From: Nitrososphaera sp.
GTDB lineage: Archaea; Thermoproteota; Nitrososphaeria; Nitrososphaerales; Nitrososphaeraceae
Direction: 5' to 3'
NCBI GenBank assembly: GCA_036003785.1
Contig: DASYSB010000047.1
Location: forward strand, 18,800-82,799
DNA length: 64,000 nt
In this document: positions 1 to 64,000 of the stretch, one piece after another
Layout of the letters: every line of letters starts with the position of its first letter
Position numbering within the stretch: position 1 is the stretch's first letter
Notes under the pieces: generated by a model
What the model saw: only the letters and a program-made list of their open reading frames with translations
Databases searched by the model: none
Told to the model about the DNA's origin: nothing
Made by a program: the position numbers and the translations under genes

Positions 1-459
1 GAAAAGACGCAGCGGGTTGTCAACGAACTTGTCAAAAAAACCAAGTCCACGTTTAAGGCAATAGAGATAGCCCAGCTGCAAGACGGCACATACGTGTTCC
101 AGCTCAGGCCGGAATACACTCCTCTTGTGAGAAAGTTCGCACAGCACCCGCTGATTGCATCGGCCGCGCTTAAGACGCTTTCTTATATCGCGTATGAGCA
201 ACCGGTGACCTCAAAGAGGCTTGTGCAGATTAGAGGTAGCCAGGTATATTCGCACGTCAAGATGCTAGAACAGTTGCAGTTCGTAGAGCACGAAAGTCTC
301 GGAAGACTCAAAGTATACCGAACGACTCCCAAGTTTCAGAACTATTTTGGCATAACGGACCTTAACGCGATGAAAAGCCAGCTGGTTGCAACCACCAACA
401 AACAGTCGCCGCCTTCACCGCGCGCTGCGAGCCTGCCTCAATCTCCAGAAAAGTCTTAA
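1..459 (+). CDS. scpB: Segregation and condensation protein B (5'-truncated by window edge)
   Basis: Frame is open from base 1 (EKTQRVVNELVKK...YVFQLRPEY). Contains TLSYIAYEQPVT...IRG...Y.TTPKFQNYFGI, typical of ScpB. Confidence 0.85.
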   Translation, partial: EKTQRVVNELVKKTKSTFKAIEIAQLQDGTYVFQLRPEYTPLVRKFAQHPLIASAALKTLSYIAYEQPVTSKRLVQIRGSQVYSHVKMLEQLQFVEHESLGRLKVYRTTPKFQNYFGITDLNAMKSQLVATTNKQSPPSPRAASLPQSPEKS

Positions 460-489
460 TTAGAGTGGGAAATTACCTACTGCACTGCT

Positions 490-891
490 ATGCGAAAATC
501 GATAGAGAACCTTGCAGGACGCAAGTCGACAGGCGGACGCAAGGTCGCCATGAGAGGAAGACGCAAGTTTGAGATTGACAGGTATCCAAATGAAGCCGTA
601 GTGGGCCCGACCCAGATTGTTGTAAGAAGGATAAGGGGCAACAATGTCAAGGCCGCATTCAAGACCGCCGAGTTTGCCAATGTTATCGACAAGGAAGCCA
701 ATAAGGTAACAAAGTCGAAGATCCTAAAAGTCACAAAGAACCCCGCAAACAGAGACTATGAAAGAAGGGGTGTCATAAGCAAGGGCGCCTTGATCGAGAC
801 CGAAAGCGGAACTGCAGTAGTAGTTTCCAGGCCTGGGCAAGACGCAGTAGTCAACGCAGTTCTGATAAAGACGCCACCAAAAACATCATAA
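490..891 (+). CDS. rps8e: 30S ribosomal protein S8e
   Basis: RKSTGGRK...RIRGNNVK...NPANRDYERRGVISKGALIETESGTAVVVSRPGQDAVVNAVL. Confidence 0.97.
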   Translation: MRKSIENLAGRKSTGGRKVAMRGRRKFEIDRYPNEAVVGPTQIVVRRIRGNNVKAAFKTAEFANVIDKEANKVTKSKILKVTKNPANRDYERRGVISKGALIETESGTAVVVSRPGQDAVVNAVLIKTPPKTS

Positions 892-952
892 TTGTTCATT
901 AACCTCACTTGATATTGTTTATAAAAGCCTCGAAATATACGGGCATTGAAAC

Positions 953-1273
953 TTGAAAGATTACGATCACGTTGTGCTCTGGCTCGACTACTTTAACAAG
1001 AATCTCAAGAGGCGTCAGGGCCGCAAGGTAAATCGGGACCAGGCAGTATTTGATCCGACAGTGCAGGAGCTCGCAGAAGCCGCTAAAGCCGCGGGATTCT
1101 TGTTCTCTGACCAGGAAGTGAATAACGGAGCGAGGTTCCCGAGAAGATCATTTGTCAAATCAGGCTATGTGATGCTTGCAAAAAAAGAAGGCATTAAGAA
1201 GTCGAAGGTAATTGATGAGGTGGCTGACAAGATGGTACAGAAAAGGAGCCGGCAAAAATCCGGCAAGAAATGA
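953..1273 (+). CDS. srp19: Signal recognition particle 19 kDa protein
   Basis: VLWLDYFNKNLKRRQGRKV...PTVQELAEAA...ARFPR; conserved position after rps8e. Confidence 0.9.
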   Translation: MKDYDHVVLWLDYFNKNLKRRQGRKVNRDQAVFDPTVQELAEAAKAAGFLFSDQEVNNGARFPRRSFVKSGYVMLAKKEGIKKSKVIDEVADKMVQKRSRQKSGKK

Positions 1274-1356
1274 AATTTTTAGATCGCGAGGAAGTTTCTA
1301 GACAATTGTACCTGAATCTTGTTAATCGAAATACAAATAATATTTGACAGAAGCGA

Positions 1357-1689
1357 ATGATAGCAAGTAGAACGCCTATGTCGCTTACCAACGTGGGGGA
1401 GATAGGGGAAATAATGCATCTGGCAAAAAGTGGAAGGTTGATAGTTAAACTCAGCGAGTCGAGCGCTAGTGTTCGTGCTGGCGAACTACTCGTTGACGAG
1501 TCGGGCAAAAGAGTCGGCAGGGTTATAGAATTGATTGGTCCAGTGAGCGCGCCGTACGCATCAGTCATACCGATGACTGATAGGACTAGCAGGCTTGTCG
1601 GGTCCAAGGTTTTCAGCGGAGGTTTCATTAAAACGTCTCGCAGTCAGGGCAAAGGCTCTGGTCGCTATAAGAGAAGGCAAAGACGATGA
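1357..1689 (+). CDS. gar1: Gar1/Naf1 family H/ACA RNP component
   Basis: GEIMHLAKSGRLIVK...LVDESGKRVGRVIELIGPVSAPYASV; directly upstream of tfb as in many archaea. Confidence 0.85.
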   Translation: MIASRTPMSLTNVGEIGEIMHLAKSGRLIVKLSESSASVRAGELLVDESGKRVGRVIELIGPVSAPYASVIPMTDRTSRLVGSKVFSGGFIKTSRSQGKGSGRYKRRQRR

Positions 1690-2708
1690 CATCTGCAGAA
1701 TACTACACGGAATGCTCCGAGTGCGGTGCAAACCTTATTCAGGATCATAGCAAGGGTGAATACATCTGCGAAAAATGTGGCTGTGTCGTAATGGACCAAG
1801 TCGAAGACTTTGGACGGGAGTCAAACTCTACAGATTTCGAAGAAAAGTCAAAGAATACTAGGGCAAGCGGGTCTACTAGTTTTGCCTTGCACGATTACGG
1901 ATTGAGAACAGAGATTGCCTACGGATCAAAGGATTATGCCGGCAAATCGATTGACTCCCAGATGGCTGAGACCATGAATAGCATTCGCAAGTGGCACATC
2001 CGAAGCAGGATAGTGTCGCCGCAAGAGCGACGTCTCTCAAACGTCCTAACAAAGATAAATGAGACGTGCGCGGTAATGTCGTTCCCAAAACTTCTCGTCG
2101 AGACATCAGCAGTGCTCTACCGCAACTTTGAGAGCAATTGCGAAGCAAAGGGCAAATCTATTGCCTGCATGGCCGCAGCGACTATCTACCTCGCGTGCAA
2201 AAAGTGCTCGGTGGTACGCTCGCTGGAAGAGATCGTGGCGGCAACTGGCATAACCGATCAGGACAGGTCAAGCGTCAAGCTGGCGTCAAAATACTACAGA
2301 ATGATGGTTATGGAGATGGGAGTGTTTACGGAACAGCCACCGGCGGCAGTTAGTGGCGCACCACAATCTACGCAGGTGCAGGCAATGACACTCGCCATCG
2401 ACCACTATATATCAAAACTGGTCAACATGTCCAAGATTGACACAAAGGTGGAAAGGCTAGCTGTAGAAATCGCGCATAAGACTGACGATCACCTGCTGGC
2501 GGATGGCAAGGCACCAAACGGCCTCGCCGCTGCATACATCTACATTGCTTCGATGCTTCTCGGTGTCAACATCCTTCAGCGCGATGTATCAAGTCTGTCC
2601 GGCGTCACCGAAGTGACCATAAGGAACAGGTGCAAGGACATACTCACAGGCTTCAAGATGGTAGTCACAGTAAGGCCGCAGCAGGTCAGACCCGGCTTTG
2701 CAGCATAA
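1686..2708 (+). CDS. tfb: Transcription initiation factor IIB
   Basis: N-terminal Zn ribbon CSECG...CEKCG, two cyclin repeats, GKAPNGLAAAYIY, VTEVTIRNR. Confidence 0.95.
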   Translation: MTSAEYYTECSECGANLIQDHSKGEYICEKCGCVVMDQVEDFGRESNSTDFEEKSKNTRASGSTSFALHDYGLRTEIAYGSKDYAGKSIDSQMAETMNSIRKWHIRSRIVSPQERRLSNVLTKINETCAVMSFPKLLVETSAVLYRNFESNCEAKGKSIACMAAATIYLACKKCSVVRSLEEIVAATGITDQDRSSVKLASKYYRMMVMEMGVFTEQPPAAVSGAPQSTQVQAMTLAIDHYISKLVNMSKIDTKVERLAVEIAHKTDDHLLADGKAPNGLAAAYIYIASMLLGVNILQRDVSSLSGVTEVTIRNRCKDILTGFKMVVTVRPQQVRPGFAA

Positions 2709-2743
2709 TTGTTTAAAAAGGAGAAAAACTATAAACTGACAAC

Positions 2744-2962
2744 ATGCTGTGTAGGGCCTGCGGGGCGGACATGATCGCAACCGAGTACTGTTCGTCTTGC
2801 AACGAAGCAGTGCTATGGAAATGCACTAGCTGCGAAAAGGAAAACGACAAGTCGGTGCATACTTATCATCCTCCACAAAGGCAAGAGTCCTCAAGGACGG
2901 TTTCTTTTGTTGGCACACTTGTCGGACTCGCTTCGGGCCTTTACACAATGGCACCGGTTTGA
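2744..2962 (+). CDS. Small Cys-rich zinc-finger protein
   Basis: Three CxxC pairs (CRAC, CSSC, CTSC) and a hydrophobic C-terminus. Confidence 0.6.
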   Translation: MLCRACGADMIATEYCSSCNEAVLWKCTSCEKENDKSVHTYHPPQRQESSRTVSFVGTLVGLASGLYTMAPV

Positions 2963-2965
2963 TCA

Positions 2966-3106
2966 CTAAAGTTTTTCTTCTCTTTTTCTTCTGATTCTTA
3001 GATATATCGCTGCACCAACAAGCACTGCAAGGCCGGCAATCAAAATGAGAAAGGTGGTTTCGTCCCTTACGCTTCCTTCAGGCAGGATTGCAAGAACGAA
3101 TAGCAC
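2966..3106 (-). CDS. 46-aa membrane microprotein (not in ORF track)
   Basis: Manual translation from GTG: MLFVLAILPEGSVRDETTFLILIAGLAVLVGAAIYLRIRRKREEKL. One TM helix plus a basic tail; TATAAA lies ~25 nt upstream on the minus strand. Confidence 0.5.
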   Translation of the reverse strand: MLFVLAILPEGSVRDETTFLILIAGLAVLVGAAIYLRIRRKREEKL

Positions 3107-3153
3107 ACCAGAGCAAAAGGCTTTTCTAGATTTATACCCTATCGTTTTTGTCC

Positions 3154-3327
3154 ATGGTTGAGTTGGAGTATGTCAACCCTCTTGCGGGGCTCGCGATGCT
3201 CGTCATCGGACTCTTTCTGATGGTGTTTGGATACTGGATCTATGGGATAACACCTGCTGCGGTTGGGCTCGTTCTCGTTATTTATTACCGCAAGTACCTG
3301 CTTCAAATAATGGGGACGGCGTATTAA
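3154..3327 (+). CDS. 57-aa two-TM microprotein (not in ORF track)
   Basis: Manual translation: MVELEYVNPLAGLAMLVIGLFLMVFGYWIYGITPAAVGLVLVIYYRKYLLQIMGTAY. TTTATA at 3131-3136. Confidence 0.6.
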   Translation: MVELEYVNPLAGLAMLVIGLFLMVFGYWIYGITPAAVGLVLVIYYRKYLLQIMGTAY

Positions 3328-4616
3328 CTAATCATCTTGATTGCTGTTGAAAGGACGTCTGCACCCATTAGAAGACCCAGCTTGCCGCGCTTGCCATAAT
3401 TTTCGGTGAACCTTGCACTTCCGTCCCGCTTAACCGTGCTCCCCGATACAAGAAGGGGGACCGGATCATCGCTATGTCCCTTTTTTACGCAGGGGGTAGA
3501 GTGATCTCCAGAAACAACTATTGCAGCGCCATTTCCCAACTCCTTCATGAGGGTGCCAAAAAAGCGCCTGTCAATATCTTCGATATTCTTTTTTTTGCCC
3601 CTAGCGTCGCCATCGTGGCCAAATTCGTCAGGGCCCTTGATGTGAACATAGACCGCGTTGACCGACTTTAGGCTCTGAGCGGCGACCCTCGCTTTTTCCT
3701 CATAATTGTTGATATCGCCGGCCTGAAACATCTTCATGCCCAGGACCTTGGAAATACCGATCTCGACTGGCATGTCTACTATGCAGCCGACGCTAATGCC
3801 GTGCTTTTTGTCTATAGGATTAACATTTGGGTACCTGTTGCCAGAATCGCGCGCAAGGATGCAATTCATGGGTTTTTTGCCTGCCGCAATTCTTGCCTTG
3901 TTCACTGGATGATCGCGCAACAGCTGGACTACCTGCGTGGTGAATTCGTTTAGCATTGTGGCTGCGGTCCTAGCCTGCACACTTTTTTCTTCCGCGACAG
4001 ATTTTTGGACAAACATGTCACCGGTTGTATCCTTGGCTATTCCCATTCCGTCAACCTTGTCATAGGCCGGATCGGTATTGGTAATCCTATCTGATAATTT
4101 CATTTTGGCATGCCTGAACCTAATTACGACGCGGTGAGCGACTGTGGGCTCTAGCACGACCGAAGCATCCTTGTCGGTGAACATTATTTTTTCGCTCAGT
4201 GTCTTGCAGACCGCCTTGGCCTCCTGGCTGCTGATACTCCTTCCCGCGCGCCTGTCCACAATTTTCAGCTTGTCATCGACTGTGGCAAAATTGCCGCGAA
4301 AAGCTAGGTCGCCATCACGGAAGTCAATGTTACTCCCAATTGACTCAATGACGCCCCTGCCGACATAACTTCCGTCCTTGAAACTGTATCCGAGCATGTT
4401 AAAAACAGCGATATCGGACTGGGGCGCAATGCCCTTGCCGACGCTGATGACCCTACCCATTGCGCCATTCCTTGCCAGCGCGTCGAGGTTGGGTGTATAT
4501 GCTGCCTCAAGTGGCGTCAAATCGTTCAACGAAGGGTGAGGCAGGTCGCCAATGCCATCAAGCAAAACATAGACTAGTCGGGTGCTCTTCATAGCGACGA
4601 AAGAACCTTTGGTCAA
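3324..4616 (-). CDS. apgM: 2,3-bisphosphoglycerate-independent phosphoglycerate mutase (archaeal type)
   Basis: LLDGIGD, PQSDIA, HIKGPDEFGHDGD, GDHSTP, HSDDPVP metal-binding motifs. True start is probably MKSTRLV (~4589). Confidence 0.95.
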   Translation of the reverse strand: MTKGSFVAMKSTRLVYVLLDGIGDLPHPSLNDLTPLEAAYTPNLDALARNGAMGRVISVGKGIAPQSDIAVFNMLGYSFKDGSYVGRGVIESIGSNIDFRDGDLAFRGNFATVDDKLKIVDRRAGRSISSQEAKAVCKTLSEKIMFTDKDASVVLEPTVAHRVVIRFRHAKMKLSDRITNTDPAYDKVDGMGIAKDTTGDMFVQKSVAEEKSVQARTAATMLNEFTTQVVQLLRDHPVNKARIAAGKKPMNCILARDSGNRYPNVNPIDKKHGISVGCIVDMPVEIGISKVLGMKMFQAGDINNYEEKARVAAQSLKSVNAVYVHIKGPDEFGHDGDARGKKKNIEDIDRRFFGTLMKELGNGAAIVVSGDHSTPCVKKGHSDDPVPLLVSGSTVKRDGSARFTENYGKRGKLGLLMGADVLSTAIKMIS

Positions 4617-4617
4617 T

Positions 4618-5001
4618 TTATTGTTTGTGAGACGGCTTTCGAGCAGTGGGTTTTGTCTTATAGTATGCGAAGTAGTTTCTCAAAGCTCTGGTATACGGCT
4701 CAACAATTTCAAACACCTCATTATCCTCTGCCTCTGTCAATTGGCGCCTGTACCTTTCAAGCACAAAGCCTTCGGCCAGTCCCTTGTAGTACCCTACTCT
4801 GTGGCCATAAAGAAAGTCATACGCATATTCGCACTTCCAGATGCGCTTTAAGTTTGGCACGCGCTTTTTTGGAACCTTTGGCGCCGCCAGATCATTTTCA
4901 ATGGTTGTTTCGATGGTGTTTTTGATGTCCTTGTCAAGGGTCATGTACTGCCGGCTGCAGCTCTGCGACAAAAAGTTACCCATAATAACAAGCATTACCA
5001 T
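4618..5001 (-). CDS. Hypothetical protein
   Basis: Protein-like composition with no recognised family; true start probably internal (MTLDKDIK). Confidence 0.6.
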   Translation of the reverse strand: MVMLVIMGNFLSQSCSRQYMTLDKDIKNTIETTIENDLAAPKVPKKRVPNLKRIWKCEYAYDFLYGHRVGYYKGLAEGFVLERYRRQLTEAEDNEVFEIVEPYTRALRNYFAYYKTKPTARKPSHKQ

Positions 5002-5011
5002 TTATCTATTG

Positions 5012-5149
5012 TTGGAGCAATGCATGTTTTGCCAGCGCATTGTAGTAGACGACAAGGGCGAAAAGACAGAAGACTTTGGGATGACAAATCAGGGCAAGCC
5101 AGTTTGCGCCCGGTGCATGAAAGCTCTAGAGTTTTCACTTGGCAATTGA
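5012..5149 (+). CDS. 45-aa zinc-finger microprotein
   Basis: TTG start: MEQCMFCQRIVVDDKGEKTEDFGMTNQGKPVCARCMKALEFSLGN (CxxC...CxxC). Confidence 0.6.
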   Translation: MEQCMFCQRIVVDDKGEKTEDFGMTNQGKPVCARCMKALEFSLGN

Positions 5150-5203
5150 ACTTACAGAACCTTTAATTAAAAGCAAATAGAGCCTTTTTTCAGGCTGAAA
5201 GAT

Positions 5204-6229
5204 TTGGCTGACCTGCGCAAAGACTATGTTCTTGACAAATTTGTTGTAGTCCCTGAAGCCAGCCAACATGCTGGCGACAAGCCTGAAGGCAGCAAGTGCC
5301 CATACTGCCCGGGCAACGAATCTATGACAGAGCCGGCGCTGCTTGCACTGGTTGTCCAGGACGGAATGCTCCAGCGCCTTTCAGACAGCGAGGATAGTGT
5401 CATCGAGGACTGGGCAGTGAGGGTCTTTCAGAGCGAGAATCCAGTAGTTACGACGAATACTGCGACGAGCTACAGCGAAAAGCCGCTTTACAGCGAGCCA
5501 GCATATGGCTACCACCAAATAGTCGTTGCGTCGCCGGACCACAAGCAGAGCCTCTCGCAAATGTCAGTCGAGCAATTGGGCAATGTCCTTGTGGTGGTTC
5601 AAGACCGTGTAAGGTGGCTCTACACTCAAAAGAGCGTGACCTACGTCTCGATCTATGTTAACAGCGGAGTGGGCGCAGGCGCGCAAGTGGCACATCCACA
5701 CATGCATATTGTTACTTTTTCGTCGATACCACCGGTAATAGAGCTCGAGGCTGAAGGGTCGCACAGGTTCATGAACGAAAACGGCAACTGTCCTGCCTGC
5801 AATATTATTGGAGTCGAATCAAGTGGGCCGCGCCAGATTCTGGCTACAGACAGTTTCCTCGCGTTCTGCCCTTGGGCGCCAACCTACCCATATGAATACT
5901 GGATATACCCAAAAAGGCACGTCACTTCATTTTCAAAAATAACCCAGAAGGAGATAAACGACCTTGCCCTTATCTTGAGGGCAACGCTTGGGGGAATGTC
6001 AAAGGCGCTCAAAGATGCGCCGTTTAACTTGGTCTTCCACCTGTCGCCGGAAAAAAAGAACAGCCGGCAGCTTCACTGGCACATTGAAGTGTATCCGCAG
6101 CTAAACACTTGGTCCGGGCTTGAGCGGGGATTTGGAGTATTTGTCAACAACATCAGGCCGGAAAAGTCAGCCGAAATACTAGGCTCAGCAAGCAGGAAAG
6201 AGCTGGCCAATCTTGTAGGCATAGTATGA
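5204..6229 (+). CDS. galT: GalT/HIT-superfamily nucleotidyltransferase (galactose-1-phosphate uridylyltransferase-like)
   Basis: CPYCPGNE, YGYHQIVVASPDH, GAQVAHPHMH, CPAC, WAPTYPYEYWIYPKRH, LHWHIEVYP. Confidence 0.82.
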   Translation: MADLRKDYVLDKFVVVPEASQHAGDKPEGSKCPYCPGNESMTEPALLALVVQDGMLQRLSDSEDSVIEDWAVRVFQSENPVVTTNTATSYSEKPLYSEPAYGYHQIVVASPDHKQSLSQMSVEQLGNVLVVVQDRVRWLYTQKSVTYVSIYVNSGVGAGAQVAHPHMHIVTFSSIPPVIELEAEGSHRFMNENGNCPACNIIGVESSGPRQILATDSFLAFCPWAPTYPYEYWIYPKRHVTSFSKITQKEINDLALILRATLGGMSKALKDAPFNLVFHLSPEKKNSRQLHWHIEVYPQLNTWSGLERGFGVFVNNIRPEKSAEILGSASRKELANLVGIV

Positions 6230-6333
6230 TAGCTTTGACGTAATCTGCTGAGAAAATGTTTAGAAACTAAACAATCAATATACTATCGACCAATACATTA
6301 AATTTATCTGTTCGTGTATGGAAATTACCACGT

Positions 6334-7860
6334 TTGGCATCTTCTGTTTGTGCTCCATTGGGGAGTCGCTTTAAAAATGAAATGCATACGGAACGACAGG
6401 ACATGTCAGCGCCCACCGCAATTTTATCTTTGAAATTGGCGATTTTTCTCGGGCTGATTGCTGCCTATGCATTGTACACTTGTGGATCATCAATACAAAG
6501 TGCATATGCAGATGGACTTTGGGCAGAGAATTTGCCTCCTACAACATTGCAAGGCAAGGAGGCCCAGCTTTTTGTTAGAATAAATCCACCTGTGTTGACG
6601 AGTGCAACACAGCAAGATGCTTTCATGCAATTCAGGCTATTTGATGCTAAAACTGGCGAGACCTTCAAGTGGACTACATATTACATAGAAGTAACAAAGG
6701 GAACTGCCTCAAGTGATCAGTCAATCGTTCATGACGCATTTCAAGCACCTGATGGCCTACTAACATTAAAAATACAGCCTAGCGGGGGACCCTTAACTAT
6801 TTTTGGAGATCAAGATCAATTCTTGAGCGCATGGGTGGCTGACCCCGGTGGAACAATAAATGTAAGGGGCCCTCTTTTGCTTGACGGAGGACTCTATCAT
6901 TTCCATATTGAGATTATTGGAATAGATCATCCTAGGGGTCTTCTTCAGAACGTTACCAAGTTTGACTCTTATCTTAGCGTAGGAGATTTCTCAAGTCAAG
7001 ATATCAAATATGAAGGCCAGAATTATAATACCACGATAATATCATATTATGACAAGATACAAGACTTCAAGTTCGATCCTGCAAAAAAGACGTTTGATTG
7101 GGAAATGCCTTTTGACTGGAATGTCAGTAGAATACAACAAAATAATATTTTTGTGCACGAAGAAGTCAGGATTCCAAAGTCGCTCAGGGGAATTGGCGAT
7201 TCACCCTACTATTTTGCGACTGCAAACGGCGATGTACTGACTGGAAGAAAACTCGCGATTGACTCATATTCATACGGCTCGGAGATGACCATCCACTATC
7301 TTCTGAATAAGAATGACATTTTGCGAATGGCTAGCAAAATCGGCGATTCGAAAATAATGACATTCTCACTCGCGCCAGCTTCTGAAGTTCCCGTCGAAAC
7401 GACGAGCGAAATGGTTACCGACACTGGAGGTTTAGGTGTGGGTGTAGAATGGTCGCCTAATCCGTTGAATGCTGACAGTGAATCAACAGTGAAGCTTCAC
7501 TTTTCAGATGCTTTCTCGGGTAGCCCGCTAAACACCGATATTCAGTACAGCGTAATGGTCCTTGACGATAGTGGCAAATCGATCTACACTAAGGATAATC
7601 TGACCGCAAAAGTTGGGACGGATACGCAGACAATTGATTTTCCGAGTAATAAGATATACAACTTTCAGGTAGCAGTGACCGGTTTAATGAAAGAAGGGCA
7701 GCAGGTAGACGAGACAAGGAATGGCGTCGCAAGGGGCATAGTGATCGTTCCAGAATTTCCGATGTCATCTGCAAGCACATTCCTGGTAATAGCAACAATT
7801 GTAGGGATACTTGTAATCCTGTTAAGAAGGTCTGCCTCAATTTATGGTAGGATCATGTGA
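6334..7860 (+). CDS. Surface protein with PEF/PEFG-CTERM-type sorting signal
   Basis: N-terminal hydrophobic signal; C-terminal IVIVPEFP followed by a TM helix and RR. Confidence 0.8.
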   Translation: MASSVCAPLGSRFKNEMHTERQDMSAPTAILSLKLAIFLGLIAAYALYTCGSSIQSAYADGLWAENLPPTTLQGKEAQLFVRINPPVLTSATQQDAFMQFRLFDAKTGETFKWTTYYIEVTKGTASSDQSIVHDAFQAPDGLLTLKIQPSGGPLTIFGDQDQFLSAWVADPGGTINVRGPLLLDGGLYHFHIEIIGIDHPRGLLQNVTKFDSYLSVGDFSSQDIKYEGQNYNTTIISYYDKIQDFKFDPAKKTFDWEMPFDWNVSRIQQNNIFVHEEVRIPKSLRGIGDSPYYFATANGDVLTGRKLAIDSYSYGSEMTIHYLLNKNDILRMASKIGDSKIMTFSLAPASEVPVETTSEMVTDTGGLGVGVEWSPNPLNADSESTVKLHFSDAFSGSPLNTDIQYSVMVLDDSGKSIYTKDNLTAKVGTDTQTIDFPSNKIYNFQVAVTGLMKEGQQVDETRNGVARGIVIVPEFPMSSASTFLVIATIVGILVILLRRSASIYGRIM

Positions 7861-7920
7861 TGGCAAAATAAAACTAAGGAATGATTTATTTACCAAACTG
7901 TAAATTAGAGTTCTGTACCA

Positions 7921-8376
7921 ATGAGGCTAAAGCTGGAGGACTGGACTGCGCTTGCATCCCTCGGGCTCTCTGCAATGTTTGTCGCCCTTTTACTCTCCTT
8001 TTATAACTTCTTGATTGGGCCGGAAGGCAAGGGCCCAGACCGCGTGGTTGATCCCGGAAGCCTCATACTCCAGCTTATCTTTATCTCGGCAGCGCCCAGT
8101 CTGGCGCTGGCTGGTTTTGTTTTTGGGTTGAACAAAACTTACGGCACCCGGTTTGGCGGCATGTTCTTGATAGTAGCAGGCATCGTAATGATAGCAGGCA
8201 TGGTCGCCGGAATCCCAATGTTGGCAAGAATCCAACACCAGTATATCATTGGCGTTGTAGGCGTGGCACCGTACTTTTTTATGGCAGCCGGTGCTGGCGT
8301 GGTTGCGGTTGGTGCATACCTGGTCGCCGCATCAAAAAGAAAGCCCATTAGAAGCGACTTGGATGACCTTCATTGA
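7921..8376 (+). CDS. Four-TM membrane protein
   Basis: Four hydrophobic segments; overlaps the wecB start. Confidence 0.75.
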   Translation: MRLKLEDWTALASLGLSAMFVALLLSFYNFLIGPEGKGPDRVVDPGSLILQLIFISAAPSLALAGFVFGLNKTYGTRFGGMFLIVAGIVMIAGMVAGIPMLARIQHQYIIGVVGVAPYFFMAAGAGVVAVGAYLVAASKRKPIRSDLDDLH

Positions 8377-9830
8377 ACGAAAATAGCGTCAGGGAAATTG
8401 ACGTATCGCGCAACCTGCTGCCTGTAAAGGTCTCAGAAAATCTGCAGTCAGTTTTTGCCAAGGCTCGCAAAGAGAATAGTCCGGTGCTTGCAATAGTGAC
8501 TGGCACCAAGCCTGATTTTTACAAGCAGGCACCGCTGGTCATAGAGGCGGCAAAAGAAAACCTGCCTGTTTTCGTAATAAACACAGGCCAACACTTTGAC
8601 GAAATCCTTGGGTTTGGCATAGAAGAATTTAATCTACAACAATTCGTTGGCTGCAACCTCCAGATTAGAGGCGATCTGATGGAAAAGGCAAGTGAAATGA
8701 TAATCAAATTCGGCTCATTTGGCCGGTACTGCAGGAAGCACTTTGGCACAGAATCGCTTCTTCCAATAGTCCATGGCGACACACTGGTTGCAGGCATTGC
8801 TCCACTTGCCTGGGTCTTTGGAATGGGCCAGAAGGTGGGCCAAAACGAGGCAGGTCTCCGTTCCATGAGCCCAGAAGCGATCAAGAAGTTGAAGGCTGGT
8901 AAAGATCCGACAAAATCAGAAGTCCGCAACTTCATCGGCAGCCAGTTTGACGGCAAGTGGTTCCTTGCAAGGGAAGAGCCTTTCCCGGAGCAGATCGATA
9001 CGTGGATATGTTCTGCCGGTACACAATTCTTTTTTGCACCCACGAAGCTCAACAAGGACAACCTCATAAGGGAAGGCTATCCTGAGAACTTTGTCCATGT
9101 AGTGGGTAACTCTGTCGTTGACGCCATACATCAGAAGAGGAAGGAAAAGTCAAGACAGAGCATATTTGATTTTTATCCGCAATTGGAAAAGGACGATTGG
9201 CTGAGGATGGACATTCACAGGCGCGAGAATCTGACGCAGAGGCGATTTACGTCAATAATCGGAGGACTTGTCGACTTGATAAAGAACACAGACAAAAAAG
9301 TAGTTCTGGTTATGCTAAATGCAACAGTTGCAGCGCTAAAGCAATACAACCTTGAGTCAAAATTGCAAAACCTTGCGAAGGAAAATCCTGATAAATTCTT
9401 GATGACACCGCTTTGGAAAGAGTATGCCAATGTTATTGAATTTCTTGACAGCGGCCGGTGCTGGGCTGAAATGACGGACTCGGGTTCGATGCAGGAAGAG
9501 TTACTTTATTTCCCTAAAGTTACATCGCTGACAGTCAGGCTCAACACCGACAGGCCTGAAACGATATTTGATGCCAAGAGCAACGTGCTGGTTCCGCCGC
9601 TCAGCCCCGGCTGGATAGCCTCAATTGTCAACGAGACGTACAACAGGAAAGAGGGCATAGGAATGAAGCTGCGGCGGAAAAAGCAGATCTACGGCAAGCC
9701 GGGACAGGTGTCAAAGAGCATAATCAAGATAATCAAGAAAGAGTTTGAAAACGGCGACGCCAACTTTTACCCCTGGCTACACCAGAGACTTGGGCTCTGG
9801 AAAGAAGGGCAAGGACTCGACTACATGTAG
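8373..9830 (+). CDS. wecB: UDP-N-acetylglucosamine 2-epimerase
   Basis: GTKPDFYK, NTGQH, VHGDT, EAGLRS, VGNSVVDA, HRREN, TDSGSMQEE. Confidence 0.9.
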   Translation: MNENSVREIDVSRNLLPVKVSENLQSVFAKARKENSPVLAIVTGTKPDFYKQAPLVIEAAKENLPVFVINTGQHFDEILGFGIEEFNLQQFVGCNLQIRGDLMEKASEMIIKFGSFGRYCRKHFGTESLLPIVHGDTLVAGIAPLAWVFGMGQKVGQNEAGLRSMSPEAIKKLKAGKDPTKSEVRNFIGSQFDGKWFLAREEPFPEQIDTWICSAGTQFFFAPTKLNKDNLIREGYPENFVHVVGNSVVDAIHQKRKEKSRQSIFDFYPQLEKDDWLRMDIHRRENLTQRRFTSIIGGLVDLIKNTDKKVVLVMLNATVAALKQYNLESKLQNLAKENPDKFLMTPLWKEYANVIEFLDSGRCWAEMTDSGSMQEELLYFPKVTSLTVRLNTDRPETIFDAKSNVLVPPLSPGWIASIVNETYNRKEGIGMKLRRKKQIYGKPGQVSKSIIKIIKKEFENGDANFYPWLHQRLGLWKEGQGLDYM

Positions 9831-11090
9831 CTAGAGGGCAAACTTAGCCTTTCGCACACCGGCGCGCTTTCTTTGGAGTGCAGTCATGGAAAAGACATCT
9901 TTAATCATCTGCTCGTAGGCCTTGCTCATTGTCTGGTTCCGCCTAGACATCATTTTTTTCTGTGTGTCTATGGCAGAGCGAAGCTCCAGCTCGGCATTCT
10001 TTGCCCCAATGCTGGCGCCGTAAATAGTAAAACTTGGCACATCTTCCGCGACAAGGCCGTGTAGGTGAGATGAAACACCGATCCGTCTGCCGCTGTAAAT
10101 GAGCGCGCCAATCGAAGTCTTGGCCATATCTGCGATGAATGAGCCAACCTTGTTTTGGCCCGTGTCGACTTTGGCGCTGCCGCTTCCAACCTTGATGTTT
10201 CCGTACGTCATTTTCAGGTCCGAAGTCGTAGTCATTGCCCCAATGTTGACCCACTCGCCCACATACGAGTGGCCGATAAAGCCCGCGTGTGCCTTGTTCG
10301 TGTGATCAGAAATTATCGAGTGCTCTATCTCCCCACCTACTCTGCAGTTGTAGCCAACATAACTTGATTCAATTATTGTGAATTGTTTTACCTGCGTACT
10401 ACCGCCAATGCAAACGGGCCCGACTATTCTGCTTGTCGCAACGTACGCATCTGGTCCGATGTATATGCCGCCCTTCCTTGCGTCAAGTACTGTCCCGTCC
10501 TCGACAGAGGCGTTCCTGCCAATCGCTATTGTATGATTGCCAGCAACGCGGACACCGGGTCCCACGTCGCTTTCATCTTGAATATTTGTTGTCTGCAATG
10601 CAAGCGAATTTTCAATAATGCTAATGATATCCCATGGCTCGGATAGGAGGCCTTGGCTTTCTTCTGTCTTCAGCTTTGTGGACTTCTGTGCATTCAATTT
10701 CTTGATGTCGAACTTTTTGCCTGACGCGACGCATTCAGCAAGATATTCTGTGCCCTTCCTGTCGAGCCTTGCAACAAGGAGCCTTTCGCCGGCAGTTATC
10801 ACAAAAGTATGGTCTACTTTCTCGAGCCGCTCAGGGTATATCGCTCCAGGATGGAGAAGGCCGTTGACAAACACCGTGTCGCTATCTATAGAACTGGGGT
10901 TGACCTTTGATTGGAGGTGCCGTTCGCTTGTGACGCCAGCAAGATATTCCCTTGTCAACAACACTTCAGGCGTCACTTGATGTTCTTCAAAAAAGCTCTT
11001 TGCCCCAACCTTGATGTCAAAAGTTGCCTTTGTAAACGAGATCGGAGAGAAGTTCAGCCAATGCGAGTCCTCAAACAGGGCTATGCCCAT
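9831..11090 (-). CDS. Sugar nucleotidyltransferase-like protein with left-handed beta-helix (GlmU-like)
   Basis: N-terminal FSPISFTKATFDIKVG; hexapeptide repeats; KAHAGFIGHSYVGEWVNIGA. Confidence 0.85.
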   Translation of the reverse strand: MGIALFEDSHWLNFSPISFTKATFDIKVGAKSFFEEHQVTPEVLLTREYLAGVTSERHLQSKVNPSSIDSDTVFVNGLLHPGAIYPERLEKVDHTFVITAGERLLVARLDRKGTEYLAECVASGKKFDIKKLNAQKSTKLKTEESQGLLSEPWDIISIIENSLALQTTNIQDESDVGPGVRVAGNHTIAIGRNASVEDGTVLDARKGGIYIGPDAYVATSRIVGPVCIGGSTQVKQFTIIESSYVGYNCRVGGEIEHSIISDHTNKAHAGFIGHSYVGEWVNIGAMTTTSDLKMTYGNIKVGSGSAKVDTGQNKVGSFIADMAKTSIGALIYSGRRIGVSSHLHGLVAEDVPSFTIYGASIGAKNAELELRSAIDTQKKMMSRRNQTMSKAYEQMIKDVFSMTALQRKRAGVRKAKFAL

Positions 11091-11795
11091 CTAGATCTTG
11101 CCCAGCTTGCTTGCATACTGCTTGTAGGCATCAAGATATGATTTCTTGTCGCCAATGTCAATAAAGCCCGTATCTATCTTGAAACCCTTGACTATCCTCT
11201 TTTGATCCAGCACTTTCCTCACAGTGTCGTCCATCCCAAACGAGCCTGACTTTGGTATTATCTTTAAAAAGTCTGGCTCCATTACATAGCAGCCGATGTT
11301 TATCAGTCCGCTTATCTCAGGCTTTTCACGCCAGGCAGTGACCTTGTTTTGCCCATTGACATCGATAAAGCCGTACCTTAGTTTCGTTGCATAGTGCAAA
11401 AGGGCCATCGTTACAAATGCCTTTGACTGTTTGTGTTGCGTTAACATCTTGCGTAGGTTGAACTCGTAAACAGAGTCGCCATAAACGCATACAAATGAAT
11501 CGTCAAGCAACTTCTCGGCAGTTTTTAATTGGCCCGCTGTGGCAAGGGGCCTCTCTGAACGAGCGTATTCAATCTCAACTCCATAACGCGCTCCGTCCTC
11601 AAAATAATCTTCAATTTGGCGGTGCAGGTAACTGACGCAAACGACGATCTTGTCAATTCCGCCGGAGCCTTTTAGCCACTCGATGATGTATTCGAGAAGA
11701 GGCTTGTTCGCAAGAGGCAGCATAGGCTTTGGGATAAAGAACGTGTATGGCTGCAGCCTCGTGCCTAGGCCTCCTGCCAAAATTACTGCCTTCAT
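11091..11795 (-). CDS. NDP-sugar pyrophosphorylase (mannose-1-phosphate guanylyltransferase-like)
   Basis: MKAVILAGGLGTRLQPYT..PKPMLP; LATAGQL; GD; EKP. Confidence 0.9.
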   Translation of the reverse strand: MKAVILAGGLGTRLQPYTFFIPKPMLPLANKPLLEYIIEWLKGSGGIDKIVVCVSYLHRQIEDYFEDGARYGVEIEYARSERPLATAGQLKTAEKLLDDSFVCVYGDSVYEFNLRKMLTQHKQSKAFVTMALLHYATKLRYGFIDVNGQNKVTAWREKPEISGLINIGCYVMEPDFLKIIPKSGSFGMDDTVRKVLDQKRIVKGFKIDTGFIDIGDKKSYLDAYKQYASKLGKI

Positions 11796-11934
11796 ATTTC
11801 CTGTCCTTTTTCTGGTTCTGCTCTATATAAGGTAAAACGATGAAATATCGAGAGCGACTTTACTACATGGCCGAACATAATGACATCAATAATATCTCAA
11901 CGGTTGACTGTAACCGCTTGTCTGTGTACGTGCA

Positions 11935-12640
11935 CTACTTCAAGTTTTTTATATATTCACGCGTCCAATGGAACCTTTGAATTTTCACTAGTGGAATTAC
12001 CTGCTGAAAGTCTTTTCGTTTGCCGACAATAACGTTAGCCAGCTGCCGGACGTTGTCAAATAGAATGTTTTGGTAAGTATGCTTCTTTGCTTTGTAATTC
12101 ACGGCTGCATTAAAGTTCAGGCTAATTCTCTCAATCAATTTCTTGGCAGTTGCAGGCTTGAGTCTCGAGTGGTAGTTCTCTGTCACAATAAAATCAGACT
12201 TTTTCAGTTTCTTTTCTTCAAGCATTTGTAAAACTGAAAGGTCGACTAGCCACCTAAAAAGCTCTTGGATGTCATACACAAGTGGAGTTTTGGACTGTGC
12301 AAGCTCGTGTAAAAAGCCAATTGTAGGGTCAAGTCCAATAGCATTAATGTCCTTTCTTATTTCTGATTCTAATACCGCATAGCCATAATTCAGCAATGCG
12401 TCCACTTCATCTGAAGCATTCATGTTCCAAGAGTACGACTTGCTTCCGCGCTTTGCAAGATGAAACTCTGGGCACAGCTTGTTGAATATCTTTGCAAGGA
12501 CGCTCCAATAGTAGGTAGCGATTCGGCCTTCATAGTTGAGCAGGTTTTTTTATTGACTGTGAGCAATTTTCAAAGTTAATTCTTTCGCGGATAAACACTT
12601 TCTGAACTTCTGCAATCGTTATCCCGTCATAATATCGAGC
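11935..12640 (-). pseudogene. cas1: Stand-alone Cas1 (casposase-like), 5'-truncated and frameshifted
   Basis: LLNYEGRIATYYW, NASDEVDALLNYGYAVLESE, GLDPTIGFLH, LVYDIQELFRWLVD. The frame is open to 12549. After a +1 A in an A7 run (12545-12551), RYYDGITIAEVQKVF continues in another frame to ~12637. The N-terminus is absent. Confidence 0.9.
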
Positions 12641-12801
12641 CTCCTTCGGCCCTTATGGGATTGAACATGATTGTTGAAAGCTACGGCGGAAGAAATTATT
12701 CATTTTCAGAAATTTCAAAAATGCTAACGGCAGCTGGTTTTAAGAGGATTGAGAAAAAAACGTTGGCGACACCAGCAGAATTGATTATCGAATACAAGTA
12801 G
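12637..12801 (+). pseudogene. C-terminal stump of a SAM-dependent O-methyltransferase
   Basis: Manual translation PSALMGLNMIVESYGGRNYSFSEISKMLTAAGFKRIEKKTLATPAELIIEYK* matches the typical class I O-methyltransferase C-terminus. No SAM-binding N-terminal part is present. Confidence 0.62.
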
Positions 12802-12941
12802 GTGTAAAACATATTCTGTCCAATCTTTGTGCGTTCATCCTAACTCCAATGGGAAGCAATTTATTGTTAATCAATCTTGTTAACTAACAAAGTACCATCT
12901 AACTTAATTACCATGGTTTTGCAACTAGTGAAGAAGCGGGA

Positions 12942-13100
12942 ATGCCGGCGCGATGGCGATGTATGAAATGCAAGATTGAATTCAACGGCGACGGTGCCTC
13001 AAGGCATTATTTGGCTCATCCAGCTCACAAGTTGGTAAAGCTGCCTCCAGCACCCAAAGTGATCAGCTCCTCAAGCTTCAAGGGAGGAATGGTTGCTTGA
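12942..13100 (+). CDS. 52-aa C2H2-like zinc-finger microprotein (paralog of 25496-25633)
   Basis: MPARWRCMKCKIEFNGDGASRHYLAHPAHKLVKLPPAPKVISSSSFKGGMVA; 25/45 ungapped identities to the copy at 25.5 kb. Confidence 0.78.
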   Translation: MPARWRCMKCKIEFNGDGASRHYLAHPAHKLVKLPPAPKVISSSSFKGGMVA

Positions 13101-13167
13101 CATGCTCGAATAAGTCGATTTGCAAGTTTTCTGCAGCGATGACAAAGGTAGAAACAGAAAAGAATCC

Positions 13168-14523
13168 TTAATTCTTGAGTATTGACTCGATCTTGGCTAC
13201 AACCTCATTCGGACTTCTGCCAAAGATTATTATCATTGGCTCTTTGCCAATGTCGCCTTTGTGGTAAACGACGTCTGCTCTTGGGTTCTTTCTAAGAGCC
13301 TGGAGAATTCCCCAATACACGCTCGATCCTTCCTTCTTCTTGATGCTTTTCGGCTCTTTGCTCCTGTCGTAGCTTGACACTGAAAATAATGATCTACACA
13401 ATTTCACAAGCCGGTCGTCGAACCTTATGTTAATACCCGCTCTCATACTAGGGTTAATTCGCATATGCGCAAGTATTGCTGATGCAACATGGCGCGACGC
13501 ACCAAACTCGATGTATGATGCCGGCACTGCGGTGTTACCGATCTTTACTATTCTTCCTCGTACTCCTGCGACTTGTGATATATCTTCCGCGGCAGGCAGC
13601 GCATATACAAAATTCGTTTGAGTTTCAGGTATCAAACGGTAAAAGCCTTCAAGCGTGCTGACATGTTTGACAGCCTGCTGTAATTCTGCCAATACTTGAT
13701 AACGATTGGCATCGCGATAAATGGCAGAAAGTGGATTTGTAACAGGCAAACCTCTACCCACGTTGACAGCATTTTTGATAGCAACATGGACATACTCGTT
13801 GGCCATTTTGCACGCGTCGCCCACTGATATGCCTCTGGCAAGGTATGCGGTGACAGCAGAGGAAAAGTTGCAACCAGAACCATGGCTTTCTTTTATCCTT
13901 ATCCTTGGGTTTGTTAATTTAGTTACCCTGCCTTTGCTGTCAAGCAACAGGTCACTAACGTTCAGAGCCCCGAAGTGGCCACCTTTTACAATGACATTTT
14001 CCGCTCCAAGTCCTCTTATCTTCCTGGCTGCCTCGATACCATCATGTTCGGTCCTGATTTTTATTCCTGCAAGTTTTTCGGCTTCAAACCTGTTGGGGGT
14101 TATCAGCGTGCTCATTGGTAACAATTTTGAAATAAAGGAATCAAACGCGCTGTCGAGAAGCAATTTTGCGCCTGTACCTGCCGCAAGGATAGGGTCAAGC
14201 ACGATTGGAACTCTTGATTTCTTTAGAGATCGATGCACCGCGTCTATTATCTGTCTACTATAGACCATTCCTATCTTAATGGCATTAGGCCGCATGTCTG
14301 TCATGACGGAGAGGATCTGCTGTTCTATAATAGCTGGAGAGACTTCGAATATCTCGGCCACGGTTTTTGTATTCTGCGCGGTTATCGCTGTTATAGCGGT
14401 GCACCCATACACGTCAAGTGCAGAAAACGTCTTGAGATCAGCTTGTATGCCTGCCCCAGCTCCAGAGTCACTGCCTGCTACTGTTAACGCAATCTTCAAG
14501 CAGAGTGATAAAATGTGAAACAC
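13168..14523 (-). CDS. thiD: Bifunctional HMP/HMP-P kinase-thiamine phosphate synthase ThiDN
   Basis: LTVAGSDSGAGAGIQADLKTF, TPNRFEA, HGSGC; C-terminal ThiN domain LIPETQTNFVYA...FGASRHVA...GKEPMI. Confidence 0.95.
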   Translation of the reverse strand: MFHILSLCLKIALTVAGSDSGAGAGIQADLKTFSALDVYGCTAITAITAQNTKTVAEIFEVSPAIIEQQILSVMTDMRPNAIKIGMVYSRQIIDAVHRSLKKSRVPIVLDPILAAGTGAKLLLDSAFDSFISKLLPMSTLITPNRFEAEKLAGIKIRTEHDGIEAARKIRGLGAENVIVKGGHFGALNVSDLLLDSKGRVTKLTNPRIRIKESHGSGCNFSSAVTAYLARGISVGDACKMANEYVHVAIKNAVNVGRGLPVTNPLSAIYRDANRYQVLAELQQAVKHVSTLEGFYRLIPETQTNFVYALPAAEDISQVAGVRGRIVKIGNTAVPASYIEFGASRHVASAILAHMRINPSMRAGINIRFDDRLVKLCRSLFSVSSYDRSKEPKSIKKKEGSSVYWGILQALRKNPRADVVYHKGDIGKEPMIIIFGRSPNEVVAKIESILKN

Positions 14524-14613
14524 TTATTCAACCTAGCGACGATTATGTCCCGGCAGACATTTCACTTGAAGTCCACCACATTGGATTTATAGCTCTTAGT
14601 TGAATTCACAGTA

Positions 14614-14883
14614 ATGCCGATCGATATTGATGAGTTCAAAGGTGGCAAGTCGTCAGACTCATTAATACAAGTAGTAAAGGAATTTCTTCAAAGCCACCGC
14701 GACAAAGCATATCTTGCAACCGAACTATTCGAAGTGATGAAAGGTCGCAAATTAGTATCGCCCGCTGACTTGTTTGAAATCCAGAATGTGCTACACATCT
14801 TAAGCCGGGAACGGACCATCGTTAGCAAGCATGTCGAGACCAAGGAAGGCTTTCAAGCATTCTATAGCTTTAACGAAGGCTGA
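14614..14883 (+). CDS. Small winged-helix-like protein (paralog of 58122-58385)
   Basis: MPIDIDEF...FLQSHRDKAYLATEL; shares its N-terminal pattern with the 58122 ORF. Confidence 0.7.
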   Translation: MPIDIDEFKGGKSSDSLIQVVKEFLQSHRDKAYLATELFEVMKGRKLVSPADLFEIQNVLHILSRERTIVSKHVETKEGFQAFYSFNEG

Positions 14884-14982
14884 GCTTATAATACGCCACC
14901 TGCTTCAAGGCGGCGAATCAAGCTTGACATCTTTTACAGGAAGATAATCAGATAATCTTCTTTAGACTTGTTGGCCTCTATA

Positions 14983-15111
14983 ATGGAGATGAGCAAGAAA
15001 GAACATGATAAGATAACGGGAATGAATCGTAGGAGCAAAGATCAAAAAGAAGAGGATGAAAATCCAACTAACATTGGTCCAGGAGTGACAGAGGAATTTG
15101 AAGACGCCTAA
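14983..15111 (+). CDS. 42-aa charged microprotein
   Basis: Manual translation: MEMSKKEHDKITGMNRRSKDQKEEDENPTNIGPGVTEEFEDA. Confidence 0.4.
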   Translation: MEMSKKEHDKITGMNRRSKDQKEEDENPTNIGPGVTEEFEDA

Positions 15112-15166
15112 TTCGGCTATACTTATCGGACTCCGCGGGCTACAAAAACCAATTTTATCCGCTAAT

Positions 15167-15316
15167 TCAGTCAAAAGGTACTTCGTACATCTTTTTTCTA
15201 TGGCCATACATCTCTTGATGGTCTTCTACGTCTGACATAAACAGAAAGACCGTCTTACATTCCATACAGCAATAGATGGTATCAAGTCGTTCAGCCGCAA
15301 TTGCTTTTTGTTCCAT
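15167..15316 (-). CDS. 49-aa C2H2 zinc-finger microprotein
   Basis: Manual translation: MEQKAIAAERLDTIYCCMECKTVFLFMSDVEDHQEMYGHRKKMYEVPFD (CxxC-x12-H-x5-H with F at the canonical position). Confidence 0.72.
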   Translation of the reverse strand: MEQKAIAAERLDTIYCCMECKTVFLFMSDVEDHQEMYGHRKKMYEVPFD

Positions 15317-15405
15317 AGTCTTCGTGCTAGGATTTGTTATATATCAAGAGCTTGGTGGAAGAAGCTAGAAGATTTTTCTGTATTAACACGACATTCTTTC
15401 GCCAA

Positions 15406-17280
15406 CTAGCCCTTTTCTGATTCTGTTGCATTCTCCAAATCCTTTACGGCATATGTTGATAATGGCAGCGTAAAGGAAAATGTCGCACCTTTACCGTCCC
15501 TATTGTTTTCAGCCCATATACTTCCTCCATGGGCTTCCACAACATTTTTGGCAACATAAAGCCCAAGTCCAGTCCCTCTATCGGACTTGGTGGCAAATTT
15601 AGTAAACAGTTTCGGGTAAATGTCGGGGGCTATTCCATGCCCCGAGTCTCTGACGTGAACTACAGCCTGACCGTCCTTTTCTTCCAATTCCACTGCGACT
15701 TCGCCTTCATCAGTGAACTTTATAGCGTTGCTGAGAAGATTCGAGATAACCTGAAAAATTCTTTCTCTATCTCCGTCAATCATTACAGCCTTGTTGCTCT
15801 TTGGCTTAAACGTCAGCTGCACGCGTTTTTCTTCTGGAATGACACTGCGCATATCATCCAAGATAACTTTGATCTTTTTGGCTAGATCGATTGGTTCCTT
15901 GCTGAGCTGCAGCGTGTTGCTTTCAATTCTCGAAACTTCCAGGATGTCGGATGAGAGGTTCAGAAGGCGTTTGGCGTTCCTCGTGATCATTTCTATTTCA
16001 GCCTTCCGGACGACTATGTCATCTTTTCCTTATGTCTTGAGTTGTTCCTCCAATGCTTCTGCTATGCCAATAAGCGGCTGAATAGGAGTGCGAAGCTCAT
16101 GAGCTGCTATATTGATGAATTCGCGCTGCGCTCTGTCATGACTCTTTAGTCGTTCGTTTGCGACTTCAAGCTTTGCAGTTCTTTCCTTGACTGTACGTTC
16201 AAGCTTCGAATTCCATCTTGCGACCGTCAAAGCAATACCTACGGCAACCCCACCGATGACCACAGGCACAATAGTGCTCAGGTTTCTTTGCTGCTCTATC
16301 AATAGAGCAATATCGGTTGCAAACGCCTTGGGTAGGCTGAGGTGGAGGCTCATTGCATGTTGGACGCTACCGGTTCCCTGGTCGAACGTGACGGGATTAT
16401 AGGCAATAATAAGAGGGGTTCCTGAGGATGAGTATTCTCCTGTGCCGGAATTTCCAGCAATCGAATCCCGCATAATGCCATTGAATGAATCTTGTTCTTC
16501 ACGGGGAAGATAGGTTGAAAACAGAAGATTTTGTACGTCTTCGTTGAAATAATTCTTTCCCAACAGCGCGTCATTTTGAGTATAGAGGATTGTGCCATCC
16601 CTGTCCATTAGACTCACTGCACTCTGCGTGTCGGGTGGAAGCTGCTCCGTGATAGAATCGCCAAGAGACTTTAGATTCATTGATGCAACTACCACTCCTT
16701 TGAATAAACCACTGCTATCCTGAATGGTCGTTATTATGGGGTAGGCAATGTAAATCCTCGGAACGCCATCTACCGAATCGCGAAGGGGGCTGAAGTATGG
16801 CTTATGACTATCTTTCGGATCTGTAAAATATGGTCTATCAGTTCTATCAGCGCCATAATATTGGTCGTAGACTTTTTGATCTTCAAACGCTCCTGCCCAC
16901 TGCAGCTTGCCGTTCTCATCGATCCAAAAATAGCTGTCTGTAAAACCATCGGTAGACTTTTCCGCCGCATCGATAAGTGGTCGGGCCTGCACGTACTCTC
17001 CGCGCTGTACTAATGGAGCATTTGCTATTATTTCCAAATTGCTTTTGATTGATTCAAGTCTATTTTCTAGGGATTTAGACAAATCATATGCCTGTATCCT
17101 AGCATTATTTTTCAGGTCGTCAGTAGCTGCTAATGCAATCTTTTCGGATGTTAGAATCGAGTATTGGTATGATAATAGAGAAAGTCCGATCGCTACGGCT
17201 CCAATAATTATTAACGGGATCGCGGTACGAAAAGTTGGGCTACGCGATGTCTTGAATGGAACTCGCTGCGAGTCTGACAA
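15406..17280 (-). pseudogene. Cache-domain sensor histidine kinase interrupted by one in-frame TAA
   Basis: TM-Cache-TM-HisKA (FINIAAHELRTPIQP), then TAA at 16030-16032, then 13 in-frame codons (GKDDIVVRKAEIE) joining the HATPase_c ORF (QVISNLLSNAIKFT, DSGHGI, GTGLGL). Confidence 0.9.
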
Positions 17281-17416
17281 TTTCTGATTGCTCTAGTTCA
17301 TTCCTCTTTAATAAATAGACCTGCTAAGGTTTTCCATCAGATGAAACTGCCATCTCAGAATTCAAAAAACAAAAAGACCCAATCATTAGAGAATTTGAAA
17401 GACCTGATCATTTGTG

Positions 17417-17557
17417 TTAGAGAACATAGTTGCAGAGACACACGCGCTTGCCGCAGCATACACACTTTTGGTTTCCAGAAACAAACTCACAATTCTTGTT
17501 ATGTGTTTCACAGAACACCGACCTTCCAGGTTCGATTTCTTTTGCTACCGTCTGCAT
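17417..17557 (-). CDS. 46-aa Cys-rich microprotein
   Basis: Manual translation: MQTVAKEIEPGRSVFCETHNKNCEFVSGNQKCVCCGKRVCLCNYVL (7 Cys plus His). Confidence 0.55.
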   Translation of the reverse strand: MQTVAKEIEPGRSVFCETHNKNCEFVSGNQKCVCCGKRVCLCNYVL

Positions 17558-17692
17558 GTATGCTTCTAATCAATCGTTTGGTTAATCTAAAGGGCAAGCT
17601 AATTTAGACACGCAAGCTAGCTAACTTTGTGCACCCATGCCTCAGTATTTCTTCGTTATTTGAGAAAATGCATAGATTATTAACATGAGATC

Positions 17693-17707
17693 CTCTAATC
17701 ATTAGAG
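17693..17707. promoter_or_regulatory. Palindromic operator candidate upstream of NCS1 permease
   Basis: CTCTAAT-C-ATTAGAG perfect 7-bp arms between a TTATTAA TATA-like box and the TTG start. Confidence 0.4.
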
Positions 17708-17708
17708 T

Positions 17709-19013
17709 TTGGCATTATTCAAAACGCCAGATTGGGGCGTCAAGCCGGTTCAAGACAAACACAAGATGCTTGGCGGCCTGGACTACTTCATCCTGTGGTC
17801 AAGCCTTGGCGTGGGATTGCTCGTCTTCTCTGCCGGATCGTTTCTCTCTGCCGCTAGTTTTTTTGACGCCATGCTTGCGATCGTTGTGGGGTCTATTGCC
17901 GGCTCGATCCTTCTTGCGCTTGCTGGCAAGATAGGGAGCAACCATGGCATACCCTCACTTATATCGATGAGGCCATCGTTTGGCATCAGAGGCTCGTACC
18001 TCCCCGCGACACTGAATGTCATGCAACTAGTTGGCTGGACGACATTTGAGATCATGATAATGGCAAGGGCCGCCGAAATGCTCGCTGGAAATGTAATGCC
18101 TTACTATTTCTGGGCCGCAATATTTGGCGTGCTTGTCGCGCTGCTCGGCATCACCGGGCCACTCAATGTGGCAAGGCAATGGCTTGGCAAGTTTGCAGTG
18201 TGGATAGCATATGGCACCTCTGCAATAATCATCATAACTCTAATCAACTCCACAGATATGGCAGGGCTCGTCTCGTCGCCGGGACAGGGCATGTCGTTCT
18301 TTTCTGCCCTCGACCTTGTCATAGCAATGCCAGTATCGTGGATGCCGCTTGTAGCCGACTACAACAGATTTGCAAAGAAGAGCAAGAGCGCAATGTGGGG
18401 AACTTTGATTGGATTTGCGATGACAAATATGCTCTTCTACTTTGGAGGCGTGCTGATTGGAACGTCAGACATCATTGGCATAGTTGTGGCGATACAGGCA
18501 ATGTTCTTTGGATTCTTGATGCTTCTCCTTATAGTGGACGAGGCCGACAACGCGTTTGCAGACGTCTATTCCGCAGCCCTATCAACTCAGGACATTTTTT
18601 CGAAAATAAACCAAAAGTACCTCATAATCGGATTCACCGCACTCAGCGCGGTACTTGCCATGGTAGTTTCTATCCAAGACTACGAAGTGTTTCTGCTCCT
18701 TATAGGGGCAATTTTTGTGCCGCTCTTTGGTGTTGTGCTCACAGACTATTACATAGTAAGGAAACAAAAATACACAGAGCAGATGCTTTACGCGCGGCAG
18801 AACAAGCTGGGCATCGGCGCGGCTGCAATGGTTGCATGGGCTACTGGAGCCTTGATAAATTATCTGCTATCGCCTCTGTCGCCTATCTACATGGAACAGC
18901 TGCCGGCAATTGGCGCTACAATCCCGAGCCTAGCCGCCGCTTCGCTCATATACCTTGCAATGGTACGTCTGCGTCCACAGAAAAATAAGCCGCTAGCTCA
19001 GAAACTTGACTAA
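17709..19013 (+). CDS. cytX: NCS1-family nucleobase/thiamine-precursor permease (CodB/CytX-like)
   Basis: ~12 TM; SMRPSFGIRGS, QLVGWTTFE, SWMPLVADYNRF, DEADNAFADVYS. Confidence 0.85.
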   Translation: MALFKTPDWGVKPVQDKHKMLGGLDYFILWSSLGVGLLVFSAGSFLSAASFFDAMLAIVVGSIAGSILLALAGKIGSNHGIPSLISMRPSFGIRGSYLPATLNVMQLVGWTTFEIMIMARAAEMLAGNVMPYYFWAAIFGVLVALLGITGPLNVARQWLGKFAVWIAYGTSAIIIITLINSTDMAGLVSSPGQGMSFFSALDLVIAMPVSWMPLVADYNRFAKKSKSAMWGTLIGFAMTNMLFYFGGVLIGTSDIIGIVVAIQAMFFGFLMLLLIVDEADNAFADVYSAALSTQDIFSKINQKYLIIGFTALSAVLAMVVSIQDYEVFLLLIGAIFVPLFGVVLTDYYIVRKQKYTEQMLYARQNKLGIGAAAMVAWATGALINYLLSPLSPIYMEQLPAIGATIPSLAAASLIYLAMVRLRPQKNKPLAQKLD

Positions 19014-19172
19014 ATGGCAGAGCGTCAATTTGACGACTCCTATTATGTGCTTCGCAAGAAGTTTAGCAGCAACGCCAACAGTATCATTATGATTTATCAA
19101 AACTTGGGCAGGCAGAATAGGAAAAAGATTGCGCCTATACTGGCCATCGCAGCGGCCTTGATGCGAAGGTAG
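19014..19172 (+). CDS. Possible 52-aa protein
   Basis: ATG directly follows the permease TAA: MAERQFDDSYYVLRKKFSS...IAAALMRR. No motif. Confidence 0.3.
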   Translation: MAERQFDDSYYVLRKKFSSNANSIIMIYQNLGRQNRKKIAPILAIAAALMRR

Positions 19173-19347
19173 AGGACAAACCGCGACATTCCTATCCTTC
19201 CGAGTGCTCCGGAGAATATACGTAAGAGTCTGTATCCTATCATTACAGACAAAAAGTCAAGGAGTCCTGTACTGGCCGGCCTGAGCACACTTCAAACCAA
19301 CGACATCACAATTAACAAATACGAGTTTCCGTTGCCATATCTTGACA

Positions 19348-19476
19348 ATGGGAACAAGCTGCGAGAATTGCAACCAGCTAGCATCAAGCCTTATAGAATT
19401 CAATTCCGTGCTGCTGTGCCCAGCTTGTTTTGACAAGGAAATCCAGAGGATATCTGCTACTACCATTGACCCGTGA
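19348..19476 (+). CDS. 42-aa zinc-finger microprotein
   Basis: Manual translation: MGTSCENCNQLASSLIEFNSVLLCPACFDKEIQRISATTIDP (CxxC...CxxC). Confidence 0.65.
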   Translation: MGTSCENCNQLASSLIEFNSVLLCPACFDKEIQRISATTIDP

Positions 19477-19564
19477 TTATATCCGCTCGACTGGAGCCAG
19501 CAAGCATGAACAGGAATTCAATTTATAAATAGCAAGAATTGACTGTCCTGTTGCTAGAAATCTC

Positions 19565-20671
19565 ATGAGATTGCTGGAATATCAGGGAAAGGAACTTTTT
19601 GACGAGTATGGAATCAGGATACCAAGCTCGCACCTTGCGCACACTATACAGGAGGCTCGCGAAGGCGGCAAGAAACTTGGCTATCCACTGGTGCTCAAGT
19701 CACAGCTCACAGTCGGCGGCAGGGGCAAGGCCGGCGCAATTGTCAAGTGCAAGAGCGAAGTCGAGCTCGCCTCCAAGTTTAGCGAACTGCTTCATAAGGA
19801 GGTAAAAGGGGAGCTTCCACGCGGCATCCTGCTTGAAGAAATGGCCAACATAAAGAATGAACTCTATCTCTCGCTTTTCCTGAACAGGAGTAAGCGCTGC
19901 TATTCTCTCATATCTTCTGCAGAGGGCGGAGTAGAAATTGAAAGTGCCGGAAACAAGGTAGTGGTTGACGTTCCAATTGACGGCCTGAGCGCGCACACTG
20001 CAGAAGATACTGCGTTCAAGCTGGGGCTAAACGGAAGGACAGTAGTGTCATTTGTTGACTTTACCACAAAGCTCTCAAGGCTAGTAAGTGAAAGAGAAGC
20101 TGAATTGGCGGAGATAAATCCTGTCGCAATTCTCGGCGATGGCTCGCTCATGGCACTCGATGCCAAGGTGATTATTGATGATAACGCGCTGTTTCGCCAC
20201 CCCGAGCTGAAAAAGTACGAACATGTATCGGAACTTGAAAGACAGGCAGAGGTTAGCGGCTTTTCGCTTGTCGAGCTGGACGGCAACATTGCAATCATTG
20301 GCAACGGCGCTGGCCTTGTCATGTCGACTCTTGACATGGTCTCTGATGCAGGTGGTAAGGCAGCGGCATTCCTGGACTTTGGGGGAAGGGCCACGACCGA
20401 AACAATCTACGAAGCGCTCAAGGTGATAAGCAAAATCAAGCGAGTCGAGGCGATACTCGTGAACCTCTTTGGCGGTATTGTCAGGACCAATCTTGTCGCG
20501 CAGGCAATACTAGATGCGTACAAGAACAACTTGGTAACCGTCCCGGTGTTTGCAAGGATCTCCGGTGCCGAGGCGGAGAAGGCAAGAACAATGCTCAATG
20601 GCAGCAAGGCGAAGCTCTACAATACTGTCGAAGAAGCGATACAGGCCGCAGTAGCGGCCGTAAACCGGTGA
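19565..20671 (+). CDS. sucC: Succinyl-CoA synthetase beta subunit
   Basis: LLEYQGKELF, GGRGKAG, AEINP, DAK...DDNALFRHP, GNGAGLVMSTLD, NLFGGI. Confidence 0.97.
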   Translation: MRLLEYQGKELFDEYGIRIPSSHLAHTIQEAREGGKKLGYPLVLKSQLTVGGRGKAGAIVKCKSEVELASKFSELLHKEVKGELPRGILLEEMANIKNELYLSLFLNRSKRCYSLISSAEGGVEIESAGNKVVVDVPIDGLSAHTAEDTAFKLGLNGRTVVSFVDFTTKLSRLVSEREAELAEINPVAILGDGSLMALDAKVIIDDNALFRHPELKKYEHVSELERQAEVSGFSLVELDGNIAIIGNGAGLVMSTLDMVSDAGGKAAAFLDFGGRATTETIYEALKVISKIKRVEAILVNLFGGIVRTNLVAQAILDAYKNNLVTVPVFARISGAEAEKARTMLNGSKAKLYNTVEEAIQAAVAAVNR

Positions 20672-20675
20672 TCAA

Positions 20676-21602
20676 ATGAAAACAGTGGAACGAACATTCA
20701 ACATTTTTGAGATTCTTGAAGGAAGCAAGGGCGACAAGGACTTTGGCAAAAAGCCGGTAGTAATACAGGGCATAACAGGGAGTTACGGTTCTACACACAC
20801 TCGGCTTATGAAGGCGTACGGTACAAACATTGCGGCAGGTGTGACTCCAGGCAAGGGCGGACAAGACTTTGAAGGTACACCCGTCTATAACACGATGGCA
20901 GAGGCAGTCAAGGCTTCAGGTGCACAGATATCCGGAATGTTCGTCCCCGCGCCATTCTTCCTAAAGGCAGCCCTCGAAGCGCTTGACAGCGGCATCAAAT
21001 TGCTGATTGCGATACCCGAGCATGTTCCGATAAGGGATTCGATAAATGTTCTAGAGCATGCAAGGAAGAAGGGTGCAAGGATGGTTGGACCAAACACCCC
21101 CGGAGTCATTGTGCCAGAAGTGATGAAAGTGGGCATCATGCCGGCCCAGCCCTTCAAGGCTGGAAGCACAGTGGTATTCTCGCGCAGCGGAACACTAATG
21201 TACGAAGTTTCCTACAATCTTACAAACAAAGGATACGGGCAGAAGCTGTGCCTTGGAATTGGCGGCGACCCCATAAACGGGACGAACCTTATAGAGGCAT
21301 TCGATCTTATCCGGGAAAGAAGCGATGTAGATTCAATCGTTGTCGTCGGAGAAATAGGCGGCGACGCGGAGGAGCAGCTTGCAGAATACCTCATACAGAC
21401 GTCCTTTAGCAAACCGGTCATCGCCTACATTGCAGGAAGGGCAGCTCCCAAGGAAAAGAGGATGGGCCACGCCGGCGCCATAGTGTACGGTAACTATGGT
21501 TCCGCAGAGTCAAAAGCGGCCAACTATGCAAAGGCCGGCGTGCCTGTGGCAAAACGCCCGGCAGAGGTGCCAGAGCTCTTGGCTAAGAAGCTACGAAGAT
21601 AA
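20676..21602 (+). CDS. sucD: Succinyl-CoA synthetase alpha subunit
   Basis: [44 protein letters not shown]. Confidence 0.97.
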
Positions 21603-21615
21603 ATTCAACCGACTG

Positions 21616-21801
21616 TCACTTGCCGGTCTCTTCTACCTTGCTGCCGGAGTCGCTCCCATGTGTGACGTTGGCAGTAATATTTTCATCTACTGTCATGTTG
21701 TCTCTTTGACCTTCCTGCCCCTTGTTGTAGACTTCCGCAAAGCCTAGAAGGAGCCCCAAGACCGCGAATGTCAGGATAAATAGTACCACGCTTGACCGCA
21801 T
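21616..21801 (-). CDS. Small single-TM protein
   Basis: N-terminal hydrophobic helix with a polar tail. Confidence 0.55.
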   Translation of the reverse strand: MRSSVVLFILTFAVLGLLLGFAEVYNKGQEGQRDNMTVDENITANVTHGSDSGSKVEETGK

Positions 21802-21880
21802 ACCTAAAGGATCTTGGCAATTGATTCATAAACATTTGGTTGCACTACGGCGTTCCGGGGGCATCAATATATATTGAAAA

Positions 21881-22072
21881 TTGCTGCTCAGAAAGGCAAT
21901 GTCGTCTGAACTGCGCTTTTGCGACCGGTGCATGCAAAAAACACACCACGAAATGATTGAGGATCCTGAAACCATCTACACTTACAAGCGAAGAAAGCTT
22001 TACAAATGCAAGGAATGCGGACACAAAAGCTACAGGCGGGGATTGCGCCCAAGCGCAGAATCAGTCTACTGA
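21881..22072 (+). CDS. Small zinc-ribbon protein
   Basis: RFCDRCMQKTHH...YKCKECGH. Confidence 0.7.
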   Translation: MLLRKAMSSELRFCDRCMQKTHHEMIEDPETIYTYKRRKLYKCKECGHKSYRRGLRPSAESVY

Positions 22073-22077
22073 AGGAA

Positions 22078-22908
22078 ATGCATATGGACGATTCAATTCC
22101 AAGAGCAATTACAAAGCTAAAGAACGAGTTTGTGCAAACGTACAAGGGTCATAGCCTTCTTCGCGAAATCCTGCCTCTGTCGCATTCAAAGTACCTTCCA
22201 ATTGACGATCACTTGCTGCACTCTCTACACAGATTTGCAGCGGCCAATCCGATTTACGTAAGATCGTATGACTTAGAGATTTCTGGTATAACCTGTAAAG
22301 TTTACGAAGGCGATATCAACAGCTACTGGCTGAGCAGCAAGAAATACGATACAAGCTACCAACCCTTTTACCCTACGTGGATGCTGTCGGCCTTTGCGCT
22401 TGCGCACGGCGCAAAGTCGCTCGGCTTTGAACAACTAGTTGACGTGGGATCCGGTGATGGCCGGATAGCATATTGCGGTCGGTTACTTGGAATGGAGTCA
22501 CATGGAGTGGAGATTGATCACGACCTTGTGCAGCTCCAAGATACGATCTCGTCTACTACCGACGTTAGGTACAGCTCGATAAGGGCCGACGCTACGCGCT
22601 TTGACTATGGGACTTTGAAACTCTCCCGGCCAATGTTCTTCATCTCTGGGCTACCTGAGATGGGGGAAATGCTAGCAGAGAGCGTAATAAAACAGGTCAG
22701 GTCGATAGAAGCGCTAAGGCACAGCGCCGGTTTCAACTTTATGGGCAGCCACATTATGAAGACTTTCTCGAGAGACAAGACCGGTTGGGGATGGGGGAGT
22801 GTCATTGCTAGTCACGACTTAGAGCTTGCAGGAACAGTCACGCTGCCGACACTTTGGACCACTGATCAAGTGGTCGACACGGCCTATGTCTATACAACGC
22901 TCAGATAG
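22078..22908 (+). CDS. Class I SAM-dependent methyltransferase-like protein
   Basis: LVDVGSGDGRIAY motif I, HGVEID, ADAT; start taken at the ATG after the Zn-ribbon stop. Confidence 0.75.
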   Translation: MHMDDSIPRAITKLKNEFVQTYKGHSLLREILPLSHSKYLPIDDHLLHSLHRFAAANPIYVRSYDLEISGITCKVYEGDINSYWLSSKKYDTSYQPFYPTWMLSAFALAHGAKSLGFEQLVDVGSGDGRIAYCGRLLGMESHGVEIDHDLVQLQDTISSTTDVRYSSIRADATRFDYGTLKLSRPMFFISGLPEMGEMLAESVIKQVRSIEALRHSAGFNFMGSHIMKTFSRDKTGWGWGSVIASHDLELAGTVTLPTLWTTDQVVDTAYVYTTLR

Positions 22909-23036
22909 CCATGGACTATGTAACCATTTGATGTAGTTCGCAGTAATGCACTGAGTCAACAGGATTATCTGGATTAGATCACGTTGGCATGTCAAGTACA
23001 TCGCCGTTTCGCCGGAGCGCCAAAATGTAATTTATA

Positions 23037-24110
23037 TTGAACTTGGCGCTGACAAGCAACAGTTTGGCCGAAAACCTTCTGACGATGCTTTTGTGGCTCG
23101 CCGAGCTGACCGTCGCAAGTTTCCTTCTCTCGTACGGAGCCGAGCACTTGTCAAAAAAGTATGGAGCAAAATTTGTCGGCCGCACACTCCTAAGCGTTGC
23201 GACGACCCTGCCGGAGATCGCTATTGTAATTTACGCTGCTGCTGATGGCCTTTATGGAACTGCAATAGGCGCCGGTCTTGGCAGCAACCTGCTAATGATG
23301 ACTCTTGGATTGGCCATAATGATTCTTATAGCAACGACGCGCCTGTCAAAAGCGCCGCTAAAAGGGGTAGATGTTGCCACCTTCAAGCTGGACAAGATTT
23401 TCCTGCTCGCTACAGCAGTGATCAGCGCAGTTCTGTTTATCGACGGCTACAATTTTATCGACGGCATTATCTTTGCCGGCATGTTTGGTGCATACTTGAT
23501 CATGGCCCTCTTGGAGATGAAATCAGAGAACAAAGCGAAAAAAGAGGAAATGTACAAGGCCGATCCACACAAAGTTGTCAAGGTATACGAGGGGCCATCA
23601 GAGAAGGGACCAAGCAGGGAAATGATAAAAGGCATGTTGGCTTTTGGTGCGGGCACCGCCGGCATCTTTTTTGGAGCCTCGCCATTTATCGAGTCGCTTC
23701 AAGGCTTCTCGCTTGAAGTGGGCGTTTCAGTGATCATCCTTGCTGTGATTATTAGCCCGATAGCCGGAGAAATGCCGGAAAAAATATCAATGATGCTCCT
23801 TGCACGCAAGGGGGCAGCGGGGGCATCAATAGCGGTTGCAAACGTCCTAGGTTCAAAGATACTCAACAATACCTTGCTACTAGCGGTAGCAGTATTCGGC
23901 GCGATGTATCACGGCGGCTTTAACACAAACATTGCGCTGAACCCTATTCTGGAATATCAGATGATACTCGTGACGGCAGTGACCATCGGCGCCCTTGCAA
24001 TGATGTTCAAGAAAGAAATCGGACTCAAGGTAGGGATAGTACTTGCCGCTATGTACATCATAAGCCTGTTCATACAATTCCTGTTACCCCAGGATCTGAC
24101 TCTGCATTAA
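23037..24110 (+). CDS. Ca2+/cation antiporter (CaCA, Na+/Ca2+ exchanger family)
   Basis: alpha-repeats SVATTLPEIA...GSNL and GEMPEK...NVLGSKILNN. Confidence 0.9.
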   Translation: MNLALTSNSLAENLLTMLLWLAELTVASFLLSYGAEHLSKKYGAKFVGRTLLSVATTLPEIAIVIYAAADGLYGTAIGAGLGSNLLMMTLGLAIMILIATTRLSKAPLKGVDVATFKLDKIFLLATAVISAVLFIDGYNFIDGIIFAGMFGAYLIMALLEMKSENKAKKEEMYKADPHKVVKVYEGPSEKGPSREMIKGMLAFGAGTAGIFFGASPFIESLQGFSLEVGVSVIILAVIISPIAGEMPEKISMMLLARKGAAGASIAVANVLGSKILNNTLLLAVAVFGAMYHGGFNTNIALNPILEYQMILVTAVTIGALAMMFKKEIGLKVGIVLAAMYIISLFIQFLLPQDLTLH

Positions 24111-24132
24111 AATAATACCCACAACCCCTGCT

Positions 24133-24564
24133 ATGCGGATGCTCTCAAAGATACTTGTGCCCGTAGACGGGTCCGACAACTCATTCCGCGCCCTTGACAA
24201 TGCGATTTTCCTTGCCAAAAGTACAGGAGCGGACCTGACTGCAATACACGTAATAGAAAATCCGCCCACAGTGTATGTCGAGTCGCAGAAATTGCTCAAC
24301 GACCTGCTTGCTAACTATAGGGCCGAGTCGACAAAAATCCTAGACAAGTGCAAGCAGATTGCGGACAAGAGCGGCGTCAAGCTAGAGACTGTAATCGCGG
24401 AAGGAGACGGAGCTTATAACATCACCGGTTACGCGCACAAGGAGAGCTTTGACCTTATAGTCATCGGCAGCCGCGGCCTTGGCAGGTTCAAAGAAATGGT
24501 GCTTGGTAGTGTCTCTAACAAGGTGCTGCACCACACAAAGTGTTCGGTCCTTATTGTAAAATAG
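24133..24564 (+). CDS. uspA: Universal stress protein
   Basis: KILVPVDGSDNS...DLIVIGSRGLG...LGSVSNKVLHH..CSVLIVK. Confidence 0.95.
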   Translation: MRMLSKILVPVDGSDNSFRALDNAIFLAKSTGADLTAIHVIENPPTVYVESQKLLNDLLANYRAESTKILDKCKQIADKSGVKLETVIAEGDGAYNITGYAHKESFDLIVIGSRGLGRFKEMVLGSVSNKVLHHTKCSVLIVK

Positions 24565-24753
24565 TCATAACAAGTTTTCCCACAGGACTACGACAGAGCT
24601 ATCATTTTTGTTGTTGTCTTTTCTTGTTGCCTTGAGTTCTTGCTCGAGTTCGGATTTGCGCGATTCGTGGGTAGAAGTTGAGGCATGCTGGTTTGCTTGA
24701 CTAATGCTCACTACAACACCGCAAATGTTGCATCTTAGCTTCTCTTCGGCCAT
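24565..24753 (-). CDS. Small C2H2-type zinc-finger protein
   Basis: LRCNICG...HASTSTH. Confidence 0.65.
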   Translation of the reverse strand: MAEEKLRCNICGVVVSISQANQHASTSTHESRKSELEQELKATRKDNNKNDSSVVVLWENLL

Positions 24754-24823
24754 ACGGTACGTATTTCTTTACAGGAATATAAAAACAGTAAGCCATTTAT
24801 GACATTGTGGTGGTAGTGAATCA

Positions 24824-25141
24824 ATGCAGATGGAGATTGCTTCTCAAACCGTCTTGGCTCGTTTGAAGAGCTCGTCAGACGAAGGTTCGTCATCGGTTAG
24901 CCTGAATCAGATCAAGATGTGGGTCGTGCCGCAAATGGGGGAGCAAGACCAAGACTACACCATAAACCAAAGCTACTTTGCAACTCTGCTAAACCAGACA
25001 ATAATCGATCTTCTGGCAAAAGGATACATTACTTCCTCTATGCACGACGGTGTAGAAGATGGGGATGCCGAGATGTTTTCCCTTACAGTCAAGGGTGCTA
25101 GATACGTGGAAGAGCTTACAGCTGCAAGCGTCGAGCAGTGA
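24824..25141 (+). CDS. Hypothetical winged-helix-like protein
   Basis: Helical region followed by LLAKGYI...FSLTVKGARYV wing pattern. Confidence 0.62.
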   Translation: MQMEIASQTVLARLKSSSDEGSSSVSLNQIKMWVVPQMGEQDQDYTINQSYFATLLNQTIIDLLAKGYITSSMHDGVEDGDAEMFSLTVKGARYVEELTAASVEQ

Positions 25142-25174
25142 CGACGAAAACATTCAAAAGCAACTAGTAGCTAA

Positions 25175-25495
25175 GTGAGCAATCGTCTGTTGGAGGCATG
25201 TGTAATGACTTCGTCAAAAAAAGAACTGAAAGAGAAAGAAAATCAAGAACGCCTTGCGCGCGCTGTTGAAACCCTCGATTCTATTACAAAGAACAATGAC
25301 ATCCAAAAAAGCATACGAAACATGATAAAAGAAGTGCTCCTTGCACTCAAAGACGAAAAAGGCGGCAGCATGTCGGTAAGGGCGGCCAACGCAATCAGTC
25401 TGCTCGATAACGCGACGCAGAGCCCCCAGATGCAGTCGCACATTCGCACGATGCTTTGGCAGGTAGTGTCGACACTTGAAAGCATAAGAGAATAA
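25175..25495 (+). CDS. UPF0147 family protein
   Basis: RAANAISLLDNATQSPQMQSHIRTMLWQVVSTLESIRE. Confidence 0.9.
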   Translation: MSNRLLEACVMTSSKKELKEKENQERLARAVETLDSITKNNDIQKSIRNMIKEVLLALKDEKGGSMSVRAANAISLLDNATQSPQMQSHIRTMLWQVVSTLESIRE

Positions 25496-25633
25496 TTACC
25501 GCACACTTTTTACCGGCTTGACAGGTGGAGGCAGTTTTTCGAGCTTGTGATTGGGGTTTGCAAGGTAATGCCTAGAAGCACCTTCGCCGCTCAGCACAAT
25601 ATTGCAGTGAACACACCTGTATCTAATCGCCAT
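25496..25633 (-). CDS. 45-aa C2H2-like zinc-finger microprotein (paralog of 12942-13100)
   Basis: Manual translation: MAIRYRCVHCNIVLSGEGASRHYLANPNHKLEKLPPPVKPVKSVR. Confidence 0.8.
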   Translation of the reverse strand: MAIRYRCVHCNIVLSGEGASRHYLANPNHKLEKLPPPVKPVKSVR

Positions 25634-26194
25634 GTCTTACGTGCAAGTGATATAGTATGCACATGGCTAAAAACGCTATGGACATAATACTATAGAAAAG
25701 CCCAAGGATCAACCTACTTTCTAACATTGGGACCCATTTCCGAGAAAACATCCCTAGTTTAGGACGATAGGTGTAAGCAATCAACTTTCAGTCAGAGCAC
25801 GTCAAAGGGATGCGACAAGAATATCTCTAAAACTACATGAATTCCCCACCAGGTAGGTGGACAAAGGTGGGTAGACGGTGGATAGTGTCATGAAATGGGT
25901 CGATGATTGGTGTTTCCGTCGTAATCGTTGTCTGCACCCACGTTTTTTCAACACCAGACCAAAGCGGCTATTGGCAAATGGCACCCCAGCTTCTGGGATA
26001 AGGTCGAATTTATTGATATTCCATCTAGGGGCCCGTGGTCCATAAACTCGGTCATTTCACGCAATCCATGGATTAGACAGGTTTGTCTGGGCCTTCCAGA
26101 CATCTCTTGCAAAGGCAATTAGGTCGACATTGGCAGGTTTCCGGTATCCGAGGCATTTGGATAATCTGAGGATGCCTTGATTACGTGGATATGT

Positions 26195-26216
26195 GAAAGG
26201 TATCAGAAAGGTATCA
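26195..26216. repeat. Tandem 11-bp direct repeat GAAAGGTATCA x2
   Basis: gaaaggtatca gaaaggtatca read directly. Confidence 0.8.
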
Positions 26217-26317
26217 TGTTCCGTTATGGGCACGGATTGAAGCGTGCACGGGAGCTACATACATTTCTCTATAAAGAATGGACGACCAAAAGAGGTATCA
26301 AATAGGTCTACCACTAA

Positions 26318-26608
26318 ATGCAACGTGTCATTATCTCGGTTGCGAAAAGCTACGTTCATAGAGGCCGACGCCTTCGCCATCGGCAGAGCACGAGGAAGAA
26401 ATGGCAGGCCTATTACTATGAGTTGGACCCTGCTGATGGCAAATACAGGATGAAAACACGAAGGGTAAATTGGCTTCAAGCAATGTATTACAAGACGCAA
26501 ATTAGACATCGATACAAGTATTATTGCACAGACTGCGGTTCGGCTGTGTTTGCCTATCTCAAATCTCGAAAACAAGCCCTTGAGTGCCCAATTTGCGGCA
26601 CTCTATGA
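26318..26608 (+). CDS. Basic protein with C-terminal zinc ribbon
   Basis: SYVHRGRR...YCTDCG...ECPICG. Confidence 0.7.
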   Translation: MQRVIISVAKSYVHRGRRLRHRQSTRKKWQAYYYELDPADGKYRMKTRRVNWLQAMYYKTQIRHRYKYYCTDCGSAVFAYLKSRKQALECPICGTL

Positions 26609-26722
26609 TGATTGTCTGAGCGATTAGCCGTCCAGGTGCCCAAGATCTCCATCAGGATGGGAATCAATTTGTGCGTGCTCGGGGGTCTATTCGCTATCTC
26701 CTCTGCCTTTGGCTCCGATGAC

Positions 26723-26753
26723 CTTACCTAATAGGTAGTACCTATTAGGTAAG
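26723..26753. promoter_or_regulatory. Perfect 31-bp nested inverted repeat
   Basis: CTTACCTAATAGGTA-G-TACCTATTAGGTAAG; each arm is itself the near-palindrome TACCTAWTAGGTA. Confidence 0.7.
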
Positions 26754-26766
26754 TTCTTATGTTTCC

Positions 26767-26955
26767 TTGGTGCATACGTCTCGTCCTATGGGCGAGATAA
26801 GATTGAGAGGGTACAAATGCGAACGGTGCTACCACGTTTGGGTTCCTAGGAAACTCGTTGAAAAACCCACAATATGCCCTGCCTGTAAGACCCCTTATTG
26901 GAACAAGCCACGTGCAAAGAAGATTCTGGTGCCGAAGGGCTCTGTGTCTATATGA
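26767..26955 (+). CDS. Small zinc-ribbon protein
   Basis: YKCERCYHVWVPR...PTICPACKTPYWNKPR; likely start MGEIRL. Confidence 0.75.
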   Translation: MVHTSRPMGEIRLRGYKCERCYHVWVPRKLVEKPTICPACKTPYWNKPRAKKILVPKGSVSI

Positions 26956-27089
26956 GGCTGATTTTCGCAAGAAGCCTGGGTTCCGCCCCAAGCAAATTTC
27001 TTGTTGAGTCTCCTACCTCGGTATAAACTGAGAACTGTTTCAAAACATGAGACCAGTTTCTGTGGTGCGGGACATGCTGACAAAACCTT

Positions 27090-27692
27090 ATGTTACCGGG
27101 ACGTCGCAATAGATTCATGCTCGTCAGCGCTGATGGCTCAACCGCACCACCACAGAAAGGAGGAATCGGAGCGACGATTGTGGAGCCTTCGCAACCCCCC
27201 AGTTTGATTGCTATCAATAGCGCCGTTGTAGCAATGTTTGCTCTGATAATATTTAGTAGCATCAGCTTTACAACTCCGATATGGACCCTGAAAATCACGG
27301 AAATCCATGTTGTCATGCTATTTTCCGTCGCATTCTTGCTCTTGGTTGGATACTATTTGAAGATAAATGCTATGAGATATTATCAGCTGGAGCCTGTTAG
27401 GAGAAACTTGGCTCTCAGCGCTCAGACTGTCACCAAGAGCTCAGAGGCTATAGATTCAGCGCTTAAATCAGTAAACGCGCAAATAGCATTAGTCAAAGAC
27501 CTTCTAACGGCAAACATGATTTCAACGAATAAGGCTCAACTTGAAACCTTCAATCAAAGATTGCCGGAAACTACTGAGCAGTTTAAGAAGTTAGTCGAGG
27601 CAACCGAAGTACTCAAGGAAAGTCGTCAAACGTTAGAGCAACATAGACAGAAACTTCTTGGTCTTCGTGGTAACCTATCCCGAATGAAATAA
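27090..27692 (+). CDS. Two-TM protein with C-terminal coiled coil
   Basis: Two hydrophobic helices followed by a heptad-rich region. Confidence 0.62.
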   Translation: MLPGRRNRFMLVSADGSTAPPQKGGIGATIVEPSQPPSLIAINSAVVAMFALIIFSSISFTTPIWTLKITEIHVVMLFSVAFLLLVGYYLKINAMRYYQLEPVRRNLALSAQTVTKSSEAIDSALKSVNAQIALVKDLLTANMISTNKAQLETFNQRLPETTEQFKKLVEATEVLKESRQTLEQHRQKLLGLRGNLSRMK

Positions 27693-27835
27693 TTTTCTGC
27701 ACATAGTGCTCCAAAATAATACCGTCTCCACGAACTACGTTGTGGAGCTACCGCAAAAATCTAACACAAGTCAGAAGTTATGGGTTATGGCATGATGCGC
27801 ACCGTATTAGGGATCAATTTTCTATTAGTGGAAAA

Positions 27836-29932
27836 TTAGCGCAGGCGCACTATTTCCCTATTGTCAGGCACCCCTGACCTTATCTTCAGACGCGAATAGA
27901 TAGCGCTTGCTACATTTTCTGACTTGCTCTTTTCTCCATGGTTGACTAGGACGCGCTTTGGTTTTATCCTGGACACAAAGTTCATTATCTGGTTAAAGTC
28001 GCTGTGGCCTGAAAAGCCATCTATCTTTTGCGTCTGACATCGAACGGGTACCACCTTGACCTTGCCGGTCTTGTCCATCATGCTGACTTCTGACATAACT
28101 CCGTCAAGAACGCGCCTGCCAAGCGTGCCGTTAATCTGGTAAGAAACAAACATGATCTTGTTCTTGGGGTTGGGCGCAAGCTCCTTGAAATATTCAACTG
28201 ACGGACCGCCTTCAAGCATACCGGAGGTGGCCATCACAATGGCAGGATTTTCGTCATTAAGCACATCGTCACGCTTACCATACCCGCTGATTACCGTGAA
28301 ATATTCTGATTGGAATGGGTTGATGCCCTGAGACACGGATTTGCGCACTTCTGATCCAAGGTAATGTGCATAAGACATGTGGATGGCGCTTGCTTCAGAG
28401 ATCATGCCCTCTATGTATATCGGCGACTCGACAAGTCTTCCTTCTTTCATCTCCTTTGCCATGACAAGCATTATCTCTTGTGCTCTTCCCACTGCCGGGA
28501 CTGGGATCAGCACTTTACCTCCTTCTGTAAGTGTCTTGTTTATCGATTCAGAGAAACTGCGATAAACAACCTGTTGGTCTGGCATAACATCTGTCGTATT
28601 GCCGTATGTACTTTCAGTGATTAGTGTCTCAACCCTCGGGTACATCGAAACCGCGCTATCCAGTAGTTGTGTTCTGGCGTATTTGTAGTCTCCGGAGTAC
28701 AGGATGTTGTGCGCGCCGGAAATGTTCAGGTGCACGGTCGCGCTTCCCATGATGTGGCCGGCGTTGTTAAGCGTAATGGTGATGTCTGGCGAAATGTCAG
28801 TCGGCTTGCTGTACGGCAAAGTGATGCAGTGCTTTATTACCTCGTTGACGTCTCTTGCCTCGTACGGCAGGTACGTGCCATTGCTGTTTGCTATCTTAAC
28901 AGAGTCCATCTGGAGCAGGGTCATAAGCGGCAGCGTCGGCTCGGTGCAGTAGACCGGCCCCTTGTATCCGTACTTGAACAATGCAGGCAAGAACCCTTGG
29001 TGGTCGATGTGGGCGTGGCCTATCACCACCGCGTCCAGGTCATCAAAGTCAAAGTTGAACCAGTCAAGCCGCGGATACGCGTCGAGGCCTGACATTTCTC
29101 CAGGGTTGATTCCGCAGTCAAGCATCACCTTACTCTCCGGCGTGACAACGATAAAGCAGGACCTCCCCACCTGCTTGACTCCGCCGAGGCAAAAGAGCAT
29201 TACTTCTTCCTTGCTTGTTGACCATGGCTGAGGTCTGGGCGAACCAGGCTCGCTCATTGCTGTCTGTTGATGCGCGCTGCCGTTCCCGTTTCCATTGCCG
29301 ACAATAAGCGATCCTCTAAAAACACGTTTACCAAGTTTTTGCAGAAATTCCGTCCTCTCTTTTGCTGATCCCTTGAGCGTCGAATGGATTATGTTGATAC
29401 TGGTAGATGGAATGTGGGGCGAGCGCCTAGTGTGTGCTATCCATCCGGTCGACTGCGCGATCTGCACTATCATGTTAGGATCGATTGCCTCCGGCCGGCT
29501 AACTTCAAGCACCACTTCACCTGTGGTCTCGTCACAGAACACCGCAGAAACAAGAACGTCTTTTGGCAGAAGTTTCACAACCGCCTGTCTAGTTTGGTCT
29601 TCAGGCAGACGGACCGACGGGTCGGTACGTATGATAAACCTCTTTTTCAGGCTCTTTGATAACGACGACAAATAATAGGTAAGCTCGGTGAGCGCGAACT
29701 TCGCGTTCTTGGTGTATAGAGCAATGTTGGGACCCTCAAATCTCACCAGCGTAATCCTCGAGTCAGAAGGAATGGACTTCAGTATTATCTTGGCTACAGC
29801 CTCCTCACTTTCGGTGGTCACTTTGATAAAGGGGCCATCCAGGTCTGCTGCCAGCCTTAGCCTCTTCTGAGGTGCTGACTGCTGCTGAGCTATAATTTCG
29901 CCAACTTTATCGTCCTTTTCCAATTCTCTCAT
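27836..29932 (-). CDS. fttA: Beta-CASP ribonuclease aCPSF1 (transcription termination factor FttA)
   Basis: N-terminal KH domains; HAHIDH, AGHIMGS, SGDYK, ESTYG, GFSGHSD, VNHGE. Confidence 0.95.
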   Translation of the reverse strand: MRELEKDDKVGEIIAQQQSAPQKRLRLAADLDGPFIKVTTESEEAVAKIILKSIPSDSRITLVRFEGPNIALYTKNAKFALTELTYYLSSLSKSLKKRFIIRTDPSVRLPEDQTRQAVVKLLPKDVLVSAVFCDETTGEVVLEVSRPEAIDPNMIVQIAQSTGWIAHTRRSPHIPSTSINIIHSTLKGSAKERTEFLQKLGKRVFRGSLIVGNGNGNGSAHQQTAMSEPGSPRPQPWSTSKEEVMLFCLGGVKQVGRSCFIVVTPESKVMLDCGINPGEMSGLDAYPRLDWFNFDFDDLDAVVIGHAHIDHQGFLPALFKYGYKGPVYCTEPTLPLMTLLQMDSVKIANSNGTYLPYEARDVNEVIKHCITLPYSKPTDISPDITITLNNAGHIMGSATVHLNISGAHNILYSGDYKYARTQLLDSAVSMYPRVETLITESTYGNTTDVMPDQQVVYRSFSESINKTLTEGGKVLIPVPAVGRAQEIMLVMAKEMKEGRLVESPIYIEGMISEASAIHMSYAHYLGSEVRKSVSQGINPFQSEYFTVISGYGKRDDVLNDENPAIVMATSGMLEGGPSVEYFKELAPNPKNKIMFVSYQINGTLGRRVLDGVMSEVSMMDKTGKVKVVPVRCQTQKIDGFSGHSDFNQIMNFVSRIKPKRVLVNHGEKSKSENVASAIYSRLKIRSGVPDNREIVRLR

Positions 29933-30055
29933 TGTCGTTCGTCTGGCTATATCACCAAAGTCCTATGCCTCTTGGCTATGATAAATCAGATAAGGCACAA
30001 ACCGGTAATAAGCCAAATCTATATCGGCATTTCCATTATAAAAGCATACTGTTCA

Positions 30056-31288
30056 TTAGAACGGTACGTATGGCACCAGTATGGCTATCGCCACTATCGC
30101 AGCCATGACAAGCGTCAAGAGCATGCTTGCGTTCTTGGCCATCACCTTTGACTTTGCACGCTTCTCTATCAAGGCGCCGTATAGCTGACCGCCGTCAAGC
30201 GGGCCGATCGGAAGCGCGTTGAATATGCCGACGTTAAAGTTGATGAACCAAAGCCAAAACAAAATGTTGGCAACTGGTGCGTATGCGCCGCCAAGTACGC
30301 TTGACGTGTACTTTGGAGCCATCATGTCAGAGTACGGGACTAATCCTTCTTGGAAAGTGGGTGGAAGAAGTATGCCAAGTGGATTCTGTGTGAACTGGTC
30401 CTTGTACCTGTCAAGGACTGCCTGTGGATCAGGCGACAACAATGTGACAGTCACACCAAGGACGCCCTTGCCTTGTTCTACTGTTGGAGGCAGCGTTACC
30501 GCCCTAGTTACAACGTCGCCAGCCTTGTTGATCCAAGTAATATCAACCGTGCTGCCAAGATTTGCACGCAGATAATTGCCTAGATCGTTTAGTGTTTTAA
30601 CCTCCTGTCCTGCAACATATTGGATCACGGATTCGGGTTCCATGCCTACCGACTCTGCAAGGCTCCCGGGACCGACGCTTATTACCGCCACGCCAAACTG
30701 CGGGGCATTTGGGTCCGGCGGTAGTGGAGTAAGCGTCGATACTACGAAGTAAAGAACCAGGAGTGAAGCGCCGGCCAATATCATATTGTTGAGCGGACCG
30801 GCTGTGAGGACAGCGCTCTTTTGCTTGAGAGTCGCCCTGTTGAGCTCCTCCCTTTCAATGTTTACAAACGCACCTATTGGCAGGCCAAGGAACAACACGA
30901 TTCCAGTAGAGTCAACTCTAAGATTGTACACGCGGGCGACAATGCCGTGGCCTGCCTCATGGATAATGATTGTGATAATGAGTGCTGGCCAGCCGTATAT
31001 TACGGGCAAATATGGGTTAAGGCCCGGAATGAGCAGATTGGCCTGGAGGCCTGCGCCAGCTACCGCGCCCCTTGCGGATGCATTGGAGAACATGACAGTG
31101 AGAGAACCAATGATGAGGAATATTGCAAGTGCGGTTATCGCCGGCATCAGGTATATGTTAAAGTCGGCATAAATTTTGGCCGCGCGCCACTTAGCAACCT
31201 TATCAAAGAATGAAAGCCCAAAAGGTGTGTGAATAAGTATCAGAGGGAGTTTTACTTCGGCACGCACCCCGTTCTTTTGCTGTTCCAA
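30056..31288 (-). CDS. Site-2 protease (M50) with PDZ domain
   Basis: HEAGH, AGPLNN, central PDZ, FNALPIGPLDGG. Confidence 0.93.
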   Translation of the reverse strand: MEQQKNGVRAEVKLPLILIHTPFGLSFFDKVAKWRAAKIYADFNIYLMPAITALAIFLIIGSLTVMFSNASARGAVAGAGLQANLLIPGLNPYLPVIYGWPALIITIIIHEAGHGIVARVYNLRVDSTGIVLFLGLPIGAFVNIEREELNRATLKQKSAVLTAGPLNNMILAGASLLVLYFVVSTLTPLPPDPNAPQFGVAVISVGPGSLAESVGMEPESVIQYVAGQEVKTLNDLGNYLRANLGSTVDITWINKAGDVVTRAVTLPPTVEQGKGVLGVTVTLLSPDPQAVLDRYKDQFTQNPLGILLPPTFQEGLVPYSDMMAPKYTSSVLGGAYAPVANILFWLWFINFNVGIFNALPIGPLDGGQLYGALIEKRAKSKVMAKNASMLLTLVMAAIVAIAILVPYVPF

Positions 31289-31346
31289 CCGAATGTATTA
31301 CGCGGCTTCTGTATTTAAATCAAAGCGTCCTCTATAGCGTACAAAG

Positions 31347-31670
31347 TTAAACGCCACTGCTCTCTGTTTTCTGTATTTCAATGTGTACTTTGTCGCCGAC
31401 CTTGATGCTCATGTCCTGATACTCTCTCATACTCAGCTTTATCGTTGGCGATTCAGTAAGCCCCCCTCCAATACCGGGGATGCTCGCCATGATTTTGGGC
31501 ATGTTCTTCATGAGATCATCCATGGAGCTGAATGTCGCTGTGCCCGGACCAAACGGGTTCATGTTAGGCTTGTCAGGCTTGTACTCTTTTGGATCGTTGA
31601 ATGTAACGTAGACGTACGGGCTGCCATCCTGCGACGCTTCAATCCGAGCAACTATGTATTCCCTTCTCAT
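31347..31670 (-). CDS. Hypothetical protein
   Basis: Coding-like ORF with a C-terminal beta-barrel-like IKVGDKVHIEI. Confidence 0.72.
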   Translation of the reverse strand: MRREYIVARIEASQDGSPYVYVTFNDPKEYKPDKPNMNPFGPGTATFSSMDDLMKNMPKIMASIPGIGGGLTESPTIKLSMREYQDMSIKVGDKVHIEIQKTESSGV

Positions 31671-31844
31671 TTATGCAGTATCTTGCACAGAGGGATTTAT
31701 TTGCATATCTAAAATTGCTAGTTCAATTGCACCGGTGCCTAAAATGCCAAATATTTTGCGCCGCGAGCGACAGCTCGTTTTAGTCTAGACGAGTTCGAAT
31801 CGATCCCCTACTCCACAGCACAACAGAAAGTCTACATTAGAGAG

Positions 31845-32789
31845 TTGCACAGTAATCTCGTGCTTGCTATAGAAGCGGCCGGCGTAAGCAAAATATACAA
31901 GGGTGCCAGGCAGGCTGCGCTATCCGACGTTTCGCTCCAAATAGAGAAGGGCAAGATCTTGACCTTACTCGGCAGAAACGGCGCGGGCAAGACAACCTTT
32001 GTGCGCATTTGTGCAACCCAGCTGATGCCCAGTGCCGGGAGCATCAACGTACTTGGCTATGACGTGGTAAAGCACGCTAGGCAAATCCGTGACTTGATTT
32101 CCGTAGTTCCACAAGAGGGCCGTCCACTCAGGGCATTGACGTCATGGGACCACATCTACAACTGGCTGCAGATAAGAGGCGATGACAAACAAACTGCAAA
32201 AGCTAAAACGGAGGACATACTGCGCAAGCTTGAGCTCTACGAAGCGCGGGACAGGCCAGCTATGAACCTGTCAGGCGGCATGAAGCAGAAAATCCTGGTA
32301 GCAATGGCGATGGCTACGGACGCGCAGCTATTGTTTCTAGACGAGCCGACAATTGGGCTGGACCCGGTCTCCAGGAGGCAAGTCTGGTCCGCAATAAAGG
32401 ACTGGAAGACCAAAGGGGGCTCGATTCTTTTGACGACACACTACATGGACGAAGCCGAGATGCTATCAGACTATGTTGTCATTATCGACAAGGGCGCGGT
32501 GATCGCTCGTGGAACCATCCAGGAGCTGCGCAGGGTTATACCGCAGAACATCCGAGTAGATATTGCGCGCGACGGGCTTGACATTGACGCGCTCAAGCCT
32601 TACGGGTCGGTAGTCGACACGGGCACTGGGATGCTCCGTGTCTTTACCTTAGAGTCAGCGGTTCGAGAGCTGTCCGAGCTCGCGCTACGCAAGAACCTTT
32701 TGTTTACAGTATCGCCGGTCACACTCGATGATGTGTTTGTCTATCTCGCAGGAGGCGGCATTGGAGATGACGAGAATGGCAGAGACTAG
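31845..32789 (+). CDS. ABC transporter ATP-binding protein (DrrA-like exporter)
   Basis: GRNGAGKTT, LSGGMKQK, LFLDEPT, TTH. Confidence 0.95.
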   Translation: MHSNLVLAIEAAGVSKIYKGARQAALSDVSLQIEKGKILTLLGRNGAGKTTFVRICATQLMPSAGSINVLGYDVVKHARQIRDLISVVPQEGRPLRALTSWDHIYNWLQIRGDDKQTAKAKTEDILRKLELYEARDRPAMNLSGGMKQKILVAMAMATDAQLLFLDEPTIGLDPVSRRQVWSAIKDWKTKGGSILLTTHYMDEAEMLSDYVVIIDKGAVIARGTIQELRRVIPQNIRVDIARDGLDIDALKPYGSVVDTGTGMLRVFTLESAVRELSELALRKNLLFTVSPVTLDDVFVYLAGGGIGDDENGRD

Positions 32790-33525
32790 CATGCTTCCTG
32801 TAAGGCAGGCGTTTCTTATCGCCTACATGACAGGTGTGCTCTGGCTGCGGAGGAACCCTATGTCGCTCGTCTTCACAGCTATAAGCCCATTCTCGCTTCT
32901 GTTTGTACTCTTTATCATTAGCAACGGTCAGTATGTCGACTTTGCAGTTGCAGGAAGTCTTGTGATGGCGCTCGTTGGTTACGGCCTCGCGCTCGGTCAA
33001 GACATTTCGTTCTACAAGACGGAGTACAAAATACAGGACGTATTTGTCGCGTCGCCTGTGTCACCATTAACATACATGATGGGTCTTGCGCTTTCCGAGC
33101 TGCTCTTTGGATTGCCCGCGCTTATTGTACTGGCATCACTTGTCGTGTTTTCTGGAGCGTCAATATTTAGCATCCCACTGCTCGCGGCCACTATCCTGCT
33201 TATCTGGGGGTCCATGTCAGCGATGGGATTCTTTTTGTCCTCGCATATGCTACATATGCGTAACGCGACTCAGGTCATTTCGTTTGTGAACGTGATACTT
33301 GCGATTCTTCCGCCCGTGTTCTACTCGATAGATCGCATGCCAGATATTCTGCGGCCGCTTGCCTACGCAATACCTACCACCCATGCGTCGTTGATACTTC
33401 AGTACGTCATGAATAACAAAACTCCAGAAGAATGGTCGGTCGGCTTTGGGTTTGGCGTACTGATCGCCTACCTGATCGGCTTTGTGGCGCTGGCAAAAAC
33501 GAAGGCGATATGGCGGGAGAACTAA
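32776..33525 (+). CDS. ABC-2 type transporter permease
   Basis: Six TM; PPVFYSID.MP; PTTHA. Start is probably ATG 32776 or 32791. Confidence 0.92.
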   Translation: MAETSMLPVRQAFLIAYMTGVLWLRRNPMSLVFTAISPFSLLFVLFIISNGQYVDFAVAGSLVMALVGYGLALGQDISFYKTEYKIQDVFVASPVSPLTYMMGLALSELLFGLPALIVLASLVVFSGASIFSIPLLAATILLIWGSMSAMGFFLSSHMLHMRNATQVISFVNVILAILPPVFYSIDRMPDILRPLAYAIPTTHASLILQYVMNNKTPEEWSVGFGFGVLIAYLIGFVALAKTKAIWREN

Positions 33526-33540
33526 TAAGAATTCGATAAA

Positions 33541-33562
33541 AAGGTCACGGTGGGATTTGGAC
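33541..33562. repeat. att site (displaced copy of tRNA-Thr 3' end)
   Basis: aaggtcacggtgggatttggac is identical to 41643-41664 and extends to 28 nt with 2 mismatches. Confidence 0.92.
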
Positions 33563-33589
33563 ATACGAAAATGAAAACAATGTTCGTTT

Positions 33590-33608
33590 AATTATACGCC
33601 GTATAATT
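33590..33608. promoter_or_regulatory. 19-bp palindrome just inside the left att site
   Basis: AATTATACG-C-CGTATAATT. Confidence 0.5.
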
Positions 33609-33870
33609 TTATCTACATTGTCTATTTGCAAACCACGCTCAATTTAGTGTTTTGATCTGATCAACTCGACATCTATAACATTCTACTAGATGTATAGTTG
33701 ACCAGACGATTGAGCACGAAAACGACATAGACAAGCTAGATAGAGGCGCGGTTGAATCGAAGACCCCCTACCTGCAAAAAGCTAGGTCAAAATTTACCGT
33801 GCTGGTCAAGAACTACGAGTAAATTTTATGTTTTGATCTTAAATAGCCCGCCAAGAATCTAAGTGAGTCA

Positions 33871-34582
33871 TTGTTCGATAGAATCGAGTATTTTAGATTG
33901 GCACATCATGACATTCAGCAGCTTAATCGCGCATTTGTCGATGCTCAAAATGAGGTCAGAGCTCTATACCAGAATGCTGTAAGAGAGAAAGATGCCAGAA
34001 TTACCATATTCGCCAAGTGTATCAATGTAGTTATGTGCGCTGACTTTGGGTTAGGTTTTTTCAATGCCCAAATGCTTAACAAAGAACGTTTTAAAGAGAT
34101 ACTCAGAACGCCTCTGACAGATAAGCAAAAGATTGCAATTCAAGATGAATTTCAACAATTTATCAAAATGGGCATGATTAATTTCTTTCACGCGTCGCTT
34201 GAGAGTTCTTTTAGAACTTTCGTTACAATCGCAGACCCAAATTTCACCAAGACAGATGATAGTTTCAAGAAATCTCTATGATCATACGCTAGTAGAATTA
34301 GGGCTTGGCGAATACCGACCCGCTCTTGATTTACTTAGATTATGCCGAAATACTCTGCATACAAACGGTTATCATAATGCCAAAAACGAGACGATCACTT
34401 ACAATAGTAAAGAATACCACTTTATCAGAGGTCAAATGCCACAATACTTTGAATGGTCATTTCTTGCTGTCTTGTTGTACGATATTCGTGTCATGCTGCT
34501 AAAAATTGTAAAAACACAACCGTTTGCAAATGCAGATCGTATCGATGACCCTTTTATCACACCAGAGCGCCCTACCGAGTAG
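33871..34582 (+). pseudogene. Frameshifted hypothetical protein with possible HEPN-like RNxxH motif
   Basis: ORFs 33871-34281 and 34199-34582 join as ...DDSFK-NLYDHTL... if one A is removed near 34268-34271. Contains FFHASLESSFR and LRLCRNTLHTNG. Confidence 0.6.
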
Positions 34583-35468
34583 AGAGAGATCGTATTTTAG
34601 TTAGTTCGCCTAGGTTAGGCTTTTTGTTGCGAATTATCTTTAACTCTTTCTCTGATAGCACGACATTGGCTCGCCTCTCGTTACTATAAAGCTCGACGTT
34701 TAGCCTGTTATGATTCGCATTACTTAATGTAATTCGCTTGCCAAAACTTGGTATTACTAGCCCGGCATACTTGCTTTCTTGAATAGAAGTAATCACTAGC
34801 CGTCTAGTCGAAACTTCATTTATCGACTTCAACATTCTAGCAATGACCGTTTTTGCTTCTTTTTTCTTGATGTTTGGGTCGTCGTCAAACATATCTAGCA
34901 GGCCGGGCACGATAACAACGCTTGGCTGATACTTTGCAATGACTTTCGGTAGTTCTCGCTGTAACAGGCTTTTTAGCTGGTAAATAGTGAAAGTTCGGCT
35001 AACAATTATTCTGTCTAGCGAGCGTTTAAGATCGAGGCCGTATTGCTTTACGAAATTCACTGTCTGGTAAAAATCTGACTTGTTACCTGCATCGACAATG
35101 ATTACATGGGACGAGCCAAGCCCGCCGTAATTCGTTGGCAATAGTGCCCTTACGCAAAGCCTCGTTAATAGCAAGTTCGCCTTGTAGCCGGCAATACAAA
35201 GCGTACCTGTCGTCGATAACGGCATAAACTTGCTGATCTTTGCTATATCGATCTTGAATCTGCAAAGGTCGTAGGCTGTCTGAAATCTTGGTATCTTTGG
35301 CTCTAATTCGGTTTCTTTATTTCGCTTCTCTAACGTACTTGCCAGAAAAGCGCCGCATTTAGGGCAATCTTCGATTACAGTTGAAATTTCAATTTGTTCG
35401 TTGGTTTCTTTTAGAATTGAACCGCACCGGGTGCAAAGGTATTGTGATAATGGGCTAAAGCTCTGCAA
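34572..35468 (-). CDS. Zn-ribbon plus degenerate RadA/Rad51-like ATPase fold
   Basis: CTRC...CPKC; LTRLCVRALLP..GG, VIIVDAGN, LDRIIVSRTFTIYQL are RecA-fold core motifs. GxxxxGKT is absent (CIAGYKAN in its place). Confidence 0.8.
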   Translation of the reverse strand: MQSFSPLSQYLCTRCGSILKETNEQIEISTVIEDCPKCGAFLASTLEKRNKETELEPKIPRFQTAYDLCRFKIDIAKISKFMPLSTTGTLCIAGYKANLLLTRLCVRALLPTNYGGLGSSHVIIVDAGNKSDFYQTVNFVKQYGLDLKRSLDRIIVSRTFTIYQLKSLLQRELPKVIAKYQPSVVIVPGLLDMFDDDPNIKKKEAKTVIARMLKSINEVSTRRLVITSIQESKYAGLVIPSFGKRITLSNANHNRLNVELYSNERRANVVLSEKELKIIRNKKPNLGELTKIRSLSTR

Positions 35469-35506
35469 GGTTTGACTTTGAAAGGCTGTCTGTTATAAGG
35501 CGTGTA

Positions 35507-35541
35507 GCACCTTACCGAGACCCCCCCTCTCTGCAAGGTGC
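35507..35541. promoter_or_regulatory. Inverted repeat between divergent promoters of the PolB2 cassette
   Basis: GCACCTT...AAGGTGC arms with an imperfect inner stem and C7 loop, lying between TTATAA (35493) and TTTATC (~35549). Confidence 0.45.
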
Positions 35542-35578
35542 GCCCTGCTTTATCTAAAACTTGAAGCGTGGTTACATT

Positions 35579-35746
35579 ATGCATCATAGGCACGACTATC
35601 TAGCTCAAGCTACCAATAATCACAAAGAATGCACCGAATGCAACAAGAGAACCCTGTATTATTGCGTCAAATGCGGTGCTTGCTATTCGTGTCACTGGCG
35701 AATCGAAAGACCTGCTAGGCAGATCACGCTAGTCGCTGCATCTTAG
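35579..35746 (+). CDS. Small Cys-rich zinc-finger protein, first gene of the polB2 operon
   Basis: ECTECNKRTLYYCVKCGACYSCH (three CxxC). Confidence 0.7.
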   Translation: MHHRHDYLAQATNNHKECTECNKRTLYYCVKCGACYSCHWRIERPARQITLVAAS

Positions 35747-35754
35747 GTGATTCT

Positions 35755-36024
35755 ATGGGCCGAACGATACCGTCTTTCAGATTAGCTCTAGCTGACGAAG
35801 AAAAAGAATGGTCTGACTACCGCAAACATTTGACAATGAAAGAAAGACGAGCTTTCGACGAAATGTTTGCAATCGTCAGACTTTACATTTCTGCTTGCTC
35901 GTGCGCTGCCAAACCAGTTAGAATTTACGTTATTGTAACAAGCATTCTTTTACATCATTACTTAGAGTTACACGATCTAGCCGACACACTACGAGCAACC
36001 AGCGAGGCGCTAGATTACTCGTGA
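35755..36024 (+). CDS. PolB2-associated small alpha-helical protein (arCOG07300-like)
   Basis: MGRTIPSFR...EWSDYRKHL...RAFDEMF is the pattern of the small gene that precedes polB2 in archaea. Confidence 0.8.
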   Translation: MGRTIPSFRLALADEEKEWSDYRKHLTMKERRAFDEMFAIVRLYISACSCAAKPVRIYVIVTSILLHHYLELHDLADTLRATSEALDYS

Positions 36025-36287
36025 CTTTAGATACAAAAGACAACATTGTAACGCAAATTATTCAGACTTATGGCGCTTATCGCGATGCTTTGCCTGCCGA
36101 GAAACGAAAACGCTTTGACGAACTAATGAATTTCTTGTACGAGTTTATCGAAGCTATCAACGCCAAAGACGAACCGTTTGCAGAAGAAACGGCCCTAGTT
36201 ACGCTGGTTCTAAAACAACATTTGATTATCGAAGGCCTTAAAGAACAAGCGGCAAATCTGCGCAAAAAGCTACAAGGGCACAAGTAA
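36021..36287 (+). CDS. Second PolB2-associated small helical protein (probable paralog)
   Basis: YRDALPAEKRKRFDELM...AINAKDEPF parallels YRKHLTMKERRAFDEMF; GTGA overlap with the upstream gene. Confidence 0.7.
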   Translation: MTLDTKDNIVTQIIQTYGAYRDALPAEKRKRFDELMNFLYEFIEAINAKDEPFAEETALVTLVLKQHLIIEGLKEQAANLRKKLQGHK

Positions 36288-38567
36288 TTGGCTGTTTCAG
36301 GCTGGCTTTTCGACGCGTACCCACTAAAAGACAAGATGGTTTTCTGGGTCAAAACTGAAAACGGCAAGGCGGTGCGCCTCGAAGATAACTGGTCACACTC
36401 GGTTTACGTCGCCGCCGACAATAAGCGCGACCTTGAGCTATTATCAAGAAACGAGGCAGTAAAGCACTACTTGCGAGGTCTACCGAGCAAGTCGGTAGAT
36501 GTCAAAGGCATTGATTTTGTCTCAAGATATGAAAAAATCAACGATCACGAGCAAACTGATGTTTTAAAACTAACGCTCGCAGATTCAAAAAAGGCTGTAA
36601 CACTTGCCAACGTTATCGAAGAAATCGATTTTGATAAATTCAGGCTTTACAACGTCGATATTTTACCGCCGCAAGCATACTTTTACGAGCATGACTTGTA
36701 CCCGCTTGCTAAATGCCAAGTCGTACAAAACAACGGTAAACTTACATGGCATTGCGAAAACCACTTGAAAGAACCTGATTACGAACTGCCTGAATTTAGA
36801 ATCGCAAATCTTGACGTTTCGCTAAAACAAGAAGGCTGTTTACCTCGATTCACTGACAAGATCGCAAGCATTACACTAAAGCTAGACAACGAGATAGTCG
36901 AGATTCGGCGACAGTCAGAGCAAGACGCACTTTACGATTTTGCCAATGAAATTGCAAAAATCGACCCCGACTTTGTATTTACAATAGACGGCGACGAATT
37001 TCTTTTGCCCTACTTGACCGCACGAGCGACAGACAATAAAATACAACTTGTGCTTGACCGCGAAGGCTTGGCAGTCTCGCAGCCGTCGAAAAATGGTATT
37101 ACATATTTTAGCTACGGTCGCGTTCATTATCGGCCCTCGACAGTCATGCTTTACGGTCGAGTGCACGTTGATAGTCGCAATTCGTTCATACTAGATCACT
37201 CTGCTTTGCATGGCTTGTACGAAGTTGCAAGACTTTGCAGAATACCGTTTCATACATGCGCAAGAGCCACTATTGGGCGCTGTCTTTCAAGTCTTCAAAT
37301 GTACCACGCTTTCAAGCGCGATTTACTCGTGCCCTACAAGCCTGTAAACACTGAAAAATTCAAAACATTTAACGAATTACTGCTTGCTGATCGAGGCGGA
37401 CTTATTTTCGAGCCGGTTGTAGGCGTGCACGAGAACGTCGCAGAATTTGACTTTACGAGCCTATACCCCAACATCATGGCAAAGCGCAATGTTTCGGGTG
37501 AAACTGTAAATTGTGCATGCTGCCAAGATTCAAAGAACGTCGTTAAAGGTCTGGGTTATCACATTTGCGAAAAGCGTCGAGGCATTGTATCTCAAGCCCT
37601 AGAGTTACCTTTAGAAAAGCGAGCGAAATACAAACAACTAAAGAAAACAACCACCGACAGCGCACGTTTTGATATTTACGATTCGAGACAAGACGCGTTG
37701 AAATGGCTAGGCGTAGTTTCGTTTGGTTATTTGGGTCATGCTAATAGCAAGTTTGGTTTGATCGATTCTCATATTGTAGTATGCGCTATCGACCGCGAAG
37801 TTTTACTTTTAACACGTAACCTTGTCGAAAGCAAAGGCTACACGTGCTTACATGGCATTGTCGATAGCTTATGGCTGCAAAGACCGGGCGCTACAAAAGC
37901 CGACTATGCCGAGTTAAAAGAACCTATCGAGCAGGCTACAGGCTATGACATTTCATTCGAGGGCGTTTACAAATGGCTAGCATTCGTGTCGTCTAAGGTA
38001 GATAAAATTTCGCCTGTGCCTAATCGCTATTTTGGCGTCTTTGAAGACGGCGAGCTAAAAGACCGTGGTATTGAAACGAGGCGACATGATACGCCACCGT
38101 TATTCTCACAGTTTCAGCGCGAAGTCTTGGCTATAATGGCAAAGGGCAATAATATCAAAGAAGTTAAGGCGCTAATGCCAAAAGTTCACGATCTATTTCA
38201 GAAATACAGAGAGATGCTAAAAGACGGCAGGGTGCCGTTGGTTGATTTGATTTTTACAAAGATGTTATCTAAAGATTCTAACGCTTATACTGTAAACACT
38301 GTAGAAATGGGCGCTACGTATCAGCTTTTAGACGAGGGCAAATCTATGCGTGCGGGCCAAGTATTGCAATACGTGATTGTTGATTATTATCGCAAAAATT
38401 CAAGAAAGCGAAGCGTACCAGTCGAACTAATTAATGAGAAAACGACTTACGACGCTAACAGATATGTCGAATTGCTTGCAGAAGTATGCAATTCAGTTAC
38501 AGAGCCTTTTGGCTACACAATACAGGCAAATGACCAAGACAATTTAATAGCGTATAGCGCCAGTTGA
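36288..38567 (+). CDS. polB2: Family B DNA polymerase, PolB2 group, exonuclease motifs degenerate
   Basis: Motif A EFDFTSLYPNIM, motif B RQDALKWLGVVSFGYLG, motif C LHGIVDSLWL (first Asp of DTDS replaced), NRYFG, RGIETRRHDTP. Confidence 0.9.
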   Translation: MAVSGWLFDAYPLKDKMVFWVKTENGKAVRLEDNWSHSVYVAADNKRDLELLSRNEAVKHYLRGLPSKSVDVKGIDFVSRYEKINDHEQTDVLKLTLADSKKAVTLANVIEEIDFDKFRLYNVDILPPQAYFYEHDLYPLAKCQVVQNNGKLTWHCENHLKEPDYELPEFRIANLDVSLKQEGCLPRFTDKIASITLKLDNEIVEIRRQSEQDALYDFANEIAKIDPDFVFTIDGDEFLLPYLTARATDNKIQLVLDREGLAVSQPSKNGITYFSYGRVHYRPSTVMLYGRVHVDSRNSFILDHSALHGLYEVARLCRIPFHTCARATIGRCLSSLQMYHAFKRDLLVPYKPVNTEKFKTFNELLLADRGGLIFEPVVGVHENVAEFDFTSLYPNIMAKRNVSGETVNCACCQDSKNVVKGLGYHICEKRRGIVSQALELPLEKRAKYKQLKKTTTDSARFDIYDSRQDALKWLGVVSFGYLGHANSKFGLIDSHIVVCAIDREVLLLTRNLVESKGYTCLHGIVDSLWLQRPGATKADYAELKEPIEQATGYDISFEGVYKWLAFVSSKVDKISPVPNRYFGVFEDGELKDRGIETRRHDTPPLFSQFQREVLAIMAKGNNIKEVKALMPKVHDLFQKYREMLKDGRVPLVDLIFTKMLSKDSNAYTVNTVEMGATYQLLDEGKSMRAGQVLQYVIVDYYRKNSRKRSVPVELINEKTTYDANRYVELLAEVCNSVTEPFGYTIQANDQDNLIAYSAS

Positions 38568-38574
38568 ATTTAGA

Positions 38575-39441
38575 ATGAGCGAGGTCTTAATTGGTTGTTC
38601 TGGCTGGTCTTATGGCGACAAGGCAGAGAAAGGCGGCTGGGTCGGTTCATTCTACCCAAATACAACGACAAAAAGATTGCCATATTATTCTCAATACTTC
38701 AATACAGTTGAGATCGACGCGACTTATTATGATAAATTTTACAAATACATGACTCAAGACACTTTCAAAAAATTAGCTGAAGCAACGCCAGATAACTTTC
38801 AGTTTTCGACTAAAGTACCTGAAACGATAACGCGAGAAAAGAAGCTAGGCGAGGGCTCGCTAGAACTATTCAACGAGTTCTTAGACAAAACTGCGCCATT
38901 GAGAAAAGCCGGCAAGCTAGGCGCTATTTTGTTTCAAATGTCGCCCAACTTTACCGTAGATGATTTCAAAAACGCTGAAATCTTCTTAGATAGACTACCT
39001 CGTGACTATGATTATGCGCTTGAATTTCGGCATGCGAGCTGGCAAACTGAGGGCGCGCCAGAACTGCTAAAGCATTACAATATCGCAAGCGTAATGACTG
39101 ACTCACCAGACCCAAAACTAAAGTTTTTAGCAGAACCAATAGTTACCGCAGATCATGCCTTCATCAGGTTTCACGGTAGAAACGAGGGTTTCTGGTACAA
39201 TTATCTTTACATAAAGAAAGAGTTAGAACCTTGGGCTGAAAAGGTCAAGATAACAAAAGACCTGAAAATAAAGAAACTGCGCATTTACTTTAATAATCAC
39301 TATGGAGGCAAGGCTGTTCTCAATGCACTACAATTCAAAGAAATGCTAGGCGAGAAACTATCTAAAGAGCAACTAGATGCGAGACAAAGGGCCGAAACTC
39401 ATCTTACAGGCAAAGACAATTTGCAACAATGGTTTCAGTAA
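38575..39441 (+). CDS. DUF72 domain-containing protein
   Basis: IGCSGWSY, YSQYFNTVEIDATYY, FSTKVPETIT, LFQMSP, ALEFRHASW, FIRFHGRN, IYFNNHYGGKAVLNA. Confidence 0.93.
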   Translation: MSEVLIGCSGWSYGDKAEKGGWVGSFYPNTTTKRLPYYSQYFNTVEIDATYYDKFYKYMTQDTFKKLAEATPDNFQFSTKVPETITREKKLGEGSLELFNEFLDKTAPLRKAGKLGAILFQMSPNFTVDDFKNAEIFLDRLPRDYDYALEFRHASWQTEGAPELLKHYNIASVMTDSPDPKLKFLAEPIVTADHAFIRFHGRNEGFWYNYLYIKKELEPWAEKVKITKDLKIKKLRIYFNNHYGGKAVLNALQFKEMLGEKLSKEQLDARQRAETHLTGKDNLQQWFQ

Positions 39442-39490
39442 ATGACAGACATCAAAGAGATAAATAATCAATACAAATAGCAGAAAAGTA

Positions 39491-39853
39491 ATGCCAGCAA
39501 ATCGCAAAGTTAGCGTCGCATGGCAGATTGTATTCACGTTCATACCAATAGTTAATTTCTGGGCATTTTATAGAGTCAAGAAATTGCAGAAGTACGTGCT
39601 CTATGTAATGGCGCCCTCTATACTACTAGCGATTACTCTACTTGCTTACCCTCTTAGCTATGAAATGTCGTTCAGCCAAGACTTTTGGGCGGCTGACAAG
39701 AAGGTTATTTCTGAAATGCAATTTGCGACTTACGTAATAGGCAATATTATAGGCTGGGCACTTCAGGGATTATCAATTTACCTTGTGATAATTTGGTCGA
39801 GACAGCATAACAAACAATTCGACCAGCCCACGACCCAAGCCAAGCAACCGTGA
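39491..39853 (+). CDS. Membrane protein (3 TM)
   Basis: VAWQIVFTFIPIVNFWAFYRVKKL plus two further TM segments. Confidence 0.75.
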   Translation: MPANRKVSVAWQIVFTFIPIVNFWAFYRVKKLQKYVLYVMAPSILLAITLLAYPLSYEMSFSQDFWAADKKVISEMQFATYVIGNIIGWALQGLSIYLVIIWSRQHNKQFDQPTTQAKQP

Positions 39854-40091
39854 GCCGTGCATCATACATTCATTTTGATTGAACAATGCACGGCGAACGA
39901 AGCAAAGCGCAGTGAGCCGACACCCTGAGTTTGCACTTATGTTTACGGCTGTAGTGTAGATTTCAAAAATAACGAGTAAAAACGCATACGGTCTTGTTCT
40001 GAAGATCAACTGTCTAAGCAACAGTTGATTTAGAAAATGTATGCCCCCTAGGTACAAAATTTCGAGTCAAAAAAGCCGTGCTGGCAGTTTG

Positions 40092-40379
40092 CTATGACCA
40101 ATTTTCATGTCTTGGGTCTGGGTTGCTTACGATAGCTCTTGACTTCAGACCGGCAATTACAAACCAAGCGCCTATGCCCACGAAAAAGAATGATATCATA
40201 AACCAAAAGTACGTGAATTGCGTTATTTCTCTAGAACCCGAACCCTCATCGTGACCAGTCAACCCCGCCGGCCCAAAGGTCGTAGCAGGCGGTAGACTAC
40301 CCGCCAAAATTACCCAGCTGACGGGCCCTATGCCTACAGCAAGTAAGCACAAGCCAATTATTAGCTCAAGTCGTTGCAT
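40092..40379 (-). CDS. Small two-TM membrane protein
   Basis: Two hydrophobic helices with a Gly/Pro linker. Confidence 0.65.
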   Translation of the reverse strand: MQRLELIIGLCLLAVGIGPVSWVILAGSLPPATTFGPAGLTGHDEGSGSREITQFTYFWFMISFFFVGIGAWFVIAGLKSRAIVSNPDPRHENWS

Positions 40380-40541
40380 CGGTTGTGATCTTGCTCATGC
40401 CAATAGATTTAGCTTTCTATAAGCAATTGTTGTATCTATAGAACAAAGTTTAAGAACTCTTATACCCGTGATTTAGGCACACAAACGCATCGCAGAGATA
40501 TCTTAAAGAAGAAATAGATCAGGGTCTACTAAAGACCATCA

Positions 40542-41096
40542 TTGGCAGACGATCTTTGGCTAGTCTTGGGTACTTGGGCCGCTGTATCCACAGCCATCTT
40601 TGCGGTCTGGCGAGAAACCGAAAACAACAATAAAACCCGTAAATTGAACGGGCTGGCCCTCGTTTTTCAGAAACTAAATGGTGAGACTCAAAGATACGCA
40701 CGAAAGCAAGTAGTAACCGCTTACTATCAATACCTCAAGAAGAATGACGAGCCTCTAGAATACACGCCATTCAATTTTGAAGACCACCCGGTTTATGATA
40801 TCGTTCAGTTCGACAAAAACGTACTGCCATACGTCGAAATAGTAAGGGCAGATTTTGAAGAAATTGCGGTAATGATAAAAAACGGTCTTGTAGACCAAAA
40901 GGCTTTTTTTGACGCATACTGGGGAGCAATGCTTCGATGTTATATGGCGCTTCACGGCTACATAGAAACGGTTCGTGAAAAATCGGGTACAAAAGAATAC
41001 ACAATTTACTTTCAAGAACAAAGTGAAGAACACTGTCTTAGCTATTGGCGAGACAATCATTACGATTCAGACATAATATTTTACGCTGACCAATGA
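40542..41096 (+). CDS. DUF4760-like membrane-anchored protein
   Basis: N-terminal TM; FEEIAVMIKNGLVDQKAFFDAYW...YIETVRE...YF pattern. Confidence 0.7.
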   Translation: MADDLWLVLGTWAAVSTAIFAVWRETENNNKTRKLNGLALVFQKLNGETQRYARKQVVTAYYQYLKKNDEPLEYTPFNFEDHPVYDIVQFDKNVLPYVEIVRADFEEIAVMIKNGLVDQKAFFDAYWGAMLRCYMALHGYIETVREKSGTKEYTIYFQEQSEEHCLSYWRDNHYDSDIIFYADQ

Positions 41097-41229
41097 ATCA
41101 CTTACTACATTCGCTAGGTTGGTATTTTAGTTACTTTGGTTTAGAGCTTGGCGTGTGCTAAGGCACATTGTTGATAAACAAAATGACAGAAGATAGCGCA
41201 CTAGACCGTGAGATTGAAAGCTGGCAAGG

Positions 41230-41538
41230 CTATTTTGGTAGCCCGAATTCGCTTTTATTGACCTCTTTAATCAATTTTAAAGTCAATTTGTCGCCGACCA
41301 TGAGATTTAACCGCTTTGCAAATTCTTTGCTCATTAGCATGTTAAGAACAAAATCGCGTCGATCTTTGCCATAGTACAAAAGCTGAACGCCCACGTATTC
41401 TGGGTCTATTTCTCTCGTTGTTACTTCATATGCGGGTGTAGGCAAAGGGTATTGAAATGCAACCTCTGAAGGGTCTCTTTGATAATTTGATGGAAGCGAC
41501 TTTACTATTACTTGTACGTCTACTTGCTCACTAGCCAT
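41230..41538 (-). CDS. Hypothetical protein with AbrB/SpoVT-like C-terminus
   Basis: MSKEFAKRLNLMVGDKLTLKL. Confidence 0.55.
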   Translation of the reverse strand: MASEQVDVQVIVKSLPSNYQRDPSEVAFQYPLPTPAYEVTTREIDPEYVGVQLLYYGKDRRDFVLNMLMSKEFAKRLNLMVGDKLTLKLIKEVNKSEFGLPK

Positions 41539-41643
41539 AGTGAGATAAAGTTGCTACGCGCTTATTGGCTTTTCTTAACGTTTTTTCTTGTTTCGTATGC
41601 CAAACCCACCCTTAAGGCAAGCCTACTAAAAATACGAACATGA

Positions 41644-41735
41644 AGGTCACGGTGGGATTTGGACCCACGACCTGCTGATCTCTTGGCACAGAAGTTTACA
41701 AGTCAGCCGCTCTGGCCAGGCTGAGCTACGTGACC
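41644..41735 (-). tRNA. tRNA-Thr(UGU) with 17-nt intron at 37/38
   Basis: Acceptor stem GGTCACG/CGTGACC, D-arm GCTC/GAGC, anticodon stem GCTGA/TCAGC, loop CT-TGT-A^A. Bulge-helix-bulge TAA-CTTG/CAAG-AGA; T-stem GTGGG/CCCAC; discriminator U. Confidence 0.82.
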
Positions 41736-41829
41736 TCGAGCGCTCTAATGGTACTGCGTTTTATTAATTAAACGGCATTTTGGCATTTTGGAAAAGGTTA
41801 ATCTACGCCTTAAGTGCTAATTACTACAG

Positions 41830-42060
41830 TTGGCGTACACTGTAACAGGGCGGGACAACATCAAGCTTCTCGTCTTCATGATCGCAGCTGCTGTATTTTT
41901 TGTGGTGACTCTCTTTCTCTCTTTCTTTATTGTAATAGTGGCCATCAACAATGCAGACGTATCTGCAGAGGACGCGCCAAACATGTTCATGCTCGGATTG
42001 ATCCCGCCGTCGATTGGGACATTCTTGCTATTCACCAAAGTTTTTGGCCGCTTTATGTAA
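41830..42060 (+). CDS. Small two-TM membrane protein
   Basis: Two hydrophobic helices. Confidence 0.7.
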   Translation: MAYTVTGRDNIKLLVFMIAAAVFFVVTLFLSFFIVIVAINNADVSAEDAPNMFMLGLIPPSIGTFLLFTKVFGRFM

Positions 42061-42096
42061 ACAATGTATTTAAATCGCATAACACGGGGTGAACTT

Positions 42097-42360
42097 GTGC
42101 CAAAGTTCGAAGTGCAGGTAGTGATTGAAAACAAACCCTACATCAACGACCCGGAAGGCGAGACGATTCACCGCGACCTTGTCGTCAAGGGCGGCTACTC
42201 AAACGTTCAGTCCGTTCGATCTGCAAAGATGCTAACGATGGTTGTAAGTTCAAAATCAGAGAAAGAGGCCGAAGCGGTTGTCAAAAAGCTGTGTGCGGAA
42301 CTCCGCATTTTCAATCCAGTTGTCAGCAATGCTTCGATCAAGGCTGCTGGTAAACGTTAA
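42097..42360 (+). CDS. purS: Phosphoribosylformylglycinamidine synthase subunit PurS
   Basis: NKPYINDPEGETI...SVRSAK...LCAELRIFNPVV; GTG start inferred. Confidence 0.92.
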   Translation: MPKFEVQVVIENKPYINDPEGETIHRDLVVKGGYSNVQSVRSAKMLTMVVSSKSEKEAEAVVKKLCAELRIFNPVVSNASIKAAGKR

Positions 42361-42386
42361 GAAAATTGTTGCTCAATCATGTTCAG

Positions 42387-42848
42387 CTAATGCTTGTCAT
42401 CCTGGTCCATCGTCGTGATTACATCGTCAATGTTGCTAAAATCGCTCAAAGCTCCTTCAAGCAATAGTGTAGTCCTCAGATGCCTTGCAAGGTCCGTCAC
42501 CGTAATGATGCCGACCAGCTTACCGCCCTCCATTATCGGGAGACGGCGTATCTTGTGGTTCACCATCCTCTGCACTGCGACTTCGATTGGCATCTCTGGG
42601 TCGGCAGTCGTCAGTATCTTTGACATGATTTCGCCTATTTTCACGTCCGCAATAGGCAGCTCCTTGGCGCATATCTTTTTGATGAAGTCCCTCTCGCTCA
42701 CGATGCCTACAGGGTCTCCATTCTTTACCACAAACACAGAGCTGATGCCCTTCTCTGCCATTACCTTGGCAGCTTCCAGCGCCGATTTGTCATGGTCTAT
42801 CATGACTATCTGCTTTGTCATGATATCACGAACTACTCCAGCTGCCAT
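42387..42848 (-). CDS. CBS domain pair protein
   Basis: VRDIMTK...VGIVSERD...IRRLPI..GKLVGIITVTD. Confidence 0.93.
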   Translation of the reverse strand: MAAGVVRDIMTKQIVMIDHDKSALEAAKVMAEKGISSVFVVKNGDPVGIVSERDFIKKICAKELPIADVKIGEIMSKILTTADPEMPIEVAVQRMVNHKIRRLPIMEGGKLVGIITVTDLARHLRTTLLLEGALSDFSNIDDVITTMDQDDKH

Positions 42849-42965
42849 CCAAATTTCTCAGATTCAGCCGAAGATAAAAACAATGCTATAGTGATCCATA
42901 TTCTGATGCGAAATTCGCTAATCTGAAGATATTAATACGAGCTCTGTCAAGCTCCACTCGCAGTA

Positions 42966-43661
42966 ATGACGAAGATTGGAATTGCCGTTTTCCCCGGCAG
43001 CAACTGCGATCGCGACGTTCATCATGTTTTAAACAACGTAATAGGCGTTCATGCAGACTATATCTGGCACACCAAGGACCACATCACAGGCTATGACGCA
43101 ATGATAATTCCCGGCGGCTTTGCCTTCGGCGATCGGCTGCGCGCGGGCATAATTGCGGCCCACAGCCCGATAGTGCAGGAAGTGAAAAGAATGGCGAAAG
43201 ACGGCCTGCCCATACTTGGCATATGCAACGGCTTTCAAATCCTAGTTGAATCTGGCTTATTGCCCGGCGCCCTCATGATGAACGACTCGCTCCGCTTCGT
43301 ATGCAGATGGACAGAGGTTGAGGTAAAGAACAACAAGACACTTTTTACGAGCGAGTTTGCGCCAAGCCAGACATTTTCCATTCCGGTGGCGCACGGTGAA
43401 GGGCGCTACGTTGCCGACAACAAAATATTGAAAGAGCTAAAGAAAAAGAACCAGATTGTCTTGCAATATTCCAACGACGATCCCAATGGATCTTCAGACC
43501 TTATCGCGGCAATTTGCAGCGAAGACGGTAACGTGATGGGAATGATGCCCCACCCTGAGAGGGCGAGCGAAAGCATACTTGCAGCGGAAGGCTCGAAGAA
43601 TGCAGCCATTACGATTTTCAGATCGCTAGTGTCTAACCTCAAGCCAAAGGCGATAGCATAG
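42966..43661 (+). CDS. purQ: FGAM synthase glutaminase subunit
   Basis: FPGSNCDRD, PGGFAFGD, LGICNGFQIL, MMPHPER. Confidence 0.97.
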   Translation: MTKIGIAVFPGSNCDRDVHHVLNNVIGVHADYIWHTKDHITGYDAMIIPGGFAFGDRLRAGIIAAHSPIVQEVKRMAKDGLPILGICNGFQILVESGLLPGALMMNDSLRFVCRWTEVEVKNNKTLFTSEFAPSQTFSIPVAHGEGRYVADNKILKELKKKNQIVLQYSNDDPNGSSDLIAAICSEDGNVMGMMPHPERASESILAAEGSKNAAITIFRSLVSNLKPKAIA

Positions 43662-45830
43662 ATGGGCGTCCTGACAAAGCAAGAGCTCGATTACCTTGAG
43701 GAAAACTTGAAGCGCAAGGCGAACGAGATCGAACAGGATATCGTCGGCGCGGAATGGTCAGAGCATTGTTCATACAAGTCGTCAAAAAAATACCTACGGT
43801 TATTGCCGACAAAGGGCCGCCGTGTCGTTGTAGGGCCAGGCTTTGACGCAGGCGTCCTTGACATTGGGGACGGCTATGTCCTAACTGTGCACATTGAAAG
43901 CCACAATCACCCATCTGCAGTAGAGCCCTTTGGCGGCGCCGCCACGGGCGTTGGAGGTGTAATCCGCGACATCATGGCGATGGGAACGCGGCCAATAGCA
44001 GTCCTTGATGCACTCCGCTTTGCTCCCATAACGGGCAAGAACAAGACTGTCGCAAAGTCGAAATGGCTGTTCAAAAATGTGGTCAAAGGCATCGCCGACT
44101 ATGGCAACTGCATCGGAATCCCGACTGTCGGGGGCGAAGTCGAATTTGATCCATCGTTTGAAGACTATTGCCTAGTTGACGTCGCATCCATTGGATTCGG
44201 TCGCAAAGAAGACATTATCGCAAACAAGGCCGACGTAGGCGATGTCGTTGTACTTGCTGGCGGCTCGACAGGCCGCGACGGGATACATGGCGCGTCATTC
44301 GCCTCAAAGGCGCTTGAAGCAGAAAACCGATCAGCTGTGCAGATTCCTGATCCTTTCCTTGAAAAGTTATTGCTCGAAGCGACGATGGAGGCAGTGAAGC
44401 AAGGCTGCATCAAAGGCATCAAGGACCTTGGCGGTGGAGGCCTATCGTGCTGCCTATCTGAAACTTCTGACAATCTGGGCAGAGGCTTTGACGTAGAACT
44501 CACAAGGGTGCATACGAGGGAAAGAGGCATGACTCCAAACGAGGTGATGATCTCGGAATCTCAGGAACGTATGCTCTACATCACAGACAAAGCAAGGCTG
44601 CCGGCGCTTCAGTCAATCCTTGACAAGTACGAGATCAGGCATTCAGTGCTAGGCGTCGTTCAGGAGCACCAAGATCTGGTTGTAAGGCACAGCGGCATGG
44701 TAGTGGCAGAGATGCCGTCGCACCTTATTGCACACGCGCCACTTGCAGATAGGGGAATCAGGCATCCCGCTTATCTGGACAAACTAAAAAGAGTAAAACA
44801 GCCAAAAACACCGGCGAACCTAGGCAAGGTCTTGCTGTCGCTTTTGTCAAACCCCACCATAGCAAGCAAACGCTGGATCTATCAACAGTATGACCACGAA
44901 GTGGGAGTGCGGACAGTGGTCAAGCCCGGGATGGGAGATGCCGCGGTCATGAGACTTGACAATGGCAAGTTTGTAGCGATAAAGCTCGACGGCAATTCTA
45001 AACACTGTTACCTTGACCCGTACCAGGGAACGCTTGGCTGCCTTTCTGAAGGTTGCAGAAACGTCATCTGCACCGGTGCAGAACCCGTAGGAGTTGTAGA
45101 CCATTTGCAGTTTGCCAACCCTGAAGATCCGGAAATATACTGGGCGTTTACTCAGGCGATAAGAGCCATAGTAGACTATTGCAAATTCATGGACATTCCT
45201 GTGGTCGGGGGCAAGGTGAGCTTTTACAACGAAACTGCCAAGGGACCAATCAAGCCGTCGCCCGTCCTGGGCACGCTTGGACTTGTACAAAGCGCGTCGC
45301 ACATCACCAGGCCTGCGCTGTCATCTGGCAACGCGATCTTTGTTGTTGGTCAGACAGTTCCTGAATTGGGCGGCTCTGAATATTACGAATACATTCACAA
45401 CCTAACAGGCGGCTCTGTTCCAAATGTCGACCTGGAGGTCGACAGGCGGAACGGAAATGCTATCCAGAATCTGATAAAGAGCGGTCTCGTTACCTGCGCG
45501 CACGACTGCTCAAAAGGTGGCCTTGCAGTGGCTCTTGCAGAAATGGCGCTCGCAGGGTCGACCGGCTTAAAAGTCGACCTTGATCTAGTTCCAAACTCGT
45601 GCAGCAGAACAGATGACCTGTTATTCTCCGAATCACATTCTCGATACATCGTGGGCACAAAAGACCCAGAGAAGGTACGCAAGGCACTGTTATCCTTAAA
45701 CGTGATGTTTGAGCAAATAGGAAGCGCCGCAAGCGCTGTCGAGTTCGCCAAAGGCAAGAAAAAGCTAATCAAGCTGACGCTTAAGCAATTGCAGACAAGC
45801 TATTATTCGCTTGAAAAGGTGATGCACTGA
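43662..45830 (+). CDS. purL: FGAM synthase synthetase subunit
   Basis: WSEHCSYKSS, ESHNHPS, GGVIRDI, TGRDGIHG, SESQERM, QQYDHEVG. Confidence 0.97.
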   Translation: MGVLTKQELDYLEENLKRKANEIEQDIVGAEWSEHCSYKSSKKYLRLLPTKGRRVVVGPGFDAGVLDIGDGYVLTVHIESHNHPSAVEPFGGAATGVGGVIRDIMAMGTRPIAVLDALRFAPITGKNKTVAKSKWLFKNVVKGIADYGNCIGIPTVGGEVEFDPSFEDYCLVDVASIGFGRKEDIIANKADVGDVVVLAGGSTGRDGIHGASFASKALEAENRSAVQIPDPFLEKLLLEATMEAVKQGCIKGIKDLGGGGLSCCLSETSDNLGRGFDVELTRVHTRERGMTPNEVMISESQERMLYITDKARLPALQSILDKYEIRHSVLGVVQEHQDLVVRHSGMVVAEMPSHLIAHAPLADRGIRHPAYLDKLKRVKQPKTPANLGKVLLSLLSNPTIASKRWIYQQYDHEVGVRTVVKPGMGDAAVMRLDNGKFVAIKLDGNSKHCYLDPYQGTLGCLSEGCRNVICTGAEPVGVVDHLQFANPEDPEIYWAFTQAIRAIVDYCKFMDIPVVGGKVSFYNETAKGPIKPSPVLGTLGLVQSASHITRPALSSGNAIFVVGQTVPELGGSEYYEYIHNLTGGSVPNVDLEVDRRNGNAIQNLIKSGLVTCAHDCSKGGLAVALAEMALAGSTGLKVDLDLVPNSCSRTDDLLFSESHSRYIVGTKDPEKVRKALLSLNVMFEQIGSAASAVEFAKGKKKLIKLTLKQLQTSYYSLEKVMH

Positions 45831-45884
45831 AGATATCTTTTTTAGAGCATCGTGCTAAACCTATCATATCTTGGGATGGCAGTA

Positions 45885-47321
45885 ATGGTTCATGAAAACT
45901 GCGGCGTAGTGGGCATCTTTTCTCTTGATGGGCACAATGTCCTACCGTTCGTAATTGACTCGCTGCGCGCACTACAGCACAGGGGTCAGGAGGCGTGGGG
46001 CATTGCGGTTCCAGGCAAGTCGCCTTTCCGGAGGCTAGGCCTTATTTCCTCTGCAGCGGCCGAGTTCCCGACTGTTGTCAAGAAGTACAAGTCCCACGCT
46101 GCAATAGGCCATGTCAGGTATTCCACACTTGGCAAGAGCACGCTTGAAAACGCCCAGCCACTCAAAGTCAAAGACCTGTGCGTAGCACACAATGGTACTA
46201 TTGCCAATGTTGAAGAGCTATCAGGAATGGTAGGTGGCTGCACCTTCACCCCACAGACAATGAGCGACACTCTGGTTGCGGCCCAGCGCCTCGTAATGCA
46301 CCTTGCAGACAAGGAAGACATGGCGGAGGCAATGCACATCCTGAAGGGTGAGATGGTCGGATCATTCTGCTTTACGTTTCTTACCGACGAGGGCTCTGTA
46401 TATGCAGCTAGAGATCCTCGCGGCTTCCGACCGCTCGTACTAGGACATCATCGTGAAACCAACACATACATGGTGGCTTCGGAGTCATGTGCGATGGCAG
46501 CAGTTGGCGCACAGCTTGTGCGCGATATTGAGCCGGGTGAGCTGGTAAAGATGAGCAAGGGTGGCATCAGCTCGCAGCAGTTTGCAAACGAAAAGCCACA
46601 CGCCCACTGCGCGTTTGAATATACTTATTTCGCACACCCATCAAGCATAATGGAAGGGATCAACATATATGCCGCAAGGAAAAGGATCGGGCAGTTTCTA
46701 GCGAAAAAATTTCCAATAGCAAACGCAGACGTTGTTGTACCAGTGCCGGACTCGGCAAGGCCTGCAGCACTTGGATATGCGCATGAGCTCGGACTGCCGT
46801 TCGAAGAGGGCCTGCTCAAGGATAGGTATAGCAAGAAGGGCTCTATGAGGAGTTTCATCGAGCCATACCAGAGCGACAGGGTCGAGATAAACAAGGGCAT
46901 AATACCTATTCGCGAAGTGGTTGAGGGAAAACATGTGATAGTGGTTGATGACAGCATCGTGAGAGGCACGAGCTCGGCCGAGATAATCAAGACACTTCGA
47001 ATGGTCGGGGCAAGCAAGGTGAGTCTTGTCGTCACTTACCCACCCATACGCTACCCTTGCTACGCGGGCATCGACTTTCCATCTCAGGAAGAACTGATTG
47101 CCCATCAGCACGGCGCAAATGAAGAATCTAACGCGACAATAGGTTCCCACGTTTCCCAGGTGATAGGCGCAGACTATGTCGCGTACAATGACACGGCCAA
47201 CCTTGCAAAGGCAATAGGCATGCCGGAAGAAGAGCTCTGCTTTACATGCTCTACAGGCAATTATACGTCGCTTGGCATTAGACCAGTGTTCAAATCAAGG
47301 ATACAGATGAAGGGCGAATAA
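45885..47321 (+). CDS. purF: Amidophosphoribosyltransferase
   Basis: ENCGVVG, QHRGQE, GHVRYST, HNG, CAFEYTYF, VDDSIVRGT. Confidence 0.97.
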   Translation: MVHENCGVVGIFSLDGHNVLPFVIDSLRALQHRGQEAWGIAVPGKSPFRRLGLISSAAAEFPTVVKKYKSHAAIGHVRYSTLGKSTLENAQPLKVKDLCVAHNGTIANVEELSGMVGGCTFTPQTMSDTLVAAQRLVMHLADKEDMAEAMHILKGEMVGSFCFTFLTDEGSVYAARDPRGFRPLVLGHHRETNTYMVASESCAMAAVGAQLVRDIEPGELVKMSKGGISSQQFANEKPHAHCAFEYTYFAHPSSIMEGINIYAARKRIGQFLAKKFPIANADVVVPVPDSARPAALGYAHELGLPFEEGLLKDRYSKKGSMRSFIEPYQSDRVEINKGIIPIREVVEGKHVIVVDDSIVRGTSSAEIIKTLRMVGASKVSLVVTYPPIRYPCYAGIDFPSQEELIAHQHGANEESNATIGSHVSQVIGADYVAYNDTANLAKAIGMPEEELCFTCSTGNYTSLGIRPVFKSRIQMKGE

Positions 47322-47354
47322 TCGCTTAAATATTCTCGGGCCATATTCCATTCA

Positions 47355-47726
47355 ATGCGCCTTGCGTTTGTCGTGGCGATAGCGGCAGGGATCGTTGCAG
47401 TAGCTCTGATCACAATGTTTGCTTCTGCTCTTCCTACAAAGGACTACGACCTGAGCGTCGACGCACTCAAGGACGAGCAGTCTCTTTATACCAATACGCG
47501 CGTTGTTGTCAAGAACATTGGAAGGCTTGCGCTAACCGATGTACTGGTCGACTATGGCAGCGAAAAAGAGCCGGTGATACCAGTACTCAAGCCGGGCGAA
47601 ACCATGAACTTCTCGCCTCCTGAAGGGGCGCAATTAGATAATGTCACGGTTACCGCCCAGCCCGGAATAAAGATAGTGCAGCCGTACCGCAGCCCGATAA
47701 AGCTGCCCGGGATGATAGGCTCCTGA
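47355..47726 (+). CDS. Membrane-anchored CARDB/Ig-like protein
   Basis: N-terminal TM; VVVKNIG...LKPGET. Confidence 0.7.
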   Translation: MRLAFVVAIAAGIVAVALITMFASALPTKDYDLSVDALKDEQSLYTNTRVVVKNIGRLALTDVLVDYGSEKEPVIPVLKPGETMNFSPPEGAQLDNVTVTAQPGIKIVQPYRSPIKLPGMIGS

Positions 47727-47755
47727 CCGCGTTTAAATAATCTGAAGACACATAA

Positions 47756-48184
47756 TTGATCGCGATGGAAAGGGATGCACACACGGATAGTGAAATAAAA
47801 AAATTCTATGATCTAAAAAATATCGCTGTCGTTGGCATGTCCAAGAACGAGGGCAAGGCCGCGCATTACGTGCCGAAATACCTAATCAACCACGGCTACA
47901 ATGTAATACCTGTTAACCCGACTTCAAGCGAAATTCAGGGACGGAAATCATATCCTTCCGTTAGCAATGTGCGGGACAAGATAGACATCGTGGACATTTT
48001 TAGGCCGTCAGAAGATGTGCTGCCAGTTGTGAAGGATGCCCTAAAGAAAGAGGGCATCAAGGTGATCTGGATGCAAGAGGGCATCTACAGTAAAGAGGGT
48101 GAGCGCATGGCAAGGGAAAAGAGCATCGAAGTGGTCTTTAACAGGTGCATGCTAGCTGAGCACGCGCGTCTATTTGCAGACTAG
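47756..48184 (+). CDS. CoA-binding protein (YccU family)
   Basis: IAVVGMS...VIPVNP...IDIVDIFRPS...IWMQEG...NRCM. Confidence 0.92.
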   Translation: MIAMERDAHTDSEIKKFYDLKNIAVVGMSKNEGKAAHYVPKYLINHGYNVIPVNPTSSEIQGRKSYPSVSNVRDKIDIVDIFRPSEDVLPVVKDALKKEGIKVIWMQEGIYSKEGERMAREKSIEVVFNRCMLAEHARLFAD

Positions 48185-48215
48185 ATTAAATTATACAACA
48201 TGAAATAAAGAGTGA

Positions 48216-48569
48216 ATGTCAAACATCGATACGATATTGGAGCGAGTCCGACCGGTTCTGGAAGATCTGGATAACAAGAACAGGATTTCGACAAAGGTGG
48301 GTGTCGACAGGGATGCAGGGATTATCCGGATCTATGGAGAAGACTCGGATCACATCAGTCGCGCTTCTTCCGGGTTAGCAGAAGTGCTCGAGCTTGCCTA
48401 CACTACAGCGGAGCACCACCCGTACTGGTCAGTATTGTATCATGCGGTTGAAATTTCAAAAATAGCTCTTGAAAAATGGAACTTGGACCTGACTGCCGAC
48501 CAGATAAGCGAAATGACGTGGCGCTGCAACGAGATCAAGATGGTCCTTGACAAGCTGTCACGCAAATGA
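48216..48569 (+). CDS. Hypothetical protein
   Basis: Coding-like ORF (AEHHPYWSVLY); no family recognised. Confidence 0.72.
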   Translation: MSNIDTILERVRPVLEDLDNKNRISTKVGVDRDAGIIRIYGEDSDHISRASSGLAEVLELAYTTAEHHPYWSVLYHAVEISKIALEKWNLDLTADQISEMTWRCNEIKMVLDKLSRK

Positions 48570-48643
48570 GGCTCTCTCAGGGCGTATGGGCATCTGACTA
48601 CATACAAGTCCTTTTAAAAAGGAAAAAGTGAAATCGTAGTACA

Positions 48644-49465
48644 GTGAGCTCTGCCGATCTTAAATGTCCAGTTTGTAGCAAGACGCTACAAGAATCTGAA
48701 TATCCTGATGCCAGTGAGCAGCTAGAAAGGCACATCTCGAAGCTTTTCAGAGAACAATCAAGGAAAAAAACACAGGAGTTTAATGATAAAATCTCAGAGC
48801 TAAAGGCGACTCATCGAAAAGATATGCAGGCAGCTGCAAAAAAATACGAAGTAGAGCGAAAATCGCTACAAAGGAGGCTTGAAGATCAGATAAGCAAGAA
48901 TCGGGAAATTCGTGAGAGAGACCTTCGAGAGGCAAAGAAGAACTACCAAATGCAGCTAGAAAATATCAGGAGTATTTATCAAGGCCAGATGGAGGAGATG
49001 AAAAAGAACTATGATCAAATGGTCAACAGTAATCAAACCCAGTTGGCCAAACTCCAGAAATGGCTACACGAGGAGCTTATTGACGAACCATTCAGAAAAA
49101 TCGCTCTGATAGAACAGGCAAAAACTTCTGCCGAGCAGAAGGTAGCTAATCTTGTCCAGCAGCTGAATGATAAGAACGCTGAAGTAATATCTTTGCACGA
49201 ACAAGTGAAAGGATTGGAAGACAAGGTCCCCAAAGAAGTGCGAGAGCAAATTGTTGAAGAAGAGAGCCCATTTGATCCCAAGTACCAGGCTACTCCAGAG
49301 GAGCCGGAGAGTTCTGAACAGAAGGAATGGCTTAATATGATAAAGGAACTGGCCCAGCAGCACGAGCTGCGCGATACCGGAGTGGAAGAAGATGCTGAAC
49401 CTGAATCTGAAGAACAGCAAAACTCTTGGGGATCCAAGGTAGCTAAAAAGTTCGGCCTGTTCTGA
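48644..49465 (+). CDS. Coiled-coil protein with N-terminal CxxC
   Basis: KCPVCSK followed by a long charged heptad region and an acidic tail. Confidence 0.78.
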   Translation: MSSADLKCPVCSKTLQESEYPDASEQLERHISKLFREQSRKKTQEFNDKISELKATHRKDMQAAAKKYEVERKSLQRRLEDQISKNREIRERDLREAKKNYQMQLENIRSIYQGQMEEMKKNYDQMVNSNQTQLAKLQKWLHEELIDEPFRKIALIEQAKTSAEQKVANLVQQLNDKNAEVISLHEQVKGLEDKVPKEVREQIVEEESPFDPKYQATPEEPESSEQKEWLNMIKELAQQHELRDTGVEEDAEPESEEQQNSWGSKVAKKFGLF

Positions 49466-49680
49466 GCTGGCCCAATCTTATCTTTCAGTAATTCAATATT
49501 GTGGACGTTCCATTTCCCATATTTGATTCCAAGTAAGAAAGATATATTTTGAGAAACCCCGGGCTAATTACATACATCTCAGTTCTTGGAGAGTTTGCAT
49601 CATTGGTTGGGCCCTTACTCTTATCTCCTACCGTCTCCAATGATCAGAGTATATAAATAATAACAGAGAGTGGAAAACCC

Positions 49681-50895
49681 ATGATAAAAATTGGGCTAAT
49701 TGGCAAGACCAATACTGGCAAGACAACATTCTTTAGTTCGGCTACACTACTTTCTGCCGAGATATCCAATTACCCATTTACCACAAAGCAACCAGCGATA
49801 GGCAACGCGCACGCGATCACACTCTGCGTCCACAAAGAATTCAACTTACAGGACCAACCCAAGAACTCTCGGTGTATCGATGGCTGGCGCTTTATCCCAG
49901 TCGAGCTAGTGGATCTTCCTGGCCTTATCAAAGGAGCGTGGGAGGGCAAAGGGCTTGGTAACCAGTTTCTTACGATAGCCGCGCAGTCTGACGCGCTACT
50001 TCACATAGTCGACGCCTCAGGAAGCATCGATGCGTCAGGGAGGATCGCCGAGCCGGGGACTGGCGATCCTGTTGCAGACGTCGCGGACATTGAAGAGGAA
50101 CTTGTCATGTGGTACCTGAAGCTTTTGGAAGCAAACCGGGACAAGATATCCCGAGCAATTGCTTCGGGCGTGGACACGATCTCGGCCATAACAGAAGTGT
50201 TCAGGGGTATTGGCGTACGTGAAGAACACGTCAAGCTGTCCCTTGCTCAGAACAATCTGACTATCATTCCATTTGACGACTTTGGGCCGCAGGAGAGCAA
50301 GGATTTTTGTTGGAGCCTGCGCGATATCTCAAAGCCTACATTGATCGTGGCTAACAAGGTGGACCTGCCGACTGCCACCGAGAACTTTAACAGGCTTCGG
50401 GAAGAGTACAAGGACGTAATAGTGGTGCCCGCAAGCGCGGACGCAGAACTGACCCTTAGGCGCGCAGAGAGCAGAGGAATAATTCGCTACCTGCCCGGTG
50501 ACGAGCGTTTTGAAATAAGCGACCAGACAAAGCTCAATGACAAGCAAAAATGGGCTCTGAACTTTATCCGCAAGGACATCCTTGGCGAATACATGCGCAC
50601 CGGCGTCCAGTTTGCCATAAACGTGGCAGTATTCAAATTGTTGAAAATGAACGCTGTTTATCCTATTGCAGACATTCAAAAGTTTTCAGACAAACATGGA
50701 AACGTGTTGCCTGACGTCTACCTGATGCGGTCAGGCTCGACCGTCGAGGATCTGGCGCGAGAAATACATAGCGAGCTGGCAAAGGGCATGCTCTATGCGC
50801 TAGACGGAAGGGACGGCCTCAGACTACCTATCAACTATCAGCTAAAGGATCGCGACGTGTTATCGATAGTCTCTGCACGGACAAAGAAAAAGTGA
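49681..50895 (+). CDS. ychF: OBG-family ATPase/GTPase YchF
   Basis: GKTNTGKTT, YPFTT, DLPG, NKVD, C-terminal TGS (LAREIHSEL). Confidence 0.93.
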   Translation: MIKIGLIGKTNTGKTTFFSSATLLSAEISNYPFTTKQPAIGNAHAITLCVHKEFNLQDQPKNSRCIDGWRFIPVELVDLPGLIKGAWEGKGLGNQFLTIAAQSDALLHIVDASGSIDASGRIAEPGTGDPVADVADIEEELVMWYLKLLEANRDKISRAIASGVDTISAITEVFRGIGVREEHVKLSLAQNNLTIIPFDDFGPQESKDFCWSLRDISKPTLIVANKVDLPTATENFNRLREEYKDVIVVPASADAELTLRRAESRGIIRYLPGDERFEISDQTKLNDKQKWALNFIRKDILGEYMRTGVQFAINVAVFKLLKMNAVYPIADIQKFSDKHGNVLPDVYLMRSGSTVEDLAREIHSELAKGMLYALDGRDGLRLPINYQLKDRDVLSIVSARTKKK

Positions 50896-51125
50896 TTGGC
50901 ATGGCAGACTTGATGCGTGAAATCGAGAGCATACTGCGGAAGAACCCTTCAAGAATGTACTCAAAAGAAGAGATACTGAACACTCTTGCGCCGAAAAAGA
51001 AGGATAAAGAGATCGAGCGCCTGCTGGCCGAGCTTGAAGTTGCAAGTTCGCTCAAGGAAAGCAGGTCTGATGTCTACGCGACCTGCAGGGGCGGAACCGT
51101 ATATTACAAATGGAACAAGATCTAG
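50892..51125 (+). CDS. Small winged-helix-like protein
   Basis: Coupled to ychF (GTGA overlap); GGTVYYKW wing. Confidence 0.65.
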   Translation: MIGMADLMREIESILRKNPSRMYSKEEILNTLAPKKKDKEIERLLAELEVASSLKESRSDVYATCRGGTVYYKWNKI

Positions 51126-51391
51126 TCTTCTTGTGGAAAGACTGCAATGCTCTTTAGGGACGAATAAACAGACAGATACCTCATGCCTTTTTCATTAGTC
51201 TTATAAGCTACATGTCTCTTGTCATCGTCAACAAGCTCTGTTATCAGTTTTTTCTCTATTAAAACGTCAAGGTATTGCCTTAACTGGCCACTTGTAAGGT
51301 TAGCGCGTGTAAGGAGCTTTGTTTTGGTTATCCCACCGTTAGCAGCCTCCAAAATGATGGCCATTATGTCGGGTCTGCTACGATTCTTCAC
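51122..51391 (-). CDS. Winged-helix transcriptional regulator (ArnR1-like)
   Basis: RSRPDIMAIILE...TKTKLL.RANL...YLDVL...YKTNEKG. Confidence 0.88.
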   Translation of the reverse strand: MKNRSRPDIMAIILEAANGGITKTKLLTRANLTSGQLRQYLDVLIEKKLITELVDDDKRHVAYKTNEKGMRYLSVYSSLKSIAVFPQED

Positions 51392-51477
51392 AAAGCGAGA
51401 AGGCGTCTAAGGATATAAATGATAATCGAAGCAACTTAGCAGACAAGCTAGTAGAATTAGTTTGATCAGTATATTAC

Positions 51478-52470
51478 TTGCTGCTGCGCGATCATGCCCA
51501 AATGCCGCAGCCAAATGGCTTCCTGTCGTTGCTCAAGTCTGAGGCCGGGTATATTTCTGGCCAGACGCTTGCAAAAAAGGCCGGCATTTCAAGGAGTGCC
51601 GCATGGAAGCAGATAAAGATGCTGCGCAGGTACGGATATGCAATTGAATCGCGGCGAGGGATAGGCTACAAGTTTGTTAGCCAGACCGACCTGCCAGTTC
51701 CTTGGGAGCTGGCAAGAGTTCTTCACACTTCATTTGTTGGTAAGCACGTCATCTACCGCGAAACCACGGATTCGACACAAAATCTTGCAATCTCGCTGGC
51801 GAGCAAGCCTGATTCGCATGGTACAGTCGTCATTGCTGAGCAACAAAAAAGTGGGCGCGGCCGGCAAAAGAGAAAGTGGTTGTCACCCAGAGGTGGCATA
51901 TGGCTCTCTGTGATCTTGAGACCCAACATACTTACCGCCAAAATAACGCTCCTGCCGTTTGGCGCTGCGCTTGCAGTATATGACGCGATAAAGACAACAG
52001 GACTTGACCCGCGGCTGAAGTGGCCAAACGATGTCATCATTTCCGACAAGAAGGTGGCTGGCATATTGCTTGACATTAGTGCACAGGCAGATCAGGTCAA
52101 CTATGTAGTAATTGGAATTGGGATAAATGCAAACGTCGATTCGTCAGCAATCTCTGCGCACCTTGACGGGATAAAAATCACTTCGATAAGTGACGAGCTT
52201 GGGCACACCGTAAGTAGGCTTGATCTGACAAGGTCGCTGCTCGAGAACATTGAACGCTATTACATAGAGATGGAACAGCAAGGAGTAGACACAATTTTAC
52301 AAAAATGGAAAAAAAGATCGGATATGCTGGGCCGCAAAGTAACAGTGGTCCAAAACAACAAAATCATTCAAGGCGTCGCTGCGGATGTCAACGACGACGG
52401 GTCGCTCTTGCTTCAGACCGGTCACGGTGTTGTCAATATTGTTTCCGGCGATATACATGTCAGGTACTGA
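51478..52470 (+). CDS. birA: Biotin-protein ligase with N-terminal HTH
   Basis: SGQTLAKKAGISRSAAWK, DSTQ, AEQQKSGRGR, KWPND, KVAGIL. Confidence 0.95.
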   Translation: MLLRDHAQMPQPNGFLSLLKSEAGYISGQTLAKKAGISRSAAWKQIKMLRRYGYAIESRRGIGYKFVSQTDLPVPWELARVLHTSFVGKHVIYRETTDSTQNLAISLASKPDSHGTVVIAEQQKSGRGRQKRKWLSPRGGIWLSVILRPNILTAKITLLPFGAALAVYDAIKTTGLDPRLKWPNDVIISDKKVAGILLDISAQADQVNYVVIGIGINANVDSSAISAHLDGIKITSISDELGHTVSRLDLTRSLLENIERYYIEMEQQGVDTILQKWKKRSDMLGRKVTVVQNNKIIQGVAADVNDDGSLLLQTGHGVVNIVSGDIHVRY

Positions 52471-52477
52471 GTTTTTG

Positions 52478-53839
52478 TTATTGTATAGCTTGAAAGTCCG
52501 ACGCCTTGCATATTATTGCAATGTCGTTTACGTTGGTACCCGTTTGTCCGGTAAAAATTAGTGAGTGCAACCTTTTGAAAGCATGATAGCTGTCATGGCT
52601 GCCAAGGTATTTTTGCAACTTCATATCTTTGGCAAGAGCAATTGTTTTTCGCGACACCAGCGCGCCGGCCGCATTAGAGTTGCCATCTTTGCCGTCAGTT
52701 CCCATGCATGCGAGCGTAATGTCTTGCCGTTTAAGCTCAAGTAAATATGCAAGCGCTGCTTCCTGATTCCTGCCTCCCACACCATTTGATCTATTCAACT
52801 TAACGGTGGTCTCGCCGCCAGCCACTATGGCAAAAGGTTTTGTGCGGCCAAGATCAAACCCAAGATGGGCTAAGTACTTGCCAAAATCTCTGGCTTGCCC
52901 GTCAAAGTTTGATCCTATGTGCACCGCCGACATACCCTGTTTTTCTAGGTAGCTCACAGCATTTGCACACGCGATAGCGTTGTTACCGATCATGAAATTG
53001 TGGACACGTGAAAACATCGGATCCAATGGCTTCGGCGTTTCCTTTATCACGCCCATAGTGCCACTGATAATGTGTGCAAGAACATCCTCCGGGCTCTTGA
53101 TGTAGTATTTCTTCAGGATTTTCAGGGCATCTGCAAATGTAGACCTATCAGGGCAGGTCGGACCAGAAGCAATCACCTCAAGATCATCGCCTACTACATC
53201 AGATAGGATCAGTGAAATAACGGTACACTCGCCTTTAATATGACGTAACAGCTGCCCTCCCTTGACTGCCGACAGATGTTTCCGGACGGTGTTTATCTCG
53301 TGGATAGAAGCGCCTGAGCGGAGGAGCAGGTTTGTGATTTTCTTCTTATCAGCCAGTGACACGCCAGATGCGGGAAGTGGCATCAATGCCGAACCGCCGC
53401 CCGAGATCAGAACAAAGACTAGATCGTTTTTCCGAACTTCCTTTAGGACATTCAGGATCTTTTTTGTGCCCTTGACTCCGGATCCGTCCGGCAATGGGTG
53501 TGATGCAAGCGTGACTGAAATACCTTTGATCTTTGTCTTAGTGCCGTAAGGGACGGTGATGGCACCGCGAACTGGTATGCCACGTAAGGTGAGGGCGAGG
53601 GCAGCGGCCATTCCTGCAGCTGCTTTGCCAGCTCCGACAAGATATACGCGTTCGAATTTCCGCGGCCTTATGATCTTGCCATTTATGTCGCGCACTGATA
53701 GTTCTTTGTTAAATTTTACCGCGCGCTTTACAAGAGCTGCTGGTCTGACGCTGTCAGTGGCTACTTCAAGAGCAGCAAGAACTAGCCGCGAAGACCTGTC
53801 GTTATGAAACCTGGTCAGCTCGCGTTCATTTATGATCAT
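52478..53839 (-). CDS. gck: Glycerate 2-kinase (MOFRL family)
   Basis: GAGKAA, ASHP, ISGGGSAL, RKHLSAVKGG, SDVVGDD, GGETTV, GGRNQE, GTDGKDG, TGTNVND. Confidence 0.92.
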   Translation of the reverse strand: MIINERELTRFHNDRSSRLVLAALEVATDSVRPAALVKRAVKFNKELSVRDINGKIIRPRKFERVYLVGAGKAAAGMAAALALTLRGIPVRGAITVPYGTKTKIKGISVTLASHPLPDGSGVKGTKKILNVLKEVRKNDLVFVLISGGGSALMPLPASGVSLADKKKITNLLLRSGASIHEINTVRKHLSAVKGGQLLRHIKGECTVISLILSDVVGDDLEVIASGPTCPDRSTFADALKILKKYYIKSPEDVLAHIISGTMGVIKETPKPLDPMFSRVHNFMIGNNAIACANAVSYLEKQGMSAVHIGSNFDGQARDFGKYLAHLGFDLGRTKPFAIVAGGETTVKLNRSNGVGGRNQEAALAYLLELKRQDITLACMGTDGKDGNSNAAGALVSRKTIALAKDMKLQKYLGSHDSYHAFKRLHSLIFTGQTGTNVNDIAIICKASDFQAIQ

Positions 53840-53945
53840 TCAATCATGACAGTCCACGCCACTTAATTTCTTTATCGTGTACAGGCAAAAGTCGCATCCT
53901 TCCCATGAACAATATAGGTTGTCAAATGCGATGAAATCCAAGTAG

Positions 53946-55139
53946 CTACTTTAGCCTGCCCATCCTTAAGAATGTGTTTGCCTTTTCCCTGACGCCCTTT
54001 TCGAATTCCGGCATATGTATTGTATTGATGGGCTCAAGCATGTGGTATTTCTTGGTATAATCGGTCCTTTTCTTTGTCAGGTGCTTTAGCTGGTCTTGCA
54101 GGCTCTCTTTCAGGTCCTGGGGACAAATCTTGCTGCCAAATATTGTTGCAAGTGACGCTTCGAGCATTTCGTTCAGATGCATTATGCCTTTGTCTTCGTG
54201 GAAATGGGGATTGCGGGTCTCTATCTGGAATACCTCTACGCCCTTATCGACTATTTGTGGGTATTCGGACGGGACCAGCCCCCCAAATTTTTCCAGCATG
54301 CTGATGAATTCACGTGTCTCTATCGAGTAACCGCTGGTATAGTGTAGGCATTCTGCAAGTGGCATGGACAGCGCGTGCTCGCCAGCATTACCTGTCTTGA
54401 TGACTTCAGTTTCAAAACCGGTTATGCTTGCTAGAAGGGCATTAAGGTTCTTGTTTGTAATCTCAGAGACCCTGCCCCACTTTGAGAATTGAAGCGCGTT
54501 GTTTCTGACTTTTGGCTTGAAAACCCACGATACTCTAATGTTACAGTAAGGCGTGGTCGACATGCCAAAGCCGGCTGCAAATATCTTGACGTATTCATTG
54601 ACCGCACCAGGGACATAATTGTCACTGTCAATGAACCCGACGTAGTCCTTGTTGTACATCTTTGCTGCGAGGAGGCCGATTATCATGCCTTCAGCCTTGC
54701 CACTCCTTATATTGCCCTCGGAGTCAAGGATAGAGTCGTACCCCACCTTTTTGAAGACCTCTGCAAGCCCAGAGTCCTGCTGGTGCACCATAATCATACG
54801 TTTATCCATGAATCTGCCGAGCTGCCTCACGGCTTCTGTCTCAATCGCAAACCGGTCCACTGGACCTCTTGAGCTGTTGGACACTATGATCACAAGACAT
54901 TCGTTTGGTATACCACTAAGAACCCCCTCTAGCAGCTTTAATTTTTCATTCATTATTGGAATGACTATCGCAAGGTCGTGCATTATGTTCGAAATTTCGT
55001 CGTAGTCAAATTTCCTTACGGTCTGGTGTGACGACTGGAAGCCTTTAGATTTTCCAGAGTCAAGCTCGTAAATGCGCTGTACCCCGTGTATGCTGACTGC
55101 CCCCAGCCGCTCGGTATACCTTGGAAAATCGAGCTTCAT
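53946..55139 (-). CDS. mpgS: Mannosyl-3-phosphoglycerate synthase
   Basis: ELDSG, RSGKAEGM, GFIDSDNY, GNAGEHA, ETRNPHFH. Confidence 0.93.
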   Translation of the reverse strand: MKLDFPRYTERLGAVSIHGVQRIYELDSGKSKGFQSSHQTVRKFDYDEISNIMHDLAIVIPIMNEKLKLLEGVLSGIPNECLVIIVSNSSRGPVDRFAIETEAVRQLGRFMDKRMIMVHQQDSGLAEVFKKVGYDSILDSEGNIRSGKAEGMIIGLLAAKMYNKDYVGFIDSDNYVPGAVNEYVKIFAAGFGMSTTPYCNIRVSWVFKPKVRNNALQFSKWGRVSEITNKNLNALLASITGFETEVIKTGNAGEHALSMPLAECLHYTSGYSIETREFISMLEKFGGLVPSEYPQIVDKGVEVFQIETRNPHFHEDKGIMHLNEMLEASLATIFGSKICPQDLKESLQDQLKHLTKKRTDYTKKYHMLEPINTIHMPEFEKGVREKANTFLRMGRLK

Positions 55140-55187
55140 GTTAGTTGTGTAAATTGATCATATAAAATATTTTAGGTACTCGCTTGA

Positions 55188-55268
55188 GGCTGGCTTCAGA
55201 CGAAAGGCACGGTGGACTGTTACTGCTACACAGAAAGTCAGCCGGCCATCCGCTACGCCATTCCGTGC
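55188..55268 (+). ncRNA. Candidate pseudoknotted structured RNA (unnamed)
   Basis: Crossing helices GGCUGGC(55188-94)/GUCAGCC(55237-43) and GCACGG(55207-12)/CCGUGC(55263-68); TATAAAA ~27 nt upstream. Confidence 0.35.
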
Positions 55269-55310
55269 TAAAGGCATAAATTATCTCAAAATCGAAAACA
55301 ATTGCGTTAG

Positions 55311-55751
55311 ATGTTTATGCTCTTCACGCCACAGACTGCAAACAAGGCATTGCCAGAAGTCAAGCGCCTATTTTCAAATATCCTGACGTACAAGAAACAG
55401 GCAGTAGCTCTGCAGGAACAGGTCGAAATGATAATCCAATCTGGCAGCCAGTTCGAGCAGTTTATCAAAAAAAAGCAGGAGCTCAATGCTGCTGTTTCAA
55501 GCTATTATAAGGCGATAGAGCAACTTGAGGCCAGCGGCGTGGTGATAAAAGATGTTGAACAGGGACTTCTTGACTTTCCATCAAAGAGGTTCGACGAGGA
55601 AGTGTGGCTGTGCTGGAAGGTTGGTGAAAACGAGATCAAGTTCTGGCACGCAAAAGATGAAGGTTTTATGGGCCGCAAACCGCTCGTACCTAGTGGTTTT
55701 CCAACCGACGATAAGGGCCTTGACCCTTCGGAAAGAGATAGTTTGAAGTAA
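55311..55751 (+). CDS. DUF2203 domain-containing protein
   Basis: FTPQTANKALP...GVVIKDVEQGLLDFPS...LCWKVGE..FWH...GFMGRKP. Confidence 0.9.
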   Translation: MFMLFTPQTANKALPEVKRLFSNILTYKKQAVALQEQVEMIIQSGSQFEQFIKKKQELNAAVSSYYKAIEQLEASGVVIKDVEQGLLDFPSKRFDEEVWLCWKVGENEIKFWHAKDEGFMGRKPLVPSGFPTDDKGLDPSERDSLK

Positions 55752-55985
55752 TTCTACCTGCTAGTGGACGATTACCGAGAAATCATAAACCGACCTAAGC
55801 TCGGCGATCTTTGAATTCTAGACAAGAACCGGAGTAGATGCCATAGCAAGCACATGATAATCGCCAGTATACTTGTTTTGGTGAATACAAAATGGCTAAT
55901 TTTCTCGCTTCCCAAGCTAAAACAAGCAGGAGAATTGACTTAGTTACATAACAACTGCCAACATTTTCCATACTGGGATTTATGC

Positions 55986-58022
55986 TTGTATGGGTTCCTA
56001 AATGAGGTGGGACTGAGGCTACCGCAAGGAATGACCTTACAGGTAGTTGTAGCTCTAGCTTTCGGTGTATTTGCGCTATTTCTCTCCTTTCCAGTCGAAC
56101 CCGCTGAAGCGGCAGCTATGACATGGGATGGAGGTGGCGATGGAAGTAGCTGGTCAGACCCTGCAAACTGGAGCGGAGACACATTGCCTACAAGCACTGA
56201 CACCATAACGATTGATGGCAGTGGCTTAGTAGATTCGTCTGTTAGTCTAGACATTGATTTTACCCTCGCTTTCACCGGCAGAATCACACTCACCTCCGAT
56301 GACACTCTTACTGTCGCTTCCGATGTCACTTTAACCAACAACGGCATTATTACTATCCTTAGTGGCGCTACCATGTCCAACCTCGGTGACATATTTAACG
56401 GCGCCGGAACGATTGATATCCGAACCGGCGCTACCATGTCCAACCTCGGTGACATTGATAACAATGGGACCATTCAGAACCAAGGTACCTTTACCAATGA
56501 CGGAACCATAACAATGACCATCGACGGTTCCTTCATGAATGATGGTGCTGCTGCCACATTAATCAACGGCGGCACTATAACAATCAACATCGGGACGTCC
56601 CTCTTGAACGGCCAAGATTCACATAACGAAGGCACAATAATTAATAATGGCATCATAACCAACAGCGGCGCTAGCTCCGGCTTTAACAATCGTCGTCTTG
56701 GTACCATCTCTAACAGCGACACTGGTACCATCACCGGTGGCTTTATCAACTCTGGCGACATCGATAACTGGGGCACAATAAATAGCATCGACGCAGGCAA
56801 CAGCGGCATCATAACGAACTTCGGTAGCTTTACCATGTCCACCAGCATCGGCGACACTATCAACAGCGGCATCATAACGAACTTTGACACGGTTAGCAAC
56901 CTCGGAGAGTTCAGTAACACCATTAGCGGAAGGTTCGACAATGGCGGCACATTCGACAATGGCGGTCATTTAACCAACGTCGGAATTATCAATAATTTTG
57001 GCATCTTTGCTAACAGCGCAACCATTGTGAACAACGCCGGCACAATAAACAACGAAGGTACTCTTACGAATGGTGTGAGCGGCATTATCGCCAAAATCAA
57101 TAACTTCAGCAGTGGTACCATCAACAATAATCATAGTGCCACCTTATTGAACAATTACTTAATCAACAATCTTGGTACCATCAATAACTACGGAACATTT
57201 ACCAACAATGATACGATCAACAATTTTGGCGATATAAACAACAAGTGTGGTGGTACTTTCAACAACTCTGGCACAGTCAACGGTAACCCGGTCAACAATG
57301 AGTCATGCGACCCCAACCTGGACCCAACAGCCGAGCTAACGGCAAACCCGGCCGAGATAAATGAAGGCCAAACTTCAGCACTGGATGCCTCTGGAAGCAG
57401 TGACCCAGATGCTGATCCGCTAACGTATTCTTTCACTATACTTAACGCGGGGCCAGGAACCATATCAGGTCAGACAGATCCCAGTGACCCAACAGCCACA
57501 TACGAGGCCCCTGCAGACATAAGCTCTGACCAGACAGTGACTGTAGAGGTTACAGTTGATGACGGAAATGGTGGGACCGATACGAAGACTGTCGATCTTC
57601 TCGTAAAGGATGTTCCGGCAGAGCTTTTCTGTGGCAAGCCAATTTCGGCGTACAACGTGATAGATGGCACCGAAGGAAATGACAATCTGGTGGGAACAAG
57701 TGGAAATGATCTCATTCGTGGATTTGATGGTAACGACAAGATTAGAGGGGGAGGTGGCAATGACTGCTTGATGGGCGGGGACGACAATGATGCCATAATC
57801 GGCGACGCAGGCGATGACGAAATATCCGGCGGAGCCGGTGGTGATATCCTATTCGGCGCTGCCGGCAACGACATAATAAGCGGAGGCAGCGGGCGAGATT
57901 CGCTGTCAGGCGGACCTGGCAACGATCAACTGGATGGAGGCACCGGGTTTGATAGCGCGGACGGCGGGGACGGCACTGATGCATGTGCCAATGCTGAAAG
58001 GCAGAAAAACTGCGAAAGCTAG
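55986..58022 (+). CDS. Secreted adhesin-like protein: Asn/Gly-rich beta-helix, PKD/Ig module, RTX-type Ca-binding repeats
   Basis: Signal peptide ending AEAA; many NxGTIxN repeats; LDASGSSDPDADPLTY; GGxGxD nonapeptides. Confidence 0.88.
   Translation: MYGFLNEVGLRLPQGMTLQVVVALAFGVFALFLSFPVEPAEAAAMTWDGGGDGSSWSDPANWSGDTLPTSTDTITIDGSGLVDSSVSLDIDFTLAFTGRITLTSDDTLTVASDVTLTNNGIITILSGATMSNLGDIFNGAGTIDIRTGATMSNLGDIDNNGTIQNQGTFTNDGTITMTIDGSFMNDGAAATLINGGTITINIGTSLLNGQDSHNEGTIINNGIITNSGASSGFNNRRLGTISNSDTGTITGGFINSGDIDNWGTINSIDAGNSGIITNFGSFTMSTSIGDTINSGIITNFDTVSNLGEFSNTISGRFDNGGTFDNGGHLTNVGIINNFGIFANSATIVNNAGTINNEGTLTNGVSGIIAKINNFSSGTINNNHSATLLNNYLINNLGTINNYGTFTNNDTINNFGDINNKCGGTFNNSGTVNGNPVNNESCDPNLDPTAELTANPAEINEGQTSALDASGSSDPDADPLTYSFTILNAGPGTISGQTDPSDPTATYEAPADISSDQTVTVEVTVDDGNGGTDTKTVDLLVKDVPAELFCGKPISAYNVIDGTEGNDNLVGTSGNDLIRGFDGNDKIRGGGGNDCLMGGDDNDAIIGDAGDDEISGGAGGDILFGAAGNDIISGGSGRDSLSGGPGNDQLDGGTGFDSADGGDGTDACANAERQKNCES
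56364..56455 (+). repeat. 29-bp exact duplication, 63-bp period
   Basis: ggcgctaccatgtccaacctcggtgacat at 56364 and 56427. Confidence 0.85.
56798..56884 (+). repeat. 24-bp exact duplication, 63-bp period
   Basis: caacagcggcatcataacgaactt at 56798 and 56861. Confidence 0.85.
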
Positions 58023-58121
58023 CTAACAGAGTGCGGAATCGATTCATGGGCCGCAAACCTCTTGAAAGTACTGGTACAATAGAACCGTAAATTTATAGAG
58101 CTGTATCGATGCTCAGCCACC

Positions 58122-58385
58122 ATGCCGATAGACGCCGCCGAGTTTGACGCCCACAAGGATCTAGCCACAATAATCACTCAGTTTCTGAGCAGGAACCTGG
58201 ACAAAGGCTTTTCTGCCAAGGAGATTGCACAGGCTACGGGCGTTTCAGAAGCAGATGTGAATAGTACAATGCTCAAGCTGGGCTTTTCTGACCTTGCAAG
58301 CGCAATAGCTGGCAGGAAGAAAAAGATCAGAATAGAGGATGTCACGATTAACGGGACAACCTACTACCGCTGCATTTCAGTTTGA
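58122..58385 (+). CDS. Small winged-helix-like protein (paralog of 14614-14883)
   Basis: MPIDAAEF...FLSRNLDKGFSAKEIAQATG. Confidence 0.72.
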   Translation: MPIDAAEFDAHKDLATIITQFLSRNLDKGFSAKEIAQATGVSEADVNSTMLKLGFSDLASAIAGRKKKIRIEDVTINGTTYYRCISV

Positions 58386-58426
58386 TTTCAAAAAGCATAG
58401 TAATGTCTCCCCTCTAGCATAGCCTA

Positions 58427-59305
58427 GTGCAGTACATCTGGCTGCGGGCAATAAGAATAAGGTTTCTCTTGGCTTCGGTAATAGCAGTGAGCAACGGCCT
58501 CGCTATCGCCTACTGGAAAACGGGAACTATAGACGCACTATCCGCCGGCCTGACCTATATCGGCGTAGTTTTCCTGCATGCCAGCGTTGACCTTCTTAAC
58601 GACTACTGGGACCACAAGCGTGGCATAGACGGCGTTACAACGAGAACAAAGTTTAGTGGAGGGACTGGAGTGCTTCCTGAAAAACTGCTCACACCAAGGG
58701 CGGTATACGTCGCGGGTCTGATCTTTCTCATCCTCGGTGCGTCAATAGGCGCGTACTTTGTGGCTATGCGGGGCATTACAATAGCGATAATTCTTGCTTT
58801 TGCGGTGGTCTCGATCTATTTCTACTCTACAAGCATCGTGAACGCCGGCCTCGGAGAGCTCTTTGTTGCGATCAAGGGCGCAATGATCGTGCTTGGTACT
58901 TTCTACGTACAATCGATAGCAATTGAGCCTGCAGCATTGTATGTTGGCGCCATCGTCGGCATCCTATCTGCAACGGTGCTGTTTGTTAACTCATTTCCTG
59001 ACTTTGAAGCGGATCGCTCAAGAGGCCGGAGGACCCTTGTCATACTTCTTGGCAGAAAGTTGGCCGCGAGAACGTTTCCACTTTTCGTAATCGCCGCCTA
59101 CGTGATGATAATTGCAGGAATTTTCCTTGGCTTTACGAAGATCTATTCTCTTGTCAGTCTCGCGTCGATCCCGTTTGCAGCGAAGTCAATAATGTCTCTG
59201 ACGAATGACCAGCAAGACTTTAGGAGGCTGGTGCCGGCGATGGCGTCGGCAGTGACCTATTCCCGAATTACCGGGTTTTTGCTGGCGCTGAGCTTGATCT
59301 TTTAG
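58427..59305 (+). CDS. menA: UbiA-family prenyltransferase, MenA-like
   Basis: NDYWDHKRGID, NSFPDFEAD..GRRTL; multi-TM. Confidence 0.85.
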   Translation: MQYIWLRAIRIRFLLASVIAVSNGLAIAYWKTGTIDALSAGLTYIGVVFLHASVDLLNDYWDHKRGIDGVTTRTKFSGGTGVLPEKLLTPRAVYVAGLIFLILGASIGAYFVAMRGITIAIILAFAVVSIYFYSTSIVNAGLGELFVAIKGAMIVLGTFYVQSIAIEPAALYVGAIVGILSATVLFVNSFPDFEADRSRGRRTLVILLGRKLAARTFPLFVIAAYVMIIAGIFLGFTKIYSLVSLASIPFAAKSIMSLTNDQQDFRRLVPAMASAVTYSRITGFLLALSLIF

Positions 59306-59493
59306 AACAGTACAATCCTCGGGTATTAATTTGCAGTCTGACTTAAAACAACATCTTGCACCCGTGCGGGCTTTGTACATGCCGAACTAGGCAGAAACAA
59401 TGAGATTGTCAATGACATCAGGAAATTCATCAGTCCCGTATGGGCCTTCTCTAACTGCAAAGCCGCGACTTTTATCTTCTTGCTGCAGTTGCT

Positions 59494-59772
59494 CTAAAGA
59501 CCCGCACTTTCTATAAGGCTCGTCAACTGGTCGTATTGTTCGATGAACATCTTTCCCTTCGCAGTTATGGCGATGAGTCCGCTTACTCGGTGAATCATGC
59601 TCTTTTCTTCCAGCTCATCAAAGTGGTTCATCATTTTATCGTACGACAATCTGGTAAAGTGCTGGACATGTGTGGGCTTGGCGGTTTCATTGTGCGCAGC
59701 GTCCTCTTCTATAGCGCATAGGATTTCGTAAAACAGCTGCAGCTTATGCCGCTTTTCTTGCCTCAATTTCAA
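59494..59772 (-). CDS. Winged-helix transcriptional regulator (ArnR1-like)
   Basis: RHKLQLFYEIL...KPTHV...LSYD...ITAKG. Confidence 0.85.
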   Translation of the reverse strand: MKLRQEKRHKLQLFYEILCAIEEDAAHNETAKPTHVQHFTRLSYDKMMNHFDELEEKSMIHRVSGLIAITAKGKMFIEQYDQLTSLIESAGL

Positions 59773-60511
59773 TCCTCCTCCTCGAGCTTATGCTGTGCAT
59801 GATGTACACAAAGAGAGCAAGGCCCGCGATCCTTGCGGCAACTGATCCAATAAACGCGCCTACGCTGTTGTCAAAGTACGCGAGAAGCAGCGAATACTGC
59901 TCAAGCCATAGCAGGGCAAAAGCTGCCGGCACATACAGCAACTTGACGTTTGCTGCCTTGACGAGCGATACGATTGTGTTTTTGAATATGTACCCCATTA
60001 CCGCTATGTTGAATATCCTCATGTAAAAGCTGAGGTCAGCGAGGCCTGCGTAGTTAAAGTACGGCTCGCTTGCCAACGCAAAGGTGGGTACCATGAATGG
60101 GATCGCAACCATCGCCAGTGGTAGGGTTGTGACCAGAATATCTCTTGACCGCAGTCTCTTGCCAGATTCGCCTGTATCCGAGTTCTTGTAGTAGTATGAC
60201 AGCGCGATTAGCGCAAATGCTTCAGACTGGAGTGACATCTGAATCCAAAAGAACGCTGGATACAATAGCGGGTCTGCGCTGTAAATCAAGCTTGATGCTT
60301 CAAATAGAAACGATGCACCAAGGAAAGCAAAACCTACCGGCAGGCCAAGCAGATAGCCAAAGCCAGAAAACTTGTAGGACTTGAAGAAATAGCGCGAAAT
60401 CATTAGCGACAACGATACTGAAATCGCAGTGATTACAGCTGCGAGCGCTGGGGCCACTGTGGGATTCACCAGTACGAAGGGGTTGAGCACGTTCGGGTCC
60501 ACCAATGCCAT
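59744..60511 (-). CDS. Seven-TM membrane protein coupled to the regulator
   Basis: ~7 hydrophobic helices; overlaps the wHTH start. Confidence 0.8.
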   Translation of the reverse strand: MALVDPNVLNPFVLVNPTVAPALAAVITAISVSLSLMISRYFFKSYKFSGFGYLLGLPVGFAFLGASFLFEASSLIYSADPLLYPAFFWIQMSLQSEAFALIALSYYYKNSDTGESGKRLRSRDILVTTLPLAMVAIPFMVPTFALASEPYFNYAGLADLSFYMRIFNIAVMGYIFKNTIVSLVKAANVKLLYVPAAFALLWLEQYSLLLAYFDNSVGAFIGSVAARIAGLALFVYIMHSISSRRRIEIEARKAA

Positions 60512-60543
60512 TACTAATAATTCGTGTCAGCGGAAAATAAGCC

Positions 60544-61749
60544 TTGCTCCCTTCAAGGGAGCAGGATTCGATTCGTTATTATTTTCCACCGTTCCTAATT
60601 GGGGCATTGTCATCGTACGAGACGCTACAGGGTTACGCCACGCCCGAAGGCACCAAGAAATACGCTCAGCACGCTGCCTCGCAGGGCAAGCCGGCGGCAC
60701 ATTTCAAGATGTTTGACGGCCTTAGTCTTTCCAGCATTGGAATGGGAACGTACCTTGGCCAGCTTACACAGGAGGACGACATGGCGGTTGAAAATGCAGT
60801 CTACCAGTCAGTAAAATCAGGTGCAGTCAACGTCGTTGACACTGCTATAAACTACCGTTCAATGAAGTCGGAAAAGAGCATTGGAAAAGCCCTCTTGAAA
60901 CTGGTAAGAGAAGGTGATATTTCACGCGATCAGGTGTTTTTATCGACCAAGAATGGCTACGTCACAAACGATGGGGACTACCCAAATGTTGACGTGACGG
61001 AATACGTACATAGGATGTACATCCAGACAGAAGTGATGACTGCAAACGACATCAGCTCCGGCTATAACGTCATGAACCCGAACTACCTTGCAAAATGCAT
61101 TGATAAGTCGCTCATGAACATGCACCTTTCTACGATTGATCTCGTTTACATACACAATGCCTTTGAAAGCTGGAATCAGGATGTGAGCAGACAACAGTTC
61201 ATGGAAATGCTTGCAAAAGTCTTTGAAGTTTATGAAAAATACAAAGCAGAAAGCAAGATTCGCTTTTATGGCATGGCAACTTGGACGTGCTTTCGAGTGC
61301 CGCCAGGCAGCGACGAATACCTATCACTCGAGCAGGCAGTCAAGACTGCCGAAAGCATCGCCGGGAGAAACCATGGATTTAGGTTTATTCAACTGCCTTA
61401 CAACCTTGCATACAGCGAAGCGCTGCTACTTAGGAACCAATCCGTTGGCTCTGAGGGGAACTTGACGATTCTAGAAGCAGCGGCGAAGCTTAACATAGGT
61501 GTATTCACAAGCATACCACTCTTTCAGGGCAGGCTGCTGGGCGCCCAGATCCCTGACTATGGTGGCTTGAGCGACCCTGTGAGCAAGCTCGTCCAGATCG
61601 TAAGGTCAACTCCTTCGGTCATTGCGCCTCTTATTGGGCAGAAAAAGGCTGAGCATGTCGAGGAAAACCTCAAGGTTGCAAACAGACCTCCTCTTTCCGC
61701 TGAAGAGTTCAAGCAGGCTGTGCGTGTACTTACAAACCAGCAGCTATGA
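60544..61749 (+). CDS. Aldo/keto reductase
   Basis: SIGMGT, VDTAINY, STKNG, IDLVYIHN, IQLPYN. Confidence 0.92.
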   Translation: MLPSREQDSIRYYFPPFLIGALSSYETLQGYATPEGTKKYAQHAASQGKPAAHFKMFDGLSLSSIGMGTYLGQLTQEDDMAVENAVYQSVKSGAVNVVDTAINYRSMKSEKSIGKALLKLVREGDISRDQVFLSTKNGYVTNDGDYPNVDVTEYVHRMYIQTEVMTANDISSGYNVMNPNYLAKCIDKSLMNMHLSTIDLVYIHNAFESWNQDVSRQQFMEMLAKVFEVYEKYKAESKIRFYGMATWTCFRVPPGSDEYLSLEQAVKTAESIAGRNHGFRFIQLPYNLAYSEALLLRNQSVGSEGNLTILEAAAKLNIGVFTSIPLFQGRLLGAQIPDYGGLSDPVSKLVQIVRSTPSVIAPLIGQKKAEHVEENLKVANRPPLSAEEFKQAVRVLTNQQL

Positions 61750-61940
61750 AAATCAATAAACCATTTATTGTCAGATGATCATCGCCACCAGAAAATTCTA
61801 GAGCAAGACTGCCGGCGCAGTAAGCGTACTTATATTTCGGAAAGCCAAGCTAGGCAACGGAAATGAGCTTGAAACAATTCTCTTGCCGCCAGCTAATTCC
61901 ATACGCTCGCAACTCTTTGAAATGAAAATCTATTCTGAGG

Positions 61941-62894
61941 TTAAAGCTGCGCAATAGCTGCCTTGATATTTTCTTCGTCTTCGGCCCACGGCATTTGGTC
62001 CAAATACTTTGCAAGGTCTTCTTTTGCACCCTGGTTGTTGCCAAGCTGCATCCTTGCCATCGCGCGGTTCTTGTAGATGGGGCCAAAACGCATGGGGTTG
62101 ACGTCTATCGCCCTGCTGTAGTACGCCTCTGAAAGCGAGTAGTTCTTCCTTTTCAGATAATAGTTGCCAAGCCCGCGATAAGCAAGGTAGTATTTCGAGT
62201 TCAGTTTGATCGCCCTTTCGTAGCAGGGCACCGCCTTATCGGAATTTGTCTCGTTGTACATGCCGGCAAGCATGCACCATGCCTGAGCATTATCCGAGTC
62301 AATTTCAGCGATATTTCGCAGTTTTTCAATAGCATTATTTACATTGCCTTCCTGGCGCATCCCTTCTGCCTCGAAACAGACCCGATTTGACTTGACAAAT
62401 TTTAGGCTCTCGTTCTTTAGCACATCCTTCATGTCTGAAGGCACGATGATTATCGCCGTCATGTCGTCTTGCTCCCAGTCCTGCTCAAACTTTGCTTCTG
62501 GAATCGCGCCCACAGTGTCTGGCTCTGCGACATAGATAAGCATCCTGCGCTCGTCGCTGTTATAACCAGACACTATCATCGCATGCTGCACAGTCCCTTG
62601 TATGCCGGGCATTATTACAATAGGAGGTATGCCTTGATCAATCCGCTTTTTCAGATCTTTAATCGAACTCTTGTAAATGTATGAACCAAAGCCGCGGCTT
62701 TCTGCATGCACAATGCCTTCAATCATCGAAGCGGGTCTTTTGCCGGCTTTCTGCTGTACAATGTCCTCTCCCCAGTATCTTGCCACGACGTCCACGACGA
62801 GCGGCAGGCTGGAACTTTCTTCGTTCTTACTCACGAGCGGCAAGCTGAGGAAATGTTCTGGCTGCGATTCCAAGACTGTACCGCTGTTTTTCAA
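61941..62894 (-). CDS. Peptidase C39-like domain plus TPR repeats
   Basis: LKKRIDQGIPPIV...HAMIVSGY; three to four TPRs (AWCMLAG, AYRGLGN, IYKNRAMA). Confidence 0.85.
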   Translation of the reverse strand: MKNSGTVLESQPEHFLSLPLVSKNEESSSLPLVVDVVARYWGEDIVQQKAGKRPASMIEGIVHAESRGFGSYIYKSSIKDLKKRIDQGIPPIVIMPGIQGTVQHAMIVSGYNSDERRMLIYVAEPDTVGAIPEAKFEQDWEQDDMTAIIIVPSDMKDVLKNESLKFVKSNRVCFEAEGMRQEGNVNNAIEKLRNIAEIDSDNAQAWCMLAGMYNETNSDKAVPCYERAIKLNSKYYLAYRGLGNYYLKRKNYSLSEAYYSRAIDVNPMRFGPIYKNRAMARMQLGNNQGAKEDLAKYLDQMPWAEDEENIKAAIAQL

Positions 62895-62907
62895 GCAAAT
62901 AAAATCC

Positions 62908-63459
62908 TTATGTCTTGGCAGCGAAGTTTTGCAAAAGCCTTAATCCGTCATTGCCGCTCTTTTCTGGATGAAATTGCGTCCCATAAATTTTGCCACTGAC
63001 AAACATCTCGTGCTCGCAGTAATTTGAGCTTGCAAGCGATACGAAATTCGCAGGAAGTCTAGAAACACAGTAGCCGTGGCTCTCGTACACAGAAATACAT
63101 TTTTTGTCCTCAGTCAGGGGATTTTGGCCTGAGACAGAAACTGCGGTTGTGCCATGCACATGGGCAGGCATCTTGCGGATTGATCCGCCAAAAGTGAGCG
63201 CTATTATTTCTGCGCCATAGCAGATGCCGAGCAGTGGCTTACCGCCATCGCGGCACTGCCTTGTTATTTTTGAATTCACCGCATTTATCTCCTTGCTGTT
63301 CTTGCGCCTGCCTGACAACATCACCTTGTCGCACCTGGCGACATCCATGTCTGACACCTCCGAGAATTTTCTGTAGACATAAGGGATATCAAGCCGGCCA
63401 AGACATTCCAGTATATCAGGCGTAAATGGTGACATGTTGTCTACCACGAGTACTGGCAC
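62908..63459 (-). CDS. Class I glutamine amidotransferase
   Basis: VVDNMS, LSG, PLLGICYGAE, SHG, QFHPE. Confidence 0.9.
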   Translation of the reverse strand: MPVLVVDNMSPFTPDILECLGRLDIPYVYRKFSEVSDMDVARCDKVMLSGRRKNSKEINAVNSKITRQCRDGGKPLLGICYGAEIIALTFGGSIRKMPAHVHGTTAVSVSGQNPLTEDKKCISVYESHGYCVSRLPANFVSLASSNYCEHEMFVSGKIYGTQFHPEKSGNDGLRLLQNFAAKT

Positions 63460-63463
63460 TCCT

Positions 63464-64000
63464 CTAGCCTACCTCTATTGAAATATAATGGCTTTCGACA
63501 ATGCCTTCAACTTCGAGCAGAACTCCAAAGTTGACTACCGCGCCATCTTGCCATTCAAATATGCGTCCACCGTGCGGGGCAAATTCATGTATAAAACTGT
63601 CAATTGCTGCTTCCACCTGTGGCAGGTCGGACTCCATCCTGTAGGCTGCCTGTGCTTCCTTGAACGCTACTGTCACTGAAATGGCAGTCGGCTTGATAAT
63701 AGTCAACTTGGCGTCGGTGAATGCCTTTTCTAGGTTCTGTCTCATTTTCTCCCTGTCAAGCGCCGTCTGGTTAGCGGCCGACGGCTGACCTGGAGGCGCC
63801 ACGCCGGAAAGCTTTTGTAGATAGTTTTCAAAGGCATATGCCGGGCTATCACCTAGGCCAATGTGGTATGTCCCTTTGGCCGACGCAGCGCCAACGGCGC
63901 CAACCATGCCGATCTGTTTGCCTCCACTATCTACGAAAATAGGTATAAAGTAGACTTCATAATCGCCTACTTTGTAAAGGCTGACCTCTCCAAGCGCTGA
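63464..64000 (-). CDS. C-terminus of a probable UPF0182-family protein (5'-truncated by window edge)
   Basis: Frame is open to the window end (SALGEVSLYKVGDYEVYFIPIFVDSGGKQIGMVGAVGAA...GLGDSPAYAFENYL). Confidence 0.6.
   Translation of the reverse strand, partial: SALGEVSLYKVGDYEVYFIPIFVDSGGKQIGMVGAVGAASAKGTYHIGLGDSPAYAFENYLQKLSGVAPPGQPSAANQTALDREKMRQNLEKAFTDAKLTIIKPTAISVTVAFKEAQAAYRMESDLPQVEAAIDSFIHEFAPHGGRIFEWQDGAVVNFGVLLEVEGIVESHYISIEVG

What the first reader, a model, noticed from the sequence alone, without database searches (positions are those of the whole stretch)
11935..12640. Orphan casposase-like cas1 relic with no CRISPR array or cas2
Seen: ~235 codons of Cas1 including the metal-binding E (NYEGR), H (GFLH) and D/E (YDIQE) motifs. 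There is one frameshift in an A7 run, no N-terminus, and no repeats, cas2 or cas4 nearby. Established: stand-alone Cas1 proteins include casposon integrases, known from Thaumarchaeota. Inference: this is the footprint of a decayed casposon or Cas1-solo element inserted between the nucleotidyltransferase gene and thiD.
Basis: partly seen in the sequence, partly recalled or inferred. Interest (0 to 1): 0.6.

Follow-up and report, generated by a model that had tools for sequence, protein, structure and literature searches.

The report
Broken casposon integrase gene fragment
This is a dead, doubly truncated piece of the integrase gene of a casposon (a self-replicating transposon related to CRISPR's Cas1) left in the chromosome of a soil ammonia-oxidising archaeon; it is a real but ordinary relic of a known kind of mobile element.

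Summary
Window 11935-12652 (minus strand) encodes about 226 residues of a Cas1-family protein in two frames. They are joined at an A7 run (12545-12551). All four catalytic residues are kept.

A maximum-likelihood tree puts it inside the casposase clade whose members carry a C-terminal helix-turn-helix (family-2 type). That clade includes the characterised Aciduliprofundum boonei enzyme (support 99/99). It is separate from family-1 casposases and from cas2-linked CRISPR Cas1 of the same order. The closest intact relatives (about 75-80% identity, about 400 aa) sit beside large family B polymerases.

The relic lacks about 126 N-terminal and about 50 C-terminal residues. No TIR or significant TSD survives, and the genome shows no polymerase remnant, cas2 or CRISPR array.

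The insertion picture needs correcting. At least 12 congeners have thiD and the nucleotidyltransferase gene adjacent. The closest congener has CBS, O-methyltransferase and zinc-finger genes there. In this genome a 740-bp casposase patch replaces the CBS gene and the 5' 85% of the methyltransferase gene.

Three independent metagenome assemblies carry the same locus. One has A6, so the frameshift is a young polymorphism.

Verdict: a decayed casposon footprint, a known kind, of low interest.

The parts
11935..12549 (-). Casposase (Cas1) fragment, frame A. It has 204 codons plus the stop and covers residues ~158-352 of a ~402-aa family-2-type casposase. It carries the E, H and D/E catalytic motifs. 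The last ~12 codons before the stop no longer align, and the HTH domain is absent.
   Evidence: Pfam and NCBIfam matches; alignment A2; tree
12545..12551 (-). A7 homopolymer carrying a +1 frameshift. The run is A6 (in frame) in the natural variant L098.
12554..12652 (-). Casposase fragment, frame B. It covers residues ~127-158 (the ARYY...NFENCSQS stretch). The gene is cut off on its 5' side at about 12639-12652.
   Evidence: Alignment A2
11899..12638 (.). A 740-bp patch with no counterpart in the closest congener G034. It stands in place of G034 C13:10437-12175, which holds the CBS gene and the 5' 890 bp of the O-methyltransferase gene.
   Evidence: blastn against G034 contig C13; ORFs and Pfam of G034
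12639..12801 (+). 3' fragment (last ~48 codons) of an O-methyltransferase gene (PF00891 type), cut at the junction with the casposase patch. The gene is full length (351 aa) in G034.
12942..13100 (+). Small C2H2-like zinc-finger gene (52 aa). It is intact and lies downstream of the methyltransferase gene, as in G034, so it belongs to the older inserted block and not to the casposon.
11796..11898 (.). Promoter region of the nucleotidyltransferase gene (TATA-like TTATATA on the minus strand) plus flank shared with G034. Similarity to the more distant 'empty-site' congeners ends at about 11846.
11091..11795 (-). Nucleotidyltransferase gene (flank).
13168..14523 (-). thiD/ThiN gene (flank).

Best explanation
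The stretch is a non-functional remnant of the integrase (casposase) gene of a family-2-type casposon. Such an element is a self-synthesising transposon whose Cas1-like integrase carries a C-terminal helix-turn-helix.

The element, or a piece of it, entered the variable region between thiD and the nucleotidyltransferase gene in the lineage of this Nitrososphaera population. This happened after the split from its closest sequenced congener. That region already held CBS, O-methyltransferase and zinc-finger genes.

Later deletions removed both casposon ends, its polymerase and other genes, the casposase N-terminal domain and HTH, the host CBS gene and most of the methyltransferase gene. A 740-bp patch is left. 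More recently, a one-base expansion of an A6 run to A7 added a frameshift in most of the population.

- **Shown here:** what the fragment is, its clade, both truncations, the absence of the other casposon parts, the empty or different site in relatives, and the population polymorphism.
- **Inferred:** the order of events, and that a whole casposon (not only a fragment) once sat here.
For: - **Cas1 family.** Matches at E about 1e-34.
- **Closest structure.** The best PDB hit is the M. mazei casposase 6OPM (140.7 bits, against 63 for the best CRISPR Cas1). The identity of 6OPM is confirmed in PMC6977970.
- **Known casposase relative.** 63% identity to the A. boonei casposase (P0211).
- **Tree.** In the careful ML tree the relic sits inside the HTH-type clade (99/99), in a six-row subclade (100/99). 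It is separate from family-1 casposases (100/100) and from cas2-adjacent CRISPR Cas1 of the same order (97/96).
- **Closest intact relatives.** P0122 lies in a locus with a 907-aa family B polymerase, and P0149 lies beside a 941-aa PolB.
- **Truncations.** Alignment A2 shows residues ~127-352 only, with the catalytic residues kept.
- **Missing casposon parts.** No PolB match in the genome, and no remnant of the other proteins of the related casposon locus L007. No cas2 or CRISPR-like array.
- **Site in relatives.** At least 12 congeners have thiD and the nucleotidyltransferase gene adjacent. G034 has an intact CBS gene and a 351-aa O-methyltransferase where the patch lies and shows no casposase trace.
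- **Population.** The same locus occurs in three independent assemblies, with A6 in one. Both substitutions inside the fragment are non-synonymous.
- **Composition.** The patch has 40.4% GC against 47.2% for the window.
- **Wider pattern.** In the 72 genomes of the genus, every high-identity match to this casposase type is a fragment or carries stops. This pattern partly rests on the unpublished genome G009.
Against: - No TIRs were found. The only candidate TSD (AAGGTA-AAAC at ~11829 and ~13145) is not significant (p about 0.17 by shuffling). It would in any case belong to the older block, not to the patch.
- A whole casposon at this site is therefore inferred, not shown. Capture of a casposon DNA fragment during repair of a deletion would leave the same picture.
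- The fragment has no internal stop codon in 235 codons in the A6 variant. This fits a young relic: about 32 x d stops are expected in the 204-codon frame A at neutral divergence d per site. It does not by itself exclude residual selection.
Confidence: 0.9

Rival explanations
1. The truncated ORF is still a working gene. In the A6 variant the frame is open for about 235 codons, with a 220-aa ORF called from an internal GTG. It would make a stand-alone Cas1 catalytic core retained for a host function, for example interfering with incoming casposases or acting as a nuclease.
For: All four catalytic residues are kept. There is no internal stop in the A6 variant. The locus is stable across several independent assemblies.
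Against: - It lacks the N-terminal domain, and it lacks the HTH that PMC8464041 reports as indispensable for family-2 integration.
- The window and two of the three other assemblies carry a frameshift. It separates the catalytic Glu from any start codon, since the first ATG/GTG/TTG in frame A is at 12423.
- Both substitutions between variants are non-synonymous.
- The fragment is absent at this locus in all congeners searched.
- Other copies of this casposase type in the genus are fragments or carry stops.
Confidence: 0.05
2. It is the remnant of a CRISPR-Cas adaptation module (cas1 of a lost CRISPR locus), not of a casposon.
For: It matches Pfam and TIGRFAM Cas1 models. Relatives in the genus do have CRISPR-linked cas1-cas2 pairs.
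Against: - The tree separates it from those CRISPR Cas1 with 97-99% support.
- Close full-length relatives carry the casposase-specific C-terminal HTH and sit beside PolB genes.
- No cas2 or CRISPR-like array was found in the genome.
Confidence: 0.01
3. The patch is an assembly or binning artefact: a chimeric join of casposon reads into a host contig.
For: The genome is a 65-contig draft. The patch has lower GC than its flanks.
Against: The identical 1,421-bp arrangement occurs on a 472-kb contig and on a 1.8-kb contig from other samples. A 99.7% variant occurs in a third sample. Both flanks are syntenic with G034.
Confidence: 0.01
4. No whole casposon ever sat here. A 740-bp piece of casposon DNA was captured as filler when a 1.7-kb deletion (CBS gene plus the 5' part of the methyltransferase gene) was repaired.
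For: Both ends of the casposase gene are cut exactly at the borders with host sequence. No TIR, TSD or other casposon gene is left.
Against: It needs a casposon donor in the same cell anyway. Stepwise deletion of integrated elements is the common route. The data cannot separate the two scenarios.
Confidence: 0.15

Closest known systems
Family 2 casposases (Aciduliprofundum boonei AciBoo-C1; Methanosarcina mazei, PDB 6OPM; NitNCS1-C1 of Ca. Nitrosotalea okcheonensis)
   Same: - Same Cas1 catalytic core with the E, H and D/E residues.
- 63% identity to the A. boonei enzyme over the retained part, and the best PDB hit is 6OPM.
- Same clade in the tree.
- Close full-length relatives share the C-terminal HTH and a neighbouring large PolB.
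   Different: - Only residues ~127-352 are left, so there is no N-terminal domain and no HTH, and there is a frameshift.
- No PolB, HNH or HTH genes, TIRs or TSD remain.
- It is not at a tRNA gene: no tRNA lies in window 1-30000, whereas AciBoo-C1 and NitNCS1-C1 sit in tRNA-Pro (PMC6563490).
Family 1 casposases of Thaumarchaeota (Nitrosopumilus NitAR1-C1; NitEve-C1 of Ns. evergladensis)
   Same: Same host phylum, the same superfamily of Cas1-like integrases, and no link to CRISPR.
   Different: - Family 1 enzymes are compact (~350 aa), lack the HTH and go with ~600-aa protein-primed PolB.
- They form a separate clade (100/100) that does not contain the window relic.
- The genome's other, intact Cas1 gene (contig C25, next to aEF-2) belongs to that clade.
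CRISPR-associated Cas1 (for example the cas1-cas2 pairs of Nitrososphaera relatives; A. fulgidus Cas1, PDB 4N06)
   Same: Same fold family (PF01867) and the same catalytic residues.
   Different: It forms a separate clade (97/96). No cas2 or CRISPR-like array was found here. Similarity is much lower (63 bits against 141 bits for the casposase).

Membership tests
Casposase (Cas1-solo group 2), family-2 type | Cas1 domain with the four catalytic residues (E, H, D, D/E) | tested here: met
   PF01867 at E=4e-34. The YEGR, GFLHE and VYDIQE motifs align with P0122 and the A. boonei enzyme.
Casposase (Cas1-solo group 2), family-2 type | Phylogenetic placement in the casposase branch together with A. 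boonei-type enzymes | tested here: met
   Careful ML tree: inside the HTH-type clade at 99/99, and in a subclade at 100/99. Family 3, family 4 and Cas1-solo group 1 references were not available for the tree.
Casposase (Cas1-solo group 2), family-2 type | C-terminal helix-turn-helix fused to Cas1 | tested here: not met
   The relic ends at about residue 352 and the HTH (ERK..GINKSTLWY region) is missing. All close full-length relatives have it, and the second relic on contig C20 still encodes it. The feature was lost by truncation, not absent by descent.
Casposon (whole element) | Family B DNA polymerase gene in the same element | tested here: not met
   No PF03175 match in the genome. No tblastn match to any protein of the related casposon locus L007 other than Cas1. 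Close relatives do have a neighbouring PolB.
Casposon (whole element) | Terminal inverted repeats and a ~13-15 bp target site duplication | tested here: not met
   The TIR alignment is no better than shuffles. The candidate direct repeat has p about 0.17.
Casposon (whole element) | Insertion that is absent from related genomes | tested here: met
   At least 12 congeners have an empty thiD-nucleotidyltransferase junction. G034 has host genes where the patch lies.
CRISPR-associated Cas1 | Adjacent cas2 and/or a CRISPR array | tested here: not met
   No Cas2 match. No array was found by a k-mer spacing scan. No repeats lie near the locus.
CRISPR-associated Cas1 | Clusters with CRISPR-linked Cas1 in a tree | tested here: not met
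   It is separated from eight cas2-adjacent Cas1 of the same order at 97/96.
Family 1 casposase | Compact Cas1 without HTH, in the clade associated with protein-primed PolB and often the aEF-2 target | tested here: not met
   The window relic lies outside the family-1 clade (100/100). That clade's members lie 3-8 kb from ~600-aa PF03175 polymerases.
Cas1-solo group 1 (Methanomicrobiales) | Incomplete catalytic residue set, vertical inheritance in Methanomicrobiales (PMC4046053) | tested here: not met
   The catalytic set is complete, and the host is a Nitrososphaera-type archaeon. No group 1 sequences were available for the tree.

The most novel reading that the evidence does not exclude
The truncated casposase core is kept as an expressed, HTH-less and N-domain-less Cas1 fragment in part of the population (the A6 variant has a 235-codon open frame). 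It would act in some host role, for example as a decoy or inhibitor of incoming family-2 casposases. In addition, the thiD-nucleotidyltransferase spacer would be a recurrent landing site for different elements in this genus, since three different inserts are seen (G000/G034, G017, G009).
Probability: 0.04. Interest if true: 0.5.

Novelty: new member of a known kind. Interest (0 to 1): 0.15.

Why it matters
It matters only a little.

- It adds a documented case of family-2-type (HTH-bearing) casposase DNA in soil Nitrososphaera. Only one family-2 casposon had been reported for the phylum (NitNCS1-C1; PMC6563490).
- In the 72 genomes of this genus, every copy of this type found is broken. By contrast, compact family-1-type genes are intact in several. 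This hints at repeated invasion and rapid decay of one casposon family.
- For annotation, the locus should be called a pseudogene fragment. It is not 'CRISPR-associated endonuclease Cas1' and not evidence of CRISPR immunity.

Tried and rejected
1. **TSD and TIR search.** The direct repeat AAGGTA(G)AAAC at both edges of the thiD-nucleotidyltransferase insert looked like a TSD in the alignment with empty sites. It is not significant, and it bounds the older CBS-methyltransferase-zinc-finger block, not the casposase patch. No inverted repeat was found at the patch or block ends.
2. **TIRs from related casposons.** I considered taking TIRs from related casposons (L007, L040). These contigs end inside the elements, so I dropped the idea.
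3. **Hybrid casposon idea.** The 907-aa polymerase next to P0122 was listed as PF03175 (protein-primed type). That suggested a hybrid of a family-2 integrase with a family-1 polymerase. My own scan gave weak matches to both PF03175 (38.6 bits) and PF00136 (23.5 bits). The size fits family-2 polymerases, so I rejected the hybrid reading as unsupported.
4. **Motif shared with G017.** An 18-nt similarity between the frameshift region and a repeated TTGACAGTGAGCAA motif in the G017 insert (E=0.056) is best taken as chance. The window sequence there is ordinary casposase coding sequence.
5. **Second TSD on contig C25.** A search for a second copy of the aEF-2 terminal motif on contig C25, to delimit the family-1 element, gave only 2-3-mismatch hits.
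6. **Neighbouring fragments.** Pfam gave nothing significant for the 40-aa upstream piece, the methyltransferase fragment or the zinc-finger ORF on their own.

Full report
**What is in the sequence**

- On the minus strand, a 204-codon open frame (12549..11938, stop at 11935-11937) matches Pfam Cas_Cas1 (E=4.2e-34, profile positions 150-280 of 283). It also matches TIGR00287 (E=1.5e-34).
- Just upstream, in another frame, 12652..12554 continues the homology.
- The two frames meet at an A7 run (T7 on the plus strand, 12545-12551). One base fewer would join them.
- Aligned with full-length relatives of about 400 aa, the relic covers residues ~127-352.
- The catalytic Glu (YEGR), His (GFLHE) and Asp/Glu (VYDIQE) are present.
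- The N-terminal ~126 residues are missing. So are the C-terminal ~50 residues, which form a helix-turn-helix in the relatives.
- The last dozen codons before the stop no longer align with the family.

**Which Cas1 it is**

- The fragment's best match among solved structures is 6OPM (140.7 bits, E=4.4e-40). The best CRISPR Cas1 reaches 63 bits. 6OPM is the Methanosarcina mazei casposase (PMC6977970).
- Database searches gave hundreds of relatives at 60-82% identity from Nitrososphaerales, Nitrosopumilus, Thermoplasmatota and DPANN metagenome bins.
- The full-length relatives are about 400 aa and end in the motif ERK..GINKSTLWY.
- The Aciduliprofundum boonei enzyme (P0211) is 63% identical to the relic.
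- Krupovic et al. 2014 (PMC4046053) and Wang et al. 2021 (PMC8464041) state that a C-terminal HTH is the mark of family 2 casposases. Family 1 enzymes are compact and lack it.
- I built a tree (for the sequence sets) from four kinds of sequence:
  - 21 HTH-type proteins.
  - 12 compact Cas1 from the same order. Several of these lie 3-8 kb from ~600-aa PF03175 polymerases, so they are family 1.
  - 8 Cas1 that sit next to cas2, so they are CRISPR-linked.
  - The window fragment.
- In the careful maximum-likelihood tree the fragment lies inside the HTH-type clade (ultrafast bootstrap / SH-aLRT 99/99), in a six-member subclade (100/99).
- The family-1 clade (100/100) and the CRISPR clade (97/96) are separate.
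- Two close intact relatives sit beside large family B polymerases. P0122 lies in a locus with a 907-aa polymerase, and P0149 lies beside a 941-aa polymerase.
- Other intact relatives stand without any polymerase nearby.

**What is left of the element**

- The genome is a 1.73-Mb, 65-contig draft, 93% complete. It has no PF03175 match.
- It has no tblastn match to any protein of the related casposon locus L007 except Cas1.
- It has no Cas2 and no CRISPR-like array.
- It has only a borderline Cas4-like match, on another contig.
- No tRNA gene lies within window 1-30000.
- No inverted repeats bound the region, and the one candidate direct repeat is not significant (p about 0.17).

**The site in relatives**

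- In at least 12 genomes of the same genus, the thiD stop and the nucleotidyltransferase start are 14-70 bp apart. The 1.3 kb between them in the window is therefore not ancestral.
- The closest congener, G034 (79-87% nucleotide identity in the matched flanks), is not empty either. Next to the nucleotidyltransferase gene it has four genes, after which its contig ends:
  - a CBS-pair gene;
  - a 351-aa O-methyltransferase gene (PF00891);
  - the same small zinc-finger gene as window 12942-13100;
  - a second zinc-finger ORF.
- Window similarity to G034 runs to 11898 and resumes at 12639.
- Between these points G034 has 1,739 bp (the CBS gene plus the first 890 bp of the methyltransferase gene). 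The window has 740 bp, essentially the casposase fragment.
- The 48-codon ORF at 12655-12801 is the orphaned 3' end of the methyltransferase gene.
- G034 shows no casposase trace.
- There are therefore two layers. The older block (CBS, methyltransferase, zinc finger) is shared with G034. The later event is specific to this lineage: it brought in casposon DNA and destroyed two host genes.
- A third genome, G017, has an unrelated ~950-bp insert at the same spacer. The spacer is a variable spot in the genus.

**Population evidence**

- The relic's protein cluster has members from other samples.
- A 472-kb JGI contig and a 1.8-kb contig carry the same locus at 100% identity over 1,421 bp, A7 included.
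- A third contig (L098) is 99.7% identical but has A6, which gives an uninterrupted 235-codon frame.
- The locus is therefore real, and the truncations are older than the frameshift. The frameshift is a recent polymorphism, or less likely a homopolymer error shared by three assemblies.
- The two substitutions inside the fragment are both non-synonymous.
- No stop has accumulated in the 204-codon frame A. About 32 x d stops are expected there at neutral divergence d per site. This points to inactivation after the split from G034, not an ancient one.

**Wider pattern**

- The same genome holds a second, more eroded relic of the same clade on contig C20. It is about 77% identical in DNA, with the HTH part still readable.
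- The genome also holds an intact 370-aa family-1-type casposase gene 113 bp downstream of aEF-2, with no polymerase. The aEF-2 3' end is the classical family-1 target (PMC6563490).
- Across the 72 genomes of the genus, every high-identity match to the HTH-type casposase is partial or carries stops.
- Claims that rest on unpublished genomes:
  - G009 contributes some of the fragment counts and one of the non-empty thiD junctions.
  - G009, G044-G047 and G074 are among the 65 genomes counted for the zinc-finger family.

**Verdict**

Three details need correcting:
- the family is family-2 type;
- the structure of the site is composite, with two host genes destroyed;
- the C-terminal truncation was missed.

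This is a known kind of relic. It is of low general interest but useful for correct annotation.

Noticed in passing
G000 contig C25:4643-5755 (locus L001 1324-2436, minus strand): An intact 370-aa compact Cas1 with a full catalytic set lies 113 bp downstream of the aEF-2 stop, the classical family-1 casposon target. It clusters with family-1 casposases (100/100). No protein-primed PolB was found anywhere in the genome, and the neighbouring genes encode secreted or membrane proteins. It may be a solo or domesticated family-1 casposase.
   Followed up: partly
G000 contig C20:38436-38950 (L003 1179-1701; L095 8428-8950, minus strand): A second, more eroded relic of the same HTH-type casposase (residues ~228-400 in at least two frames). 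It is about 77% identical in DNA to the window relic and is wedged after a 75-aa Lrp/AsnC-like ORF. No tRNA lies nearby.
   Followed up: partly
window 12639-12801 (+): The orphaned 3' end (48 codons) of an O-methyltransferase gene. The gene is full length (351 aa, PF00891 plus a dimerisation domain) in congener G034. The neighbouring CBS gene of G034 is wholly missing here.
   Followed up: yes
window 12942-13100 (+) and 25505-25633 (-): The small C2H2-like zinc-finger ORF belongs to a family matched in 65 of 72 genomes of the genus (the count includes unpublished genomes). A closer paralogue group (66-88% identity) occurs in about 15 genomes. It is followed by a second zinc-finger ORF in G034, G005 and G001. 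It is a host gene family, not casposon cargo.
   Followed up: partly
L009 (G017:C235), between thiD and the nucleotidyltransferase gene: A different ~950-bp insert sits at the same spacer. It encodes a protein that I judged by eye to be regulator-like with a C-terminal C2H2 finger. It is flanked by a 10-bp direct repeat (AGTTCAATAA) that occurs once in empty sites. This suggests the spacer is a recurrent insertion spot.
   Followed up: no
L006 about 9780-10000 (upstream of P0040): The N-terminal domain of this related casposase is readable upstream of the called 349-aa gene. It is cut off by an in-frame stop at a position that is Trp in relatives. Many database 'Cas1' entries of 230-356 aa in this family may likewise be truncated or broken gene calls.
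   Followed up: partly
L004 9135-9986 and L006 8784-9746: Truncated casposase genes in two long metagenome contigs are each preceded on the same strand by an unannotated 283-320-aa gene. The two upstream proteins do not look alike by eye.
   Followed up: no

Follow-up and report, generated by a model that had tools for sequence, protein, structure and literature searches.

The family Nitrososphaeraceae comprises ammonia-oxidising archaea of soil that matter worldwide as nitrifiers. The DNA studied here, a stretch of 64,000 nucleotides from a Nitrososphaera sp. contig (the window), carries two short and mutually similar ORFs. The initial annotation read them as an undescribed family of C2H2-like microproteins that moves together with mobile elements of Thaumarchaeota or serves as their marker. 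The locus raises three questions: whether these ORFs are genes, whether they belong to mobile elements, and what their products might do.

Two paralogous microprotein genes

Translation recovered both ORFs where they had been annotated, copy 1 encoding 52 aa and copy 2 encoding 45 aa (Table 1). In BLASTP the two products aligned without gaps with 25 identities (54.7 bits, E 6e-18), as had been claimed, although the alignment spans 43 residues and not 45. When all 779 stop-to-stop frames of 35-90 aa within the window were compared with each other, this pair scored 57.4 bits and the next-best non-overlapping pair 26.2 bits, so the match is far beyond chance. Together with the comparisons below, this shows that both ORFs are paralogues encoding a single-domain, zinc-finger-like microprotein specific to the Nitrososphaeraceae. 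The family is 45-52 residues long and is confined to these soil ammonia-oxidising archaea.

Table 1. Features of the two microprotein loci and of related ORFs in the sister family (window positions unless a locus is named).
Feature	Positions	Strand	Description and evidence
Accessory patch	11846..13168	.	1323 bp; Cas1 relic and copy 1; absent from complete same-genus genome G054
Cas1 relic	11935-12640	-	Pfam Cas_Cas1 match, inside the 1323-bp patch
Copy 1 upstream region with TTAATTA box	12869..12941	+	Conserved with L081
Accessory copy (type A), copy 1	12942..13100	+	52 aa; translation; L081 orthologue; tree
UPF0147 gene	25175..25495	+	PF03685, E 1e-26; convergent with core copy, stops abut
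Core copy (type B), copy 2	25496..25633	-	45 aa; putative ligands C7, C10, H22, H29; translation, orthologues, pN/pS, AF2
Upstream motif	25661..25682	-	22 nt, TCCATAGCGTTTTTAGCCATGT on the coding strand; upstream regions aligned by eye
Insertion	25700..27830	.	2131 bp, between fttA stop codon and microprotein promoter; blastn breaks
fttA/aCPSF1	27836..29932	-	Pfam KH_TffA, Lactamase_B, Beta-Casp, RMMBL; synteny; ancestral upstream neighbour of core copy
Nitrosopumilaceae-type small C2H2 ORFs	L069 4130-4246; L073 4084-4188		Sister family of the same order

The substitution pattern was examined for both copies. For the core copy, codons 2-36 of 47 distinct sequences gave a pN/pS of 0.066 with pS saturated at 0.87, and the variable columns at codon positions 1, 2 and 3 numbered 15, 7 and 35. 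Orthologues of the extra (type A) copy gave pN/pS values of 0.16-0.24, and copy 1 compared with its nearest orthologue (L081) gave 0.16. The start codon alternates between ATG, TTG and GTG at one aligned position, and none of the more than 60 orthologues has an in-frame stop. Both copies are thus far below the dN/dS near 1 that had been named beforehand as the mark of non-coding decay, and we conclude that both ORFs are coding; judged by this pattern, they are real, selected genes. That the ORFs arose by chance, or that the DNA is conserved but non-coding (an fttA 3' UTR or a terminator element, for example), might be suspected from the shortness of the frames and from annotations that differ on the start (the N. 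viennensis core gene NVIE_006590 is annotated as only 33 aa), but this explanation has practically no probability left and is ruled out by saturated third codon positions in a near-invariant protein, a frame that stays open in every orthologue, a core that is conserved while the C-terminal tail varies, and a paralogue that keeps the same protein motif at an unrelated locus.

A core gene of the family next to fttA

Copy 2 was found in 145 of 151 Nitrososphaeraceae genomes, covering 18 of 18 genera and 101 of 103 high-quality genomes, and nearly always as one copy per genome. In a class-wide search, all 39 Nitrososphaeraceae genomes matched and other families gave only weak matches (E above 1e-3); among 1.84 billion representative proteins, the profile retrieved only about 14 clusters. 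FttA (aCPSF1), a ribonuclease that terminates transcription, is universal in archaea. Its gene is the immediate upstream neighbour of the core copy, on the same strand and 47-424 nt away, in 40 of the 48 genomes checked; in the other eight, insertions ranging from 2 to more than 12 kb have split fttA off, and the core copy was kept. The UPF0147 gene adjoins the core copy in most genera, and an M50 protease gene is, like it, often conserved in the surroundings. No comparable small finger gene was present 3' of fttA in 29 loci from other families searched in the class.

A 22-nt motif, TCCATAGCGTTTTTAGCCATGT, lies 28-49 nt ahead of the core-copy start codon, taking in the T-run after fttA, and alignment by eye showed it to be conserved across the upstream regions of about 50 genomes from many genera. 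It is promoter-like (BRE/TATA) and may serve as such. Since the core copy has this motif of its own and is retained after separating insertions, co-transcription with fttA is not required. Taken together, the comparisons show that copy 2 is the ancestral gene, a single-copy core gene inherited vertically throughout the family, and that in the ancestral arrangement it stands about 65 nt past the fttA/aCPSF1 stop codon, on the same strand and with its own promoter-like motif. The linkage may nevertheless reflect synteny inertia inside one family.

In the Nitrososphaera sp. genome this arrangement has been disturbed. Alignment (blastn) with four other loci (L039, L014, L017 and L013) broke at 25699 and 27831 and thereby defined an insertion that has pushed the core copy and fttA apart. 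The insertion is shared only with genome G012 (L004), at 84% identity, has the 5-bp sequence GAAAA at both junctions, and contains small ORFs with no Pfam matches. It corresponds to the patch at 25.5-27.7 kb, without Pfam matches, which copy 2 had rightly been said to border. Across the genomes compared, the interval separating the core copy from fttA took up insertions several times; in other genomes the inserts beside the core copy hold cupredoxin, ZIP, MsrA, MFS and SDR genes, and none holds a mobile-element hallmark gene.

The accessory copy and the mobile-element reading

Copy 1 sits, together with the Cas1 relic, in a 1.3-kb indel. In the complete same-genus genome (L075), 6 bp separate the DNA that flanks the start of the NTP-transferase gene from the 3' end of ThiD/ThiN, and no terminal inverted repeats were found at the patch. 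The Cas1 relic, in which 11935-12423 match positions 184-280 of Pfam Cas_Cas1, lies about 300 nt from copy 1, in agreement with the neighbourhood first described. The orthologue in L081 keeps the first 11 residues of copy 1, and by this comparison the true start is M1 and not Met8, the choice of gene callers. Its match to the window is limited to 12869-13101 (80% identity, blastn), and the DNA beyond differs.

In the tree, type A forms a clade with 97/91 support and long branches. Its members occupy at least nine different and mostly ordinary contexts, with neighbours elsewhere such as FMN reductase/HtrA, NIF3/Tyw1, aldo-keto reductase/TPR and F420 oxidoreductase genes. These data show that one older duplication gave rise to a faster-evolving accessory clade that includes copy 1, and that its members were dispersed across chromosomal contexts as a minimal unit of promoter and CDS, about 230 bp long.

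It had been proposed that the family accompanies mobile elements, for example as a regulator or a defence/anti-defence factor on casposons or integrated elements. The shared indel of copy 1 and the Cas1 relic, the variable type A sites with only promoter and CDS in common between nearest orthologues, and the repeated insertions into the fttA spacer are consistent with this proposal. We nevertheless regard it as very unlikely. The Cas1 relic is found in one of about ten contexts, that of this genome, and no integrase, transposase or Cas1 gene adjoins the other type A contexts examined. In five genomes tested, integrase and Cas1 matches lay on other contigs than type A or, where the genome was complete (one of the five), at a distance of more than 300 kb. 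Neither the 2.9 million viral contigs of IMG/VR nor phage records yielded a homologue. As a family-wide, single-copy gene fixed 3' of fttA, the core copy answers to the outcome (homologues only in stable core loci) that the initial annotation had named as speaking against its proposal, and the inserts beside it carry the genes listed above. Recurrent integrase, Cas1 or transposase neighbours, or occurrence on viral contigs, would identify mobile-element cargo, and neither was seen. The idea is largely refuted for the core copy, neither copy behaves as such cargo, and this part of the original proposal is mostly wrong; the description of an undescribed, C2H2-like microprotein family stands.

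A predicted, non-canonical zinc-finger-like fold

The putative ligands follow the pattern C-x2-C-x11-H-x6-H and are invariant in 27 of 27 aligned members. The AF2 model (pLDDT 77.8) has strands at 4-7 and 13-15, a helix at 16-25 and a strand at 31-34, with H22 in the helix and H29 after it, so that a beta-beta-alpha-beta zinc-finger-like fold is predicted. The spacing departs from that of classical C2H2 fingers (Pfam PF00096 and clan), C-x2-4-C-x12-H-x3-5-H, while the classical beta-hairpin and His-bearing helix appear in the model. No Pfam C2H2-type HMM reached its gathering score in the 27 members (the best were zf-C2H2_OTU1_C and zf-C2H2_11, E 0.049), PF12874 did not match any of them, and the microprotein has no Pfam family match. 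A profile search of all PDB sequences, 2lvh included, returned only one spurious ZZ domain (E 0.74). Every database name for members is 'hypothetical protein', and no paper on the family was found.

The profile matched the multi-finger protein P0029, a zf-met/zf-C2H2_jaz protein by Pfam, with E 1.7e-5 summed over five stretches. In hhalign it reached 94-96% probability against C2H2 micro-ORFs of the Nitrosopumilaceae, one of which passes the Pfam zf-met cut-off, a comparison that is partly circular in that the candidates were picked with the same profile. Structural matches were weak (best Z 4.2), and none of the Z scores was high enough to rely on a shared fold.

Proposed function

We lean slightly towards one explanation of the whole, in which a core gene and its accessory paralogues encode a one-zinc, nucleic-acid-binding finger, with RNA the favoured ligand and possibly a role linked to FttA. 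In this view C7, C10, H22 and H29 of the microprotein would hold one Zn2+, and the chain would fold into a beta-hairpin followed by a helix and a third strand. Nucleic acid would be contacted by the invariant GxGASRHY face of the helix together with the basic Pro/Lys-rich tail (net charge about +6). RNA is preferred as the ligand because the closest relatives by sequence appear to be fingers of the zf-met/JAZ type, which bind RNA and dsRNA, and the persistent linkage with fttA hints at a function in termination or at RNA 3' ends.

The base-contacting residues of a DNA-reading finger are expected at the helix N-terminus. In the microprotein this position is Gly/Ala/Ser and does not vary between the paralogues, an unusual state for a protein that reads specific bases. 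Regulation of transcription through DNA binding, whether sequence-specific or general, by a single C2H2 finger with a basic extension as in AFV1p06 or GAGA-type proteins is unlikely, even though the protein is basic with a Pro/Lys-rich tail and the model has a beta-beta-alpha core plus a predicted third strand, resembling the description of AFV1p06 (PMC3541406). The structural match to 2lvh (Z 3.1, rmsd 2.2 over 35 residues, VIA-align) is tied with those to B-box and ZZ domains, and the profile search of PDB sequences detected no similarity to AFV1p06.

B-box1 and ZZ domains gave the best structural matches (Z 3.8-4.2, rmsd about 2.0 over 34-38 residues), the Atlas neighbours are mostly B-box proteins (TM 0.63-0.69 by query), and the tail is a conserved proline-rich motif. 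A B-box- or ZZ-like zinc domain whose PPPxKPxK peptide docks on a partner (FttA, RNA polymerase or another complex), with no nucleic-acid binding, would fit these observations. However, B-box domains (PF00643) hold two zinc ions through seven or eight Cys/His ligands, whereas only the four ligands are conserved here, and with scores below the trusted level we consider this explanation rather improbable.

Within the favoured explanation, a more specific version would make the core microprotein a lineage-specific termination or RNA 3'-end processing factor, a zf-met-like RNA-binding finger working with FttA/aCPSF1, and the type A proteins its variants. In this full form the proposal is improbable.

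Significance

What emerges is a microprotein that is nearly universal in its family and specific to it, evolves under strong constraint and carries a non-canonical, C2H2-like finger. Annotation of Nitrososphaeraceae genomes systematically overlooks small proteins or gives them the wrong start: besides the shortened N. viennensis gene, type A genes frequently begin at Met8 in gene calls, and the first putative zinc ligand is then lost. The old and tight fttA linkage provides a concrete hypothesis in a cultivated organism. Should the link be real, archaeal transcription termination would gain a lineage-specific component; if it is not, a well-defined new small zinc-finger family and an annotation correction still result.

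Comparison with known systems

The AFV1p06 family (PDB 2lvh) comprises one-finger C2H2 proteins from crenarchaeal viruses and from some Euryarchaeota, with a beta-beta-alpha core extended by a third strand, and a study of archaeal C2H2 fingers from 2013 detected no thaumarchaeal member of this family (PMC3541406). The microprotein is likewise archaeal, about 45-50 aa long and one-fingered, with a similar topology predicted by the AF2 model. However, the two have no detectable sequence similarity, and AFV1p06 proteins are viral or proviral, whereas the core copy is chromosomal and syntenic.

The C(P)XCG zinc-finger micro-proteins of Haloferax volcanii are also archaeal one-domain proteins of less than 70 aa, many without known function (PMC6562870, PMC10716476, PMC11241148). 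They carry two C(P)XCG motifs, with four Cys in a zinc-ribbon-like arrangement, whereas the microprotein, confined to Nitrososphaeraceae, has a single CxxC without the Pro/Gly signature, no second Cys pair, and two His. The Nitrosopumilaceae-type ORFs (35-40 aa) share a WKCxRCN or RCKIC knuckle and a GEG...RHY-like helix, but they have canonical C2H2 spacing, do not adjoin fttA and match the microprotein profile weakly (E 0.002-0.02 per genome).

With zf-met/U1-like fingers (matrin, JAZ; PF12874, PF12171) the microprotein shares a CxxC knuckle followed by N-I/L-x-hydrophobic-S/T-G-E and then two His, and 19 residues from the second Cys to the last His. The internal spacing differs, with x11 and x6 and a conserved Pro between the His against x12 and x4-5 in zf-met, and the microprotein is a stand-alone archaeal protein of 45 aa, whereas zf-met is a repeat in large eukaryotic proteins. 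The zinc-finger subunits that accompany CPSF73 in eukaryotes offer a loose analogy to the proposed pairing of the microprotein with FttA.

Two related microproteins in the window

Copy 1 (P0001, 52 aa) and copy 2 (P0002, 45 aa), translated from the frames listed in the table, share 25 identities over 43 residues without a gap (BLASTP, 54.7 bits, E = 6e-18). An empirical null was obtained by comparing all 779 stop-to-stop frames of 35-90 aa within the window against each other. The pair scored 57.4 bits against 26.2 bits for the next best non-overlapping pair, so the similarity is real and beyond chance, and the paralogous pair described in the initial annotation was confirmed. Common to both copies are a CxxC knuckle and a following GxGASRHYLAxPxHKLxKLPP block. 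C7, C10, H22 and H29 are candidate ligands for a metal, spaced as C-x2-C-x11-H-x6-H. The protein is net basic (8 Lys/Arg vs 2 Glu), and its tail KLPPPxKPxK is conserved.

Features of the microprotein loci and their surroundings
Feature	Genome or contig	Position	Strand	Remark
Copy 1, accessory (type A)	window	12942-13100	+	P0001
Copy 2, core (type B)	window	25496-25633	-	P0002
UPF0147 gene	window	25175-25495	+
fttA/aCPSF1	window	27836-29932	-	transcription-termination ribonuclease
Stretch with copy 1 and Cas1 relic	window	11846-13168		1323 bp
Upstream motif TCCATAGCGTTTTTAGCCATGT	window	25661-25682	-	22 nt; 28-49 nt before start codon of core copy
Insert	window	25700-27830		2131 bp; common to G000 (window) and G012
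Inverted repeat	window	26720-26756		18 nt, near-perfect, 1-nt spacer, 94% complementary; inside 2.1-kb insert
ZIP-family zinc transporter gene	L112 (G008)	8985-9719	-	in G008 insert
Type A copy G005:C62	L034 (G005)	472-627	-
Type A context	G017, G018			FMN reductase / HtrA
Type A context	G001, G005			NIF3 / Tyw1
Type A context	G005			aldo-keto reductase / TPR, homologous to window 60.5-62.9 kb
Type A context	G013			F420 oxidoreductase
Type A context	L040 (G054)	3154-5555		2.4-kb variable patch between homologues of window 5204-6229 and 7921-8376
Type A context	metagenome 1			F420 oxidoreductase / DprA
Type A context	metagenome 2			HTH_45 / response regulator
Type A context	metagenome 3			response regulator / glycosyltransferase
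f13 C2H2 ORF	L069	4130-4246	-
f13 C2H2 ORF	L070	4102-4218	+
f13 C2H2 ORF	L072	1440-1559	-
f13 C2H2 ORF	L074	421-528	+
f13 C2H2 ORF	L071	4207-4317	-
f13 C2H2 ORF	L073	4084-4188	+

Coding status and distribution

More than 60 orthologous frames were recovered from the protein collection and whole genomes, none of them with an internal stop, and they sort into two groups, type B (P0002-like) and type A (P0001-like). Residues 1-36 of type B are nearly invariant and the tail is variable. Over codons 2-36 of 47 distinct type B coding sequences, pN/pS is 0.066 (Nei-Gojobori); pS among these sequences is 0.87, i.e., saturated, and the variable sites comprise 15 first, 7 second and all 35 third codon positions. 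Within type A, pN/pS is 0.24, and between copy 1 and its nearest orthologue on the metagenome contig L081 it is 0.16. Non-coding decay with a dN/dS near 1 is excluded by these values. Genera differ in whether the gene starts with ATG, TTG or GTG, and since these codons replace each other at the first position of the alignment, the start is fixed upstream of Cys7. Type A gene calls often begin at Met8 (P0003, P0004, P0008, P0010 and P0071) and so miss the first ligand Cys7 (window 12942-12962), and the annotation of the N. viennensis EN76 orthologue NVIE_006590 covers only 33 aa, against 46 aa after re-annotation. Both are annotation errors which hide the zinc-finger motif.

Database records label the proteins as Nitrososphaera or Nitrososphaeraceae and always name them "hypothetical protein", e.g., NTE_02013 of Ca. 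N. evergladensis. A family-wide whole-genome search found the gene in 145 of 151 genomes (142/148 when the unpublished G074, G115 and G137 are left out), including 101 of the 103 high-quality genomes and all 18 genera, with a copy number of nearly always one. When the class was sampled more widely, all 39 Nitrososphaeraceae genomes matched, and the remaining 261 genomes gave weak matches alone (E 0.002-0.1 per genome). At E up to 0.001, the HMMER profile matched 21 of 1.84 billion representative proteins; about 14 of these are true small members. Since presence is near total in Nitrososphaeraceae and matches outside are weak, the microprotein family is narrow but nearly universal within one archaeal family.

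The core copy lies behind fttA

In 40 of 48 genomes, spanning about 16 genera, the type B gene directly follows fttA/aCPSF1 in the same orientation (39/46 without the unpublished G009 and G022); no conclusion hinges on the unpublished genomes in either tally. The gap between the two genes ranges from 47 to 424 nt and is ~65 nt in most, and the convergent neighbour on the far side is UPF0147 in most genera. The TCCATAGCGTTTTTAGCCATGT motif ahead of the start codon is kept family-wide with minor variants, down to a T-run core, and doubles as the source of the T-run after fttA. We infer that it is a BRE/TATA-like promoter. Its conservation across many genera exceeds the needs of a plain TATA box, and it may combine a promoter with a site for a regulator, or serve as the terminator of fttA. 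Nitrososphaeraceae FttA itself is longer at the N-terminus, by about 40 poorly conserved residues, than its counterparts in other families of the class, to which tblastn alignments begin at query residue 40-50.

In the eight exceptions (G000, G012, G008, G132, G021, G011, G022 and G053), DNA is inserted between fttA and the microprotein promoter. The initial annotation had copy 2 bordering a 25.5-27.7 kb patch; given this position of the inserted DNA, the patch is an insertion beside a core gene and not an element carrying the gene. The 2131-bp insert has GAAAA at both junctions and starts 5 nt past the fttA stop, and the palindrome already reported within it corresponds to the 18-nt inverted repeat. 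The larger inserts of G008 (8.2 kb), G132 (7.3 kb) and G021 (>12 kb) contain genes for cupredoxin, a ZIP transporter, MsrA, MFS, SDR and DUF5996. No mobile-element hallmarks were found in these three inserts, and no att-like direct repeats were found flanking the 7-8-kb inserts of G008 and G132. In this lineage the microprotein gene adjoins a diverged remnant of the final ~20 nt of fttA, and fttA itself ends in differently coded, synonymous codons, a sequence pattern which suggests integration into the fttA 3' end. The spacer between the fttA stop and the promoter (window 25634-25699 and 27831-27838; L112, L113 and L114) gained accessory DNA at least two times independently in Nitrososphaera, once as the 2.1-kb insert of G000/G012 and once as the 7 to >12 kb insert of G008, G132 and G021. 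The ZIP transporter gene of G008 is ~2.6 kb upstream of the microprotein gene, which is probably a coincidence.

Context of the accessory copy

The tree, built from 49 distinct sequences, unites type A in a single clade (support 97/91) with long branches and shows very short branches for type B. Only a minority of genomes have a second copy, and most of these belong to the genus Nitrososphaera. Copy 1 and the Cas1 relic share a 1323-bp stretch which is missing from the complete same-genus genome G054, and no convincing terminal inverted repeats or target duplications were found around this 1.3-kb patch. The sole DNA common to L081 and the window is 12869-13101, i.e., the promoter region and CDS, at 80% identity. 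The variable patch of G054, which holds the type A copy, a KGG-repeat stress-protein-like ORF and small membrane ORFs, stands in place of window 6231-7875 with its 508-aa ORF (6334-7860). The window 5-13 kb region is a variable zone. A possible type A relic at window 61750-61940, a site occupied in G005, was rejected because the alignment was no better than random. In the G005:C62 copy, Gln replaces the conserved Pro27 and Tyr replaces the ligand His29, and judging from these substitutions it is probably a decaying paralogue.

The initial annotation regarded the pair as a new microprotein family which marks or travels with mobile elements. The first part of this interpretation holds, as the proteins match no Pfam family, are all called hypothetical and have no description in the literature searched. 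For the second part, integrases and Cas1 were located in five genomes with type A copies; no Pfam integrase or Cas1 match was found on the same contig as a type A copy, and in the one complete genome among the five the nearest match was >300 kb away. No homologues were found in IMG/VR or phage records. Since the other type A contexts are varied and mostly ordinary, with no integrase or Cas1 on the contig in these five genomes and no homologue in the viral collections, the mobile-element reading is unsupported. The Cas1 adjacency of copy 1 is a single case.

Proposed function

The microprotein is strongly constrained, family-specific and single-domain finger-like; its gene has long been fixed behind fttA and is preceded by a conserved motif of its own. 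We propose that C7, C10, H22 and H29 would hold one Zn2+, and that nucleic acid would be bound by the basic tail together with the invariant face of the helix. RNA would be the favoured ligand, given the linkage to fttA and the relationship to zf-met-type fingers. Alternatively, the protein may be a DNA-binding regulator or a protein adaptor. We consider it unlikely that the microprotein is a partner of FttA. The linkage may be adjacency only, with no functional tie: the promoters are separate, the microprotein gene is kept after insertions part it from fttA, other neighbours are syntenic too, and 29 fttA loci, taken from those other families of the class which the search covered, yielded no comparable finger ORF behind the gene.

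Comparison with known folds

Neither protein nor 27 members matched a Pfam family at a useful threshold, the profile search gave no match to PDB sequences, and no description of the family was found in the literature on the locus tags, Nitrososphaera zinc fingers or aCPSF1-linked zinc fingers. The microprotein profile matches the multi-finger protein P0029 (E 1.7e-5), which is zf-met/zf-C2H2_jaz by Pfam. A sister family of the same order has small C2H2 ORFs which align to the microprotein profile at 94-96% hhalign probability, figures which are partly circular since these ORFs were picked with the same profile; one passes the zf-met cut-off. This sister family (f13, probably Nitrosopumilaceae) has two groups of distantly similar 35-40-aa ORFs with canonical C2H2 spacing, none of which adjoins fttA.

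The AlphaFold2 model from the 27-sequence alignment (pLDDT 77.8) has strands at 4-7 and 13-15, a helix at 16-25 and a third strand at 31-34. Foldseek against PDB and BFVD returned nothing at E up to 0.001; the top rows were B-box1, ZZ and AFV1p06, together with an uncharacterised 48-aa protein of Nitrosopumilus spindle-shaped virus 1 (E 0.9). In the ESM Atlas, the model matched unnamed clusters alone by features and mostly B-box proteins by shape. AFV1p06, an archaeal-virus C2H2 protein, is described as a C2H2 finger with a third strand added, and the search for its homologues in Thaumarchaeota was negative in 2013 (PMC3541406). The best VIA-align Z was 4.2 in a second look and 3.9 in the wide search. 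All three comparisons are weak: B-box1 (Z 3.9-4.2, rmsd about 2.0 over 34-38 residues), AFV1p06 (Z 3.1, rmsd 2.2 over 35 residues) and ZZ domains (Z about 2.9). The microprotein is a new, non-canonical version of the C2H2-type finger.

Follow-up and report, generated by a model that had tools for sequence, protein, structure and literature searches.

A probable clade-specific variant of the archaeal PolB2 mutasome on an integrase-less tRNA-Thr(TGT) island of a soil Nitrososphaerales archaeon

Described PolB2 systems and the layout of the locus

The archaeal PolB2 mutasome combines the B-family polymerase PolB2 (Dpo2), a trimer of PPB2 (arCOG07300, DUF8156), a small helical protein of about 90 aa, and the inactivated RadA paralog iRadA (arCOG08101 type) (Makarova 2014; Timinskas & Venclovas 2025), and has been published as a heteropentameric assembly (PMC11791011). 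The literature also describes PPB2 duplications in which only one copy carries the MGRT arm, as well as an enrichment of DUF72 genes in the vicinity of polB2 (Timinskas 2025, PMC11791011). Dpo2 of S. islandicus, whose IID motif represents the same type of substitution as the one described below, is an active extender polymerase (PMC8764526; PMC11791011), and Sulfolobus Dpo2 is not needed for replication but required for damage-induced mutagenesis (PMC7390963, PMC8764526). In the one archaeon tested, damage-induced mutations have their main source in PolB2 mutasomes. Finally, Ca. Nitrososphaera gargensis harbors NitGar-E5, a tRNA-integrated element with iRadA, two arCOG07300 genes and a PolB gene (Krupovic 2019, PMC6563490).

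Against this background, we analyzed a locus within the window, that is, the whole 64-kb stretch of DNA under study (Table 1). The six ORFs were found at the coordinates given in the original prediction, and five of them are co-directional with gaps of 8, −4, 0 and 7 nt. It is likely that the locus is the published archaeal PolB2 mutasome in a clade-specific variant, carried as cargo of an 8.1-kb integrase-less tRNA-Thr(TGT) island in a soil Nitrososphaerales archaeon. The core of the prediction, a putative damage-tolerance cassette of PolB2, small partner and inactive RadA on a mobile tRNA island, therewith stands. Two gene starts deserve comment: Because all homologues of the zinc-finger protein (ZnF) begin at the Met equivalent to ATG 35579 and a conserved TATA box precedes this codon by 22 nt, ATG 35579 is most likely the start of the gene rather than TTG 35561. 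The TTG start of PolB2 at 36288 is backed by N-terminal conservation; one metagenome gene call starts later, which accounts for the empty exact-protein look-ups of the 759-aa PolB and of protein P0032. None of the RNA runs searched for the locus contains it.

Table 1. Features of the island and of the PolB2 operon (window coordinates).
Feature	Position	Strand	Description
attL	33541-33568		distal repeat of the 3' end of tRNA-Thr; exact over 22 nt (33541-33562), 93% over 28 nt
two overlapping ORFs	33871-34582	+	136 + 127 aa; island cargo
iRadA-like	34572-35468	-	298 aa; transcribed divergently from the operon
divergent promoter region	35469-35578		between iRadA and the ZnF ATG
TTATAA	35493-35498		in front of iRadA
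C-box	35523-35531		CCCCCTCTC; conserved C-rich block
AAGGTG	35535-35540		between C-box and TATA box
TATA box	35549-35556		TTTATCTA; 22 nt before the ZnF ATG
ZnF	35579-35746	+	55 aa, Cys6His2; lead gene of the operon; ORF of the first reading 35561-35746
PPB2a	35755-36024	+	89 aa; PF26485 on identical metagenome gene; MGRT motif
PPB2b	36021-36287	+	88 aa; armless second PPB2 copy; PF26485
PolB2	36288-38567	+	759 aa; B-family polymerase
DUF72	38575-39441	+	288 aa; TIM-barrel protein; closes the operon, 7 nt 3' of PolB2
right-hand cargo	39491-41538		120-aa ORF (+), 95-aa ORF (-), DUF4760 protein (+), 102-aa ORF (-)
tRNA-Thr(TGT)	41642-41736	-	17-nt intron; Rfam 56 bits; ARAGORN with introns allowed
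attR	41643-41664		3' end of tRNA-Thr

The polymerase and its conserved partners

The polymerase matches the Pfam families DNA_pol_B (PF00136, 3e-34) and DNA_pol_B_exo1 (5e-7), and its best matches in the PDB and NCBIfam are primer-dependent archaeal PolBs. The two best NCBIfam models, NF004416 (366 bits) and NF004418 (360 bits), both remain below their own cut-offs, and a DNA-polymerase-I-type model reaches 200 bits. The signatures that had led to the assignment as PolB2 (KWLGVVSFGY, residues 472-481; HGIVDS, 522-527) are present, as are the degenerate proofreading motifs LDVS (175-178) and GDEFLL (235-240): The former corresponds to ExoI, in which the glutamate is lost, the latter to ExoII, in which the aspartate is lost in comparison with GDNF(D)FPYL in Pab PolB. 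The motif A aspartate D388 is kept, whereas motif C reads I524-V525-D526 instead of DxD; both the first aspartate of DxD and the Asn-Ser of motif B are replaced. No variation is seen at D388, D526 and K/R472 among 24 homologues, and D368-R369, a D(K/R) motif located in the loop that immediately precedes the palm domain, is likewise invariant in 24 sequences. The spacing from D368-R369 to I524 amounts to 155 residues, and the equivalent distance from 253-DK to 401-IID in S. islandicus PolB2 is 148 residues (PMC11791011). Moreover, the protein contains an invariant cysteine cluster (C409, C411, C412, C427). The substituted first aspartate of DxD and the substituted Asn-Ser would fit a catalytically dead polymerase whose complex only regulates replication or stalled forks, a 2014 hypothesis that was the original proposal of PMC4104785. 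We judge this quite improbable, since S. islandicus Dpo2 with its substitution of the same type is active (PMC8764526; PMC11791011) and since the three residues D388, D526 and K/R472 do not vary among the homologues.

Each partner of the polymerase carries its expected hallmarks. The predicted duplication of the small partner is borne out by PF26485, which matches the metagenome genes identical to both copies, and by the similarity of PPB2b to PPB2a (BLASTP E = 4e-6). PPB2a starts with MGRTIPSFR (arginines at positions 3 and 9) and PPB2b with MTLDTK, and the pair obeys the published rule of a single MGRT copy (PMC11791011). The divergent gene does encode a RadA paralog, putatively ATPase-dead as had been claimed: It matches Rad51 (PF08423, 6e-6) with 26.1 bits, the cut-off being 22, and is devoid of a Walker A motif, residues 92-98 reading IAGYKAN. 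The pattern G....GK[ST] occurs in none of about 50 iRadA homologues and is present in the true RadA on one of the compared loci (L079). At its N-terminus, iRadA has a CxxC...CxxC zinc ribbon (C12-C15, C35-C38) instead of HhH, a feature shared by most Nitrososphaerales iRadAs with a complete N-terminus. A candidate PCNA-binding motif was rejected: The PolB2 tail QDNLIAYS is PIP-like, yet not conserved in the clade, and no iRadA tail is conserved either. The DUF72 protein aligns with PF01904 over the entire profile (2.1e-57; 1-217 of 217) and with PDB entry 1vpq (5e-31).

By analogy with Sulfolobus Dpo2 and with AlphaFold models of other PolB2 systems, a PolB2 that lacks proofreading and has kept its catalytic aspartates would join iRadA and a PPB2 trimer in which a single MGRT-armed PPB2a is combined with two armless PPB2b subunits. 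Judging from the distant Sulfolobales enzymes, this complex may, once DNA has been damaged, extend primer ends that are mismatched or distorted by a lesion, with mutations as the price. The TIM-barrel protein DUF72 is related to UV-damage endonuclease and probably acts in processing of the lesion or of the DNA end. Fusions of DUF72 with a Y-family polymerase (PolY), which we did not find described in the literature searched, speak independently for a role of DUF72 at DNA lesions.

The zinc-finger lead gene and its promoter

ZnF is a genuine coding gene, is conserved and shows tight coupling to PPB2. Searches recovered 81 and 143 relatives (clusters) in databases and 378 in metagenomes, and differences within the family fall on the third codon position 11160 times versus 3155 and 2790 for the other positions. 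Invariant in alignments A2 and A3 are H11, C24, C27, R30, T31, C35, C38, C41, C44, H45 and E49 (numbered from TTG 35561). No Pfam family matches the protein, and the best hit of its profile against the PDB is the bL32 zinc ribbon with E = 0.28; a Foldseek search of the structural model against the PDB likewise yielded only E = 4.1 at best, spread over C1, B-box and HIT-like domains. We infer the Cys6His2 protein to be a small factor that binds nucleic acids; DNA binding in particular is conjecture, because the model is of moderate confidence (pLDDT 66) and has no structural relative.

The most likely role of the Cys6His2 protein, on which our confidence is about evenly divided, would be regulation of the operon via the conserved C-box that lies upstream of the TATA box of the ZnF gene itself. 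The blocks of the divergent promoter region are conserved in a nine-sequence alignment (A4), and the composite of C-box and TATA box, which has a fixed 34-nt span also in the relatives, occurs once in the window. The C-box was rejected as a general promoter feature, as the simple box was found 3 times in the window versus 4.7 expected and the composite only once. The same promoter is also present in the nearest relative of the locus, L002, which has no ZnF gene. Upstream of Ku operons the C-box is absent, and it is not clear upstream of those ZnF genes that precede DUF72-PolY fusions.

A different role was considered in light of the coupling to PPB2: The ZnF might be a structural or regulatory mutasome subunit, an accessory partner or chaperone of PPB2 rather than a DNA-binding transcription factor, for example a zinc-thiolate switch by which PPB2 is retained until the onset of damage or oxidative stress. 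In 49 of 101 motif instances, the ZnF stop codon lies 6-23 nt upstream of an MGRT start, ZnF-PPB2 pairs persist at three loci without PolB2 nearby (L142, L147, L160), and in one database protein, P0126, ZnF and PPB2 are read in one frame. SigR has as its partner an anti-sigma factor that binds zinc. PPB2 is said to resemble a sigma factor's N-terminal domain (PMC11791011), which adds an argument for the partner role, with SigR as an analogy only. Conversely, most PolB2 operons are without a ZnF gene and L002 has lost it; paralogs of the ZnF, which precede DUF72-PolY fusions or follow Ku, in some cases occur without any PPB2; and P0126 may be an assembly error, no in-frame fusion being present among the fetched loci. 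We therefore regard a role as PPB2 partner as possible but rather unlikely, and give preference to regulation through the C-box.

Somewhat more speculative still is a reading that embraces both roles, in which the Cys6His2 proteins would form an undescribed Nitrososphaerales family controlling DNA-damage tolerance. They would either govern a C-box regulon as its (auto)regulator or stress sensor, or gate PPB2 and thereby mutasome assembly as a zinc-thiolate switch, with the paralogs acting likewise on DUF72-PolY and Ku. We know of nothing in ammonia-oxidising archaea that corresponds to LexA or to the Orc1-2 pathway, and such a family, if real, would offer a first handle on their damage response. 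The ZnF family together with the conserved promoter box represents a concrete candidate for how translesion synthesis is regulated, or its assembly controlled, in Thaumarchaeota.

In the neighborhood analysis of PolB2, DUF72 adjoins PolB2 in 11 of 82 loci and the ZnF gene marks one clade, most PolB2 operons lacking it; within the PolB2 tree, the arrangement of inverted iRadA and ZnF forms one clade of 23 tips. The suggested novelty has to be narrowed, because the PPB2 duplication and DUF72 enrichment (PMC11791011) and the tRNA-integrated operon (PMC6563490) are published. In the literature searched, we did not find descriptions of the ZnF gene, of the inverted iRadA orientation or of DUF72 placed inside the operon, and the small zinc-finger lead gene is apparently the only undescribed part of the operon's gene set.

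The tRNA-Thr island and comparison with known systems

Default ARAGORN missed the tRNA at the right end of the island; Rfam and intron-aware ARAGORN both find tRNA-Thr(TGT). The original prediction had placed the cassette on a tRNA island, and indeed an 8.1-kb segment of low GC lies between the two copies of a 22-nt repeat that corresponds to the 3' end of tRNA-Thr, attL coinciding with the left border of the drop in GC. Horizontal mobility was likewise corroborated, by presence/absence polymorphism and a precise empty site in soil-metagenome contigs: Contigs from two runs (X3, X1) join ~33532/33540 to 41643 and leave the tRNA intact. Metagenome word depth is ~35-56 in the flanks versus 0-6 over most of the island. 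An 8149-bp metagenome contig (L001) was considered as an excised circle and dismissed, as it is linear window sequence (33457-41605) including the left junction. The cargo ORFs at 33871-34582 may be one frameshifted gene; they match no Pfam, PHROG or PADLOC family and are absent from the other loci compared. On the right-hand side, the 120-aa and 95-aa ORFs have no family match and appear by eye to be membrane proteins. A defence system was rejected as well, PADLOC having returned only a spurious match of the polymerase to a homing endonuclease. No integrase family of Pfam, PHROGs or PADLOC is matched by the scanned island ORFs, and PHROGs and Pfam revealed no integrase remnant at the 33.6-34.6 kb end, whereas the island of L002, located at tRNA-Val, has 47-nt repeats and carries an integrase. 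We propose that the island was acquired by site-specific integration and is now either mobilisable only in trans or a decayed remnant; since it carries neither an integrase nor a replication gene, its present-day mobility is only putative. As the cassette sits on an island present in only a minority of the soil population, mutability would be a horizontally traded, polymorphic trait in ammonia oxidisers.

The location on an island raises the question of whether the PolB operon serves the element instead of the host. It could act as replication module for a cryptic integrated element and copy the element itself: The PolB operon of NitGar-E5 has been put among cryptic-element replication genes (Krupovic 2019, PMC6563490), and the cassette resides on tRNA islands in three instances (the window, L002 and NitGar-E5). 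We consider this improbable, because the polymerase lacks proofreading and bears the PolB2 signature, because hundreds of Nitrososphaerales genomes contain the operon, in most cases with neither a tRNA nor an att site close by, and because family scans of the island detected neither a primase nor a helicase, an origin-binding protein or an integrase; in addition, Dpo2 is dispensable for replication in Sulfolobus (PMC7390963, PMC8764526). A casposon or another self-synthesising element with protein-primed PolB has a probability close to nil: Although Thaumarchaeota do have family 1 casposons with pPolB genes (PMC6563490, PMC4104785), Cas1 is unmatched in the scanned island ORFs of at least 95 aa, the borders of the island are marked by direct repeats that correspond to a tRNA 3' end, whereas casposons have inverted repeats and a target duplication, the polymerase is closest to primer-dependent PolBs, and its operon partners are PPB2 and iRadA. 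A mutasome carried as island cargo remains the preferred reading.

How, then, does this cassette relate to known systems? With the DUF72 structures 1vpq, 1vpy and 1ztv, its last gene product shares the full-length Pfam match and the TIM barrel that is said to be related to UV-damage endonuclease; compared with DUF72 at large, it is translationally adjacent to PolB2 here and fused to a Y-family polymerase in related archaea. The proposed resemblance to ImuA-ImuB-DnaE2 holds for the architecture and not for the parts: Like this system and UmuD'2C-RecA (Pol V), which are themselves damage-inducible and sometimes plasmid- or element-borne, the cassette unites a putatively error-prone polymerase with a protein of the RecA family and with small accessory subunits. 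However, the polymerases belong to families C and Y versus B, ImuB and UmuD are missing, iRadA is of the Rad51/RadA type, and the Pfam and NCBIfam results contain no DnaE2, ImuB or ImuA family; as no homologous parts are in common, the comparison is an analogy only. Closer is NitGar-E5, equally a tRNA-targeted element in Nitrososphaera with iRadA, two arCOG07300 genes and PolB. NitGar-E5 measures 25 kb, targets tRNA-Lys, has a co-directional iRadA and no listed ZnF, whereas the island described here measures 8.1 kb, uses tRNA-Thr and is integrase-less. The published PolB2 mutasome differs from the present one in that here iRadA is inverted and divergent, a Cys6His2 gene leads the operon, DUF72 lies inside it, iRadA bears the Nitrososphaerales-wide N-terminal zinc ribbon and neither PolB2 nor iRadA ends in a conserved PCNA-binding motif. 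Nevertheless, all three parts of that mutasome are found here with their defining motifs, and the two further share a duplicated PPB2 with a single MGRT-armed copy, a DUF72 gene nearby and evidence of horizontal transfer among TACK archaea.

The gene set and the published PolB2 mutasome

The six genes originally predicted, an operon of five plus-strand genes and a divergent RadA-like gene, are reproduced in the ORF list with the same coordinates (table) and the same plus-strand gaps of 8, -4, 0 and 7 nt from ZnF to DUF72. Pfam matches back the identities proposed for PolB (DNA_pol_B 3e-34; DNA_pol_B_exo1 5e-7), DUF72 (2e-57) and the RadA-like protein (Rad51 6e-6, over the gathering score).

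Coordinates of the operon, its divergent partner and the tRNA gene of the island (positions in the window)
Feature	Position	Strand	Length	Source
RadA-like (iRadA)	34572-35468	-	298 aa	ORF list
ZnF	35561-35746	+	61 aa from TTG; 55 aa from ATG 35579	ORF list
PPB2a (small protein 1)	35755-36024	+	89 aa	ORF list
PPB2b (small protein 2)	36021-36287	+	88 aa	ORF list
PolB (PolB2)	36288-38567	+	759 aa	ORF list
DUF72	38575-39441	+	288 aa	ORF list
tRNA-Thr(TGT), 17-nt intron	41644-41735	-		Rfam; ARAGORN with introns allowed

PolB2 was tied to arCOG07300 and an inactivated RadA by Makarova et al. in 2014 (PMC4104785), and Timinskas and Venclovas in 2025 modelled a heteropentamer of PolB2, the inactivated RadA paralog (iRadA) and a trimer of the small partner protein PPB2 (arCOG07300/DUF8156).[PMC11791011] According to the latter work, PolB2 is recognized by substitution of the first aspartate of the DxD motif (IID in S. 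islandicus), a decayed exonuclease site and a conserved D(K/R) motif ahead of the palm domain, and PPB2 by an MGRT arm at its N-terminus that includes Arg3 and Arg9 and is present on one copy only where PPB2 is duplicated; DUF72, SRAP and orc1/cdc6 are enriched near polB2 (PMC11791011). In the window, motif C of PolB2 reads I524-V525-D526, and D388, D526 and D368-R369 are invariant among 24 homologues; ExoI is LDVS, and ExoII is GDEFLL as against GDNF(D)FPYL in Pyrococcus PolB. Two NCBIfam 'type B DNA polymerase' models score 366 and 360 bits on PolB2 versus at most 200 for DNA-polymerase-I-type models, all of them under the equivalog cut-offs. PPB2a and PPB2b are distant paralogs (BLASTP E = 4e-6) that start with MGRTIPSFR and MTLDTK, respectively; on an identical metagenome contig, the precomputed annotation places both in PF26485/DUF8156. 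The P-loop position of iRadA reads IAGYKAN, and the G....GK[ST] motif is absent from about 50 iRadA homologues while being present in the genuine RadA on locus L079. Judged by these sequence hallmarks, all of which it displays, the cassette is the PolB2 mutasome already described. The reading of the cassette as PolB2 with its partners holds in outline; its central idea was already in print (PMC4104785, PMC11791011).

Following the published work, a single armed PPB2a would join two PPB2b lacking the arm in the PPB2 trimer, iRadA would dock at the beta-alpha motif ahead of D368-R369, and DUF72 might process lesions. The complex may act as a damage-tolerance extender polymerase, by analogy with Sulfolobus Dpo2 (PMC7390963, PMC8764526). 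At its N-terminus, iRadA carries a CxxC...CxxC zinc ribbon (residues 12-38, window 35355-35435) in place of the HhH domain; among about 40 homologues, most of the N-terminally complete iRadAs from Nitrososphaerales have this ribbon, whichever way the gene is oriented, and neither zinc nor the ribbon appears anywhere in the 2025 mutasome paper (PMC11791011). Four PolB2 cysteines, C409, C411, C412 and C427 (residues 409-428, window 37512-37571), are also invariant in the 24 homologues and may constitute a metal site; two cysteines of Pyrococcus PolB lie near this region in a HMMER alignment.

Distribution of PolB2 and a clade with inverted iRadA

Relatives of the window PolB2 are encoded in at least 562 stretches of GTDB species-representative genomes, and the best 80 of these loci lie nearly all in MAGs of Nitrososphaerales or other Nitrososphaeria. 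One contig is probably mis-binned: L004 (LDIY01000068.1; 4.9 kb), assigned to 'candidate division TM6 bacterium', has the Nitrososphaera-type iRadA/ZnF/PPB2/PolB2 layout, with a PolB2 68% identical to that of the window and a ZnF in which C35 is replaced by Trp.

When the window proteins were mapped by tblastn on the best PolB2 loci and combined with a tree built by neighbour joining from 92 PolB2 sequences, an inverted iRadA together with ZnF ahead of PPB2a was found in a single clade of 23 tips, whose PolB2 is at least 57% identical to that of the window; in all the remaining clades, PolB2 either stands alone or closes the canonical co-directional series iRadA-PPB2a-PPB2b-PolB2. The sole clade member without ZnF is L002, the closest relative of the window locus (PolB2 79% identical, 878-kb contig), which instead has an HTH_45 winged-helix gene (L002:9144-9422) between iRadA and the operon. 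Of 82 loci, 11 have DUF72 beside PolB2: the two genes run in the same direction only in L002 and the window's own contig, and they converge in a separate solo-PolB2 clade.

The solo-PolB2 clades (L032, L028, L033, L041, L056, L065; L014 and neighbours) are large and have neither iRadA nor PPB2 within 10 kb upstream. In the one with DUF72, this gene follows about 40 nt downstream, and in L032 a gene that looks TFB-like by eye lies beyond it. In the deep-branching co-directional clade (L061, L068-L074, L081), a Y-family polymerase is encoded as a gene of its own some 8-11 kb downstream of PolB2.

The ZnF family and the divergent promoter

The Cys6His2 gene heading the operon was overlooked by the metagenome gene caller; its homologues begin at the methionine that corresponds to ATG 35579. 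Their alignments reveal H11, C24, C27, R30, T31, C35, C38, C41, C44, H45 and E49 as invariant, including eight potential zinc ligands. Among 63 distinct core sequences, differences at codon positions 1, 2 and 3 number 3155, 2790 and 11160, an excess at position 3 by which the ORF is judged to be coding and under purifying selection. The ZnF family is small. A word-indexed search returned 81 proteins, and where a source is named it is always Nitrososphaera or a relative; HMMER, run exhaustively against 1.84 billion representatives, found 143 clusters with lengths of 42-206 aa, and a metagenome scan 378 relatives. ZnF matches no Pfam family and has no significant relative in the PDB by sequence (best, bL32 zinc ribbon, E = 0.28) or by fold in a Foldseek search (best E-value 4.1) with an AF2 model of pLDDT 66 overall and 76-82 over residues 21-50.

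Among the best 80 metagenome loci, PPB2 and/or PolB2 lie directly downstream of ZnF in 48, different genes are the neighbours in 30, and the remaining two leave no room; the ZnF stop precedes an MGRT start by 6-23 nt in 49 of 101 motif instances. Pairs of ZnF and a downstream MGRT-armed PPB2 also occur without PolB2 or iRadA within several kb (L142:1457-1963, L147:5010-5549, L160:3380-3997), in two cases with DUF72 coming next (L171:936-1800, L173). In L160 an M3-like peptidase gene follows the pair. Distant ZnF paralogs lie 38-129 nt upstream of a fusion of DUF72 with a complete Y-family polymerase (IMS, HhH, IMS_C; 612-624 aa; Pfam IMS 1e-43, DUF72 3e-22) in L083:6001-8243, L088:3820-5852, L089 and L090, a conserved chromosomal neighbourhood of Nitrososphaera with PPIase, TetR and MFS genes upstream; the literature searched contained no mention of this fusion. 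A longer paralog (153-159 aa), whose C-terminus adds a second Cys/His-rich domain, is located 6 nt downstream of Ku (L162:2106-3445, Pfam Ku 3.8e-45; L158, L164, L165, L167) and overlaps the start of an ORF of about 380 aa without a Pfam family, a layout suggestive of a Ku-ZnF-X operon. L159 shares the long ZnF and the downstream ORF, on a contig that begins too near to reveal Ku. Through these neighbours, PPB2/PolB2, DUF72-PolY and Ku, the ZnF family is tied at the level of gene context to three different DNA-damage modules. In P0126, a database protein from a 1306-nt ENA metagenome contig, ZnF and the PPB2 MGRT start share a single frame, either as a natural fusion or through faulty assembly; no such fusion occurs among the 173 loci examined.

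The divergent region spans 110 nt, with TTATAA at 35493-35498, some 27 nt away from the start of iRadA, and, on the operon side, the C-rich C-box CCCCCTCTC (35523-35531), AAGGTG and the TATA box TTTATCTA (35549-35556), whose position 22 nt upstream of the ZnF ATG suggests leaderless or short-leader transcripts. In every match of the scan for this composite of C-box and TATA box, the two span 34 nt or close to it. The composite occurs once in the 64-kb window, where the bare C-box is not enriched (3 found versus 4.7 expected); it precedes most ZnF paralogs in unrelated contexts and, in L002, the TTG-MGRT start of PPB2a directly. It was not found upstream of Ku, and the ZnF genes preceding DUF72-PolY have no clear copy. 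This pattern is compatible with an operator through which ZnF would regulate itself or a shared regulator would act. The HTH_45 protein is another candidate for binding the C-box; in eight metagenome loci (L133-L140; e.g. L139:4388-4672), a member of its family is encoded divergently from a ZnF gene that stands alone. That ZnF regulates the operon is a conjecture to which we give even chances; that it is a PPB2 partner is a more doubtful one. In most relatives (L006, L008, L057 and others; columns ~55-70 of a nine-sequence alignment, A4), the start of iRadA is separated from its TATA-like box by a palindrome, CATGTT-GA-AACATG, which is not conserved in the window.

Three of the four features proposed as novel (zinc finger, duplicated partner, DUF72 and tRNA island) had already been published. 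New against the literature searched is a clade-specific variant, which comprises an inverted iRadA, a Cys6His2 gene at the head of the operon with a conserved C-box promoter, DUF72 within the operon, and a broader family of ZnF proteins with ties to PolB2, DUF72-PolY and Ku.

A tRNA-Thr island and its precedent

Across roughly 33.5-42 kb, G+C falls from ~0.49-0.51 to 0.41-0.44. The 3' end of tRNA-Thr, AAGGTCACGGTGGGATTTGGAC on the plus strand, is repeated exactly at 33541-33562 (28 nt at 93%), and the distance of 8102 nt between the repeats matches this drop. Window 33457-41605 is matched at 99.975% identity by an 8149-bp soil contig from JGI. Contigs from four soil metagenomes were mapped onto window 32000-43500: one from run X3 follows the left flank to 33532 and resumes at 41643, skipping 8110 nt, and one from run X1 begins at 41643, preceded by TCGATAAA of the left flank. 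Word depth is ~35-56 over the flanks versus 0-6 across the greater part of the island. These contigs show a presence/absence polymorphism in which the empty site is precise, and carriers of the island make up roughly a tenth or less of that soil population.

The island ORFs scanned with Pfam, PHROGs and PADLOC gave no match to integrase, replication or defence families. Further cargo, at 39491-41538, comprises two small ORFs that resemble membrane proteins by eye, a DUF4760 protein with weak PHROG matches and a 102-aa ORF beside attR. Another low-G+C stretch, at window ~11000-17000 (0.43-0.45 versus ~0.48-0.50), may be another acquired region.

In L002, the operon is flanked by perfect 47-nt repeats of tRNA-Val(TAC) 14.2 kb apart, the distal one adjoined by a tyrosine integrase. 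Given the repeats, the empty site, L002 and a described element of N. gargensis, the proposed mobile tRNA island is right as a reading, yet not new: NitGar-E5 (Krupovic et al. 2019, PMC6563490) is likewise a tRNA-integrated element, carrying PolB, iRadA and a pair of arCOG07300 genes, but measures 25 kb and resides at tRNA-Lys, whereas the island in the window lies at tRNA-Thr.
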